Shown: positions 1 to 64,000 of the stretch, one piece after another | How the letters are laid out: every line of letters begins with the position of its first letter | How positions within the stretch are numbered: the stretch's first letter is position 1 | IMG/VR virus record: IMGVR_UViG_3300032156_000002 | Span: 9,023 to 73,022 of that record | Source of the DNA: a virus | Lineage: Duplodnaviria; Heunggongvirae; Uroviricota; Caudoviricetes | Direction: 5' to 3' (one strand) | DNA: 64,000 nucleotides | Translations under genes and position numbers: made by a program | Notes under the pieces: model-generated | Database searches by the model: none | What the model was told of the DNA's origin: nothing | What the model saw: only the letters and a program-made list of their open reading frames with translations

Positions 1-1127
1 TATTCGATGTCCTTCGCAACAGCCCCAAGACCCTCGCCGAACTCTCGCGCATCTTCGACCGAAGCCCCGAGACAATTACCAAGCGGCTCGACACCCTTGA
101 GGTTGAGGGCTGGTATCTGATTCGCGAGAACGACCAAATCAGCGTGCCGGTCAGCCTGCGGCCTCGGGTCACGGTGCCCGTCGCGACACTTGCCGATGTC
201 GAGGGCCGCGAAATCAGCCTCGGCGTATCGAGTGACCTTCACGCCGGGTCGCGTTGGGCACAGCCGACGGCATACAACAAGTTCAGGCGCATTGCCTACG
301 ACGAGTTTGGGGTGCGGATGTTCCTTGAGCCGGGCGACAAGACGGCTGGCATCTACGGCTACAAAGGGCAGGACCAAGACCTGATACCCGCGTGCCGCCC
401 CGTGAGCCGTCAGGATAGTTATGGTGCGACCTACAATCAGGTGTGGCTCGCCAGCCAGTGCATGGTACCTCTTGAGGGCGCGACCACTTATATCCTCGGC
501 GGCAATCACGACTGGTTCCACGTGACGGCGAACGGCCACGACCCGGTGAAGATGCTGTGCAGTCAGCGCACCGACGTGATTTACTGTGGCTACGACCATG
601 TGAGCATCCCGCTCACGAAGGACATGGACGTAAGGATGTGGCACCCGAGCGGCGGAATTCCCTATGCCCGGAGTTATCGAATGCAGAAGGGACTTGAGAG
701 CCAAGCCTTCGCCGACTTGCGGACGGCTATCGCCAAGGACAGGACGCCCAAGGTCTCGGCGCTTATCGCCGGGCACTTGCACATTGTCATTCCAGTGCCG
801 ATGATGCCAATTATGGGATTGCACCCCGGATGCTTCGAGGCGCAGAGCAACTACCTCAAGCGCAAAGGACTTGTACCCGACGTGGGCGGCAGTATTCTCA
901 CCTTCCGTCTCACAGAGAATGGCCACGTCCAGCGTATCACGTGGACGTGGATTCCCTTTGACGAGATTGAGGACGACTGGGAGAACTGGCCGCTTCCCGA
1001 GGAACAACACTCGCGATTCGAGCCGGATAACGTCGGCGTGATATTCTCGTTCCAAGAACTTCGTGACCCGAAACTCACGCCCGCCGGACCCGTGCCAAGT
1101 GGCCCCGAATACTCGGGAGCGCACTAG
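1..1127 (+). CDS. 5'-truncated HTH plus calcineurin-like metallophosphoesterase. The reading frame is open to the window start; the listed Met at 144 is internal.
   Basis: Frame open from nt 3 with no stop. N-terminal SPKTLAELSRIFDRSPETITKRLDTLEVEGWYLI is winged-helix like. Downstream motifs DLHAG, GGNHDW and GHLHIVIP match metallophosphatase signatures. Confidence 0.6.
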   Translation, partial: FDVLRNSPKTLAELSRIFDRSPETITKRLDTLEVEGWYLIRENDQISVPVSLRPRVTVPVATLADVEGREISLGVSSDLHAGSRWAQPTAYNKFRRIAYDEFGVRMFLEPGDKTAGIYGYKGQDQDLIPACRPVSRQDSYGATYNQVWLASQCMVPLEGATTYILGGNHDWFHVTANGHDPVKMLCSQRTDVIYCGYDHVSIPLTKDMDVRMWHPSGGIPYARSYRMQKGLESQAFADLRTAIAKDRTPKVSALIAGHLHIVIPVPMMPIMGLHPGCFEAQSNYLKRKGLVPDVGGSILTFRLTENGHVQRITWTWIPFDEIEDDWENWPLPEEQHSRFEPDNVGVIFSFQELRDPKLTPAGPVPSGPEYSGAH

Positions 1128-1223
1128 GTCCGAACGTGTTGGTATTATCAAGGCGGTGGTCTAAACTGTAGGTAGTCATGCGGGCAGGCATGACCTCCCT
1201 CCCTCGCGGGGCTAAGGCCCCCA

Positions 1224-1260
1224 GCGCCGTGTCTTGGCAGAGACGCGGCGCTTCCTTTTC
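1224..1260. terminator. GC-rich hairpin plus T-rich tract between convergent genes, a possible bidirectional intrinsic terminator.
   Basis: gcgccgtgtcttggcagagacgcggcgc followed by ttccttttc, lying between the + gene ending at 1127 and the - gene ending at 1259. Confidence 0.3.
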
Positions 1261-1597
1261 AGTTTGGGCTTGGGGCCAGACCCAGTATCCACATCACCGG
1301 CGGGATTACCAAAGCCGCGTTGGGGACAGGGATGTGGGTGCATTCCCGTCCTATCTGATTCGCGTTCGCCCAGTCCCACCACAACCGGTAGAGGATGGCA
1401 TGCTGGAACATCCCGAGACTCAATCGCGCGCGCATGTAGGCCAGCACAGGGTCGTCGGGGAAGATGATAACGCCGCGGTCGCAGTCCATGCAGTAGATGC
1501 CTAGCGCGTCGCGGCCGTCTTTTTTCACCCAGCCGTGATACTGGCGGACGGGCATGCCCGTTGCGGCGTCACGGAGAGGATAGAAGTCGCGTGTCAC
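1259..1597 (-). CDS. Hypothetical protein, 112 aa. The start may be an internal Met at about 1555, since the ORF overlaps the next gene.
   Basis: ORF track. No recognisable motifs. Confidence 0.35.
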   Translation of the reverse strand: MTRDFYPLRDAATGMPVRQYHGWVKKDGRDALGIYCMDCDRGVIIFPDDPVLAYMRARLSLGMFQHAILYRLWWDWANANQIGRECTHIPVPNAALVIPPVMWILGLAPSPN

Positions 1598-1865
1598 GCT
1601 TGCTCGGCCTCGCGTTGGTCACGGGGTGGCCTGTCTTGCGCGGCTTGGTCTTGAACGCGAGTACGTCCTCGCGGCGCATGTACCACGCGCGCCCAAACCA
1701 CGTGGCGAGCAAACGCTTTTCCTTGATGAAGGCACGCACCCGGCGCGGGCTGACGCCAATCATGTCAGCCGCGGTTGCCACGGTGAGCATGCCCTTCATC
1801 ATGTCGGCGTAGTGGTCGCGTGCGAGCGCGACCAGAAGTTTGTCAGATGAGCGTGAGCGTGTCAT
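1569..1865 (-). CDS. Small HTH DNA-binding protein, excisionase or MerR-like helix-turn-helix.
   Basis: Start is an internal Met (MTRSRSS...) of ORF 1569..2093. The motif MIGVSPRRVRAFIKEKRLLATWFGRAWYMRREDV is typical of an HTH_17/Xis fold. It abuts the upstream NTase gene with a 4 nt gap. Confidence 0.5.
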   Translation of the reverse strand: MTRSRSSDKLLVALARDHYADMMKGMLTVATAADMIGVSPRRVRAFIKEKRLLATWFGRAWYMRREDVLAFKTKPRKTGHPVTNARPSKRDTRLLSSP

Positions 1866-1869
1866 GGGC

Positions 1870-2700
1870 TTATTGTACCACAGTCGGCATGCTTGGCTTG
1901 TCGGGCCAGCCCGCGAGCACCACTTGGACGCACAGGTTGTGGATGGCCTCGCGGTCGGGCTGGGCCGGGAGGGTTGACGCGAGGTAGGCATCCTCGGACC
2001 GCTTGAACAGGTCATCCGACAGCGCCTTGACCCGCTCAAGGCTCCACTCGCCCCGTTTGATTTCCAAGAGTTCGGTCGCGTCCTCGCGTTCAACGTACAA
2101 CTCGCCGTCCTTCAGGAACTCTATGCCCATGCGCAGGAGCCGGACGAGGTGCGCCGCGTTCTTGGTGTCGTAGCCGAACTTCTCCACGAGCGCCTTGCGC
2201 TTTGCGCCCATAAACCCCTCGAAGGCCCCGTGGGTCATGCGGTGAAGTTGGCCATAGGCATAACCTGTGAAGGAGCGGTAGACGTGGCGGCCGACGAACA
2301 GGCGGCGGCTGTCGAGAATCAACTGCCCAGCGGGTTCGACGCGCAGGTAGTATTTCTCGGGGAGCCACAGCATCATCAGGACATTCGGGTTGCCTTGGGC
2401 GAGCAGGCCGATGAACTTGCGGGCCTCATATACGACAATATCCCACTCGTCGTGTTTGATTTCGCGGGTCCCTCGGTGGGCGAACTCCAACAGGCCGACA
2501 TAGTATTCCATCGGCGGCACGCACACGAACATCACATCCTTGTCATCAATGCTCGTGGCATCGGAGTTTGGGCGGTAGGTCCCGTGGGCTATTGAGCCTC
2601 GGTAGCCCGCCAGAATGGCCCACTCACTCAGGAACGGCTTGCCGTCGGTAATCGAGCGCGGGATTGTCATTTTTGTGTCCTCTTCTTTGCCGCCCGCCAA
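1870..2700 (-). CDS. Nucleotidyltransferase-fold protein, Pol-beta-like NTase, possibly RlaP/DUF4037 family.
   Basis: GSIAHGTYRPNSDATSIDDKD matches the hG[GS]...[DE]x[DE] NTase active-site pattern. 276 aa. Confidence 0.5.
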   Translation of the reverse strand: MAGGKEEDTKMTIPRSITDGKPFLSEWAILAGYRGSIAHGTYRPNSDATSIDDKDVMFVCVPPMEYYVGLLEFAHRGTREIKHDEWDIVVYEARKFIGLLAQGNPNVLMMLWLPEKYYLRVEPAGQLILDSRRLFVGRHVYRSFTGYAYGQLHRMTHGAFEGFMGAKRKALVEKFGYDTKNAAHLVRLLRMGIEFLKDGELYVEREDATELLEIKRGEWSLERVKALSDDLFKRSEDAYLASTLPAQPDREAIHNLCVQVVLAGWPDKPSMPTVVQ

Positions 2701-3344
2701 GTCTTACAGGCGACGGACAGTTTTGCACGGGTTTCGGGGCCAAGTGTGCGACCGCGCATTGCGGAACTTATGCGCGCGCGAGTCTCGGCTGTGTGAGTAT
2801 GTCCGCGATGCGCGATACTCATGCGTGCGCGACTCTCGGCTGTAACCGTGTGCCCGCGCAACGCGACGCTAAGGCGCGTGCGCGTTTCGGGGCCGAAGAT
2901 ACGTCCGTGCCGTGTGTTACTCATCCAAGCGCGGGTCTCGGCTGTGTGAGTACGTCCGCGATGCGCGATACTCATGCGTGCGCGACTCTCGGCTGTAACC
3001 GTGTGCCCGTGCAACGCAATACTCATGCGTGCGCGCGTCTCGGCGGTGCGCGTGACGCCCAGCGAGGAGGTCACGCATTTCTTGCAGATGTTGTAGTGCC
3101 CTCGGACGTTTACCAATCCCTGTTCGTAACGTGTGAGTTCGAACGGTTCGCAGATGACGACAGTTCTGAACTCGAATGCGCCCTCACCGTACTTGCGAAA
3201 CGTGGCCTGCAAGTGCCGATTGATATGCGTTCCACGGCGCAGGGCGCGAAGATGACTGAGTAGCCGAGATTCGACGCGACAACTCTGCCCAACATATCCC
3301 CGCCCGTTACGCAGGTTTCGAATGGCATAAACGCCGGTGCTCAT
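2667..3344 (-). CDS. Free-standing GIY-YIG homing endonuclease with tandem NUMOD3 DNA-binding repeats.
   Basis: N-terminus GVYAIRNLRNGRGYVGQS...R...H...E matches the GIY-YIG core. The C-terminal half has at least 5 repeats of TAETRARMS-type NUMOD3 motifs. Confidence 0.8.
   Translation of the reverse strand: MSTGVYAIRNLRNGRGYVGQSCRVESRLLSHLRALRRGTHINRHLQATFRKYGEGAFEFRTVVICEPFELTRYEQGLVNVRGHYNICKKCVTSSLGVTRTAETRARMSIALHGHTVTAESRARMSIAHRGRTHTAETRAWMSNTRHGRIFGPETRTRLSVALRGHTVTAESRARMSIAHRGHTHTAETRARISSAMRGRTLGPETRAKLSVACKTWRAAKKRTQK
2760..3060. repeat. Tandem imperfect direct repeats of about 45-50 bp, coding for the NUMOD3 repeats of the homing endonuclease.
   Basis: gtgtgagtatgtccgcgatgcgcgatactcatgcgtgcgcgactctcggctgtaaccgtgtgcccg recurs with variants. 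Confidence 0.7.
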
Positions 3345-3375
3345 TCGCCTCCCATCAGAGTGCGTGCGCGATTGT

Positions 3376-3525
3376 CATAGCCAGCCGTACTCTAGGGCCA
3401 GTCCGAGCGCGAGCAGGCCCACGAGAAACACGATGGTCAGAATCAGGTTGCGCGTGTTGGCCCGGCGCTCGGCGTCGGTCATCGCACAGTCCTCGGGCGT
3501 GTATTCCATGAAGTTCATTGGCATT
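3376..3525 (-). CDS. Small membrane peptide of about 49 aa, MPMNFMEYTPEDCAMTDAERRANTRNLILTIVFLVGLLALGLALEYGWL. Coordinates are within 1 nt.
   Basis: Not in the ORF track because it is under 60 aa. AGGAG RBS lies 6 nt upstream. One predicted TM helix. Confidence 0.35.
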
Positions 3526-3542
3526 GTCGTTTCTCCTGTTGG

Positions 3543-3746
3543 TTAGACGGATGGCGTCACACCCTTGAAGCGGGCGCGGAGTTCCGTGCGGAGCGCCATG
3601 ATTCGCGCCTCGATACCTTGCATGTCGGCATACTCGGCGGGGTGCGCCAACTTCATGTGGATGCGGAGCAACTCCCCGACCTGATAGCCATGGCCACTCA
3701 CTTCCACTTGGCAGAGCGGGCACTTGCGTAGTTGAAGCATATTCAC
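3543..3746 (-). CDS. Hypothetical 67 aa protein with CxxC.
   Basis: ORF track. Tightly packed with neighbouring genes. Confidence 0.45.
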   Translation of the reverse strand: MNMLQLRKCPLCQVEVSGHGYQVGELLRIHMKLAHPAEYADMQGIEARIMALRTELRARFKGVTPSV

Positions 3747-3776
3747 TCCCGTGGTAAATAAGGGCCTAACGGTAAA

Positions 3777-4304
3777 TTAGGCTCCTGTCTTGTGGATGCG
3801 CAGGGCGATGCGCGCGACGGTCGGGATTTCCGGGGCCACCCTGAACAGCCGGTCCTTGGCCGCCTGAATCTCCGCGTTGTCCTCGTCGGCCAGTAGGCTC
3901 TTGAGAGCCTCGGCCATAGCACCGTCCGAAGTACCGGCGGCCAGAGCCGCGGCGATGTGCTCACGGACGGGATTGGCCGCCCGTGTGGCGGCAATCACTT
4001 CGTCCTCGGAATCGGTGCGCGAGTTGCGGCCCAGTCCGGCATAGGCGCGACCGGCGAGGTACGCGGCCTTGCCAGACAGGTGAGCCAGCGCGGCGAGCGC
4101 CTCTTGCAACAGCATGTCGCGGTCGGTGAGCGGCACGCGCTGGACATTATTGTCAAAGGCGAGGCCGTCGCCAAGTCGCCTCATCTCCGCGTCGTGGATG
4201 ACCACGTTGATTTGGTCAACCACCGGCCGACTCCCCGATGGCCCGCGGCTCGGGTCAACCAGTTCGTCGCGGGCGACTTTCAAGGCAGTCAGTAGGTCAA
4301 TCAT
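3777..4304 (-). CDS. Hypothetical protein, 175 aa.
   Basis: ORF track. Overlaps the next gene by 8 nt. Confidence 0.5.
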   Translation of the reverse strand: MIDLLTALKVARDELVDPSRGPSGSRPVVDQINVVIHDAEMRRLGDGLAFDNNVQRVPLTDRDMLLQEALAALAHLSGKAAYLAGRAYAGLGRNSRTDSEDEVIAATRAANPVREHIAAALAAGTSDGAMAEALKSLLADEDNAEIQAAKDRLFRVAPEIPTVARIALRIHKTGA

Positions 4305-4902
4305 GGGTCTCTCCCTCTACGGACTTCGAGGCCGCGAGCGCGCGGTCAGCGCGCAGTGCGACCATCTTCCAGTTCTTGGCGCGGCGCAGTGCCGCCTTGG
4401 CCTTGCCGTCCCATTCCTTCGCCTTGGCGAGAGCGTGCTCGCGCCGCTCCTCGCGTTTTTCACTCAGGGTCGGCTTGGGCTTGGCGACCGGAATGCGAGG
4501 CTCGACCTTCACCGTTGCGGCCCAGTCATAGACAGGCCCCTCACCGCGCCAGCCGTTGCCCATTTGTTTGTGGGTCAGGCCGCGGATGGCATGGGCCATC
4601 TCGTGCACCACGACATAAGCGAAGGCTTTGCCGTTGAACGTCGCGGTGCTTGTAGCCACGCTCCCAAACTTGCGCGAGCGACGGATGATGGCCGGGCGCG
4701 GCACGCGCACCGTGGCGTCGCGCGAGTTCCGGTAGGCGTAGCCACTATAGGGACCGCGCGAGCGCCAAGCGTTACCCTTGCCGTAGATGACATGCAGAAC
4801 GAAGCGGTCGAGACGCCGCTGTTCGAACTCGCCGCGCGCCACACGGCAGGCGATGGTCTTGAGTGCTCGGGTATCCCAGTCTGTGCGATTGTCAATCTTC
4901 AT
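4297..4902 (-). CDS. SprT-like or zincin-like metallopeptidase domain protein with an HEMAH motif.
   Basis: VVVHEMAHAIRGLTH HExxH motif followed by a lysine-rich charged C-terminus. Confidence 0.5.
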   Translation of the reverse strand: MKIDNRTDWDTRALKTIACRVARGEFEQRRLDRFVLHVIYGKGNAWRSRGPYSGYAYRNSRDATVRVPRPAIIRRSRKFGSVATSTATFNGKAFAYVVVHEMAHAIRGLTHKQMGNGWRGEGPVYDWAATVKVEPRIPVAKPKPTLSEKREERREHALAKAKEWDGKAKAALRRAKNWKMVALRADRALAASKSVEGETHD

Positions 4903-4973
4903 TGGGCCTCCATGTCAGTAGGACCACTCGACTTTCGTCTCCCGGCAAATCCACCGGCAGACCTCGGATAACC

Positions 4974-5005
4974 CTATTGTACCACATGCGGAACACTTTG
5001 TCAAG
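4974..5005 (-). promoter_or_regulatory. Conserved sigma70-like promoter, family copy 1, firing leftward.
   Basis: Reverse complement reads cTTGACAaagtgttccgcatgTGGTACAATagg, with -35 TTGACA, a 17 nt spacer and an extended -10. Confidence 0.5.
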
Positions 5006-5048
5006 TTGAGCGAATCATCAGGGCCGGTTGCCCGGCCCCGATTCGACA

Positions 5049-5291
5049 TTATTTGCCCGTGAAGATTAGACTTGCGCTTGACCAGAACACATAGGCCCAC
5101 ACGGCCACGAGCGCGGCGTCGCCCACGATGAGGACCTTTTGCAGTGTGCGGCGAGCCTTGGCGTTGTCGTTCAAGGTCCCCGCCCTGAGTATGCACACGT
5201 CGTCCACGATGTGCCGCATGCCGATGACGACCATGAGCAAGGCGAAGATTATCAATGCCGCGCGAAGGATTTGCATAACCGATTCGGGCAT
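5049..5291 (-). CDS. Small membrane protein, 80 aa, 2 TM.
   Basis: Hydrophobic stretches LIIFALLMVVIGM and AALVAVWAYVFW. Confidence 0.45.
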   Translation of the reverse strand: MPESVMQILRAALIIFALLMVVIGMRHIVDDVCILRAGTLNDNAKARRTLQKVLIVGDAALVAVWAYVFWSSASLIFTGK

Positions 5292-5300
5292 ATCTCCTCC

Positions 5301-5663
5301 CTATAGTCTCTCGACCCGCGCAAGCCAATTCGCGATTTCGGTCGTGGTGATGAGCAGGTGGTCGCGGTGCGGTGCGATGAAGTGGAACTTGAAGTCGTGA
5401 TGATGCGCCCAGCACTGCGGCGTGGTGTCGCGAAAGTCCTCGCGGCTGGGTCGCTCGCCGAAGTAGTCGGCAAGAATGCTCAGAGCAAGGTCCGCCGGTC
5501 CGCTCCCGCCGTAACCCATCTCGAAGCCGGTCGGGCTGTGCCACACCACGTGGTACAGCGGCCGTCCGTCCACGGTCGCCAGAACCTCAGCGCCCTCGTG
5601 TCCGCGCCTCGCCTCGTATACTTTGTCAACCGGTTTGTCGTTCACGTTCCCTCCAATGCACAA
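5301..5663 (-). CDS. Hypothetical protein, 120 aa.
   Basis: ORF track. Conserved-looking WHSPTGFEMGYGGSGPADLA segment. Confidence 0.5.
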   Translation of the reverse strand: MCIGGNVNDKPVDKVYEARRGHEGAEVLATVDGRPLYHVVWHSPTGFEMGYGGSGPADLALSILADYFGERPSREDFRDTTPQCWAHHHDFKFHFIAPHRDHLLITTTEIANWLARVERL

Positions 5664-5738
5664 TTGCGGATAGTCACTAGGATAAACAGACCACCGGGGC
5701 GCGGCTACCGCACGGCCGCGCCCGGATGGAATGCTTTG

Positions 5739-6398
5739 TTACAGACCTCCGGCCCACGAACTGATGGTAGCGGTGAGACGGTCGAACTCAGGTGAGACCT
5801 TCTCGGCCCAGCGGGTGGCCGACTCCAACTTGGCCAGCCCGCCGTCTACATCGCCGTCCCCGACGAGGCCGATGGCGTCACGCAGGTCACGGACCGAGTT
5901 CTCCATGTAGGTCTGCGCGTTGTCCGCGTCATCACGGAAGCAGGTGGGTATGTTACTGCGGTTCGCCTGCACCCGGCGATAGATGGAGTCGGCTTCGTTG
6001 TACCAACCGGGCCAGTCGAAGTCGGCGGTCGAAGTGATGCGGTCCGTCAGTTGCGCGCCCTCGGTGAACAACGCGGCGCTGGTCTCTGCCCAATTCACGA
6101 TACTCTGCATTTCGCCGATGGTGCACCCGAACGGGCCGGTGGGCGCAGGCACGGCCGTTGGCGGTCGAGCCGTCGGCTTCGCCGCCTGTGCGGGTTTGGC
6201 CGTGGGGACCACCGTGACGTACACAATCTGAGGCTCGCCTTGCACGGACCCTGCGCCGGGGTCGGTGCGAACGATGAGCGCGGTCAACAGACAGATGACG
6301 GTCATCAGGCCGACGAAACCCACGGCCAGCGCGACCCACGCCCAACCCGGTAACTTGCTCTTGGTATTACCAATCCCGTTGCTCGGCATGCTGTTCAT
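5739..6398 (-). CDS. Membrane-anchored protein with an N-terminal TM helix and a Pro/Ala-rich linker.
   Basis: Start at the internal MNSMPSNG of ORF 5739..6527. Followed by WAWVALAVGFVGLMTVICLLTALIV. Confidence 0.5.
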   Translation of the reverse strand: MNSMPSNGIGNTKSKLPGWAWVALAVGFVGLMTVICLLTALIVRTDPGAGSVQGEPQIVYVTVVPTAKPAQAAKPTARPPTAVPAPTGPFGCTIGEMQSIVNWAETSAALFTEGAQLTDRITSTADFDWPGWYNEADSIYRRVQANRSNIPTCFRDDADNAQTYMENSVRDLRDAIGLVGDGDVDGGLAKLESATRWAEKVSPEFDRLTATISSWAGGL

Positions 6399-6426
6399 TG
6401 TTATCTCCTCGGCTGAATGCTCCCGC

Positions 6427-6720
6427 CTATCGGCGGGGCTTCTTGTCCGTGTGGATTGCCCACGGACCCTCGGCCACATGGCCGGGAACGAACCGTTGAC
6501 AGTTGCCGCACTTCTTGCCATGGGCATTGAGCGCCTGCGCCCACGTTCGATTGATGACGTACCCTCGCCCGCACATCGCGGGCAATGTCACGCGGCCCGG
6601 CAGGCCACTCGACTTCCGGTTGCTCCGCGTGCGGGCATCCGGCACGAGCGTCAGATGCAGATTGTGCTCGGTCTCGCCGTCGCCGACCCACTCGGCTTTC
6701 CCAAACTTGGTCTTGACCAT
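6427..6720 (-). CDS. Hypothetical Cys-rich 97 aa protein.
   Basis: ORF track. CGRG...CGNC pattern. Confidence 0.4.
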   Translation of the reverse strand: MVKTKFGKAEWVGDGETEHNLHLTLVPDARTRSNRKSSGLPGRVTLPAMCGRGYVINRTWAQALNAHGKKCGNCQRFVPGHVAEGPWAIHTDKKPRR

Positions 6721-6741
6721 CCCGCGCTCCTCTCAGTGCCT

Positions 6742-6772
6742 AATTATACCGCCTGCGGAACAGTTTGTCAAG
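6742..6772 (-). promoter_or_regulatory. Conserved promoter, family copy 2, firing leftward.
   Basis: Reverse complement reads cTTGACAaactgttccgcaggcGGTATAATtagg. Confidence 0.5.
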
Positions 6773-7028
6773 GGACGCCACAATAGTCCCGTTTTGCGCC
6801 TTCCTTGCGGAGTTGGATGGCGCGGGTCGCGGCCAGTTCCAGCGTTTGGTGCGCAGAGTCGCGCTTCCATGCCCTGTGATAGGCGACCTGCTTTGTCACG
6901 ACCCACCACCCGTGACCGCGGACGCTTTGGGGCGGCGAGTAGGTGATGGCCACGTTCGGAAAGCCGTAGCCTACTTGGATACGGGGCAACGAGTGTCTCA
7001 GTTTCATCAGTCGTTCAATCGCTGTCAT
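6768..7028 (-). CDS. Hypothetical 86 aa protein.
   Basis: ORF track. Confidence 0.4.
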   Translation of the reverse strand: MTAIERLMKLRHSLPRIQVGYGFPNVAITYSPPQSVRGHGWWVVTKQVAYHRAWKRDSAHQTLELAATRAIQLRKEGAKRDYCGVP

Positions 7029-7347
7029 CTTCGTCCTCCTCGGTATCTTCGCAGACTGCGCCCAGCGTTGCGGCTACGCGCCGCCCGTCCTCGTTGAGTG
7101 TATACAAAATATAGTCATGCGTATTCGATTCGTATACGGTCGAGAGGTAGACCTTCATCAACAGGCGCTTGACCGTGGCCGTCCCGACCCGCTCGTTGCC
7201 TAAGTAGTAGACCCCCGCCCCGTCGGCCCACGTCAGGTCGGCCTCGTCGTTCTTGGCCAGCGCGCACAAGACCCATTTCTCCCTCGGAGTCAGGGGAACG
7301 CGCCGGAGAGCGTTTATCAATGCCATGCCTTCCTCGTAGGCGTTCAC
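7015..7347 (-). CDS. Hypothetical 110 aa protein with an acidic C-terminus.
   Basis: ORF track. Confidence 0.45.
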   Translation of the reverse strand: MNAYEEGMALINALRRVPLTPREKWVLCALAKNDEADLTWADGAGVYYLGNERVGTATVKRLLMKVYLSTVYESNTHDYILYTLNEDGRRVAATLGAVCEDTEEDEDDSD

Positions 7348-7736
7348 GTCGTGGTCTCCACGGCACTTGCCACGTCCACGATGCTATCGGCGCGCTCTGG
7401 CATGGTCTGCAACAGCAACAGGACGCTGTTCATGGTCTCCTGTACGGCCATGGGTCCAAGGCCGCGCAACGTCCTGAGCGCGGCGATGGCGCGATGTTTG
7501 AAGTCCAGAGCGCCCAGCCTCAGTGTCTCGTCCAGAGACAGCGGATTGAGCGGCGTAGTGTTGGCGAGTAGTCTCTCGCGCAGAATCGCGAGGTGGCCGA
7601 TAACCACGAGGTCCGCGTCGGCCCCCGAGCCGTGATGGCCGCGCCGCACGTTCGCTCGGTGCTGGCGGTCGGCGCGACCGATACGGCGGTCAATCAGGCG
7701 CAACAGCATCTCTACTTCCTTGGCGGTCAGTTCCAT
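7344..7736 (-). CDS. Hypothetical protein, 131 aa.
   Basis: Start at the internal MELTAKEVEM of ORF 7344..8132. The upstream part of that ORF is Arg-rich junk. Confidence 0.45.
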   Translation of the reverse strand: MELTAKEVEMLLRLIDRRIGRADRQHRANVRRGHHGSGADADLVVIGHLAILRERLLANTTPLNPLSLDETLRLGALDFKHRAIAALRTLRGLGPMAVQETMNSVLLLLQTMPERADSIVDVASAVETTT

Positions 7737-7786
7737 GGGAATCTCTCCCTCTACGAAGGACGGCGTTGCGCATCGCGCAACACAGG

Positions 7787-8290
7787 CTATGCGTGCAACG
7801 GTCCGCCACAACGCGGGCAGGTCTCTCCCCCGCAGTACGGGCAGGCGTCGTGAACATCGGCGGGCAACGGCGGCCCCGGCTTGCGTTCCCACTCGTGATG
7901 CCAGCCATCCTCGCCGGTACCGAACCGACTGTGCACGAGGAAGGCTCCCTCTTCGCGCCAGTCGCCGGACCCGAGTTTCGCGCCCGTGCTCATCTTTGCC
8001 CACACCTTGGCCAGCCAACCCTTGGCCGTGGTGCGCGGGTCGCGCACGGCGTTGTAGTAGTAGTTCGTGACCAGCCGCCAGATACTTCGCGGCCAGCCCT
8101 GAGCGGGCCGTACCGTTCCGCACTTCGGGCACAGCGGCTCATCTGCGGCCTTGTTGTCATCCTCGTCCTTCCACGGATGCGAGCACTTTGGGCACTGGCT
8201 GTAAATCTCCCAAGCCTTTGCCTCGACCCGGACCTTGCGATAGGACCCGTCGGCCAGTTTTTCAATCCCGTTCGGTAGCATCTCGGTCAT
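7787..8290 (-). CDS. Cys-rich, Zn-binding-like protein, 167 aa.
   Basis: CPKCSHPW...CPKCG...CPYCGGETCPRCGG, multiple CxxC pairs. Confidence 0.5.
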   Translation of the reverse strand: MTEMLPNGIEKLADGSYRKVRVEAKAWEIYSQCPKCSHPWKDEDDNKAADEPLCPKCGTVRPAQGWPRSIWRLVTNYYYNAVRDPRTTAKGWLAKVWAKMSTGAKLGSGDWREEGAFLVHSRFGTGEDGWHHEWERKPGPPLPADVHDACPYCGGETCPRCGGPLHA

Positions 8291-8769
8291 GGTTGGCTCC
8301 TCACGGCCTTGCGCGGACGCCGGGCCAGTCGGTCGTGGTGGAGTTCGATGGGCAGGATGGACACGCAGTAGCCCTCGTCGTTGGCTGGGTACGGTGGTCC
8401 GGCTTGGTAGTGAAGGTTCCCGCCGTAGAGTTCCTCGCTCAATTCCGTCTCCACTATCCAGTCCTCGACCTTGACCTGCGGCCTAGCCCGCAGGCACCAC
8501 CCGGCACACCACATGCTGGCCGCGGTGAGGTCGTCGGTCAGATAGTAGGCCACGTCCTCGTGCGGGTCCTCGCCAATGGCGAGGTACAGCCGCCCCGGCT
8601 TTTCGCGCGCGCGCCGGTGATAGTGCTTGGCGATGACCGCGGCGAACCCGCGTATTTCCGTCTCGTCGGGGTATCCCTGCCGCCCGGCGCGAGCGGTCTC
8701 CTGCATGTCGCGCGCCGTGCGCACAAGGTCCTTGGCCGCATTCTCAATCCAATGCGCAAACTTGGTCAT
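8287..8769 (-). CDS. Hypothetical protein, 160 aa.
   Basis: ORF track. 4 nt overlap with its neighbour. Confidence 0.5.
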   Translation of the reverse strand: MTKFAHWIENAAKDLVRTARDMQETARAGRQGYPDETEIRGFAAVIAKHYHRRAREKPGRLYLAIGEDPHEDVAYYLTDDLTAASMWCAGWCLRARPQVKVEDWIVETELSEELYGGNLHYQAGPPYPANDEGYCVSILPIELHHDRLARRPRKAVRSQP

Positions 8770-9095
8770 TGCACCACCTCCGCCTCAGGCTCAAACTCGA
8801 TGCTCCCGCCCACGGGGATTTCCGGGCGGCCCGCTTCGAGCCACTCGTCGTATGGCGTGAAGCCTTCGAGCAGACCGAAAGCGCCGTCCACGCTGTAGGC
8901 GATTTCCTTACCGACCAGCATGGCATTATCAACACAATGACCCGCTCCGATTGCGCCGGGAAACGCATCGTCCAACGAGCGCACGGTCTGACCGTTGTCG
9001 CACGGAATGGCCCGACCACTCACGAGCAGGTAGCCCAGCCCGGACCCCCACGACCCCGCAAAGCCTTCGATGGTTCCTCTGTAAACCGTAGGCAT
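8766..9095 (-). CDS. Hypothetical protein, 109 aa.
   Basis: ORF track. Confidence 0.5.
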   Translation of the reverse strand: MPTVYRGTIEGFAGSWGSGLGYLLVSGRAIPCDNGQTVRSLDDAFPGAIGAGHCVDNAMLVGKEIAYSVDGAFGLLEGFTPYDEWLEAGRPEIPVGGSIEFEPEAEVVQ

Positions 9096-9135
9096 GTCAG
9101 CCTCCCTTGCTTTGTAAACACACGAGCGCGGATTG

Positions 9136-9810
9136 TCAACATTCAGTCCACTCAGCCAGCACGGCGCGCCAAGTCACACGCGGGTCGTTTGGCTGAAGCA
9201 CGTGCTCTCTCGTGAACTCCTCGATGACCGGCTCTCCGGCCTTCTGCCACGGGCACAGTCGCATGCCATGGATGGCCGGGTGTTTATCAATCCGCCCGTC
9301 CTTGTCGAGCGTGCCGCCCTCGAAGTGGGTGATGACCATGCGATACACGTCCATGCCCTGCCACACGCCAAGGAACTCCTCGACCGCGAGCACATCGTCA
9401 GGCTTGAGGCTCCACAGGACCTCGGCGATAAGGTTGTCGGCAATACCCCGGAGGGCTTCAGCCATCTCGGTCTCCTGCTGGGCGTTGTCCTTAGCCGATT
9501 TCGCTTCGGCCTCGTATTCCCCCACCCTATCGAGTATCCGGCGCACTCGTGCCAGTCTCGGGTCAACAGCCGCGTCAGTCATTTTGGCCTCCTGATTGAC
9601 GCGCCTCCAAAAGCCCCATCTGTCCGAGTCCAAGTCATCCGACACGGTGACTCGGTCTGCTCTCCACAGCGTATTGAGTGCCTGCGAAACCGCCGCCCGC
9701 TGGCCCTTGTTGGGGCATGACACACCGTAGTGGGCGCAGGCGAGGTCAACGATTGTCACTTCGCCCTTGAGCGGGATGAGTGCCATGATGGCTGTCTGAA
9801 ACTTGGTCAT
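9136..9810 (-). CDS. Hypothetical protein, 224 aa.
   Basis: ORF track. Confidence 0.5.
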   Translation of the reverse strand: MTKFQTAIMALIPLKGEVTIVDLACAHYGVSCPNKGQRAAVSQALNTLWRADRVTVSDDLDSDRWGFWRRVNQEAKMTDAAVDPRLARVRRILDRVGEYEAEAKSAKDNAQQETEMAEALRGIADNLIAEVLWSLKPDDVLAVEEFLGVWQGMDVYRMVITHFEGGTLDKDGRIDKHPAIHGMRLCPWQKAGEPVIEEFTREHVLQPNDPRVTWRAVLAEWTEC

Positions 9811-10409
9811 TGGGGTTTCTTCCCTTCCGTCGCACGCTTCAGGTCGGCGGCCTGATGCTGGGCGCGCAAGACCTCGTGCTCGTTGATGTCCTCGATAGAC
9901 ACGTCACCTTGGGCGATGCGGGCGATGAAACTCTCGCCCATGTCCACGCCATTTATGTAGGCCGAGGACACAATCCCCTGAATGGCGTTCACCAAGGCGT
10001 TGAGTTCTGCGGCCAACGTGCGCGGCAAAACCCACTCCCGGTAGTAGGGCGTGTCGCCGTAGCGACTGTCATGGTCAACCCTTACCTTTTCGACGCCCGG
10101 AACATCCCACGTCGGCTCGTGGTCCGTCCGGCTCCCGCCAATGGCCCGGAGTAAAGCCTCGAAGGCGCGCGACAATTCCTTTTCGCTATCGCGCCGGTCG
10201 AGAGTACCGGCCTTCTGATGGGCGAAGGAATAGTCCAAGTCGGCAATCCACGTCACGACCGGGCCGGTCTCTGCCTTTTTTTCGCGTACCCGGTGGCCTA
10301 CGTCCGCGTCGTGCACGCATGGGCCGCAGACCGCCGACCGAGTGCGAGTTGGCTTGCCGCAGATGACGCACGGCACATCCTTGCGTCGGCGGGTGCTAAT
10401 GTCAGTCAT
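9807..10409 (-). CDS. Hypothetical protein, 200 aa, with an N-terminal CxxC...CxxC.
   Basis: ORF track. Confidence 0.5.
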   Translation of the reverse strand: MTDISTRRRKDVPCVICGKPTRTRSAVCGPCVHDADVGHRVREKKAETGPVVTWIADLDYSFAHQKAGTLDRRDSEKELSRAFEALLRAIGGSRTDHEPTWDVPGVEKVRVDHDSRYGDTPYYREWVLPRTLAAELNALVNAIQGIVSSAYINGVDMGESFIARIAQGDVSIEDINEHEVLRAQHQAADLKRATEGKKPQ

Positions 10410-10451
10410 TTCGGGTCCGCTCTCTTTAGGATTTTCATTGCGTCAGCCTCC

Positions 10452-10919
10452 CTATATCCAGCGATGGCGCAGGGCGTACCCGCCGTCCCTGTGCCAGTGT
10501 GTATTCACAAGGCGCTGGGTGCCGTCCTTGTCGGAAACCACGCCCTCACGCCAGCGGTTGGGCCTGAAGTCGCGGTCGCCGTTGGTGTGGTCGTTACTCG
10601 GACAGTTCTCTCCGATGCACCCAAAGCCATCCGGATAGAGCGCGCCCGCCAACCGGTAGACCGTCTCAAAGCCCATGTCCATACCGCACCCGCGCATTTT
10701 CACTCCCCAGCGGTCGCGGTCGAAGGACTCGCCGAGCGCCGTGGCGACCAAGAATGCCAGCCCGTAAGGCTCGCCGTCGCCAAACACGAGCGCGTCAATT
10801 ACCCGACTCGTGCCACTGCGCGACACGTGACGCAGAATTGTGTATACAGTGTCGCCCACCTTCACGACCTCTTGCAGTTTCTCAATCGCTTTCCTGCGCG
10901 CAATCTCTTGGGCGTTCAT
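10452..10919 (-). CDS. Hypothetical protein, 155 aa.
   Basis: ORF track. Confidence 0.5.
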   Translation of the reverse strand: MNAQEIARRKAIEKLQEVVKVGDTVYTILRHVSRSGTSRVIDALVFGDGEPYGLAFLVATALGESFDRDRWGVKMRGCGMDMGFETVYRLAGALYPDGFGCIGENCPSNDHTNGDRDFRPNRWREGVVSDKDGTQRLVNTHWHRDGGYALRHRWI

Positions 10920-10957
10920 GGTATCCCTCCTGCGGGAACCGAACTGCCGTCAACGGG

Positions 10958-11113
10958 TCAGGCTTGCCAAATCATGCGTGCCATCTCAACGCCATTCACG
11001 TCCTCGATGTGCATTGTCACCCAGCCCCGCTCGACCAACACCTCCCACTCGTGGCTGTGATACTCGACCCACTGAACCTTTGTCACCCGAACGGACCGGA
11101 CGTAGTTAGCCAT
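10958..11113 (-). CDS. Hypothetical small protein with a probable start at MANYVRSV.
   Basis: Strong AAGGAGG RBS upstream of the internal Met of ORF 10958..11173. Confidence 0.4.
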   Translation of the reverse strand: MANYVRSVRVTKVQWVEYHSHEWEVLVERGWVTMHIEDVNGVEMARMIWQA

Positions 11114-11354
11114 TGGTCGCCTCCTTGGGGTTGCACCCCTCGCACGGGAACTTCGCCTCGGGATTCGCGGCATGCCAGAAGGCGTGGCCGAGATGCCCGG
11201 CCTGCGGCTCGCGCGCGAATGCCTTGCGGAGCAGGTCCAGATACTTGCCGGTGATGTAGACCTGAATGTGACGCCCCTTGTCTGTGTTGCCTTCCGCCGA
11301 AATCATCTCGGTCGGGGTCACGGTCACGTACTCGGCGGTTGCGTATTGACTCAT
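11106..11354 (-). CDS. Hypothetical 82 aa protein.
   Basis: ORF track. Confidence 0.4.
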   Translation of the reverse strand: MSQYATAEYVTVTPTEMISAEGNTDKGRHIQVYITGKYLDLLRKAFAREPQAGHLGHAFWHAANPEAKFPCEGCNPKEATNG

Positions 11355-11869
11355 ATTGGCCTCACTCTCTCAAGGTTGTGCCAGTCCCCGTTGCGGTCGC
11401 GCCACTGGGCGCGTATGACGCAAAGTTGGGTCACGTTGCGCCACCCGCGATGCCCGCGTACCTTGCGGGCCACCTGCCGGGCGGCGTCCAAAAGCGACGT
11501 GGCCTCGACCGGGTAGTAGCCCATGAGGCTCTTGACTTTGCCGTAGTCGTGGGCGTCATTGCGGGTGCCGACCGCCACGTACTGGACATGGAACTCGCAG
11601 GTCGGCGCATTGCGCATCAGGGCGGCGCACGGCTCACAGAAGTTGTCGGGGGCCTTCATAGACAGGCGCGCCTTGGGGATGCTCGGCTCGCCCACGAGCG
11701 TGCCGTGCGTGTCGCAGACCACCGCGTATTTCTCGCCCACGTCCAAGTCCTGCGCGGCGGCCACATAGATGACCACCTTGCCCGCAGTAAACGGATTGCG
11801 GCGCTCTGCGATGTAACCCGGTTCGGTGCTGTGTTGCTTGCGTGGATGAAGCGGGTCCTTGGGTTGCAT
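11351..11869 (-). CDS. Hypothetical protein with a start at the internal MQPKDPL.
   Basis: ORF 11351..11962. The upstream 31 codons are Arg-rich and overlap the next gene. Confidence 0.45.
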   Translation of the reverse strand: MQPKDPLHPRKQHSTEPGYIAERRNPFTAGKVVIYVAAAQDLDVGEKYAVVCDTHGTLVGEPSIPKARLSMKAPDNFCEPCAALMRNAPTCEFHVQYVAVGTRNDAHDYGKVKSLMGYYPVEATSLLDAARQVARKVRGHRGWRNVTQLCVIRAQWRDRNGDWHNLERVRPI

Positions 11870-12180
11870 CAGAGCACCTCTGCCTTGCTCGCCGTCACAT
11901 GACAGAGCGGGCAGTCCGGGTGCGCGGCGGCGTCGTCGTGCCACTCGTGATTGTCGGAGCATTGCTCGGTGCGCCCCTCGTGCTTGCAGGCATTGCCGCC
12001 GCAGAACATTCCGGTGTCGCCCATGTGCATGATGGGGGCTTCGTTGTCATCGGTGTCCGGCATCTCGCCCGACTCGAATAAGTACGTGACCGCGGCGAGC
12101 GTCCGGCGGCATTCGGGGCATAGGTCGGCATAGGTCTCGGGGGCAAGAAACTTGCGTGTAGTGCTCGGGGTATTCGTCAT
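11869..12180 (-). CDS. Cys/His-rich small protein with a start at MTNTPSTT.
   Basis: ORF 11869..12231 would overlap the promoter, so the internal Met with its RBS was chosen. CPECRR...CGGNACKHE...CPLCH. Confidence 0.45.
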   Translation of the reverse strand: MTNTPSTTRKFLAPETYADLCPECRRTLAAVTYLFESGEMPDTDDNEAPIMHMGDTGMFCGGNACKHEGRTEQCSDNHEWHDDAAAHPDCPLCHVTASKAEVL

Positions 12181-12232
12181 GGAGGTCTCCCATCGGAACG
12201 CCTGTCGGCGGGCGGTGCGTGCTTCCTTCATC

Positions 12233-12264
12233 TAATATACCGCGTGCGGAACAGTTTGTCAAGC
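12233..12264 (-). promoter_or_regulatory. Conserved promoter, family copy 3, firing leftward.
   Basis: Reverse complement reads gcTTGACAaactgttccgcacgcGGTATATTag. Confidence 0.5.
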
Positions 12265-12398
12265 CTAAGTTTCGACTTCGGAGGGCGAGTGACTTCGGCC
12301 TTGGTGCCTCGCGGACTGCCTCGGGTTGCGCAATCCCTTTGGCTTCCTGTCCCCTACGGGCCAAGCGCGCGAGTTGCGCCGCTCGCCCTCCACGCTCT

Positions 12399-12428
12399 TA
12401 TTATACCACGTGCGGAACACTTGTCAAG
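12399..12428 (-). promoter_or_regulatory. Conserved promoter, family copy 4, firing leftward, in tandem with copy 3.
   Basis: Reverse complement reads cgcTTGACAagtgttccgcacgTGGTATAATaag. Confidence 0.5.
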
Positions 12429-12624
12429 CGTCAATTGCCGGGCCGCCCGCCCATACGTCGGCGCTCGCCACAGGCCCGGCGGGGGGTCCACTCGGCGCAC
12501 TTTTGCCCATCTTGCCCTGTGCGCCCCGCTCCGGCCCGGCCCGTGCCCTTCTCTGGCACACTGGGGCGCTCCTGTCCGCCCCCCAAAAGACCCAAGTTTG
12601 ACCCAAGCGCCTCCCTGCGCGCAG

Positions 12625-12660
12625 TGTCGCTACACCTGTCGCTACACCTGTCGCGACAGA
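12625..12660. repeat. Tandem 12 bp direct repeat TGTCGCTACACC, 2.5 copies, a possible regulator-binding site in the divergent control region.
   Basis: tgtcgctacacctgtcgctacacctgtcgcgacag. Confidence 0.5.
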
Positions 12661-12714
12661 CTGGAATGCGCCGGTGCTTATTCAAGCCTCGGGCCTTTCG
12701 CTGGAATATGGCGA

Positions 12715-12746
12715 TTCTTATTCATCGTTCCGCTTGTGGTAGAATA
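12715..12746 (+). promoter_or_regulatory. Rightward promoter of the gmd operon, a degenerate member of the conserved family.
   Basis: ttattcatcgttccgcttgTGGTAGAAT with an extended -10. Its spacer resembles that of the other family copies. Confidence 0.35.
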
Positions 12747-12752
12747 GGGGCC

Positions 12753-15035
12753 ATGACCACTCTGCCCCTGCCACTGGACACGCCGGACCCGCGGCCCGAG
12801 CCGCCCGAGCAATGGAGTCAATCGTCGTGGGATGGCACGTTGCCAGACCGGCCAGCGCCCGCGCTGTCGCCCTACGGCGACTTGCCGAGCGACGGGGATA
12901 TTCAATCGGGCAAGGTGGTCCGCCGCGCGCTCATCACGGGCATTACTGGGCAGGACGGCTCGTATCTGGCGGAGCAACTCGTGGCTCGCGGCTACTTTGT
13001 GTACGGCCTCGTTCGCCGCACGTCACATCCCAACTACGAAAACCTGCGCGGCATTCTCACTAACCCCGACCCTTTCGTTCGCGGCCGCCTCACGCTCATT
13101 GCGGGTGATGTGACCGACCCGGCCAGCGTAAGCGGGGCGATGTGTGCCGTCCTTCCGCATGAGGTCTACAACCTTGCGGCCATGTCGTTCGTGGGCGCGT
13201 CGTGGGCGCAAGCCCGGCTCACGTTCGACGTGAACGCCATAGGCTTTCTCAATATCCTCGAGGCGGCCAAGGCGCAGATGGAGCGAGCGCGCAGGCAGGA
13301 CTATCTCAGCCTTACGGCTATCATTCCTGACCCGCGCGTGTATCAGGCCAGCACCTCCGAGATGTTCGGAAAGACAGCGCCGCCTCAGAACGAGGACAGT
13401 CGCCTCAGCCCGCGCAGTCCCTACGGCATCGCCAAACTCGCGGCGCACATGCTGGCGCGTGTCTACCGCGAGTCGTATGGGCTGTATGTCGCGAGTGGGA
13501 TACTTTTCAACCACGAATGTATCTCCGCCAAGACGCCTCTACTCATTCGCCAAGGGGGCACAATTCGGGCGGTCACGCCGTATGACCTTGTGCCCATCAA
13601 GGACAAGAGCAAGGGCAAAGCGAAACAGACATGGGCGTTGGCCGACACGCAAATTTGGGACGGCGACCAATGGGCCGACTTGCGGCACATCACCGCGACG
13701 GCATTGCGCACAGAGGACGCCAGCCACAGAATGCTTGAAGTGAATGCGCGTGGCGGAACAGTTGACGTGACGGCGAGTCATAACATGCTTGACGCCGAGG
13801 GCAATAAGATGCCCGCAGGGGCGATTCGGCACGGAACGCCTATGCCGCGCTTGCTACTTGCTACCCATTGGCCAACACCTTCGGGATGGGCGCGTGTCTC
13901 AGATGAACTAGCGGCATTCCTTGGGTACATGGTTGCCGATGGCTACATCGAGCGAGATGGCAACAAGATTCAGTATACGAAGAACGCCCGCTCTATGCGT
14001 GGGGAGGTGGCTGATTTATGGCATCGACTCTTCGGAGGGACATCGCGTGAGTGGGAGGGGAAATCCGGCTTCTCGACCGGCGGCCCGGTGACACAACTTG
14101 CTTTGACTGGCGTACCCGCCGTGGCCGCTTGGCTACGGGAAATGCTCTACTCTGGCGACCTCAAACAGGTGCCTCCGCTCATTCTGAATGCGACCGCAAG
14201 CGCACGACGTGCATTCCTTGACGCCTATTACGCAGGCGACGGCCTCAAGGCTGGCAACGGATTGTCATTCAAGACGAATAGCCCCGTACTTGCTCTTGGC
14301 CTTATCTACCTCTATGGACTTGAGGGCAATCGCGCATCGGTCTATGTCGAGCACCGCGAGGGCAAACGCTACTACGCCGTCAACCTCCGGTCCAACGACG
14401 CCATCGGCGAAAAAGGACAACATCTCGCGAAAGACCCGGCCGAGGTCATGTCTATCGGCGACGGCGAGCCGACGAACTGGGTATTTGACCTCGAGACATC
14501 CACGGGCAAGTTCATGGCGGGGGTGGGACGGATTGTTGTGGCAAACAGTCCTCGCCGCGGCCTTGAGTTCGTGACCCGCAAGATTGCGCGAGCGATTGCA
14601 CGAATCCAAGCGGGCCGCGAGCGCACCGTCGAACTGGGGGATACATCGGCCCAGCGCGACTGGGGATACGCGCCCGAATACACGGAGGCCATGCGGCTCA
14701 TTCTGCGCCACCGCCTGCCCGAAGATTTCGTCATCGGCACCGGCCAGACCCACAGCGTGCGCGAGTTCACCATCGCGGCTTTTTCCGAGGTGGGCTGTCG
14801 CGACCCGTGGCCCTACGTGATGACGCGCGGAACGCTTATGCGCCCCGCCGAGATTCCTGTGCTTCGTGCGGATTGTCAAAAGGCGAAGCGATTGCTTGGG
14901 TGGTCGCCGCACATCCTCATGCCAGACCTTGCGGCGCTCATGGTTCGCGCCGAGATGGACGCGCTCAATGCGCAACCGTTGGACCCGTTGCGTGTTGAAC
15001 TGACCGAATCAAAGAATCTCCCGCCCATTCAGTAG
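12753..15035 (+). CDS. gmd: GDP-mannose 4,6-dehydratase interrupted by an intein. There is a roughly 50 aa N-terminal extension; a GTG start nearer ITGITGQDG is also possible.
   Basis: ITGITGQDGSYLAEQL, GDVTD, YGIAKLAAH (the YxxxK SDR motif), LFNHE|C...VVAN|SPRRGLEFVTRKI and RDWGYAPEYTEAMRL are classic GMD blocks. Confidence 0.85.
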   Translation: MTTLPLPLDTPDPRPEPPEQWSQSSWDGTLPDRPAPALSPYGDLPSDGDIQSGKVVRRALITGITGQDGSYLAEQLVARGYFVYGLVRRTSHPNYENLRGILTNPDPFVRGRLTLIAGDVTDPASVSGAMCAVLPHEVYNLAAMSFVGASWAQARLTFDVNAIGFLNILEAAKAQMERARRQDYLSLTAIIPDPRVYQASTSEMFGKTAPPQNEDSRLSPRSPYGIAKLAAHMLARVYRESYGLYVASGILFNHECISAKTPLLIRQGGTIRAVTPYDLVPIKDKSKGKAKQTWALADTQIWDGDQWADLRHITATALRTEDASHRMLEVNARGGTVDVTASHNMLDAEGNKMPAGAIRHGTPMPRLLLATHWPTPSGWARVSDELAAFLGYMVADGYIERDGNKIQYTKNARSMRGEVADLWHRLFGGTSREWEGKSGFSTGGPVTQLALTGVPAVAAWLREMLYSGDLKQVPPLILNATASARRAFLDAYYAGDGLKAGNGLSFKTNSPVLALGLIYLYGLEGNRASVYVEHREGKRYYAVNLRSNDAIGEKGQHLAKDPAEVMSIGDGEPTNWVFDLETSTGKFMAGVGRIVVANSPRRGLEFVTRKIARAIARIQAGRERTVELGDTSAQRDWGYAPEYTEAMRLILRHRLPEDFVIGTGQTHSVREFTIAAFSEVGCRDPWPYVMTRGTLMRPAEIPVLRADCQKAKRLLGWSPHILMPDLAALMVRAEMDALNAQPLDPLRVELTESKNLPPIQ
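13518..14546 (+). mobile_element. Intein of 343 aa with a LAGLIDADG homing-endonuclease domain, inserted in the gmd NHE/SPRRG active-site region.
   Basis: Begins with Cys right after LFNHE and ends in ...VVAN followed by Ser+1. Two LAGLIDADG-like motifs, LAAFLGYMVADGYIERDG and FLDAYYAGDGLKAGNG. The extein junction reconstitutes the canonical NHESPRRGE. Confidence 0.8.
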
Positions 15036-15079
15036 TCCGGCGCACGGACCCAACCGCGCCCGGCCAATCGAGAGGACCC

Positions 15080-15820
15080 ATGGACATTATCTTTCGCACT
15101 CTGCAAGGTGGCCGCCGCACCGCCGTGACGGTAGGCGGCATGCTCTGTGGCGTGGCCATACGCGGTCGGAAAGACTCGCCCAACCTGCTACTGGGCATAG
15201 CCGTTGCGATTTTCAAGGCGCGCCCCCACGGCTTTGATTCGTACACCAACCAACTCATTGATGACGAGCGCCCGCCCGTCCACCGGGCAACCCTGAGCGA
15301 GACGGGCATTGGATTCCTGATTCAACTCTGGCATCAATACCATATGGAGTTGATGGCGCAGAATCGCGCCGCGGACGAGGGCGTACACCGGCTCCTGACG
15401 GCCACCGCCCGCCTCGCGAAACTCAAGCAGAATGGGGACTGCGTTTGTGAGGCGTGTCTCGCGCAGGCTCGGGATGAAACCTCGGATGCTATGGAGATTC
15501 TCAATGCTCCTAAGCCCGGCATGACCCTGAGCGAAAAGTACGCGCGCCGCTGGTTGCGCATTACCCCTATCATCGCGTTGGACGGGCAGGCCGACGTATC
15601 CTTCTGGATGGACCGCATGGCTTTGATGCGTGGCGAACCGGACCCGGTGCATGGCGTGCGCGGCATTGCGATGGCGGCGACGAAGGCCCCCGGCATGCTG
15701 ATTTTGGATGACCCGCTCACGGCTACCGGTATTGCGGAAGGGAAGCAACCGGACACACCGCTCACGGTCGCAGAGGTAAGCGGCTACGAAGGAATAATCA
15801 ATCTCGCGGCTGAAGCATAG
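15080..15820 (+). CDS. Hypothetical protein, 246 aa.
   Basis: ORF track. Confidence 0.5.
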   Translation: MDIIFRTLQGGRRTAVTVGGMLCGVAIRGRKDSPNLLLGIAVAIFKARPHGFDSYTNQLIDDERPPVHRATLSETGIGFLIQLWHQYHMELMAQNRAADEGVHRLLTATARLAKLKQNGDCVCEACLAQARDETSDAMEILNAPKPGMTLSEKYARRWLRITPIIALDGQADVSFWMDRMALMRGEPDPVHGVRGIAMAATKAPGMLILDDPLTATGIAEGKQPDTPLTVAEVSGYEGIINLAAEA

Positions 15821-15828
15821 GAGCGCCC

Positions 15829-16584
15829 TTGAAAGTCTCCGTCATACTCACGCTGTACGGGCGCGAGGTTGCCAGCCGCCGGGCGCTCGCGTGCCTGTTG
15901 CGCCAGACGCACCCGCCCGAGCAGATTGTCATTGTGGATGACGAGAATGGGGGTTGGGCTGAGGCCGAGGTCGCCAAGGACCCGCGCCTGCTCTACTTCC
16001 CGTTCAGGCCAAGGGGCGGAGCGTGGCGCGCGTGCAACCTCGCGGTCAATGCCGCATGGCCCAGTGTCACGGGCGATTACATCATTCTCACTTGTGGCGA
16101 TATGCTTGTGCCGACGTTCGCCGTCGAGCGCCATCTTGCCGCGCAGGTGGGCGACTTGCGCACGACGCCCACCGTCTACGGACTGGACGAAAACACAACG
16201 ATGCGGCTGGGCGTGCCCGCGGAGGACGAGCAGGGGCACTGGGCCTTGCCGGATTATCAAGACTGGGTAGACCACGAAAAGTTCAACAACCTGCCGGGCT
16301 TCTGGCAGTGGCCGAGCATATCAACCGCGCCGAACGAGGGTGTACTCAAGGCGGACGGGATTTGGTATGCGTCGGCAAAGGCGTGGCGGCATCACGTGTG
16401 GTTCAGCGGCAACACGCGCGCCGGGTGGGAGTTCTTTGGCCCGCCCCTGATTCCAAGCGACGACCTCGGCGCAGACGAACTGGGCATGCACAAGAACGAA
16501 TGTGGCTATCCCGGCGGACGCCGCCCGCTCACCGACTGCGGGTACGCCATCTATCACCAGTTCCACATACCGGGTGGCCGATGA
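15829..16584 (+). CDS. GT-A fold (GT2-like) glycosyltransferase, paralog 1 of 4, with a TTG start.
   Basis: KVSVILTLYGRE...LLRQTHPPEQIVIVDDENGG resembles the GT2 N-terminal signature. Shares WxGNTREGWE and YHQWH motifs with paralogs 2-4. Confidence 0.55.
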   Translation: MKVSVILTLYGREVASRRALACLLRQTHPPEQIVIVDDENGGWAEAEVAKDPRLLYFPFRPRGGAWRACNLAVNAAWPSVTGDYIILTCGDMLVPTFAVERHLAAQVGDLRTTPTVYGLDENTTMRLGVPAEDEQGHWALPDYQDWVDHEKFNNLPGFWQWPSISTAPNEGVLKADGIWYASAKAWRHHVWFSGNTRAGWEFFGPPLIPSDDLGADELGMHKNECGYPGGRRPLTDCGYAIYHQFHIPGGR

Positions 16585-17366
16585 AAGTCAGCGTCGTCAT
16601 GGCCGCGCGCTACCGTGCGTCCTCGGGGCCGCGTTGCCTCAAAGCCGTGCTTACCCAGTCGCGTCCGCCAGACGAGATTATCATGGTCAACTGCGGCGAG
16701 AACGAATGGGCCGCCCACATCAACAGCCCGCTTGTCGCCGCGGGTGGCCACAAAGTCGCGTTCAAGTACGTGCGCTACCATCCCGCCTCGCCCACGGAAT
16801 ACGCATACACGCGCGGGGTCAACAAGGCGTGGAATCGATGCACTGGCGACTACGTGTTTATCACTCCAACCGATGCACTGGCTCCCTTTCACTGTATCGA
16901 GGCGTCGCTCGCGGTCCAGACAGGCATGCACCGCGTGTGCCATCTCGTGTATGGGCTGGATGAAGGGACCACAAGGCGTCTGGATGACCCGCTATTCCGG
17001 TGGCTGGGTACAGACTTCGAGATTTTCCATACCCTGTCCGGCTTCAGCACGTGGTGGAGGCGCGGCTGGCCGCCGCCCAACAACAGCCCCTTGCAATTGC
17101 AGTGGTGGGGCAACACAGTGTTCAGTTCTAACACGCGCGAGGGTTGGGAGCAATACTGGCCGGGGCAACCCTTCAGCGATGACACGGTTACGGGCAACGA
17201 CGAGATATGCCTGAATATGATGGAGCACGGGGTGGACGTGCCGGACCGTCCTATCAGCGCACCCACGTGGCGCGAGATTACCAAATGTCCAGTTCCGGTC
17301 TATCATCAATGGCACTTGACCCAAGCCGAGGAAGATGCGGCCCACGCTCGCAAGAGGAAAGCCTGA
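16581..17366 (+). CDS. GT-A fold glycosyltransferase, paralog 2.
   Basis: Real gene is in a different frame from the artefactual 447 aa ORF 16023..17366. MKVSVVMAARYRASSGPRCLKAVLTQSRPPDEIIMVNCGENEW. Confidence 0.6.
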   Translation: MKVSVVMAARYRASSGPRCLKAVLTQSRPPDEIIMVNCGENEWAAHINSPLVAAGGHKVAFKYVRYHPASPTEYAYTRGVNKAWNRCTGDYVFITPTDALAPFHCIEASLAVQTGMHRVCHLVYGLDEGTTRRLDDPLFRWLGTDFEIFHTLSGFSTWWRRGWPPPNNSPLQLQWWGNTVFSSNTREGWEQYWPGQPFSDDTVTGNDEICLNMMEHGVDVPDRPISAPTWREITKCPVPVYHQWHLTQAEEDAAHARKRKA

Positions 17367-17369
17367 CCC

Positions 17370-18188
17370 GTGAAGATTAGCGTTGTCATGGCCGCGCGCT
17401 ATCGCTCCGACCATGGCCCGCGCTGTCTCAAGAGCGTGCTGTGGCAGACGCGCCCGCCCCACGAGATTATCATGGTTGACTGCGGCGAGAACGAGTGGGC
17501 GGCGGATATTGGGCCGACAGTGCGAGCCTTGAACGGGTCCGAGGTTGAATTCAAGCGCCATCGTTATGCACCGGCAAGCGTATATGAGTACGCTTACACG
17601 CACGGGGTGAATGCGGCATGGCCGAGGTGCACAGGCGACTACATTTTCATCACGACAACCGACGCGCTCGCGCCTGTGCGTTGTATCGAGGCGTCAATCG
17701 CCATGCAGGTCGGCACGTCGCGCGTGTGTCATCTATGCTATGGGCTAAACCGCGCGACAACAAACCGGCTCGATGACCCCGCCTTCCGCTGGGCAGGAAC
17801 CGACATGCGCCTTTTTCATTCCCTGCCGGGATTCGAGGACTGGTGGAAAGAGGGGCCACGCTGGCCTCATCCGAACAACAGCGTAATCCAACAGGCGTAC
17901 TGGAACCACACCCTGTTCACGAGCAACACGCGCGAGGGCTGGCTCGATTCGCCAGAGTGGCCGGACCTGCCATTCCCTACCCCCGAGTTCATAGCCCGTG
18001 ATACATGGTTTCTGGCCGCCACGGACGAGCGGAGCATGGCCTACCTCGAGGAGAGCGACTCGCTAATCAGGAAGTCCGGCGTTGGGAAGCGTCCGGTCAC
18101 GAAGTGCCCCATTCCGGTCTATCATCAGTGGCATCTTGAGGTCAAAGACGAGAATCGTTTGCACGGCTGGGTCGGCCGGGAGACTTGA
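17370..18188 (+). CDS. GT-A fold glycosyltransferase, paralog 3, with a GTG start.
   Basis: MKISVVMAARYRSDHGPRCLKSVLWQTRPPHEIIMVDCGENEW, about 60% identical to paralog 2. Confidence 0.6.
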   Translation: MKISVVMAARYRSDHGPRCLKSVLWQTRPPHEIIMVDCGENEWAADIGPTVRALNGSEVEFKRHRYAPASVYEYAYTHGVNAAWPRCTGDYIFITTTDALAPVRCIEASIAMQVGTSRVCHLCYGLNRATTNRLDDPAFRWAGTDMRLFHSLPGFEDWWKEGPRWPHPNNSVIQQAYWNHTLFTSNTREGWLDSPEWPDLPFPTPEFIARDTWFLAATDERSMAYLEESDSLIRKSGVGKRPVTKCPIPVYHQWHLEVKDENRLHGWVGRET

Positions 18189-18191
18189 GAC

Positions 18192-19007
18192 ATGGATGAC
18201 ATACGCAAAATGAAAGTGTCCGTCGTAATGGTCGGGCGCTACCGCGCAGAGAATGCGCGCCGCTGTCTGGCCGCGCTCCTCTGCCAGTCGGTCGTACCCG
18301 ACGAGATTGTCATGGCCGATGACGGCGGGAACGCATGGGCGCAGGCCATGCAAAGCCCACTGCCCGGCACGGAGATTGAGTTCAAGTACCACGGGTATCG
18401 CCCGCAGGGCGGCCCAGTGCACGCCTACACGCTCGCGGTCAATGCGGCGTGGCCCAAGGTGACGGGCGACTATGTTTTCATGTGCCCGACCGACATCATC
18501 GCGCCCTATCACGGGATAGAGGCATCGCTCGCTGTACAAGAGGGAACGCACCGAGTCTGCCACATTGTCTACGGCCTGAACGAGGCGATGACCGGGATGC
18601 TGGATGACCCGGCCTTCAAGTGGCTTGGCACGGACTTCGAGATTTTCAAAACCCTCCCCGGCTGGGGCGATGTGATTGGCGCGTCCCCGTTCAACAACGC
18701 GCGCGCCCATGGCTGGTGGCATCACACAATGTTCACGTCCAACACGCGCGAGGGCTGGGAGGAGTTCTGGCCGGGCAAGCCGTTCAGCGACAGCGACCAG
18801 TACGGCAATGACGAACTCTGCCTGTTCGAGATGGAACAGGCCGTCGGGGCGGCATTCAAGGCAGAGGGCGCGACCACGCCTCGCCGTCATCTGACGAAGT
18901 GCGACCTTCCGGTTTATCACCAGTGGCACTACAAGGCGGGCGTCGAGGAGAAGATGTACCGCGGCGAGATGAGTGAGCGAGCGATGCGTGCGTTGGGAGC
19001 ATCCTAG
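18192..19007 (+). CDS. GT-A fold glycosyltransferase, paralog 4.
   Basis: MKVSVVMVGRYRAENARRCLAALLCQSVVPDEIVMADDGGNAW. Same conserved C-terminal motifs. Confidence 0.6.
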   Translation: MDDIRKMKVSVVMVGRYRAENARRCLAALLCQSVVPDEIVMADDGGNAWAQAMQSPLPGTEIEFKYHGYRPQGGPVHAYTLAVNAAWPKVTGDYVFMCPTDIIAPYHGIEASLAVQEGTHRVCHIVYGLNEAMTGMLDDPAFKWLGTDFEIFKTLPGWGDVIGASPFNNARAHGWWHHTMFTSNTREGWEEFWPGKPFSDSDQYGNDELCLFEMEQAVGAAFKAEGATTPRRHLTKCDLPVYHQWHYKAGVEEKMYRGEMSERAMRALGAS

Positions 19008-19807
19008 TGGGCAAACCCACGCCCGCGCAGGCGCGATTCCTCAAGACTATCGCGGAGTATCCGGGGAGCACGGCTGGCAAGTGGGGGTCCGACGCGCGAC
19101 TGTCGGACCCGGAGGGCGTGCGCGACCGCGACAGGCTTCCCCTCAATCTCAAGACCATGATGGTCTGCCTGCGCCTCGGCTGGCTTGACAGCGCCAAGAG
19201 CCGCACGCAGTTGGACTGGGGAGGCGGCCTGCGCACGGTCTATCGCCTGAACGACCGCGGGCGCGCGGCGATTGCGGACCTGCCGCCCGAGGCGTTTATC
19301 AATCCGAGGCGCGTGACCGCCCATACCGTCAAGGGCGAGGCTGGCCGCGTGCTGGATGCGCTCGCCTCCCGTCACCGCTGGCCCGAGTGGGTGTTCATGC
19401 CCGAGGTCAGCCTGCCCGTTCCTGTCCCTCAGGGGTCCTATAGGCCCGCACACAACAAGTCGCATCGCGTTGACGCGCTGGCCGTCAGCATCTACGAGTC
19501 GAGCGGCTACGCGCGCGTGGGTTACGAGGTCAAGGTCACGCGCGCCGATTTTCAAACTGAGATGTGCCGCCCGGAAAAGACACAGGCCAGCGCGATGTGG
19601 TGCAGTGAGTTCTACTTCGCCTGCCCCAAGGGTGTACTTGAGCCGAAGGACGTGCCCGACCCCTACGGCCTTGTGATTATCAACCCAAGGGGTAGCACGC
19701 GCCGGGTGAAGCGCAGTACAATAGAGTCGCGCCCTCCCACGTGGGGCGCAGTGGCATACCTGATTCACCGCATCGTGGACGAAACACAGGAGACCACAAA
19801 TGAGTGA
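19007..19807 (+). CDS. Hypothetical protein, 266 aa, with an N-terminal HTH-like segment and a C-terminal PD-(D/E)XK-like motif.
   Basis: VDALAVSIYE...GYEVKVTRAD fits D..E.K. Weak. Confidence 0.4.
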   Translation: MGKPTPAQARFLKTIAEYPGSTAGKWGSDARLSDPEGVRDRDRLPLNLKTMMVCLRLGWLDSAKSRTQLDWGGGLRTVYRLNDRGRAAIADLPPEAFINPRRVTAHTVKGEAGRVLDALASRHRWPEWVFMPEVSLPVPVPQGSYRPAHNKSHRVDALAVSIYESSGYARVGYEVKVTRADFQTEMCRPEKTQASAMWCSEFYFACPKGVLEPKDVPDPYGLVIINPRGSTRRVKRSTIESRPPTWGAVAYLIHRIVDETQETTNE

Positions 19808-20102
19808 CGCTACGATAGAGATAGGCAAGTCCGACATGATTGGCTCGCCGCCAGCCTTGCCCGAGCCGGTCCTCGAGAAGCACTATGCGGCAATGACATG
19901 GACCGACCGGGAGATGGACGAATTGCGCCGGACGCGGTGCCTGTGTCTGAGGTGCGACCACATGCACTTCAACGCCGCGGGCGAGCAACTCGACAATCAC
20001 TGCCCGTTCGCCGCGACGCTGTTCGCCGTGTGCAAGGCGGCGGACATGGCGACCATGATTACCCGGTGCGGCTACTACCGGCCCAAGGTCCTCGCGACTT
20101 GA
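19800..20102 (+). CDS. Hypothetical Cys-rich 100 aa protein.
   Basis: ORF track. Confidence 0.4.
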   Translation: MSDATIEIGKSDMIGSPPALPEPVLEKHYAAMTWTDREMDELRRTRCLCLRCDHMHFNAAGEQLDNHCPFAATLFAVCKAADMATMITRCGYYRPKVLAT

Positions 20103-20545
20103 CGCCCCCCACGGGCGAGGGGCCGGACCCGCCACGCAATCAATTCGGCAACAAGTTCGACCTCGCACTGAAGGCGGGCGAGGAGTTCGAGGACTTCTTC
20201 CGGGGCCTCGTAGCGAACGCAACGGTGGAGTGCAAGAAGGATTACGTTGCTCGCGAGACCGGCAACCTGTTCGTCGAGTTCGAGTGTCGGAACAAAGCAA
20301 GCGGCCTGTCCGTGACGCAAGCGGATTGGTGGGCGTTCGGAATCGTCGGGGCAGACGGCAACGTGGAGCGCATCGTGCTTGTGTCAACGTCGTGGCTGAA
20401 GCGCGAATGCCGACGCCTGTTTCGACTCGGGCGCATTGCCAAAGGCGGCGATGATGGATTGTCGCGCGGCGTTTTGCTCCCGCTCACCTCTGTCGGGCGC
20501 GAAGGGCAGTCAAACAGGGTAGGCCAACAAGAGTCTGCTCGATAA
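20099..20545 (+). CDS. Hypothetical protein with a TTG start overlapping the upstream stop.
   Basis: In frame with ORF 19898..20545, but its first 67 codons overlap the previous gene. Confidence 0.35.
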   Translation: MTPPTGEGPDPPRNQFGNKFDLALKAGEEFEDFFRGLVANATVECKKDYVARETGNLFVEFECRNKASGLSVTQADWWAFGIVGADGNVERIVLVSTSWLKRECRRLFRLGRIAKGGDDGLSRGVLLPLTSVGREGQSNRVGQQESAR

Positions 20546-20561
20546 CATCGGGGGTGTTAGC

Positions 20562-21956
20562 GTGACATGGGAGATAGTTGTCTCTGACGTGGTGAAGTGG
20601 GCCGCCGAGTACGATGGCCCGCTCTTCCACGCGCTTCTGTGCGACCCGCCCTATCACCTCACCTCGATTGTCAAACGGTTCGGCTCGCCCGACGCGGCTC
20701 CTGCCCAACTAGGGAGCGATGGCCGATTCTCGCGGCTGTCGCGCGGCTTCATGGGCCAGACATGGGACGGCGGCGACGTAGCCTTCCGCCCTGAGACGTG
20801 GGAGGCGCTCGCGCGCGTGTGCACCCCCGGCGCGTACCTGCTCGCGTTCGGCGGCACGCGGACCTTCCACCGGCTCGCCTGTGCCATTGAGGATGCGGGC
20901 TGGGAGATACGGGACACTCTCATGTGGGTGTACGGGAGCGGATTTCCAAAGTCGCACGATGTGAGCAAGGGCATAGACCGCGCCGCGGGCGCGAAGCGCG
21001 AGGTGGTGGGGCGCTCTCCATACTCGTCTCGCAGGCCCAAACCAATCCGCGGCAACGGGGAAATCATAGGCGTCGAAGGGGGCGATAGACATCCGGGCGG
21101 CGCGGTTAGTGTCACCGCCCCCGCCACCGCCCCCGCCAAGCAATGGGATGGCTGGGGCACGGCGCTCAAGCCAGCATGGGAACCCATAATCGTCGCGCGC
21201 AAGCCGCTCGAAGGGACAGTCGCGGCCAACGTCCAGAAGTGGGGCGCGGGCGCGCTGAACATTGACGGATGCAGGGTGGGGACTGAAGCGCATACCTATC
21301 GGGCACGGGGGACGAAAAACCTCGTAGACCAACACGCTTCGAGCGACCGCCCATATATTGCTGGACTTCCGAATCGTGATGAGCCGGAGGTGTCTGTGTC
21401 TGGCCGCTGGCCCGCGAACCTGATACACGACGGGAGCGAGGAGGTCGTGGAGAGGTTCCCGCAAACGACAACGGGAAGCGGACACGTTAGACATGCTGGC
21501 CATGTTAGCAATGGCGGGAGCGGTTACAAGAGCAAGGCGGGCACCGATGCCTATTGGCAAGGCGACTCCGGCTCCGCCGCCCGGTTTTTTTACGAGGCCA
21601 AGGCGAGCGCCGACGAACGCGAACAGAATCTACTTGGGAGCATTCCGTGCGTCCATTGCGGAGGACTTGACACAGTGACGCACAAGGATGACGAGGGACG
21701 GAATGTGCCGTGTCGGCGCAACGTCCATCCCACGGTCAAACCGATTGCGCTCGCGCAGTACCTCGCTCGACTCATCCTGCCCGCGCCGGTGGCCGCGCCG
21801 CGCCGCATCCTTGTGCCGTTCAGCGGGTCTGGCAGTGAGATGCTGGGCGCGTTGTACGCGGGGTGGGAGATGGTCCTTGGCATAGAAATCTCGCCCGAGT
21901 ACGCGGACATCGCGCGCGCCCGGCTTGCGCGGGATATTCAAGCACCACTATTGTAG
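20562..21956 (+). CDS. DNA methyltransferase, beta-class N6A/N4C (DPPY then FxGxG), probably an orphan. GTG start.
   Basis: LLCDPPYHL near the N-terminus and VPFSGSGSEMLGA near the C-terminus. 464 aa with a large insertion. Confidence 0.8.
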   Translation: MTWEIVVSDVVKWAAEYDGPLFHALLCDPPYHLTSIVKRFGSPDAAPAQLGSDGRFSRLSRGFMGQTWDGGDVAFRPETWEALARVCTPGAYLLAFGGTRTFHRLACAIEDAGWEIRDTLMWVYGSGFPKSHDVSKGIDRAAGAKREVVGRSPYSSRRPKPIRGNGEIIGVEGGDRHPGGAVSVTAPATAPAKQWDGWGTALKPAWEPIIVARKPLEGTVAANVQKWGAGALNIDGCRVGTEAHTYRARGTKNLVDQHASSDRPYIAGLPNRDEPEVSVSGRWPANLIHDGSEEVVERFPQTTTGSGHVRHAGHVSNGGSGYKSKAGTDAYWQGDSGSAARFFYEAKASADEREQNLLGSIPCVHCGGLDTVTHKDDEGRNVPCRRNVHPTVKPIALAQYLARLILPAPVAAPRRILVPFSGSGSEMLGALYAGWEMVLGIEISPEYADIARARLARDIQAPLL

Positions 21957-21974
21957 GTCATATCGCCAACACAG

Positions 21975-22259
21975 TTGGTTCAGGAGGATAGCATGCCGAA
22001 CACACCGATGGGATTACTGGAATACCTGCCTGAGTTCGTCAGGGCATTCACGGAACAAATCACGAACGATGACGCGCGCTGGGGGGCGACATGGCGCAAT
22101 CGCCCGCGCGCAGGGCAGGTCGAGCGCATGTGGGCGCGCCTCGCCGACTACAAGGACCAATTCGACAACGCGGGCACGCCTATCCCGTGGCTCAAGGTTG
22201 TGGGCGAGGCGTTCGTCGGCTGGGTGCGTGACACCTATCCTGATTATCAAACGCGGTAG
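21975..22259 (+). CDS. Hypothetical 94 aa protein.
   Basis: ORF track. Confidence 0.4.
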   Translation: MVQEDSMPNTPMGLLEYLPEFVRAFTEQITNDDARWGATWRNRPRAGQVERMWARLADYKDQFDNAGTPIPWLKVVGEAFVGWVRDTYPDYQTR

Positions 22260-22277
22260 CGGGCATGGAGTAGGTCA

Positions 22278-22505
22278 ATGGACAGACTGCGCCACTGGCT
22301 CCTGAAACATTGGAACTGGAAGTACACCGGCGTGGGCGTCATCCTTGAGGTGAACGCCGGGCCGCACGGGGATTATCAATTGTGCCTGCGCCTATGGCCG
22401 CTGATGTGGGACTTGGACGCCTTCCGGTCCAGCGTCGTAGTGCCGTTTGTCTTGCACATTGGCCCGATTGAGGCGACGGTCGAGCGCCACGGCGACGAGT
22501 CTTGA
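22278..22505 (+). CDS. Hypothetical 75 aa protein.
   Basis: ORF track. Confidence 0.35.
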   Translation: MDRLRHWLLKHWNWKYTGVGVILEVNAGPHGDYQLCLRLWPLMWDLDAFRSSVVVPFVLHIGPIEATVERHGDES

Positions 22506-22535
22506 CATTGGTCCGCGGACGGTATACTATTGTCA
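22504..22535 (+). promoter_or_regulatory. Promoter-like element at the start of a roughly 770 bp non-coding region.
   Basis: cTTGACAttggtccgcggacggTATACTatt. The spacer resembles the ccgcacg family. Confidence 0.35.
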
Positions 22536-23281
22536 TGTGGTCACGCCGGTGCGCTTCGCATCGCCCGACTCCTCGGAGCCAGCGCACATGCGACTGGCGC
22601 TAGGCGCGGCCACTGGTCATGCTCTGCGCCGACCCCGGTACACTCGTCCCTACGGTGCCGCGGTCACAACCGCCGCATTCAGTGGCAGTCCCTACGGGGC
22701 GGCGCGGAGCAATCATACGGGAAGGGAGGGCGCATGTTCACAAGGATGTACGGAGCATTGGCCGGAGCAGTCTATTGGCTGGGGCAACGGATGATGGGTA
22801 TTCGGTCTTGGCGGTAGGCATCGTTGGTCGTTGGGTGTGTCCCCGCACAACTATCGGGGGCGTGGAAGGCGAGAATCCCCGAGCACCCGTCTGGCGGCCC
22901 GTCTCACAAGGCGCGCAGAGGTAAGCGGCTACGCGGGTGCCCGGCTCCTGCGGGCAGTCGCTCCCGCCGCGGCGATTGAGCGCCTGCATTCGCAAACGCA
23001 GGAGCCGGGAACTAACAGGGCGGCCCTACGCTAACAAAAGGGCCTTGAGCCACCGAGCCATAGTCGCTACCCCCGGCAACGGAAGTTGTGTGCCGGGCTA
23101 CCCGACCTCGGCGTGGCAGGGCCGCCCAACTGACAGGGACAAGTCTGCGATGCGTTGACTTGCTTGTTGCCATAGGGTGCGCCAGCCAAGGGTACCCGGA
23201 GAGGCAATCTAGCCAACCCTGATGGAACGCTGAGAGCAGACACACAAGTGCACGCTTCAAGGCGCGCGCGGGAGATGTGGG

Positions 23282-23854
23282 ATGCAAACACTGTGCGTTG
23301 ACATTGACGGCCCGCTCGCCAATTTTGAACAGGCGGCCACCGACCGATTCGGAATCGGGCGTGGCCGCGAATCGTATTCGCTCGAAGCGCGCTTCCCCGA
23401 CCGGACCGCCGCTGTTCGCAAGTGGGCAGACAACCCCGACACGTACCGCGACCTATCCGTTGTTGATGGTGCGCGCGATGGCCTCGCCGCGATTGTCAAA
23501 CTCTGCCCTTGCCTCGAAATCCTCGCCGTGAGCGCACGGCCCCACGAGTCCTACGACATCACCTACGCATGGCTCAATCGCCATCACCTGCTTGCCCTCC
23601 TGAGCGGCTTGACGATTGTCAACTTTCAAGTGAAGCCCGAGGTCATCTGCTCGCTGGACCCCGTGGCCGCCATCGAGGATAGCCCGGCTCAGGCGCAGGC
23701 ACTCGCGGTCAAGGGCGTGCCAGTTATCCTATTCGACGCGCTCTACAACCAAGAACTCTGGACCGACATGCCGCCGGGTCACGCGCGTGCACGCGGCTGG
23801 CTTGAGGTCGCATCCATTGTGCCTGTGTGGGTCAGGGAGCGGGAGGCCCCTTGA
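23282..23854 (+). CDS. HAD-superfamily 5'(3')-deoxyribonucleotidase-like protein.
   Basis: VDIDGPLANFE is the DxDG HAD motif I in the NT5C arrangement. 190 aa. Confidence 0.55.
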   Translation: MQTLCVDIDGPLANFEQAATDRFGIGRGRESYSLEARFPDRTAAVRKWADNPDTYRDLSVVDGARDGLAAIVKLCPCLEILAVSARPHESYDITYAWLNRHHLLALLSGLTIVNFQVKPEVICSLDPVAAIEDSPAQAQALAVKGVPVILFDALYNQELWTDMPPGHARARGWLEVASIVPVWVREREAP

Positions 23855-23855
23855 G

Positions 23856-24146
23856 ATGTTGCTTGTGACGATTCAACTTATCCCGCAAGGAAACGTAGAG
23901 AACGCCCGGACGTTGGCGACCATCGAGATTGCCAATCTCGGAACGGGCAACGCGAAGATAGGCAACTACGCCTACCACGTTGTGTCAGATAGGCGGTCGG
24001 CGTCGGGGTGCAGGGCAACCGGGTTGCTCGTGGGATGGAGGCGCGACCGAAATCTGTTTCCGTTCATCGCCCGCATACTCGAACGCATGAAGCACGAGAT
24101 GCCCGAGATGTACGATGCGCCGTGGCTCGACCGGGAGGCCGGATGA
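23856..24146 (+). CDS. Hypothetical 97 aa protein.
   Basis: Internal Met of ORF 23787..24146, placed just after the upstream stop. Confidence 0.4.
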   Translation: MLLVTIQLIPQGNVENARTLATIEIANLGTGNAKIGNYAYHVVSDRRSASGCRATGLLVGWRRDRNLFPFIARILERMKHEMPEMYDAPWLDREAG

Positions 24147-24703
24147 AAAGTCTGTGTGAGCGGTGCCGCAAGCCATACACGCGCAAGACCCGTTCGAAGT
24201 ATTGCTTGACCTGCCGCCCGATTGTCAAGAGGGAGTACGCCGTGGTCGGCAGGGGCACGGTCCGCTGTCACAAAGACGCTGTGCCTATCCCCTCGATTAT
24301 CAATGCCCACTACGTGGACCGCGATGCCTCCACGCTCGGGCGCGAGAAACTGCGCGACCTGTTGCGGCGCGTTGTGCCTACGGGCGCATATGCGGTCATG
24401 GCGACGCGCGAGGACTCGACCTACGCTATCGGCGCGACCTTCGCGCAGAACGAAATCATCGAGACCCTGATAGACGGCTTTTGGGAGCGGGGCATCATTC
24501 TCAAGGGGCCGGGCGGGATACTCCGCGTCACGGGTGAGGGCGCGCCCCAACGGTTGGAGCGGTGGTGCCTGAGATGCAACCAGTACCGGAGCATCGCGGA
24601 CTTCTACACCGTGCACGGGATGCTCACGCCCTACTGTGCTCACTGTACGCCGCGCAAGTTGCCGCGCAATGTGGCGCTCGCAGAACTGGCGGGAGGGACA
24701 TGA
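24143..24703 (+). CDS. Zn-ribbon protein, 186 aa, ending in ...LAGGT.
   Basis: CERCRKPY...CLTCRP...CLRCNQY...CAHC. The start overlaps the previous stop (ATGA). Confidence 0.5.
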   Translation: MKSLCERCRKPYTRKTRSKYCLTCRPIVKREYAVVGRGTVRCHKDAVPIPSIINAHYVDRDASTLGREKLRDLLRRVVPTGAYAVMATREDSTYAIGATFAQNEIIETLIDGFWERGIILKGPGGILRVTGEGAPQRLERWCLRCNQYRSIADFYTVHGMLTPYCAHCTPRKLPRNVALAELAGGT

Positions 24704-25266
24704 TGGACGCGAAGCCAAGTGGCGAAGTCTGTCAATCTTGTGGTCGTGCCTACGATACGGTTTATCACGTCCCCGACTCTGTGTGGGCACGACTGTTGCC
24801 CAACAAGGCACCGGCTGGCCTTCTCTGTATTCCATGTGCCATCCGCATTGCGGGAGAGAAAGGGATTGACTTGTGGTGGGATGCGGCGGAGAACGATTTT
24901 CCAACCGCCGCCCTCGAATCGCAGGTGGCGGAGGCGCTAGGCAGGGAGCAACTCGCTAACATCCGCGTCGAGGCCATGATGGATGGCATGCGCAAGACGG
25001 ACGCGCGACTCATGGATGCTCGCAGGATGCTCTCGGACGATTACAACATCATGGTCGCCATACACACCAAGCGGAGGGATGCCGAGCGCCAACTTTCGGA
25101 GATGCAGAATACGGCGAAAGAGAATGGTTGGATGAAGCGCATCCTGTTAGCCATGTCCCCGGCCTACTGGATGGGGTGGGTCGAGGGGCCTCACTATGCG
25201 ACAGGCGACTTCGACGAACTGGCATTCTTTCGCGCACTGCGGAATATCAATGCGGCAGGAGGTTGA
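24700..25266 (+). CDS. MMDAK-family small protein, 188 aa.
   Basis: Starts MMDAKPSGEVCQSCGRAY immediately after the conserved GGAGGGACATGATGGACGCGAAG junction. Confidence 0.5.
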   Translation: MMDAKPSGEVCQSCGRAYDTVYHVPDSVWARLLPNKAPAGLLCIPCAIRIAGEKGIDLWWDAAENDFPTAALESQVAEALGREQLANIRVEAMMDGMRKTDARLMDARRMLSDDYNIMVAIHTKRRDAERQLSEMQNTAKENGWMKRILLAMSPAYWMGWVEGPHYATGDFDELAFFRALRNINAAGG

Positions 25267-25267
25267 C

Positions 25268-25579
25268 GTGGGAACGAAGTGTGCCGCAGTCGTGTGGCTC
25301 GACTCTGTGATGGTAAAGCCGGGTTGGTTGCCACCCGGCGGGATTGAGGCGTTTGAGGCGAAGGCCAGCATGATACACGTCTCTGTCGGGATGCTCGTGG
25401 AGGGGGCAGACTACATCCTTCTTTTTCAATCAGCGAGCGCAGAGTGGCAGGATGGCCGGAAAGAGCATGCCAATCTCATCAAAATCCCGCGCGTGTCTGT
25501 GCTCAGGTGCTCGTACTTCGACATTGACTTCGAGAAACTAACCAGTCTGAGCACAGGACAACCAGAGGTGAAGCGATGA
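25268..25579 (+). CDS. Hypothetical protein with a GTG start and a GGAGG RBS.
   Basis: ORF 25196..25579. gcaggagg lies 5 nt upstream of the GTG. Confidence 0.4.
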   Translation: MGTKCAAVVWLDSVMVKPGWLPPGGIEAFEAKASMIHVSVGMLVEGADYILLFQSASAEWQDGRKEHANLIKIPRVSVLRCSYFDIDFEKLTSLSTGQPEVKR

Positions 25580-25689
25580 AGATGATGAAGATTTGGAAGT
25601 GGTTGCGATGGTTTGTGCGCACCTGTTGGGGAGATTACTTCAGGCCGGGCGCGTATATGGAACTTCCTTTCGAGCCGTGGGAGTAGTCC

Positions 25690-26064
25690 ATGCCTAACCT
25701 AATCCGCTACGTGAACGAATGCGAACGCATCCCGACTGGGTGGGGATTGGCATGGCGCGACTGGACGTGCCAGCGCGCGGCGGTCATGCCCATCCCTCTC
25801 AACCTGCTCGCATGGGTGGGCATTGCCGCCTACCGATGGCTGACCATGCTACCGCCGACGCGCCTCGAACGTGCCATGTCGGAGCAATACAGCGCCGGTC
25901 GCAGGCGCGGTTATCACGAGGGGCATCAGGCGGCGATGGCACTCTTGTTAGAGATGACCGAATTGCATAGGGTAGCCGACCTGATGCGCGCCGACGAGCA
26001 CGGGCCAGTGATGTCGCCGCCGGTGAAGAGGGGAGATGCGCATGCCGAACTCGACACTGCCTGA
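25690..26064 (+). CDS. Hypothetical 124 aa protein.
   Basis: ORF track. Confidence 0.45.
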   Translation: MPNLIRYVNECERIPTGWGLAWRDWTCQRAAVMPIPLNLLAWVGIAAYRWLTMLPPTRLERAMSEQYSAGRRRGYHEGHQAAMALLLEMTELHRVADLMRADEHGPVMSPPVKRGDAHAELDTA

Positions 26065-26383
26065 AGGCCAAATCCGCCTCGGCTCCGACGCCGCGAATGC
26101 CTTGGGCTTTACCAAGGACAAGTTCACCGGCTACCTGTGGCACGACGGCAACGCCATTTACATATCGCTCATCGAGTCGCTGGACCAAGGCAAGGGGCAT
26201 CTCAAGGCGCTGTTCGACCGCATCTTCGAACTGGGCTACGCCGTGAAAGTGCCGACGCCCTTGCCGCTCATGGAGGCGATTCTCAAGCACGAGGGATTTG
26301 TCCACACGATGGAGTTTGACCCGCTCGTTGGCGACAACTGCGACGTGTGGTGCAAGGCGAGCGAAGCCGCGGTGCCGATATGA
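26036..26383 (+). CDS. Possible minimal GNAT-like acetyltransferase.
   Basis: IESLDQGKGHLKALFDRIFELGYAVKV resembles GNAT motif A, Q/RxxGxG/A. Weak. Confidence 0.3.
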   Translation: MRMPNSTLPEGQIRLGSDAANALGFTKDKFTGYLWHDGNAIYISLIESLDQGKGHLKALFDRIFELGYAVKVPTPLPLMEAILKHEGFVHTMEFDPLVGDNCDVWCKASEAAVPI

Positions 26384-27018
26384 CCATCGAGTTGCATCAC
26401 GGCGAATTCCAGACCGCGGACATTCAGCCCGAGTCGGTGGATGTCATCGCCACCGACCCGCCCTACCCGAAACCCTACCGGGGCCTGTGGCCGGACCTCG
26501 CCGTGTTCGCACAGCGCGTGCTCAAGCCCGGCGGGAGCCTGCTTGCTATCACCCCGCACTACCTGTTGCCTTGGGTCATCCAACAGTGGGGCGAGGCCGG
26601 GCTGAAGTACCGCTGGATTCTCAAGATGGACCAAGAGGCCGGACCGCACCCGCGCATGGCCATGGGAGTCGAGGTCACGTGGAAGCCGATTCTCTGGTAC
26701 GTCAAGGGAAACTTCCCGCGTGGGCGCGGCTTTGTGAAAGACGGATTTGAGTCTGTGACGAAGGGCGAACTCCTCGCCGTGCGCGGCCAGCCCTTCGAGT
26801 GGATGCAATCGCTGAACTGGGCCGAACACATGATGAGGTTTGTCAAGCCCGGCGAGTTGGTCGTGGACCCCATGATGGGCGTCGGCACCCTGCCCCTCGT
26901 AGCAGGCCAGCACGGAGTTGATGTCATCGGAGTCGAGAAGGACGAGGACGTTTATCAATTCGCCGTGGACCGGCTCCTCAAGGCAAACCTGTTCGTAACA
27001 GAAAAGAGGCTGACATGA
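26380..27018 (+). CDS. DNA methyltransferase, beta-class DPPY, probably a second orphan MTase.
   Basis: VIATDPPYPKP and VVDPMMGVGTLPLVA. Start at the internal MTIELHHG of ORF 26347..27018. Confidence 0.7.
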   Translation: MTIELHHGEFQTADIQPESVDVIATDPPYPKPYRGLWPDLAVFAQRVLKPGGSLLAITPHYLLPWVIQQWGEAGLKYRWILKMDQEAGPHPRMAMGVEVTWKPILWYVKGNFPRGRGFVKDGFESVTKGELLAVRGQPFEWMQSLNWAEHMMRFVKPGELVVDPMMGVGTLPLVAGQHGVDVIGVEKDEDVYQFAVDRLLKANLFVTEKRLT

Positions 27019-27371
27019 GGTACACCTTCAAAAAGAACAAGGGCAACACCTACGAGATAGAGGTCTCGGGCATGTGGCCGGGCAAGATTCTCTGCCCAAG
27101 CATCCGCGAGAGCATCGCCAAGTGGCGAGCCATCGTGCGGTTCCTCACGGCCAACAACAGTGCGGTGCTGGTGAAGGCGGGGGGCGGTTGCGCCCTCTGC
27201 CATTCCTACCTCGACATTCTCCTGATTGACCCGTGCTATCACTGCCCGATTTTCAAGGTAACGCACATCAACAAGTGCTTGAGTACGCCCTTCCGCCAGC
27301 GCCCCGAACTCCGTCACGCTGAGGCCGAGGTGCTGTTTCTGCGCGCTATCCTGAAGTTGAACGGCGGATGA
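27015..27371 (+). CDS. Hypothetical Cys-rich 118 aa protein.
   Basis: ORF track. Confidence 0.45.
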   Translation: MRYTFKKNKGNTYEIEVSGMWPGKILCPSIRESIAKWRAIVRFLTANNSAVLVKAGGGCALCHSYLDILLIDPCYHCPIFKVTHINKCLSTPFRQRPELRHAEAEVLFLRAILKLNGG

Positions 27372-27442
27372 CGGTTGTCTATGTTGCCCCTCATTCTCGT
27401 GGGTATCATTGTCTTTTTCCTGCTACTTTTGGCGATTGACCC

Positions 27443-27733
27443 ATGAGCGACAGTTACTTCGAACTCGCGCCGCTTCCGAAATACAGCACTGTGGTGGCGA
27501 CCCTACCTGCGCCAGCGAATTGCATGACCAAGGAGACGTTGGCGGAGCGCGGGCTTTTTCTGTGCTCACGGTGTCACGGCGACCGCTGGATACAGGTGCC
27601 GCATCCCCAGCCCGAGCGCCCCGACTGGCGCGTGAGGCAGGGATGCCCGCGATGCGGTGGCCACGGGGTCATGGGCCTGATTCGCGTGACCCCGGTGCCC
27701 GTGGAAACCAAACGTAAGGAGAGTGATAGATGA
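27443..27733 (+). CDS. Hypothetical Zn-ribbon 96 aa protein.
   Basis: CSRCHG...CPRCGGHG. Confidence 0.45.
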   Translation: MSDSYFELAPLPKYSTVVATLPAPANCMTKETLAERGLFLCSRCHGDRWIQVPHPQPERPDWRVRQGCPRCGGHGVMGLIRVTPVPVETKRKESDR

Positions 27734-28533
27734 ACCACCAAGGGATTTTCAAACTACTATTCGGGGCCGCAGTTGCGGCGGCCATCGCGCTCATCCTTGT
27801 CGTGATTGGGGTGCCTGCGCCTTCGGCCTGCGCTGGCGTTGCGGCGTGTGACCCTCCGGCCACATTCACGCCCATTCCACCCCCGCCTACGGCCACATTT
27901 ACGCAACCCCCGCCTCCGCCAACGGCGACCGACACACAGCCGCCGCCTCCTCCTCCACCGACAGCCACCGACACACAGCCGCCACCTGAGTCGACTCCAA
28001 CCTTCACGCCGCCGCCGCCGCCCCCTCCACCCCCTCCACCGCGTTATCCAACGCGCACTCCTCGCCCGACGGCCACGCCTACGCGCGCGCCTGCGCCTTG
28101 CGCGTGTGCGTGTTGCGAGGCAGGCTGGGTCGAGTTCGACACTGGCCTCGAGGGCACGACTGTCAGGGCGCGCGTCGCAGACATTGCCATTGTCGAGTAC
28201 GCAGAGGATGCCAACGGCCACCCATTCGCTTTCGTGGGCATGGTCGGCGGTAAAGAGAATGTCGCCGATGGGCCGCAAGCCGTGGTGTTGGTCCAGAACG
28301 CAATCAACTCAGTGCCCGCTTGCCCGGCCGTTGACCTGACCATAATCTCCTACACGGCCATTGGCCCGGTGGCGCGCAGGGCCGAGGTGGCGGTCCGCCA
28401 TATCGTATCGGTCGCCTTCGCGACCGGGGAGGACGGCGCACAGAAGGCAACCATTTACTTCGGGAATCTTGCGCCCACAATCGTAACTGACCCGGCGAGC
28501 ATCGCACTGCTCAGGGCTATCACGGCCCCGTAG
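27730..28533 (+). CDS. Membrane-anchored protein with a long Pro/Thr-rich linker and a Cys cluster.
   Basis: N-terminal TM, then PPPTATxTQPPPPP repeats and PPPPPPPPPPPRYPTRTPRPTATPTRAPAPCACACCEAG. Confidence 0.55.
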   Translation: MNHQGIFKLLFGAAVAAAIALILVVIGVPAPSACAGVAACDPPATFTPIPPPPTATFTQPPPPPTATDTQPPPPPPPTATDTQPPPESTPTFTPPPPPPPPPPPRYPTRTPRPTATPTRAPAPCACACCEAGWVEFDTGLEGTTVRARVADIAIVEYAEDANGHPFAFVGMVGGKENVADGPQAVVLVQNAINSVPACPAVDLTIISYTAIGPVARRAEVAVRHIVSVAFATGEDGAQKATIYFGNLAPTIVTDPASIALLRAITAP

Positions 28534-28689
28534 GGCTTTGTGTCGCGACACTTGTCTTGACACTTGTCGCGACATTGGCGTGTTTTGAGTGGACGCAAGA
28601 ATCTCGATTCGGCCTTTTTCAAGCGCATCGTGGCCGCGGGAGTGCATTTCGCCTTGACACGCCAAACGAATGACTGCTATTCTGCGGCC

Positions 28690-29733
28690 ATGATGCGTCC
28701 AATCAGACGGCACGAAACGCTCGCGGTCTGCTTGCTTGCGCTACTGTTGCTCGCGCTCGCGCTCGCGCAATCTGCCGTTGTGCCGGTCGAGACCACAGCG
28801 CCCGCGGCGCAGGTGCGGCCGACGCCCGCGGCTACCGAACTGCCCGCCCCGGCATTGTCAATCGCCCCGGCCATTGCGCCGCCGGTCGCGCCTTCGACAT
28901 GGCGGCCGCGCGCGCAAGTCCCCGCCCTGCCCGGCTCGGCCGATGACCCCTTCCTTCTGACCAACTTCGACATGCGTTTCGAACTCGGCGAGGATGATTC
29001 GAGTGTCTACAACGGTTACTACTGGGTGCTCGAAAAGGGGTCATGGATACCGGGCATGATTTCCAATCGCAGTTGGTTCCTTGCCAGCCCACAGCACACT
29101 ATCGGCGCGGCGACCTACTACGCCAATGGCGTCATGGAGGCAACGGCGCGGTCGCGCGGCATGAGTCTCAGCGGCTTTGTGGGCGGCGTATCTCTTATCA
29201 GTCCGGCCGACATCGGCCAGACTGTGTATCTGCGCAGACAGACCGAAGACTGGGAAGGTCCATTCCTCGTCGTGGACTGTGCGCGGCGTTCGGATATGTG
29301 GGGCGTTGTCTACTACCGCGGCGAAGTGGTCGAGGTAGATTTTCATACTGCCATTCGCTGGGGCATGGTCAATCCGACAACCTACAAGCGCATCTCCTAT
29401 CGCATGGACGGCGTGGAGGTGTGGAAGGGCAGACACCCGCCCGAGGACGGCGGCCAGCCACTAGACCTGCGCCAATACTGGATACCGCGAGTCGAGTGGG
29501 TATGGGGCTACGAAGCGCCGCCTCTCTACATGGGCGACGGCCAGTGGCGGCAACCCTATCGCCATGTTGTGGACGGCCTATGGGTCAATACCCCCTTCAT
29601 CGTGACGGACCCGGACACGGTGACGCCTCACCCTGTCGTACCCGGCCCGCTTACGCCCGGCGAGGTGTGTCTGCCCACAGACCGGGCGTGCGGCGAAGCG
29701 CGGGAGACTCTGATTCGCTGGGGGGTTTATTAG
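28690..29733 (+). CDS. Secreted protein, possibly a cell-wall hydrolase with a 3D/DPBB-like C-terminal segment.
   Basis: Signal peptide LAVCLLALLLLALALAQSA at the internal Met of ORF 28564..29733. VVDCARRSDMWG...GEVVEVDFHTA weakly resembles 3D-domain acidic motifs. Confidence 0.45.
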   Translation: MMRPIRRHETLAVCLLALLLLALALAQSAVVPVETTAPAAQVRPTPAATELPAPALSIAPAIAPPVAPSTWRPRAQVPALPGSADDPFLLTNFDMRFELGEDDSSVYNGYYWVLEKGSWIPGMISNRSWFLASPQHTIGAATYYANGVMEATARSRGMSLSGFVGGVSLISPADIGQTVYLRRQTEDWEGPFLVVDCARRSDMWGVVYYRGEVVEVDFHTAIRWGMVNPTTYKRISYRMDGVEVWKGRHPPEDGGQPLDLRQYWIPRVEWVWGYEAPPLYMGDGQWRQPYRHVVDGLWVNTPFIVTDPDTVTPHPVVPGPLTPGEVCLPTDRACGEARETLIRWGVY

Positions 29734-29750
29734 GCCACCCGTGGTATAAT
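29717..29750 (+). promoter_or_regulatory. Promoter-like element with an extended -10, a partial family member.
   Basis: ggtttattaggccacccgTGGTATAATtg. Weak -35. Confidence 0.3.
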
Positions 29751-29793
29751 TGCGATACGCGCGGCTCCAAGGTCGCGCGGGGAGGATGTAGCG

Positions 29794-30069
29794 ATGTTTT
29801 GGTCTAGACTCTGGCAAGTCCTCAATTCGTTCCTCATCGGCATTCTCATTCTCTTTTACTTCCTCATGGCTCTCTACTTGACCAGCCTGCTCGTGGTCCT
29901 GACGCCCACGTTGCGAGGCTGGGGTGCCGCGCTGAGTGCCATTGGCGCGTTCATCATGGCGATATGCGTTGCCGTCGTCTTTGTGGGCGTTGGCCATCTT
30001 TTCGCCATGGGCTGGAAAACCTCCGGCTGGAAGGCATCCTCGCCGCCGACACAGGAGAACGCGAAATGA
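29794..30069 (+). CDS. Small membrane protein with 2-3 TM, holin-like topology.
   Basis: LIGILILFYFLMALYLTSLLVVL and AIGAFIMAICVAVVFVGVGHLF. Confidence 0.45.
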   Translation: MFWSRLWQVLNSFLIGILILFYFLMALYLTSLLVVLTPTLRGWGAALSAIGAFIMAICVAVVFVGVGHLFAMGWKTSGWKASSPPTQENAK

Positions 30070-30302
30070 AGATTGTCCTCGATTGCATTGGTGGCTTTTT
30101 CATGGGGCTGTTCGTCCTCACGGGAGTGGCGGGGTGCTGGGGCGTTGCGTGGGTGTTCTTCCATGGCATGCTCGTATTGACCGGATGGGGCGCGCTATGT
30201 TTGGGCCTCGGCGGACTTATCGTTGCCGCTCTCGGGGCGGTGCAAGTCGCGTTTATCGGTTCTTCCTACTTTGAGCCGCTTCGCCTAAGTCAGAGGAGAT
30301 GA
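30066..30302 (+). CDS. Small membrane protein of 78 aa, 2-3 TM.
   Basis: Internal Met of ORF 29964..30302. GGFFMGLFVLTGVAGCWGVAWVFF... Confidence 0.45.
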   Translation: MKIVLDCIGGFFMGLFVLTGVAGCWGVAWVFFHGMLVLTGWGALCLGLGGLIVAALGAVQVAFIGSSYFEPLRLSQRR

Positions 30303-30306
30303 CCCA

Positions 30307-30590
30307 GTGATTGAGACCACCGATACTCGCATCCCCGTGAAGCGTTGGGTGACAGGCCTCGACGAGGGAACAGAGCGCCAGATACGCGACATTGCCAATC
30401 TGTCGGTCTCGCGCGCGGTCGCTATCATGCCCGACGCGCACGTTGGGTACGGCATGCCCATCGGCGGCGTGCTGGCGACCTCGACGAAGCGCCGGGCGCG
30501 TACAAGCCGATAGATGAGGTCATGGAGAATCAGCGCGACCTCGTATCCGCGATGGTCAAACTGACGCCCATCGCGAACATAAAGGGATAA
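30307..30590 (+). pseudogene. rtcB: RtcB RNA-ligase remnant. The N-terminal roughly 60 aa and the C-terminal roughly 30 aa are joined out of frame, with about 1 kb of internal sequence deleted.
   Basis: ORF 30307..30513 ends ...VAIMPDAHVGYGMPIGGVLATS, the RtcB metal-site motif. The -1 frame ORF 30345..30590 ends ...LDEAPGAYKPIDEVMENQRDLVSAMVKLTPIANIKG, the RtcB C-terminal signature. Confidence 0.6.
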
Positions 30591-30685
30591 TCACATGCGC
30601 ACTCCACAATGCAGAACGTGTCGGCACGCGAAATCAAAACACAACGTCGCCGCAGGTTGTCTGCACAGCGTCGGCGGGATGTATT

Positions 30686-31126
30686 GTGACTGTCTTGCCT
30701 TTGTTGCCCCGCGCAAGAAGCAAAAGACTCGGCGCGCATGAAAGGACTCCCCAACTCCTAATGGCCACCTACTACGACCTCGTTCGCCGCATCATGCGCA
30801 AGCCCGACATGCCAGAGGAACTGGCGGAGTTCATCCTATGGAATGGGACATGCTACCCGTTCGGTAGCGCGCTTCAGGTCGCGCGGCAACTGCGTGACAC
30901 GCGCGAAGCGCACGCACGCGGGATGAGTGTGTGTTGCATGTGCGGCGCAGAGTACCGCGACCCGGACGGCAGGATTGTCCTCGGAGGCGAGTGCGGCGCT
31001 GGCGGCAACTGTGCGGAGTTGGTGAGGATTGCCAAGGACCAGCGCGTGCGCGACAACGTGAAGCATCCGGCCCGCTGGGCGTGGGTCGCGAAGGTCCTCG
31101 GCAATCTCAAGGCGAGGGTCTTGTGA
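30686..31126 (+). CDS. Hypothetical Cys-rich protein, possibly starting at MATYYDL.
   Basis: ORF track. CCMCG...CGAGGNC. Confidence 0.4.
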   Translation: MTVLPLLPRARSKRLGAHERTPQLLMATYYDLVRRIMRKPDMPEELAEFILWNGTCYPFGSALQVARQLRDTREAHARGMSVCCMCGAEYRDPDGRIVLGGECGAGGNCAELVRIAKDQRVRDNVKHPARWAWVAKVLGNLKARVL

Positions 31127-31680
31127 TGCACACGTTCTTCACCGCGGACCCCCACCTCGGGCATGCCAATATCGTCCGGTATTGCAGTCGCCCGTTCACC
31201 CCGGAGACGATGGACAACGCGCTCATCGCCAACTTCAATGAGCGCGTGTCGAACGATGATACGGTCTACCTCCTCGGCGACTTCACGTTGGGCGGCCCGC
31301 AACTCGCGGCGGCCTACTTCGCGCGGCTCAATGGCCACATCCTCGTCGTTCCCGGCGGCCACGACCGCCGCTGGATTGATACGCCCATGACCAGCGGGTG
31401 CGGAGCGCAGGTGGTCATCCTTCCGGCGCTGGTCGAAGTGGAGCACGAACTGCTGGGTCGGGTCACGCTTTGTCATTACCCGTTGGCCAGTTGGCCGCGC
31501 TCACACTACGGGGCGTGGCACCTCCACGGTCACTGCCACGGGACCATCGGAATCTCGAACGTCAGCGCCGACAGACTCTTGCCGCCAGAGAATCATCGCG
31601 GTGTGCGCGTGGATGTTGGCGTGGACTGTTGGGACTACTACCCCGTATCCGCAGAACAACTCGCAGGGATTGTGCCATGA
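31126..31680 (+). CDS. Calcineurin-like metallophosphoesterase, 184 aa.
   Basis: MHTFFTADPHLGH, LLGDF, GGHD and WHLHGHCH metallophosphatase motifs. The start overlaps the upstream stop. Confidence 0.7.
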   Translation: MHTFFTADPHLGHANIVRYCSRPFTPETMDNALIANFNERVSNDDTVYLLGDFTLGGPQLAAAYFARLNGHILVVPGGHDRRWIDTPMTSGCGAQVVILPALVEVEHELLGRVTLCHYPLASWPRSHYGAWHLHGHCHGTIGISNVSADRLLPPENHRGVRVDVGVDCWDYYPVSAEQLAGIVP

Positions 31681-32624
31681 GCAAGTACGCTGGCCGTGCG
31701 TCGCCAAGGGCGCGCGGCGTTCCTTCGGAGGACACAGTGAAAGCCAAGGGTCAAGCAGGGACCGTTATTTCCATTACGCTCGGCGTCGTAGCGTTTCTCG
31801 CAATTCTACTGGTGCTGGGGTCGTGCAGTCCGGTCGAGTACGGCAACGTCCGGCTCGTCACGCAGTTCGGCGCGCTGACCGGCACGGTGTTCCACGAAGG
31901 GATGAACTGGAAAACGCCGTTCATCCAAGGGACAGTCGAGGTGCCTATCATGGTCCGCTCCTACGAGACCAGCGACCATCCCGAAAGCACGCAAGCGAAC
32001 TACCCGGACTACACCGTGGATGCGCAGACCTCGGACGGCCAGCAAATCACCGTCAGTTACACGGTCCTGTTCCGCATCCCGGCGGACCGCGCCATTGAAA
32101 TCGTGCGCAATGTCGGGCCGATGAAGATGGTCGTGGAGAACGTGGTGAAGGCGCACAGTCGCAACCTCGTGCGCATCCTTGCTCAGAACTACAAGGCGGG
32201 CGACCTCTACAGCGGCGTGGGCATTGCAGAGTATGAGGCCGAGGTGGGCAAGGCCCTCGAATTCGAATATGGCCGCTACGGCGTGATTCTCGACAGTTTC
32301 CTCGTGCGCAAGGTATCCTTCGACGCCGACTACGTGACCGCGATGGAGCAAAAGCAGATTGCCCTCGAAGCGGTCACGACCGAAAAGCACAAGGCCGAGG
32401 CCGCCGAATACCAGAAGCAACAGAAGATTCGAGACGCAGAGGCGAATGCCCAGTCAACCAAGTTGGGCGCGGACGCGGAAGCCTACAGCATCACGGTGCG
32501 CGGCAAGGCGCTTGCGGACAACCCGGACATCATCAAATGGGAGTTCGTGCATAACCTCGCCACCGCCAAGTGGCTGATGATTCCAAGTGACGGTCTGATA
32601 CCGATGCTCAATCTCGGTGAATGA
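31677..32624 (+). CDS. SPFH/band-7 (prohibitin/HflC-like) domain membrane protein.
   Basis: N-terminal TM, then an SPFH-like core and a Glu/Ala/Lys-rich coiled coil. Internal Met of ORF 31398..32624. Confidence 0.65.
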   Translation: MSKYAGRASPRARGVPSEDTVKAKGQAGTVISITLGVVAFLAILLVLGSCSPVEYGNVRLVTQFGALTGTVFHEGMNWKTPFIQGTVEVPIMVRSYETSDHPESTQANYPDYTVDAQTSDGQQITVSYTVLFRIPADRAIEIVRNVGPMKMVVENVVKAHSRNLVRILAQNYKAGDLYSGVGIAEYEAEVGKALEFEYGRYGVILDSFLVRKVSFDADYVTAMEQKQIALEAVTTEKHKAEAAEYQKQQKIRDAEANAQSTKLGADAEAYSITVRGKALADNPDIIKWEFVHNLATAKWLMIPSDGLIPMLNLGE

Positions 32625-32681
32625 TTGTCATTCGCCTCGTGAATGGGGCCGGGTATATATACCCGGCCCTCGGAGGGACCA

Positions 32682-33035
32682 ATGCCAGACAAGCCGTGGG
32701 AGAAATGGTTGCCGCAGGTGAACGCGGCAGAGATGAGGCGGTCGCGCGGCGAAGAACTGACGGAATCGCAGGCGGCGCTTATCGAAGTCTACAACTGCAT
32801 CCTCGAACTGGATAAGCAGTTTGAGCCTTTCCAGAGAATTCGGTGGGCGGAATCGGACGTAGCCCGCGCGACGCCCGAGTTGCTCCGGCACCTGCGTTCT
32901 ACGCGCGACCCACTCGCACTCACTTGGACGAACATGCTGGCGGACTTGCACAAGGCGGCGGCGACGGCCTACACCGAGGAGGAAATGGCGCAATACCGCG
33001 CCGCCATCGCGCCCGGTCCCGGTGAGGAAGGATGA
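32682..33035 (+). CDS. Hypothetical 117 aa protein.
   Basis: GGAGGG RBS. Internal Met of ORF 32643..33035. Confidence 0.4.
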   Translation: MPDKPWEKWLPQVNAAEMRRSRGEELTESQAALIEVYNCILELDKQFEPFQRIRWAESDVARATPELLRHLRSTRDPLALTWTNMLADLHKAAATAYTEEEMAQYRAAIAPGPGEEG

Positions 33036-33041
33036 CATCCA

Positions 33042-33269
33042 ATGCCCGACAGTCTGACACAGCGGCTCGTTCGGCTCTCCGGCGTCTACCAGAAGATGGC
33101 AGTGCAGACATTTCCAAAAGGCGGCGTTGTCGTCTGTGAGTTGTGCGGAGACGAAAAGGCGTTCACGGTCGAGCAGGCCGCCCACTACCTCAAGTCGGGC
33201 TGGCCGACGTGCACATGCTGTAACCGCGAGATGCGCGCCATGGCCTGCCCGCGCGAGATGACGAAGTGA
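33042..33269 (+). CDS. Hypothetical Zn-finger 75 aa protein.
   Basis: CELCGDE...CTCCNREMRAMACP. Confidence 0.45.
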   Translation: MPDSLTQRLVRLSGVYQKMAVQTFPKGGVVVCELCGDEKAFTVEQAAHYLKSGWPTCTCCNREMRAMACPREMTK

Positions 33270-33985
33270 GCCGCATCATTGCACTGGCCAACGCGCGCAA
33301 TGAAGCGCGGAACATAGACCGCTTCTGCCGGTCCTACCAGTGGGCGGACCGGATTATCATTGCCGACTGCGGGTGCGAGGATGACACTGTACAGCGCGCC
33401 ATGTGCTACGAGAACGTAGAGGTGCGCCCGTTCCAAGTGCGTGTTCACCTGCCCGGCGCGACCGGCTGGCGCACGCCGCAGGGCAAGTGCCTTGAGACCC
33501 TCATTGGCTGGGCCAGCGATTATCAACCCGACTTCCTCGTCTACGAGGACGTGGACTGCGTGCCCAACGGGCTGTTGCGGAACGAAGCGCGCCAGCGTAT
33601 CGAGGCCGCGACCCGACCTGTCATGCTGGCGCAACGCATCTACCTGTGGGGCGAGGACCAATGGTTCCCGAATCTCTCCACCCCGTGGGACCATGCGCAA
33701 CACACGCACTGGTTCCCGACGTTGTGGGCATGGCGCGCCGACTGGGACCTTGGCCCCTTTGACTTTATAGAGCGCGAGATTCATTACCGCAACTTGCCCG
33801 AGCCTGAGCAATGCGAACGCTTTACGCCGCCACTGTGCACGCTCCACTACACGTGGCCGGACATAGCCGAGGTTCAGCGCAAACTTGACTTCCTGCGCCA
33901 CGTGAGCGGCGAGCAACCGAACGCGATGCACCCGCTCAAGTTCGGCGGCCCGCTCGCGCCCTTGCCGGACTGGGCGCACATTTAG
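33266..33985 (+). CDS. GT2-family glycosyltransferase-like protein with a GTG start.
   Basis: IIALANARNEARNIDRFCRSYQWADRIIIADCGCEDDT matches the GT2 N-terminal beta-alpha-beta plus DxD-region signature. Confidence 0.5.
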   Translation: MSRIIALANARNEARNIDRFCRSYQWADRIIIADCGCEDDTVQRAMCYENVEVRPFQVRVHLPGATGWRTPQGKCLETLIGWASDYQPDFLVYEDVDCVPNGLLRNEARQRIEAATRPVMLAQRIYLWGEDQWFPNLSTPWDHAQHTHWFPTLWAWRADWDLGPFDFIEREIHYRNLPEPEQCERFTPPLCTLHYTWPDIAEVQRKLDFLRHVSGEQPNAMHPLKFGGPLAPLPDWAHI

Positions 33986-34058
33986 GAGGCCCAATGAAGC
34001 GTCGGAGTCTTATCATGCGAGAGGGAATGCTCGGGACGGTGCCGGGCGACCGACAGCC

Positions 34059-34394
34059 GTGGAGCCTAGAGGCCCTCGGCGTAGAATGGCGGCACTGGAT
34101 TTTGGGTCTTGTCCTGCATCTGAATCAAGGTGGCTAGTGGAAAAAGCCATAGGAATATTCCTCCTTTGTGTGTGCTGGGAGACATTGGCTATACTCTACA
34201 CTCGCACCGTTGCCCATTCCCTGCGCGATAGGCGTGGCTACGTCCGCGTCTTTGTTTTTGCCACGACCATCGCGTTGCTGGGCATCCTGCCGAGCGCGAT
34301 GACGATTCTCAATCTCACTGTCGTGAACGTCGCCGCATGGGGACTAGGGAGCGGCGTCGGTGCGGTGGTGGGCCTTGCTATTTGGAGGTCGTGA
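34059..34394 (+). CDS. Small membrane protein. Start uncertain, possibly GTG at about 34137.
   Basis: Two hydrophobic helices. Confidence 0.35.
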   Translation: MEPRGPRRRMAALDFGSCPASESRWLVEKAIGIFLLCVCWETLAILYTRTVAHSLRDRRGYVRVFVFATTIALLGILPSAMTILNLTVVNVAAWGLGSGVGAVVGLAIWRS

Positions 34395-35057
34395 ATGAAT
34401 AGCATTCAGGGCGCGAATAAAATGCCACCCGTTCCCGTTTGGTATTTCCCTAATAGGCAACCATGGGTAGAACTTATCCTGCGGAGCGCCATCACGACCA
34501 AGACCCGCGACTACCCGCGCCCACTCCCGTACCCCGGCTCGATTGTCGTGCTGTACGCGAGTACAAGGGCATGGGTCGGCGCAGGCGACCTGACCTTCAT
34601 GCTCCGCAATCCCCTCGACATGCGCAAACTCGTGCGGGGCGCTGTTGCGGGCTTCGCCCTTGTGACGGAGGTTGGCCCCACGGCGACGGTCATGCCCCTT
34701 GCCGACGCGGAGTATTTCCAAGACGTGTTCGGCTATAATTACGCAGGGACCTACAGCATCCGGGTGGCGCATCCCTTCCGGCTCCCCGTGCCCATGAAGT
34801 GGAGTGGGCGGGGCAATCCGGGGGTCAAGCCGCACCAGCGCGTGCCGCCCGACATTCTCAATGCCGCCGCCGACTACTTCGATACCTTGCCCGCGAATGT
34901 TCGCAAGCGGCTGGCCCAGTATCAGGCCGAGGTCGAGGATGCGGCCAGTCAACTTGAGCGGCGACTTGAGCACGCACTCTTTCCCCACGAGGCCAAGTCC
35001 CTTGAGGCCGCGGGGCAGTTCGGCGGTATCGAGGAACAGATAGCGACTGGGAGGTAG
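34395..35057 (+). CDS. Hypothetical protein, 220 aa, possibly with an ASCH/PUA-like fold.
   Basis: ORF track. Weak resemblance only. Confidence 0.45.
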   Translation: MNSIQGANKMPPVPVWYFPNRQPWVELILRSAITTKTRDYPRPLPYPGSIVVLYASTRAWVGAGDLTFMLRNPLDMRKLVRGAVAGFALVTEVGPTATVMPLADAEYFQDVFGYNYAGTYSIRVAHPFRLPVPMKWSGRGNPGVKPHQRVPPDILNAAADYFDTLPANVRKRLAQYQAEVEDAASQLERRLEHALFPHEAKSLEAAGQFGGIEEQIATGR

Positions 35058-35066
35058 GAGGAGCCT

Positions 35067-35555
35067 ATGCCCTACGTTTTTCAAACTCCGCTTCACATGG
35101 ATGACGCCGAGGAGCGCGCGCGCATTCTGCGCGAGGCGATTGCGGACATCGAGATGCAACTCGGCGACCGTGACCGGCGGGGTTTGGACGGCGAGCGATT
35201 GGACGGCGAGGACTACTTCGCGTGGCGCAAGCGTGCCCGTATCGCACTGCGCATGAAACAGGCGGAACTCGGGTTTATCAAAGGTTGGGTCAAGAGCCGC
35301 AGAGAAGCCGCCTCCGAGGCGTGGCTCGCGCGCTATGCGAGCGCACCGAACGCCTGCGAGGTGCTGTTGCGTAACATGGTGAACCTCGTGGGTGCGCTGA
35401 TTGCCGAACACCGGTACACCCTATCGGACGATGAGCGCGGACTCATGGGAGCGGCGCGCCTCCTCCAAGGACACTACTCGCCCGTGACCGTCATCACCGG
35501 GTCCGCGGTCATCGAGTCGTTCGCGCCCACCGGGAGTTTCGATTATGCCCACTGA
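35067..35555 (+). CDS. Hypothetical protein, 162 aa.
   Basis: ORF track. Confidence 0.5.
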   Translation: MPYVFQTPLHMDDAEERARILREAIADIEMQLGDRDRRGLDGERLDGEDYFAWRKRARIALRMKQAELGFIKGWVKSRREAASEAWLARYASAPNACEVLLRNMVNLVGALIAEHRYTLSDDERGLMGAARLLQGHYSPVTVITGSAVIESFAPTGSFDYAH

Positions 35556-36270
35556 CGACAGCATTATCAATCGGGTCGTTGTCGAGTTTCCGGTCAACGG
35601 GCCGGGCTATGGCGCGTTCGTGCTAGACACCCTGCGCGCCAACTACGGGCTGGCGGTCGAGATACGCGCGCTGTGGGACCGGCACAAACGTGTGCTGGGC
35701 GATGTTGTCCGCGGCGAGGGATTATCAACCGGCCTCGGTACGGTACCCCTCGGCGTTGCGCGCAACCTCGCGGTCGCCCTGCTCATGTCGGTCTACACCC
35801 AGTCGCCCGGTTCGTGGGGATTCATGTCGGAGCGCGATGCGCTCGAATGCCTGTCGCACTTGTCGGAGATACTGGGCGACGTGACCGGCTACAAGCACCC
35901 CGTGACCAATCCTGTCGGGAATCTCTCTCTCTTGATGCGGCGCTACCGCCGGGCCGCGGCGGCGGTTTTCAAACTCAGGGCGCAGGTGATGCGACTTCGG
36001 TGGGAACGCGAAACAGTCGCGGCAATCATGCGCGTTGGCGTGGACGATGCGGCGCGCCTGCGCCTGCGTATAGAGAATCAGCGCAAGGAACTGGATGACC
36101 GGCTCAAGGAACGGCAGGTGATGCGTAATGCAATCCGCGGGCTGGGGTTGTTGCGCGTGTGGGCAAAGCGCCTCGCCGAGAAACAGACGGGCGAGATGGC
36201 TGAGGCGCAAGAGGCCCTCATGGTCAAGGACTTCGCAGACCGAATGGACTGGACGAAAAAATACGAGTGA
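35545..36270 (+). CDS. Hypothetical protein, 241 aa.
   Basis: ORF track. Confidence 0.5.
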   Translation: MPTDDSIINRVVVEFPVNGPGYGAFVLDTLRANYGLAVEIRALWDRHKRVLGDVVRGEGLSTGLGTVPLGVARNLAVALLMSVYTQSPGSWGFMSERDALECLSHLSEILGDVTGYKHPVTNPVGNLSLLMRRYRRAAAAVFKLRAQVMRLRWERETVAAIMRVGVDDAARLRLRIENQRKELDDRLKERQVMRNAIRGLGLLRVWAKRLAEKQTGEMAEAQEALMVKDFADRMDWTKKYE

Positions 36271-36279
36271 GGAGGACGT

Positions 36280-36621
36280 ATGGCTAAACCGATTACAATT
36301 ATCCCGGCAAGTGGTCAGATGGCCGCGTTCGCAAGCATGACCACGGGCAAGAAACCCGAGGCCGGAGTCGTCAGCATTCCTCTGGCATGCTTCGCCCTCG
36401 TCCAGTACGGCCCCGGCGAAAGCGAGCACGAGTTCGGCGTGGTCGGCTACGTGCTGGGCGAGGAGATATACTGCCCCGAGGGCGGTGACGACTTCCTCGG
36501 CTACCTTGGCACCGGCGAGGACGGAGTCGCGGTCTACGGCAAGGCATCCGAGGCCCGCATGGCCGAGAAACACTCTGCGCCCGTTGATGCCAAGGAAGCG
36601 GACGAGAGAGTTGACAAGTAG
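36280..36621 (+). CDS. Hypothetical protein, 113 aa.
   Basis: ORF track. Confidence 0.5.
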   Translation: MAKPITIIPASGQMAAFASMTTGKKPEAGVVSIPLACFALVQYGPGESEHEFGVVGYVLGEEIYCPEGGDDFLGYLGTGEDGVAVYGKASEARMAEKHSAPVDAKEADERVDK

Positions 36622-36638
36622 ACCGCCCGTGGTACAAT
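36611..36638 (+). promoter_or_regulatory. Conserved promoter, family copy, firing rightward.
   Basis: gTTGACAagtagaccgcccgTGGTACAATaa. Confidence 0.5.
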
Positions 36639-36728
36639 AACTGCGTGTGTCCTCTAGGTGTAGGCGCAAGGGGTCACGGCTTCTAATCCTTTCACGTGGC
36701 CCCTTGCACCGCCTAGCGCGGAGGCTTC

Positions 36729-37151
36729 ATGGACCGACGCGATGACCTGAGTGTAAGCGATGACTTCGCCGCGGCTGTCCTTGCGACGGTCCTTCCCCAC
36801 GTAGGCTTTGACAATACCATAGGGCGCGCAGACCTGCTCACGCGATTGATGGCGCGCGGCTACACGACCGTAGACCTCGACCGCAAAATGCGCATTGCTA
36901 TCCATGACCTCCGCAACCAAGGGCACGACATCATTACCAATCCGGCGGGCGACGGCTACTGCATGGCGGGCAGTGCGGCCGAGGCGATTGCGTGGGCCGA
37001 GCACAAGATGCTCCCCAGCGCGCGTGATATGTTCCGCACGGTCAACGCCGTGATGCGGACCGTCCAACGCAAGTACCCGCTCAAGCAACTGGCGATGGAC
37101 AACATTCTGGCGGAAACTGGCCGACCGGGCCTGCCTACAATAGTTTCATAA
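36729..37151 (+). CDS. Hypothetical protein, 140 aa.
   Basis: ORF track. Lies downstream of the conserved promoter. Confidence 0.5.
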   Translation: MDRRDDLSVSDDFAAAVLATVLPHVGFDNTIGRADLLTRLMARGYTTVDLDRKMRIAIHDLRNQGHDIITNPAGDGYCMAGSAAEAIAWAEHKMLPSARDMFRTVNAVMRTVQRKYPLKQLAMDNILAETGRPGLPTIVS

Positions 37152-37165
37152 AGGAACCATAATAG

Positions 37166-37396
37166 ATGCTGTCAGGAAACAAGCCGAGCGCGGCTCCCGA
37201 GGTGAGGGGACAGGGCCTCAACCGAAAATACAATCTCTACCGGTACGGCTGGGGCAACAACGAGGTGTGCAAGGCGTGGATGGGTGCGGTCGTGCGGGTG
37301 CTTGCCGTTGGCCGGAAGCAGACGGCGCTCATTGAGCGAATCGGCGACGGCGCGCGCATGACTACGAGCCTGCGCGCGCTCAGGAGAATCAAGTGA
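37166..37396 (+). CDS. Hypothetical 76 aa protein.
   Basis: ORF track. Confidence 0.4.
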   Translation: MLSGNKPSAAPEVRGQGLNRKYNLYRYGWGNNEVCKAWMGAVVRVLAVGRKQTALIERIGDGARMTTSLRALRRIK

Positions 37397-37578
37397 GAGC
37401 CTTCTACCCCGGCGGCCCCAACAGACTGCCCGACCCCGAGTCGGGCGAGCATCTCGACTACGGGGTGATGCTCGGATGCGTGGATGTGCTGGCCCTGATT
37501 ATCATTGGCCTCGTGGCGACCGTCACGCTCTATGGCCTGTGGTACACGATTCGCGAAATTGGACAATTGATTCACTAG
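37393..37578 (+). CDS. Small membrane protein, 61 aa.
   Basis: VLALIIIGLVATVTLYGLWY. Confidence 0.4.
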   Translation: MRAFYPGGPNRLPDPESGEHLDYGVMLGCVDVLALIIIGLVATVTLYGLWYTIREIGQLIH

Positions 37579-37586
37579 GAGGCAAC

Positions 37587-37823
37587 ATGGCAGACGAGTT
37601 TAGTTGGGAAGGCAAGGAAGCGCAGTTCCCCAAGACCATCTATGCGGGCATTCCCGACTCGGACGAGGACGGTGCGTATGTCCCGGCATTCTCGAAGATG
37701 GTTGAGGTCGAGGACATAAAGCCGGGCACGGAATGCCTTGTAGGGGTCTACCAGTTGGCTGAAATCCGGCACATCACCGTGGACGTGAATATCCGCGCGG
37801 CGATGCAAGTCGAGCCGGAGTAG
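37587..37823 (+). CDS. Hypothetical acidic 78 aa protein.
   Basis: Internal Met of ORF 37476..37823. Confidence 0.4.
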   Translation: MADEFSWEGKEAQFPKTIYAGIPDSDEDGAYVPAFSKMVEVEDIKPGTECLVGVYQLAEIRHITVDVNIRAAMQVEPE

Positions 37824-37851
37824 CGCAAACATTTTCAATAGGAGATAGCAC

Positions 37852-38385
37852 ATGAAGCGAATAGCACTGATTGCCGCATTGCTCGTACTGATGGTTGGCT
37901 GTCTGCCTTCGCCAGTGCTCGTGGCCACGCCGAATGTCGTGGTCATCACGTCGCCGCCCATCGAGGTGACGCGGGAGGTACAAGTCACGCGCGTGGTCCC
38001 GGCGACCCCGCTCCCGGCGACCGTCGCGCCGACCGTCCTTCCGACCTACATGGCGACCGAGCCGGTCGTGCAATTCACCGACATCACATGGACGCGCGAC
38101 GCGAAGGTTCCTCGTATCTGCATCAATCAGGGCGTCGCCTTCAAAATGGTTCTCGAAGGCAAGCCGGGGCTGGATGTGGTTTATCACATCAACCACTATG
38201 ACGGCGCGGGCGTCAAGACCTATCGTAGCAAGGACTTCGCAGGCACCATCGAAGCCGACGGCAAGTTGGTCAAGTCCTTCCAAGAGTCGTTCACGTATCA
38301 GAGCAAGTGGCGCGTGCAACTGGTCATCACGTGGCCGCTTCCGCTGGTCACGCGGAACGCAAGCATCACTGTGGACTGCAACTAG
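37852..38385 (+). CDS. Lipoprotein.
   Basis: MKRIALIAALLVLMVGC gives a signal peptide with an L-M-V-G-C lipobox. Confidence 0.6.
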   Translation: MKRIALIAALLVLMVGCLPSPVLVATPNVVVITSPPIEVTREVQVTRVVPATPLPATVAPTVLPTYMATEPVVQFTDITWTRDAKVPRICINQGVAFKMVLEGKPGLDVVYHINHYDGAGVKTYRSKDFAGTIEADGKLVKSFQESFTYQSKWRVQLVITWPLPLVTRNASITVDCN

Positions 38386-38692
38386 GAAGCGCCTCACGGC
38401 GCAATGCAACTGACTTTGGCTCCGGGTCTCGTCAAACAGGCCCGGAGCACATGGGGCCGAGGGCGCGCTTCGGCGCAAGGGACTACTGTCCCTCACGGTA
38501 GGCACTCGACCCCAGTATGACCGGGCTGGGCGCAAACGGCGACGGCTCTCGTAGCATGTTACGAGGTAAAGACGCCGGACGGTCGCTCCGATAAGCGCCC
38601 GGCCCGAGGGGCTAGGTAGGAGTCGCCTAACGAGCGACTCCGGTGGTCGCCTTGCGACCTAAGCCGCGCGAGCGGGGGAGCCTAGCCCCTAC

Positions 38693-38776
38693 GGAGAGAT
38701 AGCCAAGCGGCGAAGGCACCCGTCTGATACGCGGGTGGGCGTAAGCCCCTCGGGCGTTCGAATCGTCCTCTCTCCA
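38693..38776 (+). tRNA. Class-II tRNA-like gene with a long variable arm, a Ser-type acceptor and D arm, and a predicted anticodon GAU.
   Basis: Cloverleaf reads GGAGAGA-TA-GCC-AAGCGGCGAA-GGC-A-CCCGT-CTGATAC-GCGGG-[TGGGCGTAAGCCCCTC]-GGGCG-TTCGAAT-CGTCC-TCTCTCC-A. T-loop TTCGAAT, G18G19, U33, 7/7 acceptor pairs, 84 nt. Confidence 0.5.
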
Positions 38777-38918
38777 CTAGCGGGGCGGCAAATCCAAAGG
38801 CTGGCGTGGGTGATGATTGTCGGGGTGAGGGGAACACTCAATCCCGGCACAAGCGGCGGTGGCCGCCGTCTCGGGGTGAGGCCACAAGAACGCCAACCTT
38901 GCCGCCCCGCTTTCTGAT

Positions 38919-38947
38919 TTGACAAACTATTCCGCACGTGGTATGAT
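38919..38947 (+). promoter_or_regulatory. Conserved promoter, family copy, firing rightward.
   Basis: tTTGACAaactattccgcacgTGGTATGATagg. Confidence 0.5.
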
Positions 38948-38983
38948 AGGGATGCTCACAGACTAGCGAGCGGAGGTGATGCG

Positions 38984-39547
38984 ATGAACGAGGTCCTTGA
39001 GAACACAATCACCCCGTGCGATTCGGCAAGCCGAGTTATTGCCAATTTCTATGTGCAACTCGGGCGCGATGACTGGGAGAATGCGCGCCGCATTGGCATC
39101 GAGCGCAGGGACCGCGACCGGGAGGAGGGTATCGTGGAACTCGCCACTCACCCGGAGATTTGTCTCGACCCCGACGAAACAGCCACCAACTACGGCGCGG
39201 AGATGGCGGCGGCGATGTGGCTCAAGGTGCCATTCGACGAGAACACCGACCCGCGCAAAGCCCTGAAGTTCGACCTGCTGTTTCGTGGCCTGAAGATTGA
39301 CGTGAAGCGTCCGCACGTTCGGGCCAAGGCGCTGTCCATTCCGCCACACACGCGCGACGGCTGGTGCGACATCTACTTGGTTGTCCAGTGCGTCGGCCGC
39401 CGCTACAAGGTAACGGGGTGGATGCGGGCGGCGGAGGCGCGGACAGAGAAATACTGGAACGATGGTTGCGCGAAGCCGTGCTGGCAGGTTCCGTTCGGGG
39501 ACCTGCGCGACCCGATTGACCTGCTCCTCGCGGAGGGACTGCCATGA
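38984..39547 (+). CDS. Hypothetical protein, 187 aa, with a possible PD-(D/E)XK-like motif.
   Basis: FDLLFRGLKIDVKRP fits D...(D/E)xK. Weak. Confidence 0.45.
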   Translation: MNEVLENTITPCDSASRVIANFYVQLGRDDWENARRIGIERRDRDREEGIVELATHPEICLDPDETATNYGAEMAAAMWLKVPFDENTDPRKALKFDLLFRGLKIDVKRPHVRAKALSIPPHTRDGWCDIYLVVQCVGRRYKVTGWMRAAEARTEKYWNDGCAKPCWQVPFGDLRDPIDLLLAEGLP

Positions 39548-39834
39548 AGCAACCCGACGGCGGCATGCGCATCACAGCGGTTTCCGTGCTCGCGCTTATG
39601 GCCATCGGCCTAACCTCCGTGCTCGCCGCGCTCAACTTTGCGGGGATTATCAATGTGTCGTGGTGGGTCGTTACCGCGCCGGTGTGGATTATCCCCGTCA
39701 TCACCGTCGCGCTCGTCCTCGTTTCCCTCACACTCCTCGGCCCCGACATTATCAAAACCTACCGTTCCGAGAGCGCCTACAGGCGGTCAATTCGTCAGAA
39801 GATTGCCGAATTCCTGCGTCGTCCCAAGCCTTGA
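39544..39834 (+). CDS. Membrane protein, 96 aa, 2 TM.
   Basis: Hydrophobic helices. Confidence 0.45.
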   Translation: MKQPDGGMRITAVSVLALMAIGLTSVLAALNFAGIINVSWWVVTAPVWIIPVITVALVLVSLTLLGPDIIKTYRSESAYRRSIRQKIAEFLRRPKP

Positions 39835-39858
39835 CAACTATTCCGCCTGTGGTATAAT
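39831..39858 (+). promoter_or_regulatory. Conserved promoter, family copy, firing rightward.
   Basis: cTTGACAactattccgcctgTGGTATAATaagg. Confidence 0.5.
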
Positions 39859-39893
39859 AAGGTCAGTCTAAAGCCTACCGACGGGAGGGCGGA

Positions 39894-40295
39894 ATGACTA
39901 CCAAAAAGGAACGTCAAGAAGCGATGTTCAAGGATTTGTTTGAGAAGGCGCACGAGGCCGGGACGGCCGCGGCGTTTCTCACTCAGCCGGTGCCGATGGT
40001 TGTCGAGGAGCACCGGAGTATGCTCGATGACGCCTCGCCGGTTGTCAAGCAATGGTATGTTCCGGGCGGCGTGTGCGGCTTTGCGTGGGTGAGTATCAAG
40101 CCCGCCAATGGTCCGGCGGCTCACTACGCGGTCAAGAACTGCGGCGCTCGCCCCGACTCGTACTACGGCGGCGTGAGCATTTGGGTCAGCGACTTCGGCC
40201 AGTCCATGCAAATCAAAGAGGCTTACGCGCAGGCTTACGCGCGCGTGCTGGCTGATGGCGGAGTCAAAGCCTACCCCATGTCGAGGATAGACTGA
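39894..40295 (+). CDS. Hypothetical protein, 133 aa.
   Basis: ORF track. RBS gggagggcgg. Confidence 0.5.
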   Translation: MTTKKERQEAMFKDLFEKAHEAGTAAAFLTQPVPMVVEEHRSMLDDASPVVKQWYVPGGVCGFAWVSIKPANGPAAHYAVKNCGARPDSYYGGVSIWVSDFGQSMQIKEAYAQAYARVLADGGVKAYPMSRID

Positions 40296-40325
40296 CGGCC
40301 CGCGCTTCGTGATAAGGGGCAAACC

Positions 40326-40535
40326 ATGACTGTACCGATGATTGTCGCCCTGTGCGTTCTTGCGGGCATTGCCTGCCTGATGCTGGCGAACGCCAACTTT
40401 CCGCATCGGTGCGAGGGCATGGTCACGCGCACCACGGCGACCGGTCTGAGCCAGAAGCAGTGCGCGCGCATTGCCGTGAACGGGCGCATCTACTGCGAGG
40501 CACACCTGCGCGCCATGAACGACGGAGCAAAGTGA
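40326..40535 (+). CDS. Small membrane or Cys-containing protein, 69 aa.
   Basis: ORF track. Confidence 0.4.
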   Translation: MTVPMIVALCVLAGIACLMLANANFPHRCEGMVTRTTATGLSQKQCARIAVNGRIYCEAHLRAMNDGAK

Positions 40536-40816
40536 TGAGTTTCGCTAAGGGCAGTCAGGATTGGGGAGGGCGGCGAAAGGAAAACCCGGAGGGCGCGCCG
40601 CGCGTGACGAGACAGGACGTACTCGACCGCGCGCGCGAGTTGGGCCTTCAGGTCAAGCGCGACGGCCTATACGGTATGTCCGGCAGATGGTTGTACCTCG
40701 ATGGCAAGGCGTGGCGGGGTCTCGGCAACACAAACTTTCGCGCCGTCGAGAGGATGCGCGCTATGATTGGTGGCCCGGATTGGATTCTGCCGGATGGAGG
40801 GGCCGATGCTAACTAG
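40535..40816 (+). CDS. Hypothetical 93 aa protein.
   Basis: Internal Met of ORF 40352..40816. Confidence 0.4.
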   Translation: MSFAKGSQDWGGRRKENPEGAPRVTRQDVLDRARELGLQVKRDGLYGMSGRWLYLDGKAWRGLGNTNFRAVERMRAMIGGPDWILPDGGADAN

Positions 40817-41144
40817 ACGCGAGAGCGAGGAACTCGACCGGCACATCACCGGCAACTATGGCGAGGACCAGTTCCGCGACTGGAACCGATTTGACGGCCT
40901 CGACCCGGACGGTCCGATTCCCGAAGAGGACTACATCCCACGCCACAAACAGAAGGGCCGCGGCAAGCGCGTGAGCAAGTGTTATCACAAAGGTAGCGGT
41001 GCGCGCAAGGGCGGGGAGCCTAAGCGGTCCAACCCGTTCCCCGAGGATACCTACGAGTTCTACGAGTGGCGCGCCGGATGGCTGGGTATGGACAAGTGGG
41101 CGCGCGAGAATCCCCAAGAGCAATGGCCGGAGCCACGACAATGA
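40806..41144 (+). CDS. Hypothetical 112 aa protein.
   Basis: Internal Met of ORF 40767..41144. Confidence 0.4.
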   Translation: MLTRRESEELDRHITGNYGEDQFRDWNRFDGLDPDGPIPEEDYIPRHKQKGRGKRVSKCYHKGSGARKGGEPKRSNPFPEDTYEFYEWRAGWLGMDKWARENPQEQWPEPRQ

Positions 41145-41362
41145 TGCAGGTCGGGTGGTGGGGCGTTCCCGGCTCACACCGGGATGGCACGCAGGTCCAC
41201 ATCTCCGCGAGCGCGCACAAGGCGCTCTGCGGCGACACGTTCGTGCCGCACTCCGAGTTCCAGTGGTGCGCACACGACGTGGCCTTCGGTCTGTACCTTG
41301 TCGAGTGCGAGCGGTGCGTCAAGAAATACGTGTACGTCTCTCAGTTGGAGGTGAAGCAATGA
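41141..41362 (+). CDS. Hypothetical 73 aa protein.
   Basis: Internal Met of ORF 41066..41362. Confidence 0.4.
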   Translation: MMQVGWWGVPGSHRDGTQVHISASAHKALCGDTFVPHSEFQWCAHDVAFGLYLVECERCVKKYVYVSQLEVKQ

Positions 41363-41601
41363 GCGAACACACACGAGACTATCGCTCGGTTACTCTTGGC
41401 ATGACGGAGGGCGATGGCATGGGGGTCCAGCGCATCAGGGCCGTCGCGGCGATAAACCTCATTGACGGCATGCCGTTCGATTGGGGAGTCTATATCGGCA
41501 CCGGGAGCGACGAGCACATTGCGGCCTACGGCATGAAGCAACCGCCGAATGTCGGGGCGGCCCTGTTCCTCGACCTGCCCGCGGCCCTCTACCGAAAGTA
41601 A
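41359..41601 (+). CDS. Hypothetical 80 aa protein.
   Basis: In frame with ORF 40999..41601. ATGA overlap with the upstream stop. Confidence 0.4.
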   Translation: MSEHTRDYRSVTLGMTEGDGMGVQRIRAVAAINLIDGMPFDWGVYIGTGSDEHIAAYGMKQPPNVGAALFLDLPAALYRK

Positions 41602-41624
41602 GAGGGGAGAACAAAACGAATCCC

Positions 41625-41900
41625 ATGCGCCGTTGGATTCCGAACTCGGAGTTTGAGGATTACAAGTGGCATCGTCGCGCCGAACGCATCGCGGCCCGCA
41701 ACCAGCCGCCTGCGCCAAAGGCCGCGCCGCCGCCGCCGGACCCGCCACCGACACTGCGCCAATGGTGGTGCCTCAGGTGCAACAACGCGGTGTTCGGGGG
41801 CAAGGCGATGCGCCAAGTAGTGCGCACCAAGGACGGCCGCGATGTGCATTGCTACTGCGGTGGAGACTGCGAGTTGAGGATTGTGGAGGGGCGAGGATGA
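41625..41900 (+). CDS. Hypothetical 91 aa protein with Cys pairs.
   Basis: RBS agaggggaga. CLRCNN...CYCGGDC. Confidence 0.4.
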   Translation: MRRWIPNSEFEDYKWHRRAERIAARNQPPAPKAAPPPPDPPPTLRQWWCLRCNNAVFGGKAMRQVVRTKDGRDVHCYCGGDCELRIVEGRG

Positions 41901-42283
41901 CCAACCAACCGAAGCCGCCGGGCGAAACACCGCTTGAATTGAAAAGATACATCGCATTGAGGGCGCACACCGTCGCGCGTTGGGGGCGGAGTATGCCACA
42001 TGGCGCAAAGCGGCGGGAGGATGAGATGAGCGAGAAGCCGGATGCCCCCATGAGCGACAAGGAGCGCGCCGACCGCCTTGAGGGGATGTTAGATAGATGC
42101 CTAGATACTATCGTTGACCTCAAGGCGGAGAACGCGGCGCTGAGGGATGAGCGCATTGTGCTTGAGAAGGCCTTGCGATTTGCCACATGTAGATGTGAGG
42201 GTGCGCCATACTCCGATACATCCATGCACGATGACGAATGCCCATACACCGCAATTCTACGCAAAGCCGCAGGAGGGACATGA
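41897..42283 (+). CDS. Coiled-coil small protein of the MSEKPDAPMS paralog family, ending in AAGGT. The true start may be the internal MSEK at about 42026.
   Basis: Shares MSEKPDAPMS[DE]xERADRLE.M.D...VDLKAENAAL with the gene at 42716. Confidence 0.45.
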   Translation: MTNQPKPPGETPLELKRYIALRAHTVARWGRSMPHGAKRREDEMSEKPDAPMSDKERADRLEGMLDRCLDTIVDLKAENAALRDERIVLEKALRFATCRCEGAPYSDTSMHDDECPYTAILRKAAGGT

Positions 42284-42714
42284 TGGACGCGAAGGAAACA
42301 CTGGAACTTTGGCGCGATGCCAGAGAGCACTTTGAGACTGGCGACCTCCAGCACAAAGAAGGCGAGTGCATTGCCGCATTGCGAACTCTGTGGGATGCGC
42401 TTTCGGAAACCCTCGCGGCCAAGTTCGCCCTCGAAGCGCAGGTGGCGGAGACGGAGAAAGAATTGGCCGAGGGTGACTATTGGATGATGCGGGCCAAGGA
42501 CTTCGCCGCAAACGGAGGGTGTCCATCCTGCTTTGCCTCCGACGAGGCTGGGCACAAGGACGGATGCGAAGTCGCCGCCCTCGAAGCGCAGGTGGCGGCC
42601 ATGCGGAAGGCGGGGGGCAAGTTGGCCGACAGACTCATCGGCCTTCACAAACCGTTGGTAGGCAGGCCAATAGACCGCGAACTTGCGGATTGGCGCAAGG
42701 CGGCGGGAGGGTGA
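42280..42714 (+). CDS. MMDAK-family small protein, 144 aa.
   Basis: Starts MMDAKETLELW after the conserved junction. Contains two EAQVA coiled-coil repeats. Confidence 0.45.
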   Translation: MMDAKETLELWRDAREHFETGDLQHKEGECIAALRTLWDALSETLAAKFALEAQVAETEKELAEGDYWMMRAKDFAANGGCPSCFASDEAGHKDGCEVAALEAQVAAMRKAGGKLADRLIGLHKPLVGRPIDRELADWRKAAGG

Positions 42715-42715
42715 G

Positions 42716-43456
42716 ATGAGCGAGAAGCCGGATGCCCCCATGAGTGAAGAGGAACGGGCCGACCGCCTCGAAAGAATGGTAGACACACTGGCGGGCACCG
42801 TCGTTGACCTCAAGGCGGAGAACGCGGCGCTGGTGGCAGAGTGCGACATGGCCTTGGCCGTGACAGTAGAACGGGATGGCCTCAGCGGTAGGTTGACGAA
42901 TGCCCTCGCCCGCATTCAGGCATTGGAGCCTTTGATAACCGAGAACGCGGCGCTGAGGGAGGCGGCGGCAAATCTCGTGGCCGGTGCCATCTTCAATCAG
43001 ACCGGCGTAGTGATAACCAACGCGGCGCTGTATGCACTACGCGCCGCCCTGCGCCCCCGGACGCACGGCGCGATGGCGAGTGAATGTCAAGAGTGGCGCG
43101 AGATGCTTGAGAAAGCCGCGAGGAGGGACATGATGGACGCGAAGGATAAGCACAGTTGCGCCGAGCCACGTTACTTCATGGACACAGCCGTTGTTGAAAC
43201 GGATGACGGGCCTCCTCAACCAAGGCAGGCCGCATTCCTGATGTGTACCCAAGAGGGCTGTGCTTTTCATCTCGGCGATTATGGGGAAATTGTCGCATAC
43301 ATTCGTGGCCTCGAAACCGCCAAGTCCTCCCTCGAATCGCGGGTGGCGGAGTTGGAGACACTTCTGCGCGACGCCGACAATTGGGTGAATTGGCCTCGAG
43401 GAATTGCCAAGCGGGTGCGCGCCGCCCTCCGCTCCGCCGATAAGGGAGGGACATGA
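42716..43456 (+). CDS. MSEKPDAPMS-family coiled-coil protein, apparently fused in frame to an MMDAK-family module at about 43132.
   Basis: The junction at about 43115-43145 reads gcgaggagggacATGATGGAC. One extra nt relative to the other copies removes the stop. Confidence 0.4.
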   Translation: MSEKPDAPMSEEERADRLERMVDTLAGTVVDLKAENAALVAECDMALAVTVERDGLSGRLTNALARIQALEPLITENAALREAAANLVAGAIFNQTGVVITNAALYALRAALRPRTHGAMASECQEWREMLEKAARRDMMDAKDKHSCAEPRYFMDTAVVETDDGPPQPRQAAFLMCTQEGCAFHLGDYGEIVAYIRGLETAKSSLESRVAELETLLRDADNWVNWPRGIAKRVRAALRSADKGGT

Positions 43457-43785
43457 TGGACGCGAAGCCGCAAACTGCACTCGTGATGTGGCAGGACAGC
43501 GTTGACCTGAGCCGCAGGTGTGCCAACTACAACCCGAGTCGCCAAGCACTCATTGACGTTGCAGACTATGCCCTCGCCCTCGAATCGCAGGTAGCGGAGT
43601 TGGAGAGGATAACGGAGGTAGCACTCAAGATTGTCGCCCAAACTTTGAACGAGGCACGCTTTACGCATGTGCGCTGGCAAGCATGTGAGCGCATCAATGA
43701 GAAGTTGGGGAGAGCACACATCCCGCTTTGTCTGTTCGACCACGGCGGGATTGCCGACGCTGGGCATTGCATGGCGGGAGGGTGA
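43453..43785 (+). CDS. MMDAK-family small protein, 110 aa.
   Basis: MMDAKPQTALVMWQ after the conserved junction. Confidence 0.45.
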   Translation: MMDAKPQTALVMWQDSVDLSRRCANYNPSRQALIDVADYALALESQVAELERITEVALKIVAQTLNEARFTHVRWQACERINEKLGRAHIPLCLFDHGGIADAGHCMAGG

Positions 43786-43787
43786 CG

Positions 43788-44222
43788 ATGCCCCGACTGA
43801 ATGAAGGTCGGGCCGTTGCTTTGCACTGTGGCTATTGCGGCGACCCCGTGTGGGAAAACAACGGGCACCTGTGCAAGAAATGTAGGAAGTACGAGGAGGA
43901 ACTCAGGAGCGCCGAAAGGATACGCGAGCGGAACCTGAAGTTCTCGGAGCGCGCCCTTCACTTTCTCCTTGTGAGGGACGCAATGGCTGACTGCCCTCTG
44001 TCGCCGGGTTTGCCGATGAGCGTTGTTGAATTGCATACGATGCTCAAGGATGGGGTCCTTTCGCCGGGGTCGTTGATATGCGAGGGGGACAGTCCCAAAA
44101 AGGTCTTTAGGGTCCGTGCGAATCCGCTTCCGCACAAGGTACTGCCACACGAGGTATCGGACCGCATGAGACGCAAGGCGGAGGTGTTTCGCTGGCTTGC
44201 CCCCGTGAAGGCGACTCGTTAG
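43788..44222 (+). CDS. Zn-ribbon protein, 144 aa.
   Basis: CGYCGDPVWENNGHLCKKCRKYEEE. Confidence 0.45.
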   Translation: MPRLNEGRAVALHCGYCGDPVWENNGHLCKKCRKYEEELRSAERIRERNLKFSERALHFLLVRDAMADCPLSPGLPMSVVELHTMLKDGVLSPGSLICEGDSPKKVFRVRANPLPHKVLPHEVSDRMRRKAEVFRWLAPVKATR

Positions 44223-44420
44223 GACTTCACTTTTCAAGCCTACTTGCGTCTATCCCAAAGTTGGGGTATTCTGTAAGGGTGGCCCGTAGCGTTGGCGGCC
44301 CAGCGCGCCGACTGGGCAGGGGTGGTGTATGGCGTGGCTGATTGTCGGGGTCCTGTTTATCATTGCCGGAGCGGTTGGCTGGCTGAATGAGCGGCGTCGG
44401 CGCAACCTGAAAGGCCATGG

Positions 44421-44792
44421 ATGACCATTGACCGTCAGTACGCGGAATCCGACAACGAGCGCGGGCGGACCTACCAAGTCCATACGGCACTCGTCTGCCC
44501 GGACTGCGGCGATGTCACGGACCTGAACGCTCCGTGCCAAGGCACCGGCTATCACTACATCACCGCCAAAGGCGAAGTGGTGGCGATGTTCGAGCGGCCC
44601 TTTTATCACCCAGCGTGCGAGCACAGACCCATCGTGATATTCGGCGTACTGACCACGAGCATCGGGTCTGGCAGTTGGTTCGACCTGTTCAGGCGCGTAG
44701 TAGAAATCATGGCGGGCGGGAGAGACGGGCAGGATGCCAAGAATGGCGAGGGAGCCACGGGGCGCTCTGACGCTGACGGTCCCGCGTCCTAG
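44421..44792 (+). CDS. Hypothetical protein, 123 aa.
   Basis: ORF track. CPDCG...C. Confidence 0.45.
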   Translation: MTIDRQYAESDNERGRTYQVHTALVCPDCGDVTDLNAPCQGTGYHYITAKGEVVAMFERPFYHPACEHRPIVIFGVLTTSIGSGSWFDLFRRVVEIMAGGRDGQDAKNGEGATGRSDADGPAS

Positions 44793-45309
44793 TCTTGAGG
44801 GCGGGGAGCCTGTTGTCTTTGCCTACGCGGGGATTGTCATTCCCCCGAGCGAGAGCACGCGATTCTTCGGCCAGTGGGTCTACCTGCGCATACGCGAGCC
44901 GGAGATGGAAGTGGTCACGCAGGTGAGTTCGTTCTACGACCTCGCCGTGCTCGGCTATCTGGTCGGGCGCGGGATTACCAATCTCATCGAGGTCAACTAC
45001 GGGCCGCTCCAACTCTACCGATGGATTGGGATGGATGCGTTCCTGCGGAACGCCGTGGTCGGCACCGTGCTCGACCGTACCGTACTCAGGACCCCCTACT
45101 CGTGCTGGACGCTACTGCAACTTGACTTTCAACTACCCAGCGGCAAGCCGCCCGTGCGTCACCTGTACTGGCACGAGGTGAAGCCGCTGTTGGAATACGT
45201 CCGGGCCGCAGGGATTATCATTCCGGGCGTGTCGAGCGCGGATGCTTTCGACCTGCCCACGCCCCGCTACGAACCGGCGCGCGACTACACAGATGGAGGC
45301 GCAGAATGA
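44734..45309 (+). CDS. Hypothetical protein, 191 aa.
   Basis: ORF track. Confidence 0.4.
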   Translation: MPRMAREPRGALTLTVPRPSLEGGEPVVFAYAGIVIPPSESTRFFGQWVYLRIREPEMEVVTQVSSFYDLAVLGYLVGRGITNLIEVNYGPLQLYRWIGMDAFLRNAVVGTVLDRTVLRTPYSCWTLLQLDFQLPSGKPPVRHLYWHEVKPLLEYVRAAGIIIPGVSSADAFDLPTPRYEPARDYTDGGAE

Positions 45310-45572
45310 GCATCCCGCTGTTGCCTGTCCTGAAGCCGGTCCTGAAACCGGTCCTTTGCTCAGTTGTAGGCCACGACTGGAAAGACGAAACAATCACCGA
45401 AGGCATCAAACGCCTGCGGTGCGCCCGTTGCAGTGAACTCGGATACCCGGTGCCAAATGGCATGGAGCGCCCTGACTCCAACCTGAGTGGTGCCAATGGC
45501 ACAACGGAAGCCGAAGTCTCGCAAGACGGCCAAGAGTCGCGCGCCCCTGACGGGCGCGGCATCCAACCGTAG
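45306..45572 (+). CDS. Hypothetical 88 aa protein.
   Basis: ORF track. Confidence 0.35.
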   Translation: MSIPLLPVLKPVLKPVLCSVVGHDWKDETITEGIKRLRCARCSELGYPVPNGMERPDSNLSGANGTTEAEVSQDGQESRAPDGRGIQP

Positions 45573-46446
45573 ACCAACCAAGCCAACGCGCACGCGCCGG
45601 GAGGTAGCCGCTACCGTCAAAGAGCGGCTGGACTACCCCTCGCCTCCCCCCGCGCCACTGCCCGGCATTCGTCCCCCCGATTTTCAATCAGAGATTGCAT
45701 CGAGCGATTCCGAGCGATGTACGGCTCGGCGCAAGGTGTGCCGCAATCCCGCGACCGGGTGCGAGTACCGCTACCCGCGTGGCGACCCCTCGACAGTATG
45801 CCCCGTGTGCGGATTTCCGCGCCGGTGCAAGAACCACGTTGCGCCGGGTTTCAGTGTATGTCGCATGCACGGGGCGAATCCGAAAGGTATCAAATCTGCT
45901 AAATATATGGTTTCGTCCCAAATCAGTGCGGCATTCAACCGCATCATAGCGCACCCGTCGCTCCTCGAACTCAGCCAAGAGATTGCCCTCGCGGCCACGC
46001 GCACCGACCAAATCATGGAGATGATGAACGACAACAACCCGGCGGCCAGCGTGGATGTCATCATGCAGGCCGCCAACATGATTGAGGTCGGCATTGTCAC
46101 GCATCAGGACTCGCAGGTACGAGCGGGCATGGCTCTGTTGCGCGCCGCGCTCGACCCGGCCTTTATCACTAAGCGGCTGTGGGAGGAGTTCCGCGAGAAC
46201 ACCGAACTCATCCGGCGCTTGAGTGAGACGGAACGTAAGTGGGGTTTCGCCAACAAGCAGGCGGTCCCCATCAATCAGGTCCTCGAATTCACCGTGTGGC
46301 TTCAGCAGTTGGTGCTCAAGTACATCCCCAACCCCGTAGACCGAGGCGCGTTCGCGCGCGAAATCCGCTCAGTGTTCCCCGTAGCCGCCGCCGAGGCCGC
46401 CGGGATACGCACAGGAGGCATCGTAGATGTCGTCAAGAGAGATTAG
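45487..46446 (+). CDS. Possible terminase small subunit or DNA-binding protein. Assigned by position only. Start uncertain.
   Basis: Lies immediately upstream of the large terminase. Basic N-terminus, Zn-finger-like CPVCGF...C..H, and a helical C-terminus. Confidence 0.3.
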   Translation: MVPMAQRKPKSRKTAKSRAPLTGAASNRRPTKPTRTRREVAATVKERLDYPSPPPAPLPGIRPPDFQSEIASSDSERCTARRKVCRNPATGCEYRYPRGDPSTVCPVCGFPRRCKNHVAPGFSVCRMHGANPKGIKSAKYMVSSQISAAFNRIIAHPSLLELSQEIALAATRTDQIMEMMNDNNPAASVDVIMQAANMIEVGIVTHQDSQVRAGMALLRAALDPAFITKRLWEEFRENTELIRRLSETERKWGFANKQAVPINQVLEFTVWLQQLVLKYIPNPVDRGAFAREIRSVFPVAAAEAAGIRTGGIVDVVKRD

Positions 46447-46582
46447 GCCGTGGTGGGCCAAGTGGCCCATCGCCCGTCTGTTGTGCTTTTTCAATCGCCA
46501 CGTCTACATCATCCGCTCCAACCCAACCGGAATCGGATTGGGTTTCTGCTATCACTGCGGCGAGTACGTCGGAGGTTAGCCC

Positions 46583-48172
46583 GTGGTTGTCCGCGACACG
46601 CAGTACAAATTCCGCATCCCGCCCGAGGACTGGATAAGCGACAGGGCGGTTGGAATCGCGCAAGCCGCCGACCCGCCGGAACCGAACGACCCGGCAGTGG
46701 CGGCCAAGATGCGTGCCGCCCGCACGTCGCTCATTGATTTCACCGAGCATACCTACCCGACCTACAAGACCGAGGAGTTTCATCGGCACCTTGCCGGGGC
46801 GTTGCAGAAGGTCGTCATCCCGCGCGCGGACGGCACGCGCGAGATTCCCAAACTGATGATTTTCGCGCCGCCCCAGCACGGCAAGTCGGAACTGGTGAGC
46901 ATCCGCACGCCGCCCTTCTGGCTGGCGCACAACCCGGACTTGCCCGTTGCGCTCATTTCCTACGCGGCGGCCAAAGCCTACGACAACAGCCGACGCGCGC
47001 GCAGTGTCCTTGAGTCCGACGCCTACCGCGACATCTTCCCGTACATCAACGGGGACCCGAACAACCGGCGCGTCACAGATTGGCACATCCTCGGGCGCAA
47101 GGGCTATGCGCTGGCCGCGGGCCTCGGCGGCCCTATCACCGGCCACGGGTTCGGCCTTGGCATCATTGATGACCCGTTCGAAAGTTGGGCGGACGCGCAA
47201 TCGGAGACCATGCGCGAGGGGGCGTGGAGTTGGTACGACGGCACGTTCCGCACCCGCATGTGGGAGAACAGCGCGGTCATCTTTATGATGACGCGCTGGC
47301 ATCTCGACGACCTCGCGGGCCGCCTGCTCGAATCCGAGGGCGAGGTAACAGAGGGCGGGGAGTGGACTGTCCTGCGCTATCCGGCGCTCGCAGAGGAAGG
47401 CGACATTCTCGGGCGCGAGATTGAAGCGCCTTTGGCCCCCAAGCGATTTTCAAAGACGTTCTTGCTCGACCTCAAAGAGAAGGCCAGCCCGTTCGTCTGG
47501 AATGCTGAATACCAACAGCACCCGATTGCCAGCACCGGCGACGTTTTCAATATCGCCCGGCTTCAGATTGTGGACGCACTGCCTGCGGAGGTCGCCGAAG
47601 TTGATGCCCCTGACGAGCCGGGCAAACCTCCGCGCATAGTCGAAGTCCACAAGGGCACACGCTACTGGGACCTCGCGGGTACAGAGGCCAAGACATCCAA
47701 GAGCGACCCGGACTGGACCGTAGGTACAGGTCTGACAACGTTCGAGGCCAAGTCGTTCATTTGGGATGTGGTGCGCATGCGCGCGTCACCCGAGGGCGTG
47801 CGCGCGACCATCGGGTTGACGGCGCAGACGGATGGACGCAGGGTGCGGGTCCGCATCGAGCAAGAAGGTGGGCAGGCGGGCAAGGCGCAGGTGCAGGACT
47901 ACATTGGCTTCCTCCAAGGATTCGACGTTGACGGCGACCTGCCAAGCGGCGACAAGCGGGTACGCGCCATGCCGCTCGCCGCTCAGGTGAACGCTGGCAA
48001 CGTGTTCCTGCTCCGCGGACCATGGAACAAGCAGTTCATGGCCGAACTTGCCGAGTTTGACCACGGCAAGCACGATGACCAAGTGGACAGTGCCGACGGA
48101 GCGTTCAACATCGAGACCGGCCAGCCGAAGTGGCGCAAGATTGGATTCAAGGCAATTTCGGGGCCAAGATAG
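46583..48172 (+). CDS. terL: Terminase large subunit with a GTG start.
   Basis: Walker A in IFAPPQHGKSEL. DDPFE and MMTRWHLDDL ATPase and nuclease-type motifs. 529 aa. Confidence 0.85.
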   Translation: MVVRDTQYKFRIPPEDWISDRAVGIAQAADPPEPNDPAVAAKMRAARTSLIDFTEHTYPTYKTEEFHRHLAGALQKVVIPRADGTREIPKLMIFAPPQHGKSELVSIRTPPFWLAHNPDLPVALISYAAAKAYDNSRRARSVLESDAYRDIFPYINGDPNNRRVTDWHILGRKGYALAAGLGGPITGHGFGLGIIDDPFESWADAQSETMREGAWSWYDGTFRTRMWENSAVIFMMTRWHLDDLAGRLLESEGEVTEGGEWTVLRYPALAEEGDILGREIEAPLAPKRFSKTFLLDLKEKASPFVWNAEYQQHPIASTGDVFNIARLQIVDALPAEVAEVDAPDEPGKPPRIVEVHKGTRYWDLAGTEAKTSKSDPDWTVGTGLTTFEAKSFIWDVVRMRASPEGVRATIGLTAQTDGRRVRVRIEQEGGQAGKAQVQDYIGFLQGFDVDGDLPSGDKRVRAMPLAAQVNAGNVFLLRGPWNKQFMAELAEFDHGKHDDQVDSADGAFNIETGQPKWRKIGFKAISGPR

Positions 48173-48339
48173 CCTATCGCAAGGTGCAAACATGCTTTAT
48201 CAATCATTCCTGCACTGGTATGCTTTTCTCGACAGGCAGTTCCTTGGCCCCCCGGATTCGGGGTGCTCGCGCAAGCCCGCCTACGGCGGGCGCACGGTCG
48301 TTAGCCTAAATCCTCGCACAGCGAGGTTGGAGAATCCAC

Positions 48340-50766
48340 ATGGCAAAGCCTACTGACCCAACCGATAACGCGCGCGCCCTGCATCTGCCCGCGTACCTCA
48401 ACCGCGTGGTCCCCTACTGGGGGCATCCGGGCTGGCTCATGGCCGAGCGGTGGCGCTCGTTCGTGCGCAATCAGGCGCTCTGCCTCGTCTGTCGCGACAC
48501 ACTCATTCAGAACGTATTATCAACCCCGTGGGATGTCGTGGCGAAGGACCCCGGCGACAAGCAAAGCCCCAGCCTCAAGAAGTCCATTGACCGAATCAAG
48601 AAAGTCCTCGAGGACGCCGAGGGCGACTTCGACACATTCTGCGAACTCGTATTGCAGGACATGCTCGACATTCCGTTCGGCGGCGCGTTCGAGGTGGGCC
48701 GCGAGGACGACTCGCCCGACGGCGATGTGCTGTGGATAGAACACATTGACGGTGCGACACTTCTGCCCACTGGCGACCCGGATGACCCGGTTGAACAACG
48801 GGTCAAGCAGATGCCCACGCGCACCGTCAGATTTCCAAAGTATGCCATCGAGCGGTTGTACGTGACGCCGCGCCCGGAGATTGACCGCAAGGGATGGGGC
48901 ATGGCCCCGCCTGAGAAGGCGTACCTCGCCATTGAGATGCTGTTCCGCGGCGACCGCTATTACGCGAATCTCTTGCTCGACACGCCCGAGGCGGGCATCC
49001 TCGACCTGATTGACATGGAGGAACAGGATGCCGAGGATTGGATTGCCAATGCCAAGGCTCTGTTCACTGGAATCGACGGATTCAAGGTGCCCGTTCTCTA
49101 TCAGCACACAAAACCCGCCGTGTGGATTCCTTTCAACCGCCCTCCCACCGACCTGCTATACGACAAGACAACCATCAAGTACGCGCAAATCCTTGCCGCG
49201 GCTTACGGGATGCGACTCTCTGACATCGGCATGGAGGACATGGGCGGCGAGAAAACTCTTGCGGGCGTTATCCGGGGAGAGCGGCAATCGAGGCGCAGTG
49301 GACAGGCACTTGTCCGAACCAAACTTGAGAACGCCATGGACCGCGTTGTTGGAGACAAACTCAAATTCATCTGGAAGATAGACGATGACGAAGTGACGCT
49401 CGGCAAGGGCCGCGCCGTGATGACATACGTGCAAGGGCTGACGGCCGCCAAGGAAGCGGGTTTCATTGACGCGGCGGAAGGGCGGCGCGAATTGGTCGCG
49501 ACCGGCGTGCTCAAGGTCGAGATTGACCCCGAGGCTTTGCCTCCGCCTCCGGCGATGCCCGGCGCTATTGACCCGGCGACCGGCCTTCCCATCATGCCGC
49601 CGAATCCTCTTGAGGCGGCGGCCAGCGGCACGTCATCCGCGGAGTTGGGCGGGGTCCCCGTGAGTCAGGGCGGGCGAGGCGATAGTGGACTGCTGACACA
49701 GCGCGGTATTGCCGGAACGCGAACCACAGAGCAACTGCAAGCCGAGATGGCGCGGATTATCAAACCGGCGCTCACCCTCGTGGTCGAGCGCGCCGAGGAA
49801 CCGCGATTGCGCAGGCTTGTGCGCGCGGTAACAACGGCCATGGTCCCCAAGGTGGAGCGAACTTTCCTCGACCTCACCGATGAACAAATCGAGGAAACGT
49901 GGCTCCCCGAGATGCTGGCCTTCGACTTCGACGAGCCGAACGAGGTCGAGAACGCCGTGTTGCGAAGTGAGGCCGACGAACTGCGGGTCGAGGTCGAAAA
50001 GCATCTGGCCGATGACCCGTGGTGGAGAACAGCCACCGACGCCCGCAAGGACGAAATCATGGTCGTGATGCGCGCGGCGGCGGAGGCCGGGGCGGTGAAC
50101 GCGGGCTATGCCATCGTGCACGCGCTGTACGAGGCGGGCCAGCGGCGTGACTACGCCATGACGGGATATTCATTCAACCTCAGGAACAGGGCGACCATCG
50201 CCTTGCTTGAGGAGCGCGCGGCTAATCTCGTGCGCTGGGTGGACGAAGCGACCAAGACCTTCATCCGGCGTGTCGTGGTAGCCGGTGTGCGGCAGGGTTT
50301 GAGTTCGCCGGAGATTGCGCAGGCCATTCGTGACGGCGCGACCGCCGAACACATCCTGCAAGTAGATGGCTTCATCGGCGATGTCACGAAACTCATCCGC
50401 GAGGGACTCGTGGAGATGAGCGAGGCGCGGAGCAACTCGATTGTCAATACCGAAATCGCGCACGCCGAAACGACCGGGCGACTCGTGCAGTTCAAGATGT
50501 CCGGCCTGACCACGAAGGCGTGGGTCCACCGCGGCAAACGCGGCGTAACAGCCAAGGGCAACGTGCACCCATGTCCCCTGTGCGCGGGCAACGAGGCCAT
50601 GGGTTTTGTGCCGATTGACTTTGCGTACCCGACCGTGTTCCGCAATGAACCGTCGCCCGTGCCGCCCGCGCATCCGAGCGTGTGCCACTGCGACATCATG
50701 TTCAACGAGGCCGAACTTCTGGCCAAGGTGGGGACGAACGAATACCGTCCGTGGAACGGGCGGTAG
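48340..50766 (+). CDS. Portal protein fused to a C-terminal phage Mu F-like head-morphogenesis domain.
   Basis: Lies after terL. The C-terminal roughly 150 aa, with IVNTEIAHAETTGR...CPLCAGNEAMGFVPIDFAYPT, matches the Mu F/SPP1 gp7 family. The N-terminal roughly 500 aa has portal-like size and position. Confidence 0.7.
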   Translation: MAKPTDPTDNARALHLPAYLNRVVPYWGHPGWLMAERWRSFVRNQALCLVCRDTLIQNVLSTPWDVVAKDPGDKQSPSLKKSIDRIKKVLEDAEGDFDTFCELVLQDMLDIPFGGAFEVGREDDSPDGDVLWIEHIDGATLLPTGDPDDPVEQRVKQMPTRTVRFPKYAIERLYVTPRPEIDRKGWGMAPPEKAYLAIEMLFRGDRYYANLLLDTPEAGILDLIDMEEQDAEDWIANAKALFTGIDGFKVPVLYQHTKPAVWIPFNRPPTDLLYDKTTIKYAQILAAAYGMRLSDIGMEDMGGEKTLAGVIRGERQSRRSGQALVRTKLENAMDRVVGDKLKFIWKIDDDEVTLGKGRAVMTYVQGLTAAKEAGFIDAAEGRRELVATGVLKVEIDPEALPPPPAMPGAIDPATGLPIMPPNPLEAAASGTSSAELGGVPVSQGGRGDSGLLTQRGIAGTRTTEQLQAEMARIIKPALTLVVERAEEPRLRRLVRAVTTAMVPKVERTFLDLTDEQIEETWLPEMLAFDFDEPNEVENAVLRSEADELRVEVEKHLADDPWWRTATDARKDEIMVVMRAAAEAGAVNAGYAIVHALYEAGQRRDYAMTGYSFNLRNRATIALLEERAANLVRWVDEATKTFIRRVVVAGVRQGLSSPEIAQAIRDGATAEHILQVDGFIGDVTKLIREGLVEMSEARSNSIVNTEIAHAETTGRLVQFKMSGLTTKAWVHRGKRGVTAKGNVHPCPLCAGNEAMGFVPIDFAYPTVFRNEPSPVPPAHPSVCHCDIMFNEAELLAKVGTNEYRPWNGR

Positions 50767-50769
50767 CAC

Positions 50770-51072
50770 ATGCGGACTTTCACGGAGAGCAGGGATTATC
50801 AACCTGCGTCATGGCGGGATGTGAAGTTCAGGTCGCCGCGCGGTCGGCAGACTGAGCGAACGGCGAGCGTAACCTGCCCGTGCGGGCGGGTGTATGGATT
50901 GCGAGAGGGAGAGGTCGAGCACGACGGAACCGTGAGGACGCGGCTGGTTTGTCAGTGCGGTTTCGATGACATGATTCGCCTTTCAGGCTGGGAGGCGAGC
51001 GCCGAGGGAGGCGTTAGCGAGGGACGGCCAGCCCAGTTGGCCAGCGCGCCAACAAATCTGACGGGAGGTTAG
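50770..51072 (+). CDS. Hypothetical Zn-finger 100 aa protein.
   Basis: CPCGRV...CQCG. Confidence 0.4.
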   Translation: MRTFTESRDYQPASWRDVKFRSPRGRQTERTASVTCPCGRVYGLREGEVEHDGTVRTRLVCQCGFDDMIRLSGWEASAEGGVSEGRPAQLASAPTNLTGG

Positions 51073-51073
51073 C

Positions 51074-51580
51074 ATGCCAAGGGCAACAGCAACAGCAACA
51101 AGCAAGGCGGCGAAGGACGCGACGGAACCGAAGGCGACGGACACCACGAAGGTCCTGCCCGACGATGGGCCGTCGAAGGTACCGCCGGAACACGCGACGG
51201 AGATTTACCACATCCGGCGCACCCTAGCGCGCGCGAGCAACCCTGCCGCGGGCGCGTGGACTGGACCGGACGCCGACGAGGGAATAGGTAAGATGCTCAA
51301 AGAGGGTTGGGGCGTCAAGGATTTTCAAATCCTTGGCATCAACCCGGAAGGTGTACTCGCGCTGTGGATTCTGACCCGCTCGGAAGAGGGAGCGGGGCTG
51401 TCGGAAGCCAAGCACATCGTCCGCACGTTGTCGGGCGGCGGCCAACTTGGCACGGTCACGGGCTTTCAGGCCGATGCCGTGCTGTCGGGCTACCTGTCGG
51501 ACGGCTGGCGGCTTGAGTTCGTGCGCAACATCGGCTTCGACACCAACGGCATCAACATGGCGTGGATGCTCGTGCGATGA
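51074..51580 (+). CDS. Hypothetical protein, 168 aa.
   Basis: ORF track. Confidence 0.45.
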   Translation: MPRATATATSKAAKDATEPKATDTTKVLPDDGPSKVPPEHATEIYHIRRTLARASNPAAGAWTGPDADEGIGKMLKEGWGVKDFQILGINPEGVLALWILTRSEEGAGLSEAKHIVRTLSGGGQLGTVTGFQADAVLSGYLSDGWRLEFVRNIGFDTNGINMAWMLVR

Positions 51581-51873
51581 ACCTTATCGCCTATGCGGTC
51601 GTGGGGCGGCTCCTGATATGGCTCTGGCAGACATCCGGCCCCACGACTCGCATCTGGAAGTTGCATCCGTTTCTCACTGAGCAAGCGGAGTGCGACTTTT
51701 GCACCGGCTGTTGGGTGTACTTCGCGCTGGCCTTTCTGTTCGGGCAGAACTGGCTTGCGCCCATCTACGTGCCTGTGCTCAGTGAGTTCGTCACGGGCGT
51801 TGTGGCGAGTTTCATTGCCCACCTCGCATCGGCCGGGTGGCAAATGAAGTGGGGAGTGGTCGAGTTGCGCTAG
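51577..51873 (+). CDS. Membrane protein of about 98 aa.
   Basis: Internal Met of ORF 51562..51873. ATGA overlap with the upstream stop. Confidence 0.4.
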   Translation: MNLIAYAVVGRLLIWLWQTSGPTTRIWKLHPFLTEQAECDFCTGCWVYFALAFLFGQNWLAPIYVPVLSEFVTGVVASFIAHLASAGWQMKWGVVELR

Positions 51874-51885
51874 AAAGAGGCGGCC

Positions 51886-54800
51886 ATGCACATGCCCTCG
51901 TGGGCGGCGCAGATTATCAACAGGGCGGCGTTAGCGGAAGCCAATCGCGCCGCCTATGCCTGCGCGTTCCTGTCGCGCTACGGCGACGACGATGTTGACG
52001 AGGCGGCGCTTGCGAAGATTGCCGCCTACCAGCGCCGTGTCTCCGGCATTGCCGGTGTTCTCAAGCGCCCGTTCGAGCCGCAGGAGCCGGGCACCTTCCA
52101 CATCTCGCTGGCCTACTTCCCCGACGCGACCGACGAACAGATAGCGGCTCTGAAAGAGAACCTGTCGCTTCCGATTCCGTTCATCGTGACCGCGCGCGGG
52201 ATAAAGGTCTTTCCGCCCAATGGCGAGGGCCTGAGCGCCGTCGTGTTGGACGTGACCGCAACGCCCGCCCTCCTGCGCCTGCAATCGGAGATTATCAATC
52301 GGGCACTCTCGATGGACCTGAAACTGGGCGACTTCGCGGACCCGACAATCTACAGTCCCCATGTCACCCTTGGGTATAGCACCCTTGAGCAGAAGGACGT
52401 ACCGACCAGCATCGAGCCGTTCGAGTTGTGGGTCCGCGGATTTTCAATCACGCGCCACGACTACGACGTACAGTTGGATGTACGACTACCGCTCGTGCGC
52501 GAGCGCGGGCCGCTCGTGACCAGCGGCGGCCCCGGCTCCGGGCACTTCGGCCACGAGGGTAGGCCGGGCGAGGTCGGCGGCAGTCTGCCCGGCGGAAAAC
52601 TCTCTGTAGTTTATGACGAGCACCTAACAACCGAGGCCGAATACCGGAACGGAGTTATTGCCGTCGGGCCGAAGTTTTACGAACTCGACGATGCGGGACG
52701 GGCGCAAGTCATGGCGCACGAGGAAGGTCACGCCCTGAGCGACCAAATGCTGGCCGATGGGCGGGCGTTCGCGCTTCAAGACCAAGGTGCATTCACGGGA
52801 AAATTCGGCGACGAGACGGTTGATGGAATCAACGGACAACTTACTCCGGGCGAGAACGTAGCCGAGGCCTATGCTGTATGGAAACTCGACCCCGATTGGT
52901 TGTTGGAGCACTACCCACTTGCGCATCAGGCTATCGCCGAAGCGATGGCGCGCGGCGGATTGTCCACTGGGGAGCCGGGCGAGGGTGGATTATCCGAGGA
53001 GCACCAGAAGATATGGGAGGAGACCCGCGCCTCCTACGAGACTGCTCTCGCCGAGAAGTACGGAGTCGCCGAGGAACAGCACTGGGACACGGGGACATGG
53101 ATTGGGAGTGACGGCCGACTGCTTGCGCCCAACCAAGACCATCAGGCAATGGCCCTCGACGTATTGGGCTGGGGTAAGGACCTGACGCCCGGAACGAAGG
53201 AATGGGACGATAAGGGCGAGGCCGCGACGAACGAACTCGTGGCCGCCGGGTTGATTCGGTACAACGTGGCCGAGGCGGAGGTGTTCTTCGACATTCCCTC
53301 GAGGGAGGAAACGACGCATAAGCAGAAGGACGCCATGGCGCGCATCTTGACGATGCTTGCCGCCCGCAATGGGCAATGGCCATATCTTGCCATCAATGTC
53401 GGCCCGCCGTTTGAGGAACATGATTACGAGGGAAGCATCATGGGCGTGAGGGAAGGATACAGATTCCTCGGCCTGTCGGAAATGGGCTATGGCGACAAGG
53501 TTATCACACGCGGCGGACCCGGAAGTGGTCACTTTGGCCACGAGGGTAGGCCGGGCGAGGTCGGCGGAAGCGCACCCTCGGGCGGATTGTCAACTGGCGA
53601 GGCGGGCGCGCCCATTCGCCTGACGAAGGCGGCGCTGAATCGAATCCTCACGTGGTCATCCAGCCGCTACAATATGTACCCCAAACACGTCGCGGTGCAA
53701 CTTGCCTACGAGGTCCTGAACGGGGAGCGACCTGACGCCCCGTACCTGCTCCTCGAATCCGGCAACTACACGGAGGCGGCGGGCGGATTGTCATACGGCG
53801 AGTACATGGTCAATGGCCCCGAGGGCTACATTGTCGGCGGCAAGTACAAGGGGAGCGGGAACACTATAACGAACCCGGCCGACTTCGAGGAACTTGGCCC
53901 GCGCACCTACTTCGACATCGGCCTGAGGACGGGCGAGCCGTGGGCAGTGCACGGCGCGCGGCCGGACCTGTACGATTGGCAAGACGAGACCGTAGAACAC
54001 ATCCCGAAGGAAATGACCGACCGGGTGTGGGGCTACCATGCCGAGGCCGCGGGCGACATTTTCCGCGAGGTGGCCTTGCACGGTTCGGACGCGCCAGATG
54101 GCGGCTACCTGACGGAGAAACTGAAACGGGTCGAGAAGTCCTACCGAACCAGCGACCGCGACATCATCTTTTCCAATCCCCTCGCCCCCGATGACGAGGC
54201 GCGCCGGGTCGAGATGCTCGATGCGTGGCGGTCGGTAGACTATACCGAATTGCCCAAGCAACTGCGACTGGCCATTGGCGTGAATATCGGCCTGTTGGAA
54301 CGCGACCCGAGTGCCGTGCAGTCTGCGATTGAGTCGCTTCGCGCAATGCAGGCGAGCGAGTATGTCGAGCGCGGAGGTGAGGGGTCGGGCCACCACGGAC
54401 ACAAGGGCGTCCCCGGACATCGAGGCGGCAGTGCGCCGTCTGGATTATCAACCGGCGGGACCGAAATCGAGATGCACTTGACGGAAGGCGCGCTGTACGA
54501 TTCTGCCGCTCAGAGCGCATGGATTAGAGCAATCAAGGGAGCGGTGGACCGGCTTTCGGAGCGGGGCATCAAATTACCCGGAAGGCTAATTGTCAGCGAC
54601 TCGTTCCTCGACATCGGAAAGTTCGCCGAGATACGGATGCAGGATAAGTCGGTCGTGACGGACGAGATGGCCGAGTCTTGGGCGCGGGGAAACTTCGAGT
54701 ATACGATTGCCGCCATGTGCGTGCAGACCCACGACAAGAACGACGCCATGTTCTTTGTCAATCCGTCGTGGCGCAGACGTTCGCACGGCATCGTCCCCGA

Positions 54801-57705
54801 CGAAAGAAGGGACCGGACAATAGAGGCGATGCTTTCCGATGACGGCCTGAACTTCATGGCCGCTCACGAGTTCGGCCACGCGCTTGACTTCATCGCTGAC
54901 GGCGAGAAGCAAAAATGGGTCGGACCGGTACCGGAAGCCTATAGCGACGCACTGGACACAATCTGTCACTACGACCGCGACAAACTGGATAACGAGTACC
55001 GCGCCGATGTCATTGCCGCGGCGCTGATGGGAAGGCCGCCAGAGCGCGTGACCGCAGTAGGGGGCACCTTCACAGAGGACATGACTAAGGTCGGGCAGAG
55101 GCTTTTGGGCATGGCCGAGACCCGCCTGACAACGCGCACCGCGCCCGGAATGATTGACGAGGAATATGTCACCGGCATGCGTCTCGCGTTTATCCCGGTC
55201 CCGAGCGGCATTATGTACGAGCCAGTTGTGGAGCGTGGCGGACCGGGTAGCGGCCACTTCGGCCACGCCGGTCGGCCCGGCGAGGTGGGCGGGAGTGCGC
55301 CGAGTGAAGGATTGTCAACTGGCGAGCCGGGCAAGCGAATCGTCAAGGTCCTATCGGTTGAGGACACGCGCGAGTACGTCGAGGGCAGGGACGATAAATT
55401 CCGCCCCGTGCCCGGCTCCGGCACAGAGCATACTTGCGACCGATGCGGGCGCTCGCACGAGGTGCACGCAACTGTCGAGTTAGAGGACGGTTCGGAGATG
55501 GTTGTTGGCACCGGGTGCATGAACGCCGAATTCAGCGAGGCTGTGCGCAGGCAGATGCAGAACAAGGAACGGGCGGCAAGGCGTGTACGGATTCTTGAGG
55601 CCGAGATGGCCGCAAAAAAGGTGGAACGAGAAAAGTGGGACGCGGAATACGAAAAGGTAAAGCAACTGCCGATGCCGGAAATAACCGAGAAGGAATTGGA
55701 GACTGGGCGCTATCCCGTCACTGAGTATCGCATGGGCGATGCCGATGTCTGGAATGACCCGCGGTATGGCCTGACCGATGAGCGGCGCAGGCTCTTGTAC
55801 TCGAACTGGTGGCGCAAGCGAATGTTTGAGCGCGGCTTCGAGAGCAACCGACCGGCGTATGATGAGGCGGATTATCTGAAGCGCATTGCGCGCGCACGAG
55901 CCGTCCTAGAAGCCGATGTGGCACCCGAGGTCGTGGAGCGCGGCGGACCCGGCAGTGGCCACTTCAAGCACAAGGGTGTGCCGGGGGAGCGTGGCGGCAG
56001 TGCTCCGAGCGGACGCGCGCCTGCACCGGGGGCCAAGGGTAGCGTCGAGCCTATCCTCTCGCGCCTGTATTCGCCCGAGGCGGGAGTGGCGTTCGTCAAC
56101 TTCAGGGGCAAGTACGCACTGGCCGACGTGGAGCACGGAGCGATTATCAATCGTCAGGGCAAGGTCCTCATCGAACGCACAGACCACAACCCCAAGGAAA
56201 TCTTCTGGCCCTACAGCATGATAGCCCGAATGGAAGGCAAGGTGATGGTCCACAACCACCCGACCGGGGCCGTTCTATCGGATTCGGACGTGATGTTCAT
56301 GCTCAAGAGCAAGTGCTCGGCGATTGTGGCCACGGGGCGGTGGGGTACCTACATCGCAAGCGTGGACCCCGGAGCCGACTCGCTACAGATTATCAATGCC
56401 CTCGGTCGGGCAAACGAGGAAATCTACTCGACCATGAAGGCGTTACCCGACTTCGAGAAAATGTCCGAGGCGGACAAGTGGACAATTCACTTGTCGGAGG
56501 TCTTTGAAACAGTGGAGGACACGACGGATGGAAAGTTCAGATTCGATTGGGAGCCGCCAGCGCCGGAGAATCAACCTGCGGAGCCGCTGGGATACGCTAA
56601 GGCCGAGACGGTCCAGCGCATGGACATCGAGGCTGGCGTGACACTGGACGGCCTCGAGGACGGCGATTACGAGAAGGCAACGATTATCACTGCCGACCAG
56701 ATGTGGGCGCTGATGCAGGGCAAGACCATCACCGCGAATGGCAAGACCATGACCCGCGCGGACGGCCCGTACATGCTCGGAGAGGCGGAGGCCGAGGCCG
56801 TGGAGCGCGGCGGAGCGGGGAGCGGCCATCACAAGCACAAAGGCATCATTGGCCATCGCGGAGGGAGCGCGCCGTCGAATCTTCCGAATGTCGAACCGCC
56901 GCCCGGATACGAGCAAGCACGAGGATTGCGCAAGGCGATTGACATTCTCAATCCGCCGAGAACGAGGAAGTTCGCGAGGGTTATCGGTGCGCTTGAGGCG
57001 ATTGGCCGCGTTCACGGCGTTACCATGTGGCCCATACCGCTCACCACAACGTCATCGAAAACGAAAGGCGGGGCCTACAGGCGCGAGGAATACACCCACA
57101 AGCCACTAGGGATAGCCCTCGTCACCGGGAAGGCCGACCTCGGGGTTGCCGCCGTGCACGAGTTCGGTCACTACATGGATGACTGGGGGCTGGGTCGCGG
57201 ATTCTTCGCAAGCAACAGGCCGGACATCACGAACCTGCCAGAGGAAGCGGGCCTCCACGGACCGTCGGTTTATGAGCAGAACACGGAACTACGCGAGGCG
57301 CTTGATGAGTGGTATCAGGCCGTCATAGATAGCAAGGCGGCGAAGGACTTGGAGCGCGGCGTGTTCAACTCGACGACCATGAAGAAGATTGTCGCCGCGG
57401 ACGGAACGACGACATGGCATGCCGTCCGTGAATCGGGCGTGGGCGGCCAACACAGGTTCTTGGCCAACGTTCGGCAGACGCACGAGTATTTTGCGCGGTC
57501 GTATTCCCAATACATCGCCTTGCGCGGCGGCGACGCCGAGTTGAAGGGCGAAATAGACGGCATCCTGCGCGATGCCAAGAACCCGCCGAGCGTGCCCGGC
57601 TACAAAACCATGGCCTTCACTCAATACTGGGAGTGGGATGACTTCGAGCCAATCGCGAGCGCGTTCGATAAGATTTTCAGGAGTACACAATGGGCGAGCC
57701 AATAG
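51886..57705 (+). CDS. Giant polyvalent protein, 1939 aa. It has an N-terminal 2H (LigT-like) phosphoesterase, three HExxH zincin-like peptidase domains, a Zn-ribbon and a RadC-like JAB/MPN domain. Its modules are separated by 6 copies of the RGGPGSGHFGHxGRPGxVGGS linker.
   Basis: 2H motifs HISLAY at about 52100 and HVTLGY at about 52360. HEEGH at about 52716, HEFGH at about 54865 and HEFGH at about 57157. VHNHPTGAVLSDSD at about 56251. Linker copies at about 52525, 53511, 54370, 55234, 55933 and 56803. Confidence 0.7.
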   Translation: MHMPSWAAQIINRAALAEANRAAYACAFLSRYGDDDVDEAALAKIAAYQRRVSGIAGVLKRPFEPQEPGTFHISLAYFPDATDEQIAALKENLSLPIPFIVTARGIKVFPPNGEGLSAVVLDVTATPALLRLQSEIINRALSMDLKLGDFADPTIYSPHVTLGYSTLEQKDVPTSIEPFELWVRGFSITRHDYDVQLDVRLPLVRERGPLVTSGGPGSGHFGHEGRPGEVGGSLPGGKLSVVYDEHLTTEAEYRNGVIAVGPKFYELDDAGRAQVMAHEEGHALSDQMLADGRAFALQDQGAFTGKFGDETVDGINGQLTPGENVAEAYAVWKLDPDWLLEHYPLAHQAIAEAMARGGLSTGEPGEGGLSEEHQKIWEETRASYETALAEKYGVAEEQHWDTGTWIGSDGRLLAPNQDHQAMALDVLGWGKDLTPGTKEWDDKGEAATNELVAAGLIRYNVAEAEVFFDIPSREETTHKQKDAMARILTMLAARNGQWPYLAINVGPPFEEHDYEGSIMGVREGYRFLGLSEMGYGDKVITRGGPGSGHFGHEGRPGEVGGSAPSGGLSTGEAGAPIRLTKAALNRILTWSSSRYNMYPKHVAVQLAYEVLNGERPDAPYLLLESGNYTEAAGGLSYGEYMVNGPEGYIVGGKYKGSGNTITNPADFEELGPRTYFDIGLRTGEPWAVHGARPDLYDWQDETVEHIPKEMTDRVWGYHAEAAGDIFREVALHGSDAPDGGYLTEKLKRVEKSYRTSDRDIIFSNPLAPDDEARRVEMLDAWRSVDYTELPKQLRLAIGVNIGLLERDPSAVQSAIESLRAMQASEYVERGGEGSGHHGHKGVPGHRGGSAPSGLSTGGTEIEMHLTEGALYDSAAQSAWIRAIKGAVDRLSERGIKLPGRLIVSDSFLDIGKFAEIRMQDKSVVTDEMAESWARGNFEYTIAAMCVQTHDKNDAMFFVNPSWRRRSHGIVPDERRDRTIEAMLSDDGLNFMAAHEFGHALDFIADGEKQKWVGPVPEAYSDALDTICHYDRDKLDNEYRADVIAAALMGRPPERVTAVGGTFTEDMTKVGQRLLGMAETRLTTRTAPGMIDEEYVTGMRLAFIPVPSGIMYEPVVERGGPGSGHFGHAGRPGEVGGSAPSEGLSTGEPGKRIVKVLSVEDTREYVEGRDDKFRPVPGSGTEHTCDRCGRSHEVHATVELEDGSEMVVGTGCMNAEFSEAVRRQMQNKERAARRVRILEAEMAAKKVEREKWDAEYEKVKQLPMPEITEKELETGRYPVTEYRMGDADVWNDPRYGLTDERRRLLYSNWWRKRMFERGFESNRPAYDEADYLKRIARARAVLEADVAPEVVERGGPGSGHFKHKGVPGERGGSAPSGRAPAPGAKGSVEPILSRLYSPEAGVAFVNFRGKYALADVEHGAIINRQGKVLIERTDHNPKEIFWPYSMIARMEGKVMVHNHPTGAVLSDSDVMFMLKSKCSAIVATGRWGTYIASVDPGADSLQIINALGRANEEIYSTMKALPDFEKMSEADKWTIHLSEVFETVEDTTDGKFRFDWEPPAPENQPAEPLGYAKAETVQRMDIEAGVTLDGLEDGDYEKATIITADQMWALMQGKTITANGKTMTRADGPYMLGEAEAEAVERGGAGSGHHKHKGIIGHRGGSAPSNLPNVEPPPGYEQARGLRKAIDILNPPRTRKFARVIGALEAIGRVHGVTMWPIPLTTTSSKTKGGAYRREEYTHKPLGIALVTGKADLGVAAVHEFGHYMDDWGLGRGFFASNRPDITNLPEEAGLHGPSVYEQNTELREALDEWYQAVIDSKAAKDLERGVFNSTTMKKIVAADGTTTWHAVRESGVGGQHRFLANVRQTHEYFARSYSQYIALRGGDAELKGEIDGILRDAKNPPSVPGYKTMAFTQYWEWDDFEPIASAFDKIFRSTQWASQ

Positions 57706-59606
57706 AAATCAACCTGTCTGATGACGGCCTCGCGGATGATGTCGAAGATGTCCGCGCGCGCCTCGCTGTCTCCCGCGGTCTTCACCGGATTGTCATTCGC
57801 GGCGGGCCGGGCAGTGGATTTGCTGGCCACGAAGGCGTGCCCGGACATCTTGGCGGAAGCGCACCCAGCGCGACCGGCCCCAAAGAGGAAGCGCCTGCGG
57901 TTCCGGCGGCTGGCAAGACTGGCGAAGTGGCGCAAGCGGGCGGAAAGAAAAAGGGCCACGTGAAGGGCTACACTGACCTGCACTCGAAATTCGAGCACGG
58001 GCCTGCGCTCGATGACTACTTGGTTGGAGCCGGGGGACCGCTGGGCCTGCGCCTCGCATCGCCGGACAAGGATGCCTTCCTCTCGAAGGATTCGGAGGAC
58101 CTGCGCAGTCGAAACGCGAAGTTGTGGTGGGAGCAGGTCGAGACCTCCTACCGCGAGTGGATTCAGCAACAGTTTGGGGCCAACCCTTGGGAGCAAGCCC
58201 GAGACCCTGAGACGAATCAGGCCAAATCGAGCGACGCATTCGCGACCGCCTACTACGCGAATCTTGAACACCTCGCGCCGTACATGAAGCAGTACACAGA
58301 CATGACCAAGGGCACGGTTGACGGAAGCGCCGCGGAGGCGGCACAGGCCGACTTCGAGGTAGCCCGCAATCTCGGACCCTACATGGTCAATGCGGAGCGT
58401 GTTTTCAATCAGGCCGCCGGTGGTGGTCGTCCCACGCGAGATGCAGTCAAGGCGCTTGTGGATGCCGACGAGTCAATCCCGCGGGCGCTCAAACCCCGCG
58501 CCACAGCGTTTGCCATCCTGAGTCTGATGCGCAAGTATTCGGCCAGTGACCCGGCCTACGCCATGACCATGCGCGGGGGTCCCCTGCGCAGGATTGTCAT
58601 TACTCGCGGCGGAGCCGGTAGCGGCCACTTCGGGCACGAGGGCGTCCCCGGCCACCTTGGCGGGAGCAAGGATAGTCCGGGTAAAGGGAATGACGCTCCC
58701 AAGACGGGAGCAACGCCCGGCCAGAAGGTCACGGCCACGGGCCGCCCGGTGCCGCCGAACGCGGCGTTGATTGACTCGTCTGACAAGCACCTGCTTGAGC
58801 AGGGGTCACAGCGCATCGGCGAAACGGTCGAGTCTTACGCCTACACGACCGAGGAGTGGTTGGACGCGGCAGAGGAAGTCATGGCCGAGCAACCGCCCGA
58901 GGTTGCGAAGAAGATTGCCGACGTGGAGGCGGCACTCAAGACGGGCGAGCCGACATCGAGACTCTACTCTGACGGCAAGGGCAATTACGACGGCGAGCGT
59001 GCCAAGTTGCACGATGGCATTCTGGAAAAAATGTTTGGCCGCGCGACGCCCGTTGCCGAGGGCGAGACGCCGCGCATGACACTAACGGGCGGTTTGCCCG
59101 GCTCTGGCAAGAGCACCGTGCTTTCGGCGAGGCGCGAGCAGGGTTTGGCCGACCTCGAGGGCGCGGTTCACATTGACTCGGACTGGGTGAAGGAACAGTT
59201 GCCCGAGTACGAGGGCTGGAACGCGGCGCTTGTGCACGACGAAGCCTCTGACATCATCTCGCGGGCAATGACGCGCGCGCGCGCAGAGCACTACAGCGTG
59301 GTCTACGACACGACCATGAAAACCACCCAAGAGACGGTGAACTTCGTGAACGCGGCCAAGGAAGCGGGTTACAGCGCGCACGTCATCTATGTGGACGTTC
59401 CGATGAAGATGAGTATGCGCCGCGCCATCAGTCGCTTCATGGACCCGAAATCAGGGCGTTACGTCAGCCCGTATTACATTGCGTCGAACGATAGCAAGAA
59501 CGTAGGAACCTTTGGAACGCTCAAGGCTCTCGTGGACACGTGGGAGCACTGGGACAACGCGACGCCGGGCGGCACGCCGACCCTCATCGCATCGAGCAAG
59601 CCGTAG
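57690..59606 (+). CDS. Polyvalent protein, 638 aa, with 2 linker motifs and a C-terminal P-loop kinase domain of the zeta-toxin or polynucleotide-kinase type.
   Basis: Linkers at about 57797 and 58603. Walker A TGGLPGSGKST at about 59088 followed by a kinase-like fold. Confidence 0.65.
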   Translation: MGEPIEINLSDDGLADDVEDVRARLAVSRGLHRIVIRGGPGSGFAGHEGVPGHLGGSAPSATGPKEEAPAVPAAGKTGEVAQAGGKKKGHVKGYTDLHSKFEHGPALDDYLVGAGGPLGLRLASPDKDAFLSKDSEDLRSRNAKLWWEQVETSYREWIQQQFGANPWEQARDPETNQAKSSDAFATAYYANLEHLAPYMKQYTDMTKGTVDGSAAEAAQADFEVARNLGPYMVNAERVFNQAAGGGRPTRDAVKALVDADESIPRALKPRATAFAILSLMRKYSASDPAYAMTMRGGPLRRIVITRGGAGSGHFGHEGVPGHLGGSKDSPGKGNDAPKTGATPGQKVTATGRPVPPNAALIDSSDKHLLEQGSQRIGETVESYAYTTEEWLDAAEEVMAEQPPEVAKKIADVEAALKTGEPTSRLYSDGKGNYDGERAKLHDGILEKMFGRATPVAEGETPRMTLTGGLPGSGKSTVLSARREQGLADLEGAVHIDSDWVKEQLPEYEGWNAALVHDEASDIISRAMTRARAEHYSVVYDTTMKTTQETVNFVNAAKEAGYSAHVIYVDVPMKMSMRRAISRFMDPKSGRYVSPYYIASNDSKNVGTFGTLKALVDTWEHWDNATPGGTPTLIASSKP

Positions 59607-59617
59607 GAGGCAGGACC

Positions 59618-61363
59618 ATGGCAGACAAAGAAATCAAACCCACGGAGCCAACGCCGGAGCCGACTGGCCCCAGCGGGTCAGCGCCACGGGGTGAGCAACC
59701 CGGCGGCCCAAGCGGGTCCACGGCGGGCGCATCGCGGCGCGTGGTGAAGATTCAGTTTGTGGATGACGGGGATGATGCCGAGTTGACTAAGGCGCTTGCG
59801 GGCTTCCGCAGTTCGGACACGGAGGCGCAGACCGGGCATTCTCAAAAGGGTGTTGTCATCCCGCCAGCCGAGGCCGAGACCGCCAAGCAACCTGCGAAAC
59901 CTCGGGGTCTACTACGGCGCGTCAGTTTGACCGAGCGACTCATGCCCGCGCAGACAGACCCGCGCCAGCCGGTCGCAGAACCGATGCGCGGCAGTGTGCT
60001 CACGCTGGACGAGATGGCGGCTATCCTGCGCGCGCGCCTGCGTGTGCTAGGCGAGAATATCGGTATCGAGGAGGCGCGTATACGCGAGGCGGCGGAGATT
60101 CTCACCGCTGTATGCGGCGGCGTGATTGACCTTGACATGGCGTTGCAGTGGGCCGAGGAGGGACAGAAGGCGGGCGTGTGGGCGCGTGACCCGTGGGGAT
60201 ACATTATCACTCCCACGCTCGTGCATGAAGCCGCGGCCCTGATTGCGTGGCAGGACGCGGGACTGACCGTGCGTGGCGGGCCGGGGTCCGGGCACTTTTC
60301 ACACAAAGGCCGACCGGGGCAGGTCGGCGGTAGCGAGGACACGCCCGGCAAGGGCGATGATGCGCCTCAGACCGGAGGCGTAGGCGGTAGCCCGAGCGAA
60401 AGTCAGAGTTTTGCCGCTGGCATGAAGGACAAGGACTATGACGCATGGGTAACGAAACTCTCTGTGATGCCCATGAGGAAACTGCGCGCATGGCAGGATG
60501 TGGTGATGGCGCAGTTAGAGGAATTGGACAAGCAACCGCAGGGCGAGGCAAACAAGACTGCGGGCATCGAGCAACAGTTGTGGCAAGAGGCACTGGCGAA
60601 CGCCGTGGCCCGCAAGAACTGGCCCAAGGATTACACCGACCCATTCTCATTGCCCGGTTGGTTTGCTGAATATCAGGCTGGCCAAGGCGCGGCAATCGGC
60701 GAACCCCAACCCTCCAAGGCGCAGGAGGGATTATCAACCGGCGAGCCGGTGTCCGGGGACACCACGCGCGTCGGGCTTACGAGTGCGCGACCGGGCCGAA
60801 CGAACGAGGAAGTGTTCGCCGCGATGCGTGAATTCGATGACCAACTCGGAGGCATCGAGACCGTAACATCGCACCGCGTCCAGCCGGGCGTCGGCGGGTA
60901 TATGGGCGACCACGAGGCGACGTGGATTATCGAGTACACGGGTAATGGCGAGGCCAAGAAACTCGTGGCCGCCACGGCTAAGAAGTGGAATCAGGACAGC
61001 GCCTTGCTTATTACCGGACCCGACAAGGGACAGGCGACCATCTCTACGGACTTCGAATTCGATGACCCGGTGACGCCGACCGAACGCAAGGCAGTCGAGA
61101 CAGCGATGATTGCGGCGGCGGAAAAAACAGGACAGTTCCGGGGTTGGCAGTGGTACCGCCAGCCGCACAAGTACAGCGTGCTCCGCGCCGTGTGCGTCCC
61201 TCAGTGGAAGGGTGTACCGGAGACACACAAGCAGGTTGCGGGAACGCTGGCAGACTTTTTCAAACAGATGGGTATGAACCACACCCTTCACGAGTACGAA
61301 GTGGGCGTGGAAGTGCTCGAAAAGGAGGGCGACAATGCCTACGACACCGTTCTCAGTCAGTGA
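59618..61363 (+). CDS. Polyvalent protein, 581 aa, with 1 linker motif and unknown domains.
   Basis: Internal Met of ORF 59540..61363 with a GGAGG RBS. Linker VRGGPGSGHFSHKGRPGQVGGSEDTPGKGDDAPQTG at about 60272. Confidence 0.55.
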   Translation: MADKEIKPTEPTPEPTGPSGSAPRGEQPGGPSGSTAGASRRVVKIQFVDDGDDAELTKALAGFRSSDTEAQTGHSQKGVVIPPAEAETAKQPAKPRGLLRRVSLTERLMPAQTDPRQPVAEPMRGSVLTLDEMAAILRARLRVLGENIGIEEARIREAAEILTAVCGGVIDLDMALQWAEEGQKAGVWARDPWGYIITPTLVHEAAALIAWQDAGLTVRGGPGSGHFSHKGRPGQVGGSEDTPGKGDDAPQTGGVGGSPSESQSFAAGMKDKDYDAWVTKLSVMPMRKLRAWQDVVMAQLEELDKQPQGEANKTAGIEQQLWQEALANAVARKNWPKDYTDPFSLPGWFAEYQAGQGAAIGEPQPSKAQEGLSTGEPVSGDTTRVGLTSARPGRTNEEVFAAMREFDDQLGGIETVTSHRVQPGVGGYMGDHEATWIIEYTGNGEAKKLVAATAKKWNQDSALLITGPDKGQATISTDFEFDDPVTPTERKAVETAMIAAAEKTGQFRGWQWYRQPHKYSVLRAVCVPQWKGVPETHKQVAGTLADFFKQMGMNHTLHEYEVGVEVLEKEGDNAYDTVLSQ

Positions 61364-61637
61364 CCTCAAGGACATCCTTGACGGACATCGCAAGGCACAG
61401 GTGAGCGACAAAGAAGCCAAGGTCGAGGATTTCCCCGAGGCTCCTGCGATGCCCACGGGCGACCAGACCGTGGCGGTGTTCTTTTCCAAGCCACAGGCAC
61501 CCGGTGGTGAAGAAACTGAGGCACCAGACTGGGTGAGTGCGACAGAGGCGGGCGATGCGGAAGGTGATGTCGAGGGTTGGCCGCAGAAGCCGGAGACGGA
61601 CCAATCGGGCGGTCCGACATTCAGCGAGGAGTCCTAA
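61335..61637 (+). CDS. Hypothetical acidic 100 aa protein.
   Basis: ORF track. Confidence 0.35.
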   Translation: MPTTPFSVSDLKDILDGHRKAQVSDKEAKVEDFPEAPAMPTGDQTVAVFFSKPQAPGGEETEAPDWVSATEAGDAEGDVEGWPQKPETDQSGGPTFSEES

Positions 61638-61638
61638 C

Positions 61639-62574
61639 ATGCTTGGCAAAGGTGTCTATCTGTGGAAGGTCTACACGATTGACGGTGGCGACGCGCGCGT
61701 TCTCGCGCGCCGTCTCCATTCGATGCAGGTCCAGCGCCTCGACGTGAAGGTGGCCGACGGCGCGAAGGTCCACGCCATCGCGGCATGGGAGAAGCCCGGC
61801 TGGGGCGAGAACGTCAAGGCCGAGTGGGTCGCCACCTTGCGCGACGAGTGTGCACGCCTGAACTGGCCGATGGAAGTGTGGGGCTTCGGCTTCGACTACG
61901 GATACGACGCAGTGGGCGAGGGAGCAATCCTCGGGTCGCAGGTCAACCGGCTCGGCTTGGACGGTGCCATTGCCGACCCCGAGGGCGTGTTCGAGGGACA
62001 AGTCAATGCGGTTGGCAAGGCGCGCGATATGGGAAGCGCCTACCATGCCGTCTGCCAGAAGCCAATAGCGATTGCCACGTGGGCGCTTTGGAGAAATCCT
62101 GTCACACTCGCACCCTATCACAATGTCGAGTGGGGCAAGGCGCTCATGGAGTGGGCCGACTATGGCGCGCCGATGGTCTACTGGCAAGGGCAAGGCGCAA
62201 AGGCCGCAGTCTCCTACCTCGACAATTGCATTGCTCAGTGGCGGTCTCTCATAACGAAGAAGCCTCTCCTGCCCGCAGGTCGCGCCTACGTGGGCGACGG
62301 TGGGACGGTGGATGTTCCCGGCATCACGGCATTCGGCCAGCGCGTGCGAGAACTCGCCGCGGCGACTGGCATCGTGGCCAGTCCCATCGCAGGTGAGTCG
62401 TGGTGGAATCTCGGGAGTGTCATCAAGTACCCGGACTGCTTGGCCGCTCTCTCGGCCTTGCCGCCCTACGCCACTGGCGTACAACCCTATCCGACCGCGC
62501 CACTTGCCGAATGGGCCGCGGCCTTGACCGCGCACGCGCGAACTCAGGGATACAGGGGACCGAGCCTCGCATGA
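61639..62574 (+). CDS. Hypothetical protein, 311 aa.
   Basis: Internal Met of ORF 61537..62574. No confident domain assignment. Confidence 0.45.
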   Translation: MLGKGVYLWKVYTIDGGDARVLARRLHSMQVQRLDVKVADGAKVHAIAAWEKPGWGENVKAEWVATLRDECARLNWPMEVWGFGFDYGYDAVGEGAILGSQVNRLGLDGAIADPEGVFEGQVNAVGKARDMGSAYHAVCQKPIAIATWALWRNPVTLAPYHNVEWGKALMEWADYGAPMVYWQGQGAKAAVSYLDNCIAQWRSLITKKPLLPAGRAYVGDGGTVDVPGITAFGQRVRELAAATGIVASPIAGESWWNLGSVIKYPDCLAALSALPPYATGVQPYPTAPLAEWAAALTAHARTQGYRGPSLA

Positions 62575-64000
62575 AAACTCTGTCCGGTGCACTCCGCAGG
62601 ATTATCAATCGCGGTGGTCCCGGCTCGGGTCACTATGGCCATCGTGGCCGTCCGGGCCGGGTTGGCGGGAGTCTGGCCGAGGACGGTCTCTCGACAGGCG
62701 AGCCGTCGGCGTGGGCCTCGAAATACAGAACGGGAAGCGGGCCGCTCAATGCGGAGGCGCTTGGCGAGGACGTTCGCCGCGCGGTCGATGAGCGCCCAAG
62801 TCGCGCGACGCATGGGAACACAGGCAAAAACGCATTCTTCCTCGTTGATGGCAAAATCTACTCGTGGGACAAGTGGCAGGAAATACCGAAGGCCGACCTC
62901 CCCCGTGCGGTGCCCGTTCATTCGCACGGCGGCGACAATTGGGAGTGGTTCGTAAAGCAACAGGGACAACTTGAGGACTTCCAACCGCAAAATCCCGCCG
63001 ACATAAAGTTGTGGCTCAAGGGTTTTGCCGCCGGTCACATGGGTCCTATTGCGGCGCTCATCATGCCCGACGGAAGGATGGAGACGCTTGAGATAACCGA
63101 CGCTGTTGACCCTGCGGTGTTCCGCATGAGCATGGCGAAAATAGAGAGCATCATCTATCGAAAGTACCCGGAGAGGTCCGCCTATTACCAAGAACACAAA
63201 TCTGACGCGGACTACCACAACTATAAGCAAGAGGTCGAACTCCTGACGAAGTTCGCACGGGACTACGGGCTACGCTATACCCGGAACCTGCGCTGGCGCG
63301 ACAATCCGACACCCTATTCTTCGCGCGAGATTTTTCTCGAAATGCGTGGCGGCCCCGGCTCAGGTCACTTTGGCCATGCTGGACGACCGGGCGAGGTGGG
63401 CGGGAGTGCGCCGAGCGGAGGATTATCAATCGGTGAGCCGCGCGAGTACGACCCGACTGAGCCGAAATACGGTGTTGAGTTCAAGATGACGGACGACGCC
63501 ATTGGCAGGGCTTGCCGCAAGGGTTGCATTGAGGCGTTGAAAGAGTTTGCCAGCGCCATGCACGCGAGACCGCGCGGCCTGTTGATTACCAATGATGTAG
63601 GATTGTTCTTCGGCGTCTCACCGAACGCCGATGTCGCGCAGAAAATCGAAGGTGGAGCATTCGGGTGCGCCGACGGCCGGAAGATTTGGGTGCAGGACAG
63701 ACTCGATACACAGAAACAGAAAACCTCGTGGATTGAGATGTCCGGCGGCCTCATGCCGGAAGAATTCTCTCCCGGCCACAAGGCGTGGAAGCGAATGGTC
63801 TACCACGAACTGGCCCACATCGCCACGATGTCCGATGTCATGGGCGACATGAGCGGCCTGCAACTCCTGACCGACCCATCCCTAGACCCGGAACCAGCCT
63901 ATAAGGAAGGGGCAGTGAGGCGCTACGGGGATGACATCACCACCATCCAAACCGAATACGTTGCCGACCTCGTTGCGGCCTACGTTGCGAAGGCAAGTGG
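62571..64000 (+). CDS. 3'-truncated polyvalent protein running off the window, with 2 linker motifs and an HExxH zincin-like domain.
   Basis: The frame is open from ATG 62571 to the window end, and is absent from the ORF track because it has no stop. Linkers at about 62610 and 63345. YHELAHI at about 63802. Confidence 0.6.
   Translation, partial: MKTLSGALRRIINRGGPGSGHYGHRGRPGRVGGSLAEDGLSTGEPSAWASKYRTGSGPLNAEALGEDVRRAVDERPSRATHGNTGKNAFFLVDGKIYSWDKWQEIPKADLPRAVPVHSHGGDNWEWFVKQQGQLEDFQPQNPADIKLWLKGFAAGHMGPIAALIMPDGRMETLEITDAVDPAVFRMSMAKIESIIYRKYPERSAYYQEHKSDADYHNYKQEVELLTKFARDYGLRYTRNLRWRDNPTPYSSREIFLEMRGGPGSGHFGHAGRPGEVGGSAPSGGLSIGEPREYDPTEPKYGVEFKMTDDAIGRACRKGCIEALKEFASAMHARPRGLLITNDVGLFFGVSPNADVAQKIEGGAFGCADGRKIWVQDRLDTQKQKTSWIEMSGGLMPEEFSPGHKAWKRMVYHELAHIATMSDVMGDMSGLQLLTDPSLDPEPAYKEGAVRRYGDDITTIQTEYVADLVAAYVAKAS

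Follow-up and report, generated by a model that had tools for sequence, protein, structure and literature searches.

A tRNA that combines the body of one isotype with the anticodon of another raises the question of which amino acid it carries. Bacterial tRNAs are sorted into class I and class II (the latter for Leu, Ser and Tyr), a division regarded as almost fixed, and the long variable arm is taken as an identity mark for those class II amino acids. The DNA analyzed here (the "window," 64,000 nucleotides of phage DNA with 62% GC) carries a tRNA gene that is Ser-type in much of its body, has a long variable arm and bears the Ile anticodon GAU, all within a noncoding region rich in RNA structure. 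Is it read by the serine enzyme, the isoleucine enzyme or some other, or does it have no part in translation? We propose, as an evenly poised judgment drawn from sequence comparison, that it may be a functional, Ser-derived, extra-armed phage tRNA that reads AUC/AUU and is charged by IleRS.

Anatomy of the tRNA gene

ARAGORN finds one tRNA in the 64-kb window, at 38693-38777 on the plus strand with anticodon GAT, and Rfam matches RF00005, the sole family matched in the window, to the span given in Table 1 with 52.6 bits against a gathering score of 29. Both programs call a single tRNA with the same fold, which upholds the cloverleaf with a 16-nt variable arm that a previous inspection (the "sequence-only reading") had proposed. 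As read from the sequence, the molecule is a canonical cloverleaf in the 7/5 acceptor/T configuration, with a fully paired acceptor stem (GGAGAGA/TCTCTCC), the D arm GCC-AAGCGGCGAA-GGC, the anticodon arm CCCGT-CTGATAC-GCGGG (GAU at 38726-38728, followed by A37), the 16-nt variable region TGGGCGTAAGCCCCTC and the T arm GGGCG-TTCGAAT-CGTCC. The discriminator is A73 (38776), the trailer is CTA and CCA is not encoded. The universal tRNA positions are intact (U8, A14, G18G19, U33, the TTCGAAT T loop and G53-C61), the Levitt pair is G15-C48 and position 35 is A.

The discriminator A, rather than G, and the 7-nt loop with a GAU anticodon had likewise been noticed earlier, and both recur in an orthologue in the related phage L004. 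The same comparison does not support the alternative 9-nt loop containing UGA that had been considered: its closing pair, U31-G39 in the window, is a Watson-Crick G-C pair in L004:203-287, so that the conserved reading is the 7-nt loop with GAU.

Table 1. Features of the tRNA region and its flanking genes (positions in the window).
Feature	Positions	Strand	Description	Basis or remark
Upstream protein gene	37852..38385	+	177 aa	GC3-rich ORF
Two simple GC hairpins	38389-38402, 38417-38450 (segment 38386..38450)	+		Fold; strain-variable
Two multi-branch modules	~38452-38514, ~38522-38605 (38452..38605)	+		Fold; identical in L001/L002
Element 5, four-way-junction RNA	38607..38690	+	84 nt; ends 2 nt 5' of the tRNA	Fold and conservation
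tRNA gene	38693..38776	+	84 nt, class-II shape	ARAGORN, Rfam
Stalk module	38779..38911	+	~133 nt; starts 3 nt after A73	Fold and conservation
T-rich tract TTTCTGATTT into sigma-70-like promoter	38911..38947	+		Promoter scan
Downstream gene	38984..39547	+	187 aa, phrog_18407	Handle for finding related loci

A serine-type body that departs from tRNA-Ser

A search of GTDB genomes with the 5' 26-nt pattern GGAGAGATRGCCRAGCGGNNGAARGC gave at least 121 matches, and among the matches listed all 113 that ARAGORN called were tRNA-Ser, which bears out the earlier description of the acceptor as Ser-type. The pattern is spread over many phyla, and no host assignment was reached through it. Full-length identity to real tRNA-Ser rises to 78% for the window tRNA and to 80% for the L004 orthologue, and the Ser-type pairs G1-C72, G2-C71, A3-U70 and C11-G24 are retained and invariant between the two.

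With its Ser-type acceptor and class-II D arm the molecule thus belongs with tRNA-Ser, but it is not Ser-like in its anticodon, discriminator or variable-arm geometry. The anticodon is GAU in both orthologues instead of one of the UCN/AGY set. Comparable tRNA-Ser among the matches listed have G73 in 110 of 111 cases (A73 in the other), and in 86 of 93 the arm has 5–8 bp with one unpaired base on its 3' side; the arm of the window tRNA has 4 bp followed by three unpaired bases, and that of the orthologue 3 bp followed by two or three.

The tRNA slot in related phages

The orthologue (56.6 bits in Rfam) has the same GAU, A73 and arm architecture, and the two are the only orthologues of this Ser-like version. 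Between them the neighboring 187-aa protein is 77% identical, its gene 78% identical as DNA and the tRNA 77% identical, with compensatory changes in the stems (U-G at 31-39 has become G-C, and the T stem carries two double changes). Across the four tRNAs of the locus, 98.8% of cells pair and seven pairs are changed on both sides, which none of 500 shuffles reached. The anticodon loop, CUGAUAC in the window and CUGAUAA in L004, has kept six of its seven bases while the stems changed.

In the relatives the slot holds AUN-box anticodons only: CAU in L003, CAU and GAU in L004, and a CAU-like anticodon in L008. Some occupants are irregular, the CAU-like gene of L008 scoring below the Rfam threshold and the CAU tRNA of L003 having U73. 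In L004 the neighboring tRNA(CAU) and the class-II tRNA have their anticodon arm and T arm in common. An origin of the class-II tRNA by insertion into this neighbor was considered and is disfavored; because the match to genuine tRNA-Ser reaches 80% over its full length, the gene more likely descends from a tRNA-Ser and underwent local gene conversion in L004.

No tRNA lies within 10 kb of the terminase relatives L140 and L141 (55% identity), GenBank phages gave no DNA match to the 4-kb neighborhood or to the tRNA, and an IMG/VR search with the two flanking proteins returned no relatives; a profile search with the 187-aa protein found one further relative, a distant short contig.

Structured RNA on both sides of the tRNA

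The tRNA region forms the 3' untranslated tail of the 177-aa gene, whose product has no Pfam or PHROG match, and a promoter scan between this gene and the tRNA found no promoter-like site. The absence of any ORF with the phage GC3 signature in 38386-38983, together with indels between relatives in the tRNA region that are not multiples of three, agrees with the view of the sequence-only reading that no credible ORF is present. Its view of the flanks as structured RNA is also sustained: 38386-38692 folds at -168 kcal/mol (z = -6.2, none of 100 shuffles being as good), 38777-38983 has z = -3.15, and modules on both sides are conserved. Permissive Rfam scans (E up to 10) of the region and its relatives returned the tRNA only, with no ribozyme, GOLLD or ROOL.

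In L001 and L002, otherwise 100% identical to the window, the segment 38386-38448 is swapped for a GIY-YIG/NUMOD3 homing endonuclease gene. The multi-branch modules have no recognizable conservation in L003 (the L004 sequence ends here), and the sole part of them that recurs in relatives is the 3' motif CCGGA..GCGCCCGGC. Element 5 has an 11-bp closing helix and three hairpins with the loops UAAC, CUU and GCGA. It is 93% identical to its counterparts in L003 and L004, where neighboring genes are 66–78% identical; one flanking module is better conserved than the tRNA itself. Changes in element 5 fall in loops, with two exceptions: a U-A pair that has become U-G and, at the base of P1, an A-U pair that is reversed to U-A. 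A covariance model (R1) places one copy in each phage; element 5 has no Rfam match in the window or its relatives, and a DNA-pattern search for it found no relatives.

The stalk downstream is built on the long-range pairing that had been seen 3' of the tRNA, GCGGGGCGGCAA (38780-38791) with TTGCCGCCCCGC (38899-38910), a P1 helix of 12–13 bp that does not vary among four related phages (the window, L003, L004 and L008). Beyond P1 come an internal loop on the 5' side (AUCCAA) and the P2 helix GGCUGGCG/CGCCAACC, which is kept with other sequence in L008 and in which a C-A mismatch has become C-G in L004; the distal part is variable, with three hairpins and interior indels of 1–28 nt. One G-C to C-G swap was found in a stalk hairpin by manual alignment with L008. 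An apparent hairpin covariation between the window and L003 (GUGAG/CUCAC vs. GGUGA/UCACC) was rejected as the same sequence shifted by one base. The stalk has no Rfam match in the window or its relatives; a DNA-pattern search for it returned ten matches, all due to chance and without the 3' partner, and one JGI metagenome scan gave two chance matches inside genes.

On the 3' side of the 12-bp GC helix stands UUUCUGAUUU in the window, UUUUCAUUU in L003 and UUGCGUU in L004, and L008 is without a U run; the scan called no intrinsic terminator because the "loop" of this helix is ~107 nt. The T-rich tract runs into a strong sigma-70-like promoter for the next operon (38919-38947; TTGACA, 17-nt spacer, TATGAT and TG extension; 11 of 12 matches), whose -35 box it overlaps. 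The promoter spacer motif TTCCGCAYGYGGTA occurs 11 times in the window against 1.8 expected and is conserved in L003, L004 and L008.

From this arrangement we infer that the tRNA would be transcribed at the end of the upstream operon, that an RNase P cut at G1 would release the four-way-junction RNA upstream, and that the 3' end would need trimming and CCA addition, the stalk being a likely 3'-processing or termination signal.

Long-armed tRNAs in other phages

A scan of IMG/VR for class-II tRNAs with a CTGATA loop yielded 18 ARAGORN-called genes of 83–92 nt. Ten distinct tRNA(GAU) sequences have A73 and an arm of 3–5 bp followed by 3–4 unpaired bases, and most of these ten lie in the tRNA arrays of unrelated phages that also hold a tRNA-Ile(GAU) of 73–76 nt. 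When four of the long tRNA(GAU) were checked in Rfam, three passed with 51–54 bits (L142, L158 and L160) and L144 was not listed; two of the IMG/VR sequences had no DNA match among GenBank phages. The window tRNA has the same pattern (GAU, A73, 4 bp plus three unpaired bases), but the bodies differ, with a Tyr-like D arm (CCC..GGG) in the IMG/VR set and a Ser-like one in the window, so the match is one of architecture and does not imply common descent. The phage tRNA-Tyr in L160 has an arm of 1 + 3–4 bp + 3 unpaired bases, equal to the window-type geometry.

Long-armed isoacceptors in the IMG/VR arrays include those for Ile, Asn, His, Thr, Cys, Lys, Glu and Met, and the discriminators of long and short twins agree (Ile A/A, Cys U/U, His C/C, Thr U/U, Lys A/A, Glu A/A). 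Since the long-armed tRNAs keep the discriminators of their short twins, the arm would be an add-on and not an identity switch. Phages carry isoacceptors with an extra Tyr-type arm beside or instead of ordinary ones, a wider and apparently undescribed habit to which the window tRNA would belong; together, the twins and a conserved class-II tRNA with Ile marks suggest that the arm is separable from amino-acid identity. The scan also held two Ser-like GAU genes with 6-bp arms (L148 and L149/L155), of which L149/L155 looks damaged, two of its acceptor pairs being mismatched.

Which amino acid does the tRNA carry?

IleRS recognizes its tRNA by the anticodon and the discriminator, t6A37 and C29-G41 contributing as well, and for SerRS both G73 and the size and orientation of the arm matter, G73 of tRNA-Ser also blocking LeuRS and TyrRS (PMC9976931). 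The strong IleRS determinants (G34, A35, U36, A73 and A37) are all present in the window and in L004. Among the minor elements, which are defined for E. coli only, C29-G41 is present, while G4-C69 and C12-G23 replace C4-G69 and U12-A23, and a 16-nt arm stands where a class-I tRNA-Ile body has a variable loop of 4–5 nt. With the Ile marks (anticodon, A73 and C29-G41) present and two hallmarks of tRNA-Ser lost, host IleRS would be the enzyme most likely to charge this tRNA, although IleRS is not known to accept a long variable arm. A tRNA-Ser ancestor would have kept its acceptor stem and D arm while acquiring GAU and A37, exchanging G73 for A73 and having its arm cut to a 3–4-bp stem with about three unpaired bases.

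The codon use of the phage bears on the rival of serine charging. Ile makes up 4.5% of codons (ATC 280, ATT 240, ATA 73), and at the Ile positions of the window terminase I, V or L account for 71% of homologue residues, with Ser outside the top six. If SerRS recognized the acceptor, D arm and long arm, Ser would be inserted at AUC/AUU. The 113 tRNA-Ser carriers of the 5' pattern and the conserved Ser-type pairs are in its favor, as are the two Ser-like GAU genes whose arms have 6 bp; the anticodon plays no part in recognition by SerRS, for which G73 is only of moderate weight in E. coli (PMC9976931), and allo-tRNAs (PMC5389517) and tRNA-ProX (PMC11415595) are natural precedents. Some serylation may indeed occur, given that G73 is only a moderate determinant in E. 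coli, where SerRS reads mainly tertiary shape (PMC9976931). Serine charging is nonetheless the less likely reading, and we consider such mistranslation improbable: A73 and the arm geometry lie outside the tRNA-Ser range and match tRNA-Ile and the long phage tRNA(GAU), and both departures are conserved in the orthologue and common to a phage tRNA(GAU) set that is not Ser-like. The terminase Ile codons, moreover, align with I/V/L and not Ser, and with Ile codons this frequent and at hydrophobic conserved positions, Ser misinsertion would damage the phage's own proteins.

A73 with a long arm that ends in unpaired 3' bases is also the signature of Leu and Tyr tRNAs. Charging with Leu, which at AUC/AUU would be a conservative change, or with Tyr would fit the arm geometry in common with the phage tRNA-Tyr of L160; a nematode nev-tRNA(UAU) is leucylated by LeuRS (PMC3333845), and putting G73 in place of A73 turns Leu identity into Ser identity in several settings (PMC9976931). 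We hold this to be very unlikely, as the Levitt pair is G15-C48 whereas E. coli LeuRS needs A15-U48, position 35 is A whereas the key TyrRS element is U35 (PMC9976931), and long-armed tRNAs in phage arrays keep the discriminators of their cognate short twins.

A role outside translation also seems improbable to us; the cloverleaf would then punctuate processing between two operons, act as a decoy that draws a host tRNA-directed nuclease, or be the scaffold of a larger noncoding RNA composed of the flanking modules. The tRNA does lie between two operons and within ~470 nt of conserved or structured RNA, its slot holds irregular tRNAs in L008 and L003, the phage encodes RNA-repair domains, and GOLLD RNAs can hold tRNAs in a linker (PMC12286853). 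Against this, conservation is higher in the anticodon loop than in the stems, no universal tRNA position has been lost and the GOLLD and ROOL models of Rfam find no match; that the anticodon of the slot is always of the AUN box points to decoding. Temperate phages carry tRNA fragments at attP, and the gene might be imagined here too as a tRNA-Ser pseudogene in decay or as the remnant of such a gene at an attachment site, the more so as L149/L155 looks like a damaged Ser-like gene. This reading, and with it the earlier suggestion of a tRNA-derived attachment element, is already largely refuted and in our estimation highly improbable, for the tRNA is full length, its acceptor stem is perfect, its stems show compensatory changes against the orthologue, and no integrase or recombinase domain was found in ~100 ORFs scanned.

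Ile decoding as the sole role would leave the retention of the arm without an explanation. Our guess is that the arm might mark or protect the phage tRNA in a tRNA-cleavage conflict, an idea suggested by the RNA-repair domains that the phage also carries (RlaP, an RtcB-like fragment, a LigT-like domain and a PNK-like kinase). The RtcB Pfam match covers a 47-residue C-terminal stretch in ORF 30345-30590, whose neighbor ORFs have no RtcB similarity. A more far-reaching account, which we offer tentatively and regard as rather unlikely, is that phages systematically add a Tyr-type arm to their own isoacceptors and that a tRNA-Ser scaffold was here brought to the same end point. On this account the arm would serve as a functional self-mark, allowing escape from host tRNA-directed nucleases or handling by phage RNA-repair or processing enzymes, and release of the tRNA would be the task of both flanking modules as new, possibly self-cleaving, processing RNAs.

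If IleRS charging is correct, the locus would offer a natural Ser-to-Ile alloacceptor conversion with the scaffold still intact, a handle on why phages carry tRNAs (evasion of tRNA-cleaving defenses being a candidate) and possible orthogonal scaffolds for engineering. Were Ser or Leu charging correct, it would be a phage-borne mistranslation device.

Comparison with known systems

Alloacceptor recruitment, or "remolding," covers anticodon-shift events in bacteria, mitochondria and eukaryotes. Such events involve changes in the anticodon and in identity elements, and the history proposed for the window tRNA (Ser to Ile) is of the same kind. To our knowledge, the known cases stay within one structural class, and a class-II body serving a class-I amino acid is undescribed in bacteria and phages.

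Allo-tRNAs, which are bacterial or phage-associated and sometimes occur in runs of irregular tRNAs, resemble the window tRNA in having a long arm and Ser-like features together with the anticodon of another amino acid, Ile (UAU) among them; their configuration is 8/4 or 9/3, their D arm is Sec-like and position 73 is mostly G or U (PMC5389517), whereas the window tRNA has 7/5 (an eighth pair would set U8 opposite C), a normal Ser-type D arm, A73 and GAU. The nematode nev-tRNAs are likewise of class II, with A73, conserved within their lineage and equipped with an Ile (UAU) or Gly anticodon, but they belong to eukaryotes, stem from tRNA-Leu and have been shown to receive Leu (PMC3333845); the window tRNA is phage-borne and apparently derived from tRNA-Ser, and has G15-C48. 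Streptomyces tRNA-ProX also joins the body of one isotype to the anticodon of another, but it is of class I, has a dedicated ProRSx and has been shown to cause mistranslation (PMC11415595). No synthetase gene accompanies the tRNA in the 64 kb of the window.

Structured noncoding RNAs next to tRNA genes are familiar from the tRNA cluster of phage T4, with its stable RNAs C and D. Theta ribozymes, HDV-like elements at the 3' ends of phage tRNAs, lie within a few nucleotides of the 3' end of a CCA-less tRNA in phages with nucleotidyltransferase and RNA-repair genes (PMC10879173), and the placement of the stalk, 3 nt after A73 (within ~5 nt) with CCA not encoded and in a phage that likewise has nucleotidyltransferase and RNA-repair genes, is of this type. 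An HDV-like or theta fold for the stalk was nevertheless rejected, as it has a continuous 12–13-bp helix joining its ends and not a nested double pseudoknot, and no ribozyme family matched. The GOLLD and ROOL RNAs (PMC12286853) are comparable as structured phage RNAs beside or around tRNA genes and co-transcribed with them; the window modules, without an Rfam match, differ in their small size (84 and 133 nt) and in being confined to a single narrow lineage of phages. Both flanking modules represent new conserved RNA motifs.

Structure of the tRNA Gene

A single tRNA was called by ARAGORN in the 64 kb (38693-38777, plus strand, anticodon GAT), and 38693-38776 was the sole Rfam match in the window, with a tRNA-model score of 52.6 bits (threshold 29). 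The gene has the 7/5 configuration and all of the universal core positions, and it encodes no CCA. The description of the tRNA in the sequence-only reading (anticodon GAU, 16-nt variable arm) was accurate. The gene is well formed and conserved, combines a body derived from tRNA-Ser with the identity marks of Ile, and closes an operon, with conserved RNA modules on either side; it is very probably functional.

Table. Features of the tRNA gene (arms read from the sequence), its flanks, the phage genome and the viral tRNA arrays; window coordinates unless a locus is named.
Feature	Coordinates	Strand	Sequence or remark
Acceptor 5′ strand			GGAGAGA, then UA
D arm			GCC-AAGCGGCGAA-GGC, then A
Anticodon arm			CCCGU-CUGAUAC-GCGGG
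Variable region, 16 nt			U-GGGC-GUAA-GCCC-CUC
T arm			GGGCG-UUCGAAU-CGUCC
Acceptor 3′ strand			UCUCUCC, then A73, then CUA
Two hairpins	38386-38450		variable between strains
Two branched modules	38452-38605		seen in this phage only
Element 5, four-way junction	38607-38690		ends 2 nt before the tRNA
Stalk	38779-38911		starts 3 nt after A73
T-rich tract	38911-38920		runs into promoter
Strong promoter	38919-38947		promoter scan
Promoter-family sites	4980, 6747, 12238, 12404 (-); 38930, 39841, 12728 (+)		among others
RlaP nucleotidyltransferase	1870-2700	-	
RtcB C-terminal match	30345-30590	+	47 residues, small ORF
Large terminase	46583-48172		
Portal	48340-50766		
LigT/2H phosphoesterase domain	51886-57705	+	N terminus of 1939-aa protein
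Zeta-toxin/PNK-like P-loop kinase domain	57690-59606	+	638-aa protein
Long tRNAs in arrays (examples)	L142:1251-1336; L144:3361-3451; L160:948-1033; L160:1838-1928		

Conservation in Related Phages

Few relatives of this phage are present in public data, and searches for exact proteins yielded loci in four sets, comprising L001 with L002 (this phage itself, apart from a single local change), the related phages L003 and L004 (187-aa downstream protein 73–77% identical to the window's) and L008 (terminase 80% identical). The orthologue of the tRNA in L004 (203-287; 56.6 bits in Rfam) has the same acceptor stem, GAU anticodon and A73, with a variable arm of 15 nt. At pair 31-39 the window has U-G where L004 has G-C, and two T-stem pairs differ on both sides, all compensatory changes; six of the seven anticodon-loop bases are identical, so that the loop is kept better than the stems. 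Across the four tRNAs of the locus 98.8% of cells pair, with both-side changes at seven pairs, a result reached by none of 500 shuffles (slid controls pair at 42–54%). The G-C at 31-39 in L004 excludes as the conserved form the 9-nt anticodon loop that the sequence-only reading had offered as an alternative fold.

The tRNA slot varies among the relatives, each occupant reading the AUN codon box: in L004 the GAU gene is directly preceded by a class-I tRNA(CAU), the single tRNA of L003 is a tRNA(CAU) with U73, and L008 (6133-6202) has an irregular 70-nt CAU-like gene that falls below the Rfam threshold, its D arm being truncated, position 33 being C and pair 1-72 being mismatched. L008 also has a second non-coding stretch of ~560 nt (8484-9042) with a marginal tRNA-Gly(GCC) (32.6 bits, CCA encoded). 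Where the window has the elements 38452-38605, L003 has a 168-nt RNA-like stretch (1567-1736) with an acceptor-type stem GGAGAGG/CCUCUCC followed by A, a D-arm-like hairpin, a perfect T arm (GCCAG-UUCGAAU-CUGGC) and ~110 nt of other structure in place of the anticodon arm; neither ARAGORN nor Rfam calls a tRNA in it.

Ser-Type Body and Ile Identity Marks

A 26-nt 5′ pattern common to the window and L004 tRNAs gave at least 121 matches in GTDB, and all 113 of those called by ARAGORN were tRNA-Ser (GGA 45, GCU 44, UGA 18, CGA 6); full-length identity to real tRNA-Ser reaches 78% (window) and 80% (L004), and the best E. coli match is a tRNA-Ser. Because all three comparisons lead to tRNA-Ser, the Ser-type body proposed from sequence alone is real. 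Tested as a tRNA-Ser, the window gene fails on three of four features. Its anticodon is GAU; position 73 is A, against G in 110 of the 111 tRNA-Ser among the GTDB matches listed; and its arm is 4 bp followed by CUC (3 bp followed by 2–3 unpaired bases in L004), the 93 distinct tRNA-Ser among the matches listed having arms of 16–22 nt with 5–8 bp and, in 86, a single unpaired 3′ base. The only A73 among the 111 pattern-sharing tRNA-Ser listed is a tRNA-Ser(GCU) of Methylobacter psychrophilus.

In the identity review PMC9976931, SerRS is described as using the size and orientation of the arm together with G73, which also keeps LeuRS and TyrRS away from tRNA-Ser, and IleRS as depending mainly on discriminator and anticodon, with contributions from t6A37 and C29-G41. 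These IleRS elements (discriminator, anticodon, A37 as the t6A site, C29-G41) are all present in the window tRNA; C4-G69 and U12-A23, which are minor elements in E. coli, are absent. An extra-armed tRNA-Ile is the most likely reading of the gene; charging with Ile seems to us about as likely as not. The gene is best filed among the non-canonical or hybrid tRNAs, as a new variant there; it is not an allo-tRNA, since the 7/5 configuration excludes that class.

The sequence-only reading had also considered that the tRNA, if charged with Ser, would decode AUC and AUU as Ser. Across 40 confident genes the Ile codon counts are ATC 280, ATT 240 and ATA 73. When the terminase is aligned with 20 homologues, 71% of the homologue residues at the window's Ile positions are I, V or L, with Ser outside the six commonest; Ser positions behave as Ser. 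On this sequence evidence there is no reassignment of Ile codons in the phage; low-level mistranslation at them is possible, the terminase alignment being blind to such levels. For the locus as a whole, the earlier observation is confirmed and the interpretation placed on it is supported in part only.

Long-Armed tRNAs in Viral Arrays

IMG/VR was searched with a pattern (AGCGG, 12–15 nt, CTGATA, 22–32 nt, GTTCRAMTC) that can match only class-II-length tRNAs with a CTGATA loop. It matched 23 contigs, and 18 matches were called by ARAGORN as 83–92-nt tRNAs with anticodon GAU, most of them in large tRNA arrays of AT-rich contigs (45–476 kb) that usually carry a normal 73–76-nt tRNA-Ile(GAU) as well. 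Ten distinct long tRNA(GAU) have A73 and a 3–5-bp arm followed by 3–4 unpaired bases, an arm geometry shared with the window tRNA and with a tRNA-Tyr of the same arrays; their D arms are Tyr-like, not Ser-like. Two GC-rich exceptions (L148 and L149/L155), one with a damaged acceptor stem, are Ser-like, with a 6-bp arm and discriminator U or G.

Within these arrays of uncultivated phages (L142-L164), twins with the same anticodon, a long one of 84–92 nt with an extra arm and a short one of 72–76 nt, also occur for Asn, His, Thr, Met, Cys, Lys and Glu, and several long twins exceed the Rfam tRNA threshold. Since long and short twins share a discriminator base (long/short: Ile A/A, Cys U/U, His C/C, Thr U/U, Lys A/A, Glu A/A; mixed for Asn), these sequences argue that in phages an extra arm can join a tRNA with its amino-acid identity unchanged. 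Full-text literature searches found no description of extra-armed phage isoacceptors, the nearest published reports being those of allo-tRNAs (PMC5389517) and nev-tRNAs (PMC3333845). The arrays also contain class-I-sized tRNA-Leu (73–74 nt) and tRNA-Tyr (76 nt), so that class switching seems to go in both directions. One array RNA (L142:3426-3508, minus strand) lies at the Rfam tRNA-Sec threshold (47.3 vs. 47) and is a candidate for a phage tRNA of the allo-tRNA-like or Sec-like type.

Flanking RNA Modules and Possible Processing

The upstream flank (38386-38692) folds far better than its shuffles (z = -6.2), the downstream flank has z = -3.15, and the structured modules are local; none has an Rfam match, even at E up to 10. 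In L001 and L002, a free-standing GIY-YIG/NUMOD3 homing endonuclease gene (Pfam; L001:1755-2435) replaces window 38386-38448, and the final 230 nt of the upstream gene are ~76% identical to the window, all else being 100% identical. This presence or absence beside the tRNA region looks like a homing-endonuclease polymorphism, comparable to SegB in the T4 tRNA cluster.

Element 5 is 93% identical to L003/L004, vs. 66–78% for the flanking genes and 77% for the tRNA. Its substitutions and a 3-nt insertion lie in loops. In the stems, one U-A pair has become U-G, and the pair at the base of the closing helix, A-U in the window, is U-A in L003. It is absent from L008, and a covariance model search found no second copy. 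The 12–13-bp closing helix of the stalk is invariant across the window, L003, L004 and L008; the second helix is kept in L008 with a different sequence, and the interior has indels of 1–28 nt among the relatives. The promoter at 38919-38947 is one of a family in which a conserved spacer, TTCCGCAYGYGGTA, separates TTGACA from TATNAT, with 11 window sites vs. 1.8 expected; the spacer motif also occurs in L003, L004 and L008, and its partly palindromic core may be a regulator binding site.

We infer that read-through transcription of the upstream operon would supply a precursor, which RNase P would cut at G1; the same cut would set the 3′ end of element 5, which would then be a separate RNA of cloverleaf-like shape with a 2–3-nt tail. 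Removal of the 3′ trailer, with the stalk as a putative 3′-processing or termination signal, would be followed by CCA addition, and charging by IleRS would supplement AUC/AUU decoding. For a conserved element placed right after a phage tRNA that lacks CCA, the HDV-like theta ribozyme (PMC10879173) is the closest known analogue. The topology of the stalk differs and no model matches it; a self-cleaving role is possible but unsupported. Because the phage encodes RlaP, LigT-like and PNK/Zeta-like domains and a short RtcB-like fragment, we speculate that in a conflict over tRNA cleavage the extra arm may serve to mark or shield the tRNA.

Genome Setting

The window (62% GC) is a segment of a tailed-phage genome, with genes on the minus strand up to ~12 kb and on the plus strand thereafter; no integrase or recombinase domain was found among ~100 ORFs scanned against Pfam. 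RNA-repair-type domains (RlaP, the RtcB-like fragment, LigT/2H, Zeta/PNK-like) are spread across the phage, the LigT-bearing gene directly following the portal and head genes and the kinase-domain protein being the next after it. A second GIY-YIG/NUMOD3 homing endonuclease gene (2667-3344, minus strand) directly adjoins the RlaP gene. At 12219-15035 (plus strand), a LAGLIDADG domain (residues ~564–621) splits the match of a GDP-mannose 4,6-dehydratase/NAD-epimerase gene into two stretches, an arrangement resembling an intein within a sugar-nucleotide enzyme of the phage, and several family 2 glycosyltransferases follow (15829-18188). A long ORF in the frame of 62403 (~62560-64000, plus strand) runs past the right end of the window; it carries the motif GGPGSGHFGHAGRPGEVGGS twice, ~250 residues apart, and an HExxH (HELAH) near the window end, and its product is probably one more large protein of the virion or one more ejected polyvalent protein.

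Follow-up and report, generated by a model that had tools for sequence, protein, structure and literature searches.

A polar glycine- and histidine-rich tag marks the modules of polyvalent proteins encoded beside the head genes of a tailed virus

The window analysed here, a stretch of 64,000 nucleotides from a virus of the Caudoviricetes, encodes a train of multidomain proteins downstream of the terminase and portal genes, in which copies of one conserved 20-residue peptide, hereafter the tag, stand at the boundaries between modules. The tag is polar, leading each module at its N-terminal side. While the polyvalent-protein architecture is already known, the tag appears to be undescribed: it is named in no library or paper that we searched, in agreement with a first-pass annotation of this DNA, which had not recognised it as a named family. 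We give a probability of roughly 45% to the reading that the four tag-bearing ORFs of the train (A, B, C and E) encode head-loaded polyvalent cargo, and that the tag is at once the N-terminal junction of the modules, their release and possibly targeting site, and a joint for their exchange.

All genes and modules described here lie on the plus strand. The terminase large subunit (TerL; 46583..48172) was identified with Pfam Terminase_6N/6C and PHROG 38 (4e-82). It is followed by an 808-aa portal protein fused to a MuF-like head-morphogenesis domain (48340..50766), with PHROG matches to portal proteins (1.4e-15) and, at aa 590-733, to head morphogenesis (4.4e-9). Its C-terminus, VHPCPLC...PPAHPSVCHC, carries the MuF-type C..C...PPAHPxCxC signature, and the tag is absent from this protein. 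The annotated proximity of the train to a MuF-like morphogenesis domain is therefore confirmed. Immediately 5' of the train, a gene for a small predicted membrane protein (51562..51873) occupies a position that is conserved in relatives, and its translation is similar to the N-terminal parts of the ~100-aa products encoded ahead of the polyvalent gene in the related contigs L002, L043 and L045. ORF A (51886..57705; 1939 aa) contains six tags. ORF B (57690..59606; 638 aa), whose first 16 nt overlap the end of ORF A, contains two tags after a 37-aa leader, and ORF C (59618..61363; 581 aa), whose ATG at 59618 is preceded by GGAGG, contains one. ORF D (61639..62574; 311 aa) has none and is 86% identical to its counterpart inside the train of the relative L001. 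Its stop codon overlaps the start of ORF E (ATGA; 62571..64000), which has a 14-aa leader and two tags in the window and extends beyond the window end. A public contig (L048) that is 99.99% identical completes ORF E to 1663 aa, with five tags and a C-terminal HEYGH module. The complete train hence comprises five genes over ~15.7 kb, with 14 tags, 3' of TerL and portal-MuF. The initial description as at least five consecutive large ORFs fits this five-gene train, but not ORF D, which is neither giant nor tagged. The distant relatives L002, L043, L044 and L045 show the same succession, with TerL and portal-MuF followed by two or three small genes and then the train, and their trains reach at least 10 consecutive overlapping genes. 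Inside trains, genes start with a leader of 14-50 aa and then a tag. The genes 3' of the train include those for a 91 aa product and a ChaB protein.

A six-frame scan with the pattern [R]GGxGSG[HF]xxHxGxxGxxGGS and an HMM built from the copies each yielded exactly 11 tags in the 64 kb, where at least 11 had been counted before, all on the plus strand and within 51886-64000. They scored 55-65 bits, against 8 bits for the next best match in the window, and no tag match arose when the residues of the five ORFs were shuffled 2000 times. With coordinates starting at the first G of GG, the copies of ORF A lie at 52525..52584 (GGPGSGHFGHEGRPGEVGGS, preceded by S instead of R), 53512..53571, 54373..54432 (subtype GVPGHRGGS), 55237..55296, 55942..56001 (subtype GVPGERGGS) and 56809..56868 (subtype GIIGHRGGS). 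Those of ORF B lie at 57801..57860 and 58608..58667, that of ORF C at 60275..60334, and those of ORF E at 62613..62672 and 63348..63407. An Arg and a short hydrophobic stretch precede 10 of the 11. The full unit reads as a hydrophobic strand with R/K, GGPGSG(H/N)xGHxG(R/I/V)PGxxGGS and an Ala/Pro/Ser/Gly spacer, often with GLSTGEP in this lineage. The sequence GLS[TI]G[EG] directly follows five tags in the window, one fewer than first counted, and two to three free-standing GLSTGEP-type marks are located at internal module boundaries (52957, 60728 and, as a degenerate GLRTGE, 53920). Eleven positions are invariant across the window tags, including His, Ser and GG. Their DNA is only 47-81% identical between copies, codons agree at just 44% of the shared-amino-acid positions, and exact runs of 26-32 nt occur in two tag pairs only, most pairs having 17 nt or less. 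Because of this low identity and the scrambled synonymous sites, we attribute the conservation to the protein level and not to recent DNA duplication. The persistence of the 11 invariant positions in spite of these scrambled sites and a GC content ranging from 26% to 64% across the family suggests that selection acts on the peptide.

The modules between the tags combine enzymatic domains. Module A1 (51886..52524) carries HISL at 52099 and HVTL at 52360. Its match to Pfam 2_5_RNA_ligase2 (PF13563; 3.4e-6) is marginal, as its 27.6 bits barely exceed the cut-off of 27, and it also matches TIGR02258 (6e-6). With the two HxS/T motifs, the prediction of a LigT-like 2H phosphoesterase holds. Module A6 (56002..56808; HNHPTGAVLSDSD at 56251-56289) has no Pfam match, but 17 homologous modules all retain E, H, H, P, S and D (E44, H84, H86, S93 and D96), and its AF2 model (pLDDT 82) has RadC (2qlc, probability 0.99) and JAMM1 (5ld9, 0.95) as top Foldseek matches, with AF2198 among the others. 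The HxH-to-S spacing is one residue shorter than in the canonical E...HxH...S..D motif. On the basis of these residues and the modelled fold, its assignment as a JAB/MPN (JAMM; RadC-like) domain holds. In ORF B, module B3 (58668..59606) has a Walker A motif (GLPGSGKS at 59091) and matches Pfam Zeta_toxin (PF06414; 7e-27, 94.6 bits against a cut-off of 22.3), AAA_33 (1e-11) and PHROG 16619, annotated as minor head protein (2e-11); its prediction as a zeta-toxin/PNK-like P-loop kinase holds as well. These three domains had all been named in the first-pass annotation, and each is borne out by the motifs and profile or fold matches given above.

Of the four zincins proposed alongside them, fewer stand. 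Module A7 (56869..57705; HEFGH at 57157), at the C-terminus of ORF A, is a zincin by fold and profile (gluzincin; LF/PPEP/MtfA-like). Module A2a (52585..52956; HEEGH at 52717) is weakly supported as zincin-like by its profile: H/E/H and a downstream E are invariant, and the best PDB profile match is anthrax lethal factor (E=0.013). Modules A4 (54433..55236; HEFGH at 54865) and E3 (63408..64000; HELAH at 63804), which belong to one family, are candidate zincins: they share HExxH...EYxAD but yielded no significant PDB or Pfam match, and hhalign to the A7 family (probability 48%) spans the HExxH helix only. ORF A further contains modules A3a/b and A5 (CxxC), as well as A2b (52957..53511), which begins at a free-standing GLSTGEP mark and belongs to a WIGxDG...DHQ family found elsewhere as a tag-flanked module of ~189 aa. 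In ORF C, the GLSTGEP at 60728 precedes a conserved module of ~200 aa without functional assignment.

Beyond this phage, the tag family comprises 4294 protein clusters with up to 10 copies per protein and is widespread in uncultured viruses; no cultured phage with tag-bearing proteins was found. It occurs in metagenome-assembled genome (MAG) bins of many phyla, assigned to both bacteria and archaea, the archaeal assignment resting on MAG binning only. In a set of 167 multi-copy proteins, 59% have their first tag no more than 60 aa from the N-terminus (42% no more than 30 aa), while in 1.8% the last tag is no more than 60 aa from the C-terminus. A median of 268 aa follows the last tag, neighbouring tags are separated by a median of 211 aa (never by fewer than 52), and module sizes are narrow (5-95%: 123-522 aa). 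Each tag thus precedes a module of ~200 aa, often opening a protein and almost never closing one. BLAST matches between modules of different proteins begin ~20 residues or less after a tag, and the first 16-28 residues after it are disordered in two AF2 models. The tags therefore sit at evolutionary module boundaries and do separate modules, as first noted, although the term linker is too symmetric for so polar an element.

Modules are exchanged between genes and between phages exactly at the tag edges. Module A2a is 82% identical to a module of the ORF-E homologue in the relative L001, which is a different gene. Between ORF C and L001, DNA homology stops exactly at the 5' edge of the ninth tag, at the R|GG codon boundary, and between ORF E and L001 it stops just past GLSTGE. 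The tag would serve as the joint for such exchange because it is the sole conserved segment between unrelated modules. The first-pass annotation had suggested that the ~60 bp DNA repeats could drive shuffling; the breakpoints agree with this, but the scrambled synonymous sites do not.

From these observations we propose that ORFs A, B, C and E encode strings of ~200-residue effector and enzyme modules, which would be loaded into the head through the portal-MuF machinery and enter the host together with the phage DNA. The tag would be a sequence-specific junction placed N-terminally of each cargo module, not a neutral spacer, and most likely an exposed site at which modules are freed by proteolysis from one another and from a fused portal, either at head maturation or after ejection. 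It may double as an encapsidation handle for each module, in the manner of the T4 capsid-targeting leader, which is address and cleavage site in one. The family contains portal fusions in which Portal_3 or Portal_Mu, in some cases with a NUDIX domain, is followed by a tag and then by Ntox50 or PBECR3; the tag here separates a portal fixed in the virion from a toxin whose action would depend on its release. These tagged portal fusions also lend indirect support to the proposed packaging of the train proteins in the virion. Candidate proteases are enriched in tag proteins, with HExxH in 42% (6.6% of shuffles) and JAB in 13.7% (0.2%), and are over-represented in the final module (odds ratio 2.2, p=0.001 for HExxH; 7.5, p=1e-6 for JAB). 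ORFs A and E both terminate in a zincin module, that of ORF E being the HEYGH module seen in L048. However, five of the six portal-(NUDIX)-tag-toxin fusions have neither HExxH nor JAB in the protein or the surrounding 4-8 kb. Cleavage by an embedded zincin or JAB, as originally suggested, is contradicted as a general mechanism, and neither can be the universal tag protease; whatever cuts the tag would frequently have to work in trans. Near the train, no head protease was recognisable, gp21-like ones included. The release reading is also opposed by the extent of the tag, as its ~25 strongly conserved residues are far more than in typical protease sites, and by its conservation across several portal families and across bacterial and archaeal bins, which is hard to fit with fast-evolving phage proteases. 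This breadth rather points to a partner that is itself highly conserved, or to a property inherent in the peptide.

A partner of this kind is assumed if the tag is an uncleaved address, namely a peptide that docks onto a conserved face of the procapsid interior (portal/MuF, scaffold or coat), with multiple copies adding avidity and the proteins remaining intact. Such a peptide would be comparable to encapsulin cargo-loading peptides or to the targeting half of the T4 capsid-targeting sequence. We regard this as unlikely. It agrees with the polarity and with the retention of the tag at the N-terminus of single-module proteins that have nothing to separate, such as L036, in which a 22-aa leader and the tag precede a zeta toxin; this retention fits an address at least as well as cleavage. 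No MuF domain is encoded in ORFs A-E, whose products would need some route into the head, and a long conserved peptide in a disordered region is typical of short linear binding motifs. Covariation within the tag (R with E/K/Q, I/V with H; mutual information 0.37 versus 0.05 for the null, a value inflated by the relatedness of copies) suggests a defined bound conformation. On the other hand, toxins fused to a portal are in the head anyway and would need no address, yet are tagged just before the toxin, and no conserved partner was identified, the portals belonging to different families.

It is improbable that the tag is only a flexible hinge and recombination joint, a protease-resistant Gly/Pro segment for modular folding and for threading through the portal and tail channel, whose conservation would mainly reflect shared use in shuffling. 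The Gly-rich composition with four to five Gly-X-Y triplets, the disordered flanking spacers, the narrow module sizes and the breakpoints at tag edges are all in line with this. A hinge, however, could do without invariance of His, Ser and Gly at 11 positions over 26-64% GC, exact runs of mostly 17 nt or less with scrambled synonymous sites make DNA homology a poor driver of recombination, and an N-terminal tag joins nothing.

We consider an activity intrinsic to the peptide quite improbable. It could consist of self-processing (an N-to-O acyl shift at GG|S, metal-assisted hydrolysis at S-x-H or a cut after the ubiquitin-like RGG) or of metal or DNA binding through an AT-hook-like GRP that tethers cargo to the packaged genome. 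The lack of a universal protease partner, the invariant His, Ser and GG, the conservation of G-R-P at 91% and 88%, and the very diverse hosts of the bins, which argue for partner independence, speak for it, but the archaeal hosts among these depend on MAG binning. Moreover, a 20-mer embedded in disorder would hardly put a peptide bond under strain, and the S-x-H site is lost in the 47% of copies that have Asn for the first His. The AT-hook itself, with its R-G-R-P core and basic flanks, was rejected: the core of the tag is H-x-G-R-P-G-E, Val or Ile replaces its Arg in 5 of the 11 window copies, Arg usually has Glu after it, which is not the case in AT-hooks, and an acidic residue follows in 50% of copies. 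A chance low-complexity or collagen-like repeat unrelated to domain boundaries, to which the glycine content and the masking of the tag by the BLAST low-complexity filter might point, can be dismissed given the HMM scores and shuffles above and the position-specific residues of single units at module boundaries; with just four to five Gly-X-Y triplets per copy, invariant His and Ser, a near-invariant Arg-Pro and a spacing of ~200 aa, the tag is not a collagen-like repeat.

Among known systems, the train resembles the polyvalent proteins, giant multidomain proteins of phages and conjugative elements that adjoin MuF/portal head genes, for which packaging, injection and processing by zincins have been predicted; P1 DdrB undergoes processing ahead of packaging (Iyer, Burroughs, Anand, de Souza and Aravind 2017, PMC5512222). 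ORF A likewise joins at least two unrelated domains in one polypeptide (2H, JAB and zincin), lies next to TerL and portal-MuF with the same synteny in L002 and L045, and includes a zincin MPTase module. The 2H phosphoesterase, zeta-like kinase, RadC/JAB and zincin MPTase are shared with the train, and ParB, GNAT, ART, NUDIX and PBECR modules with its relatives. In contrast to the described proteins, modules are delimited here by one conserved polar 20-mer and spread over multi-gene trains with translational overlaps; the main text of PMC5512222 contains neither 'linker' nor 'glycine' and describes no conserved junction motif. The MuF polymorphic toxins of temperate phages combine a MuF/portal context with variable C-terminal toxins, again with no mention of a junction motif (Jamet et al. 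2017, PMC5576092). The portal-tag-toxin fusions represent the same idea, whereas ORFs A-E have neither the MuF signature nor a Pfam or PHROG MuF match, MuF being located on the portal gene. The signature occurs in only ~9 of 168 tag-family proteins, and no immunity gene was identified in the train.

The T4 capsid-targeting sequence (CTS) is an N-terminal leader of ~10 aa ending in L/I-x-E, present once per protein on the internal proteins and Alt, flanking hypervariable cargo genes, and serving as address and as cleavage site of the gp21 prohead protease. Like the tag, it is a short conserved leader common to otherwise unrelated head-internal cargo, and a functional analogy is possible. It differs in not being reiterated in polyproteins or fused to portals, and in sequence. 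The tag is not a T4-type CTS: leaders of 14-50 aa plus a 20-mer lack L/I-x-E, and no gp21-like protease was found nearby. The pre-toxin motifs of polymorphic toxins, VENN in CdiA and DPxGL in Rhs, mark the exchange point and, in Rhs, the cleavage site. They share with the tag a position directly 5' of interchangeable effector domains, and differ in sequence, in the phage-head delivery proposed here and in the up to 10 tag copies per protein.

Cleavage sites of the GG type include the LRGG tail of ubiquitin/SAMP (JAMM/DUBs), double-glycine bacteriocin leaders and viral LxGG. The tag is bracketed by phi-x-phi-x-R-GG and x-V-GG-S, and a JAB/JAMM-fold module, enriched in the family, is present in ORF A, but no ubiquitin-like fold precedes its GG and many tag loci are without JAB. 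To our knowledge, RadC-type JAB domains are not established peptidases, and we treat this resemblance as a lead only. Encapsulin cargo-loading peptides, finally, are usually C-terminal, of a GSL-type consensus and present once per protein, in contrast to the reiterated tag on the N-terminal side; in common with the role considered for the tag, they are short conserved peptides, borne on a flexible Gly/Pro/Ala linker, that steer cargo inside an HK97-fold shell.

The window contains exactly 11 copies of a Gly/His-rich junction peptide, GG[PAE]GSG[HF]..H.G..G..GGS (the tag), found by a six-frame pattern search and by an HMM derived from them, with scores of 55–65 bits. The remainder of the 64 kb gave no score above 8 bits, and 2000 residue shuffles produced no match. 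These searches bear out the first-pass annotation, made from the sequence by eye, in its claim of a recurring Gly/His tag in the large ORFs that follow the packaging genes. ORF listing and translation place the copies in a co-directional run of five genes on the + strand, the train. ORF A (51886–57705, 1939 aa) carries six copies, and ORF B (57690–59606, 638 aa), which overlaps it by 16 nt, carries two. ORF C (ATG at 59618 preceded by GGAGG, end at 61363, 581 aa) has one, and ORF D (61639–62574, 311 aa) is the sole member without a tag. ORF E, whose start codon at 62571 overlaps the stop of ORF D (ATGA), begins MKTLSGALRRIINR-GGPGSG and includes two copies before it runs off the window. A public assembly contig (L048; ENA ERZ27248148, k141_292607) is 99.99% identical to the window over the 12.4 kb overlap and, judged by this identity, is from the same phage. 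In this contig ORF E is complete, with 1663 aa, five tag copies and a HEYGH module at its end, so that the full train A-B-C-D-E comprises about 5130 aa and 14 copies.

Upstream of the train lie the large terminase (46583–48172, PHROG 4e-82), an 808-aa portal protein with a MuF-like C-terminal domain (PHROG portal 1e-15, head morphogenesis 4e-9, PPAHPSVCHC) and three small genes. The last of these, at 51562–51873 (+) directly 5' of the train, encodes a small, conserved predicted membrane protein (…LIWLWQTSGPTTRIWKLHPF…), and genes of about 100 aa at the equivalent position in three related loci (L002, L043 and L045) have similar N-termini; this protein may be part of the cargo or of the head module. 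The order of terminase, portal, small genes and polyvalent gene recurs in the distant relatives L002 and L045, and in two loci (L043 and L044) the train is made up of at least ten large genes that overlap. Downstream follow a 91-aa gene, a gene for a ChaB-domain protein and further genes without Pfam or PHROG match. No head protease or capsid gene was recognisable downstream of the train in L048 or in the close syntenic relative L001 (JGI 3300048647).

Other genes of the window include a 938-aa GDP-mannose 4,6-dehydratase/epimerase (12219–15035, +), in which a LAGLIDADG_3 domain (aa 564–621) divides the Pfam match into two stretches, resembling an intein or the insertion of a homing endonuclease into a phage sugar-nucleotide enzyme; the terminase of L045 also has a LAGLIDADG match. 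A family-2 glycosyltransferase, an N6/N4 DNA methylase and an SPFH/Band-7 protein are encoded at 16023–17366, 20562–21956 and 31398–32624 (all +). The trains of L001 and L002 are likewise flanked by glycosyltransferases and an epimerase, which points to a module for sugar modification in this group of phages.

Several modules of the train, named by ORF letter and number, could be assigned to enzyme families. A1 matches the 2H phosphoesterases just over the Pfam cut-off (3e-6) with both HxS/T motifs present, and B3 is a zeta-toxin/PNK-like kinase (7e-27). A6 has no Pfam match and is a JAB domain: E..HxH..S..D is invariant in 17 homologous modules, and the top Foldseek matches of its AF2 model (pLDDT 82) include RadC (2qlc, probability 0.99) and Pyrococcus furiosus JAMM1 (5ld9, probability 0.95). 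The earlier assignments of a LigT-like 2H, a RadC-like JAB and a zeta/PNK kinase module therefore stand, as does one of the four proposed zincins, A7; the other three fared less well. A zincin-like nature of A2a is weakly supported by a match to lethal factor (E=0.013); A4 and E3 belong to a single family that shares HExxH...EYxAD, for which independent searches gave no support for a zincin fold. C2b was rejected as a SAM-lyase, as a 5-sequence profile searched against the PDB gave no support for the weak Pfam match (E=0.008). A2b and C2 thus stay without a family assignment. ORF D and the modules C1, B2, E2, A3 and A5 have no match in Pfam, NCBIfam or PHROGs. ORF D, which also lacks a PDB match, has a homologue in L001, where an HNH endonuclease gene on the opposite strand (L001 4676–5134, −), absent from the window, separates it from the ORF-E homologue, and the train of L044 includes an untagged 316-aa gene with an N-terminus similar to that of ORF D.

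The tag is positioned at module boundaries, as the first-pass annotation had proposed: matches of modules between proteins start within about 20 residues behind a tag. This was determined from per-module match lists, which were used instead of single-linkage clustering, in which the modules merged into one giant cluster. Eleven positions are invariant among the window copies, and ten of the 11 are preceded by phi-x-phi-x-R. Behind five copies, rather than the six first counted, comes GLS[TI]G[EG], which also stands free at 52957 and 60728 and occurs as a degenerate GLRTGE at 53920; the long segments A2 and A3 each consist of two modules joined by such a bare GLSTGEP-type mark. The 16–28 residues behind the tag are disordered in both AF2 models. 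We conclude that the tag is polar and belongs to the N-terminal side of modules. Of 167 multi-copy proteins, 59% have their first tag no more than 60 aa from the N-terminus (42% no more than 30 aa) and 1.8% have their last tag equally close to the C-terminus (60 aa). The median stretch behind the last tag (268 aa) approximates the median inter-tag gap (211 aa, never below 52). Genes inside trains have a leader of 14–50 aa and then a tag. Exceptions to this polarity are rare: a portal-NUDIX-tag-ART-like-tag protein (L025, 4340–7303, −) has only some 15 residues, including the conserved tail SAPYLTSTASKLFQR, behind the second of its tags, and the short protein P0014 is another case. In L025, the fusion is followed by the MuF gene and an XkdF-like protease/scaffold gene.

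The 11-copy profile matched 4294 of 1.84 billion representative proteins at E<=1e-3 (807 at <=1e-10 and 119 at <=1e-30), the 4294 matches being clusters at 50% identity. The matching proteins are 500–3150 aa long with up to 9–10 copies each, and homologues of ORF A have the same tag between LigT, GNAT, ParB, zeta, ART, MuF and portal domains. The consensus of 694 copies from 168 proteins is [LIV][VRI]x[KRL]-GG-P-GSG-[NH]-[FH]-G-H-x-G-R-P-G-[EKQ]-[VR]-GGS-[ALS]-P. When a single genome of each prokaryotic species was scanned with a DNA pattern, the tag turned up in MAG contigs of Clostridia, Dehalococcoidia, Acidobacteriota, Omnitrophota, Elusimicrobia, Gammaproteobacteria, Rickettsiales and Actinobacteria and of three archaeal orders, with hosts assigned by binning only and GC contents from 26% to 64%. 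Two covarying subtypes, GRPG[EKQ]V and G[IV]PGH[RQL], were distinguished at positions 12/15/16 (R with E/K/Q versus I/V with H) among 562 distinct copies, with a mutual information of 0.37 against a null of 0.05, a statistic inflated by kinship of the copies. Both occur within one protein, and the window has six copies of the GRPG type and five of the I/V type (copies 3 and 5–8). In the gut Clostridia loci L003–L042, GG is usually preceded by Asp (…LDGGPGSGNFGH…) and the first His is Asn; because Asp replaces Lys/Arg in these Firmicute-associated contigs, the basic residue of 'RGG' is clade-specific. Two other His-rich junction motifs, R-HYGPGxHPGTGTxQxxHxGG and K-HLPGQHDQxxH, occupy tag-equivalent positions after the same leader type in relatives (P0061, P0055, P0051, P0068, P0073/74, P0103 and P0176) and may serve the same system as alternative tags.

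Among 50,697 phage records, blastn and tblastn searches with the region found a single terminase match of 100 nt and none at the protein level; the motif by itself gave no tblastn match, most likely owing to masking by the low-complexity filter. The tag is absent from cyanophage PSS2 gp030 and Tunturiibacter phage Tunturi_5 gp321, cultured polyvalent proteins found via shared modules, and published virion proteomes are therefore not usable for the tag. No model covers it in Pfam-A, NCBIfam or PHROGs, and motif strings were not found in the open-access literature or in the texts of Iyer et al. 2017 and Jamet et al. 2017. Such absence is not proof; the tag appears to be undescribed in the sources searched.

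Portal fusions bear on the function of the tag. In these, Portal_3 or Portal_Mu is followed by an optional NUDIX domain, the tag and Ntox50 or PBECR3 (MAG contigs of gut Clostridia and other bacteria); prophages of gut Lachnospiraceae and Oscillospiraceae have portal-NUDIX-tag-toxin genes. These fusions would place tagged modules inside the head, where something would have to free them. Since they carry the tag ahead of toxins, we favour a release (cleavage) site, perhaps doubling as an address, with a probability of roughly 45%. The first-pass annotation had suggested that embedded zincin or JAB domains cut the linkers. HExxH occurs in 42% of motif proteins versus 6.6% of shuffles and JAB in 13.7% versus 0.2%, both are enriched in the last module, and a predicted zincin ends both ORF A and ORF E (in ORF E the HEYGH module). 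As a general rule this proposal fails, because five of six portal fusions have neither HExxH nor JAB in the protein or in the surrounding 4–8 kb. The first-pass interpretation as a whole is partly supported: it is upheld for the polyvalent architecture, the 2H, zeta and JAB modules and the position at module boundaries, but not for embedded zincin/JAB domains as general processing enzymes. The release reading is tentative, because protease sites are typically shorter than this conserved stretch and the loci share no protease partner that would serve them all. Of the alternatives, a docking peptide that stays uncleaved is the strongest, and we consider it unlikely; a mere hinge or recombination joint seems improbable to us, and an intrinsically active peptide more improbable still.

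L001 shares 92% identity with the window in B3, 86% in ORF D, 79% in C1 and 68% in A7, yet its ORF-E homologue contains a module with 82% identity to A2a, which in the window belongs to ORF A. Its ORF-C homologue can be followed as far as ...LTVR and departs exactly there, the next residues in the window being GGPGSG, and the ORF-E homologues are alignable through the tag and GLSTGE and divergent beyond. As these breakpoints sit at tag borders, the tag edges are swap points of modules. The proposal that repeats of about 60 bp could drive module shuffling agrees with swaps at tag edges, but the tags are too dissimilar in DNA: identity between them is mostly too low for classical homologous recombination. 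The window copies are 47–81% identical, use the same codon at just 44% of same-amino-acid positions, and share exact runs of 32 and 26 nt in two pairs of copies only. Codons are scrambled under conserved amino acids, so that selection acts on the peptide, and recent DNA repeats are ruled out. A Tat-signal reading of the LRRI leader was rejected (no hydrophobic h-region; LRR[IV] upstream of merely 19 of 677 copies), as was an AT-hook, since Arg is not conserved in the window copies.

More broadly, the tag might be a portable, near-universal cargo tag of tailed viruses that addresses modules into the head and frees them there, with release by a very conserved trans-acting partner or by self-processing; we regard this as doubtful. 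Were it true, any tagged ORF could be taken to encode an effector that the virion delivers. Provided that the tag marks modules delivered from the head, a profile of 20 residues would index thousands of candidate first-strike effectors of uncultured phages, including enzymes for anti-restriction and RNA repair, toxins and kinases, as well as many modules whose function is unknown. Loading, cutting and release of giant polyvalent cargo would then become testable, as the sequence to mutate is now defined, and a portable address/release tag would be useful in engineering phages that deliver chosen proteins. The firm part is a large, sharply defined, polar junction motif, unnamed in the database copies and open literature searched and widespread enough to merit experimental test.

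The phi-x-phi-x-RGG and xVGG|S elements of the tag resemble ubiquitin-type and viral GG cleavage sites, which, together with the embedded JAB fold, we take as a lead only. As a release/address site, the tag would be functionally analogous to the T4 capsid-targeting leader and to the pre-toxin junction motifs of polymorphic toxins. Judged by its genes and domains, the architecture of the locus is already known from the polyvalent proteins described by Iyer et al. 2017 (PMC5512222), with which it shares context, module repertoire and predicted zincin processing. What is added here is a single, sharply conserved, polar junction tag ahead of every module.
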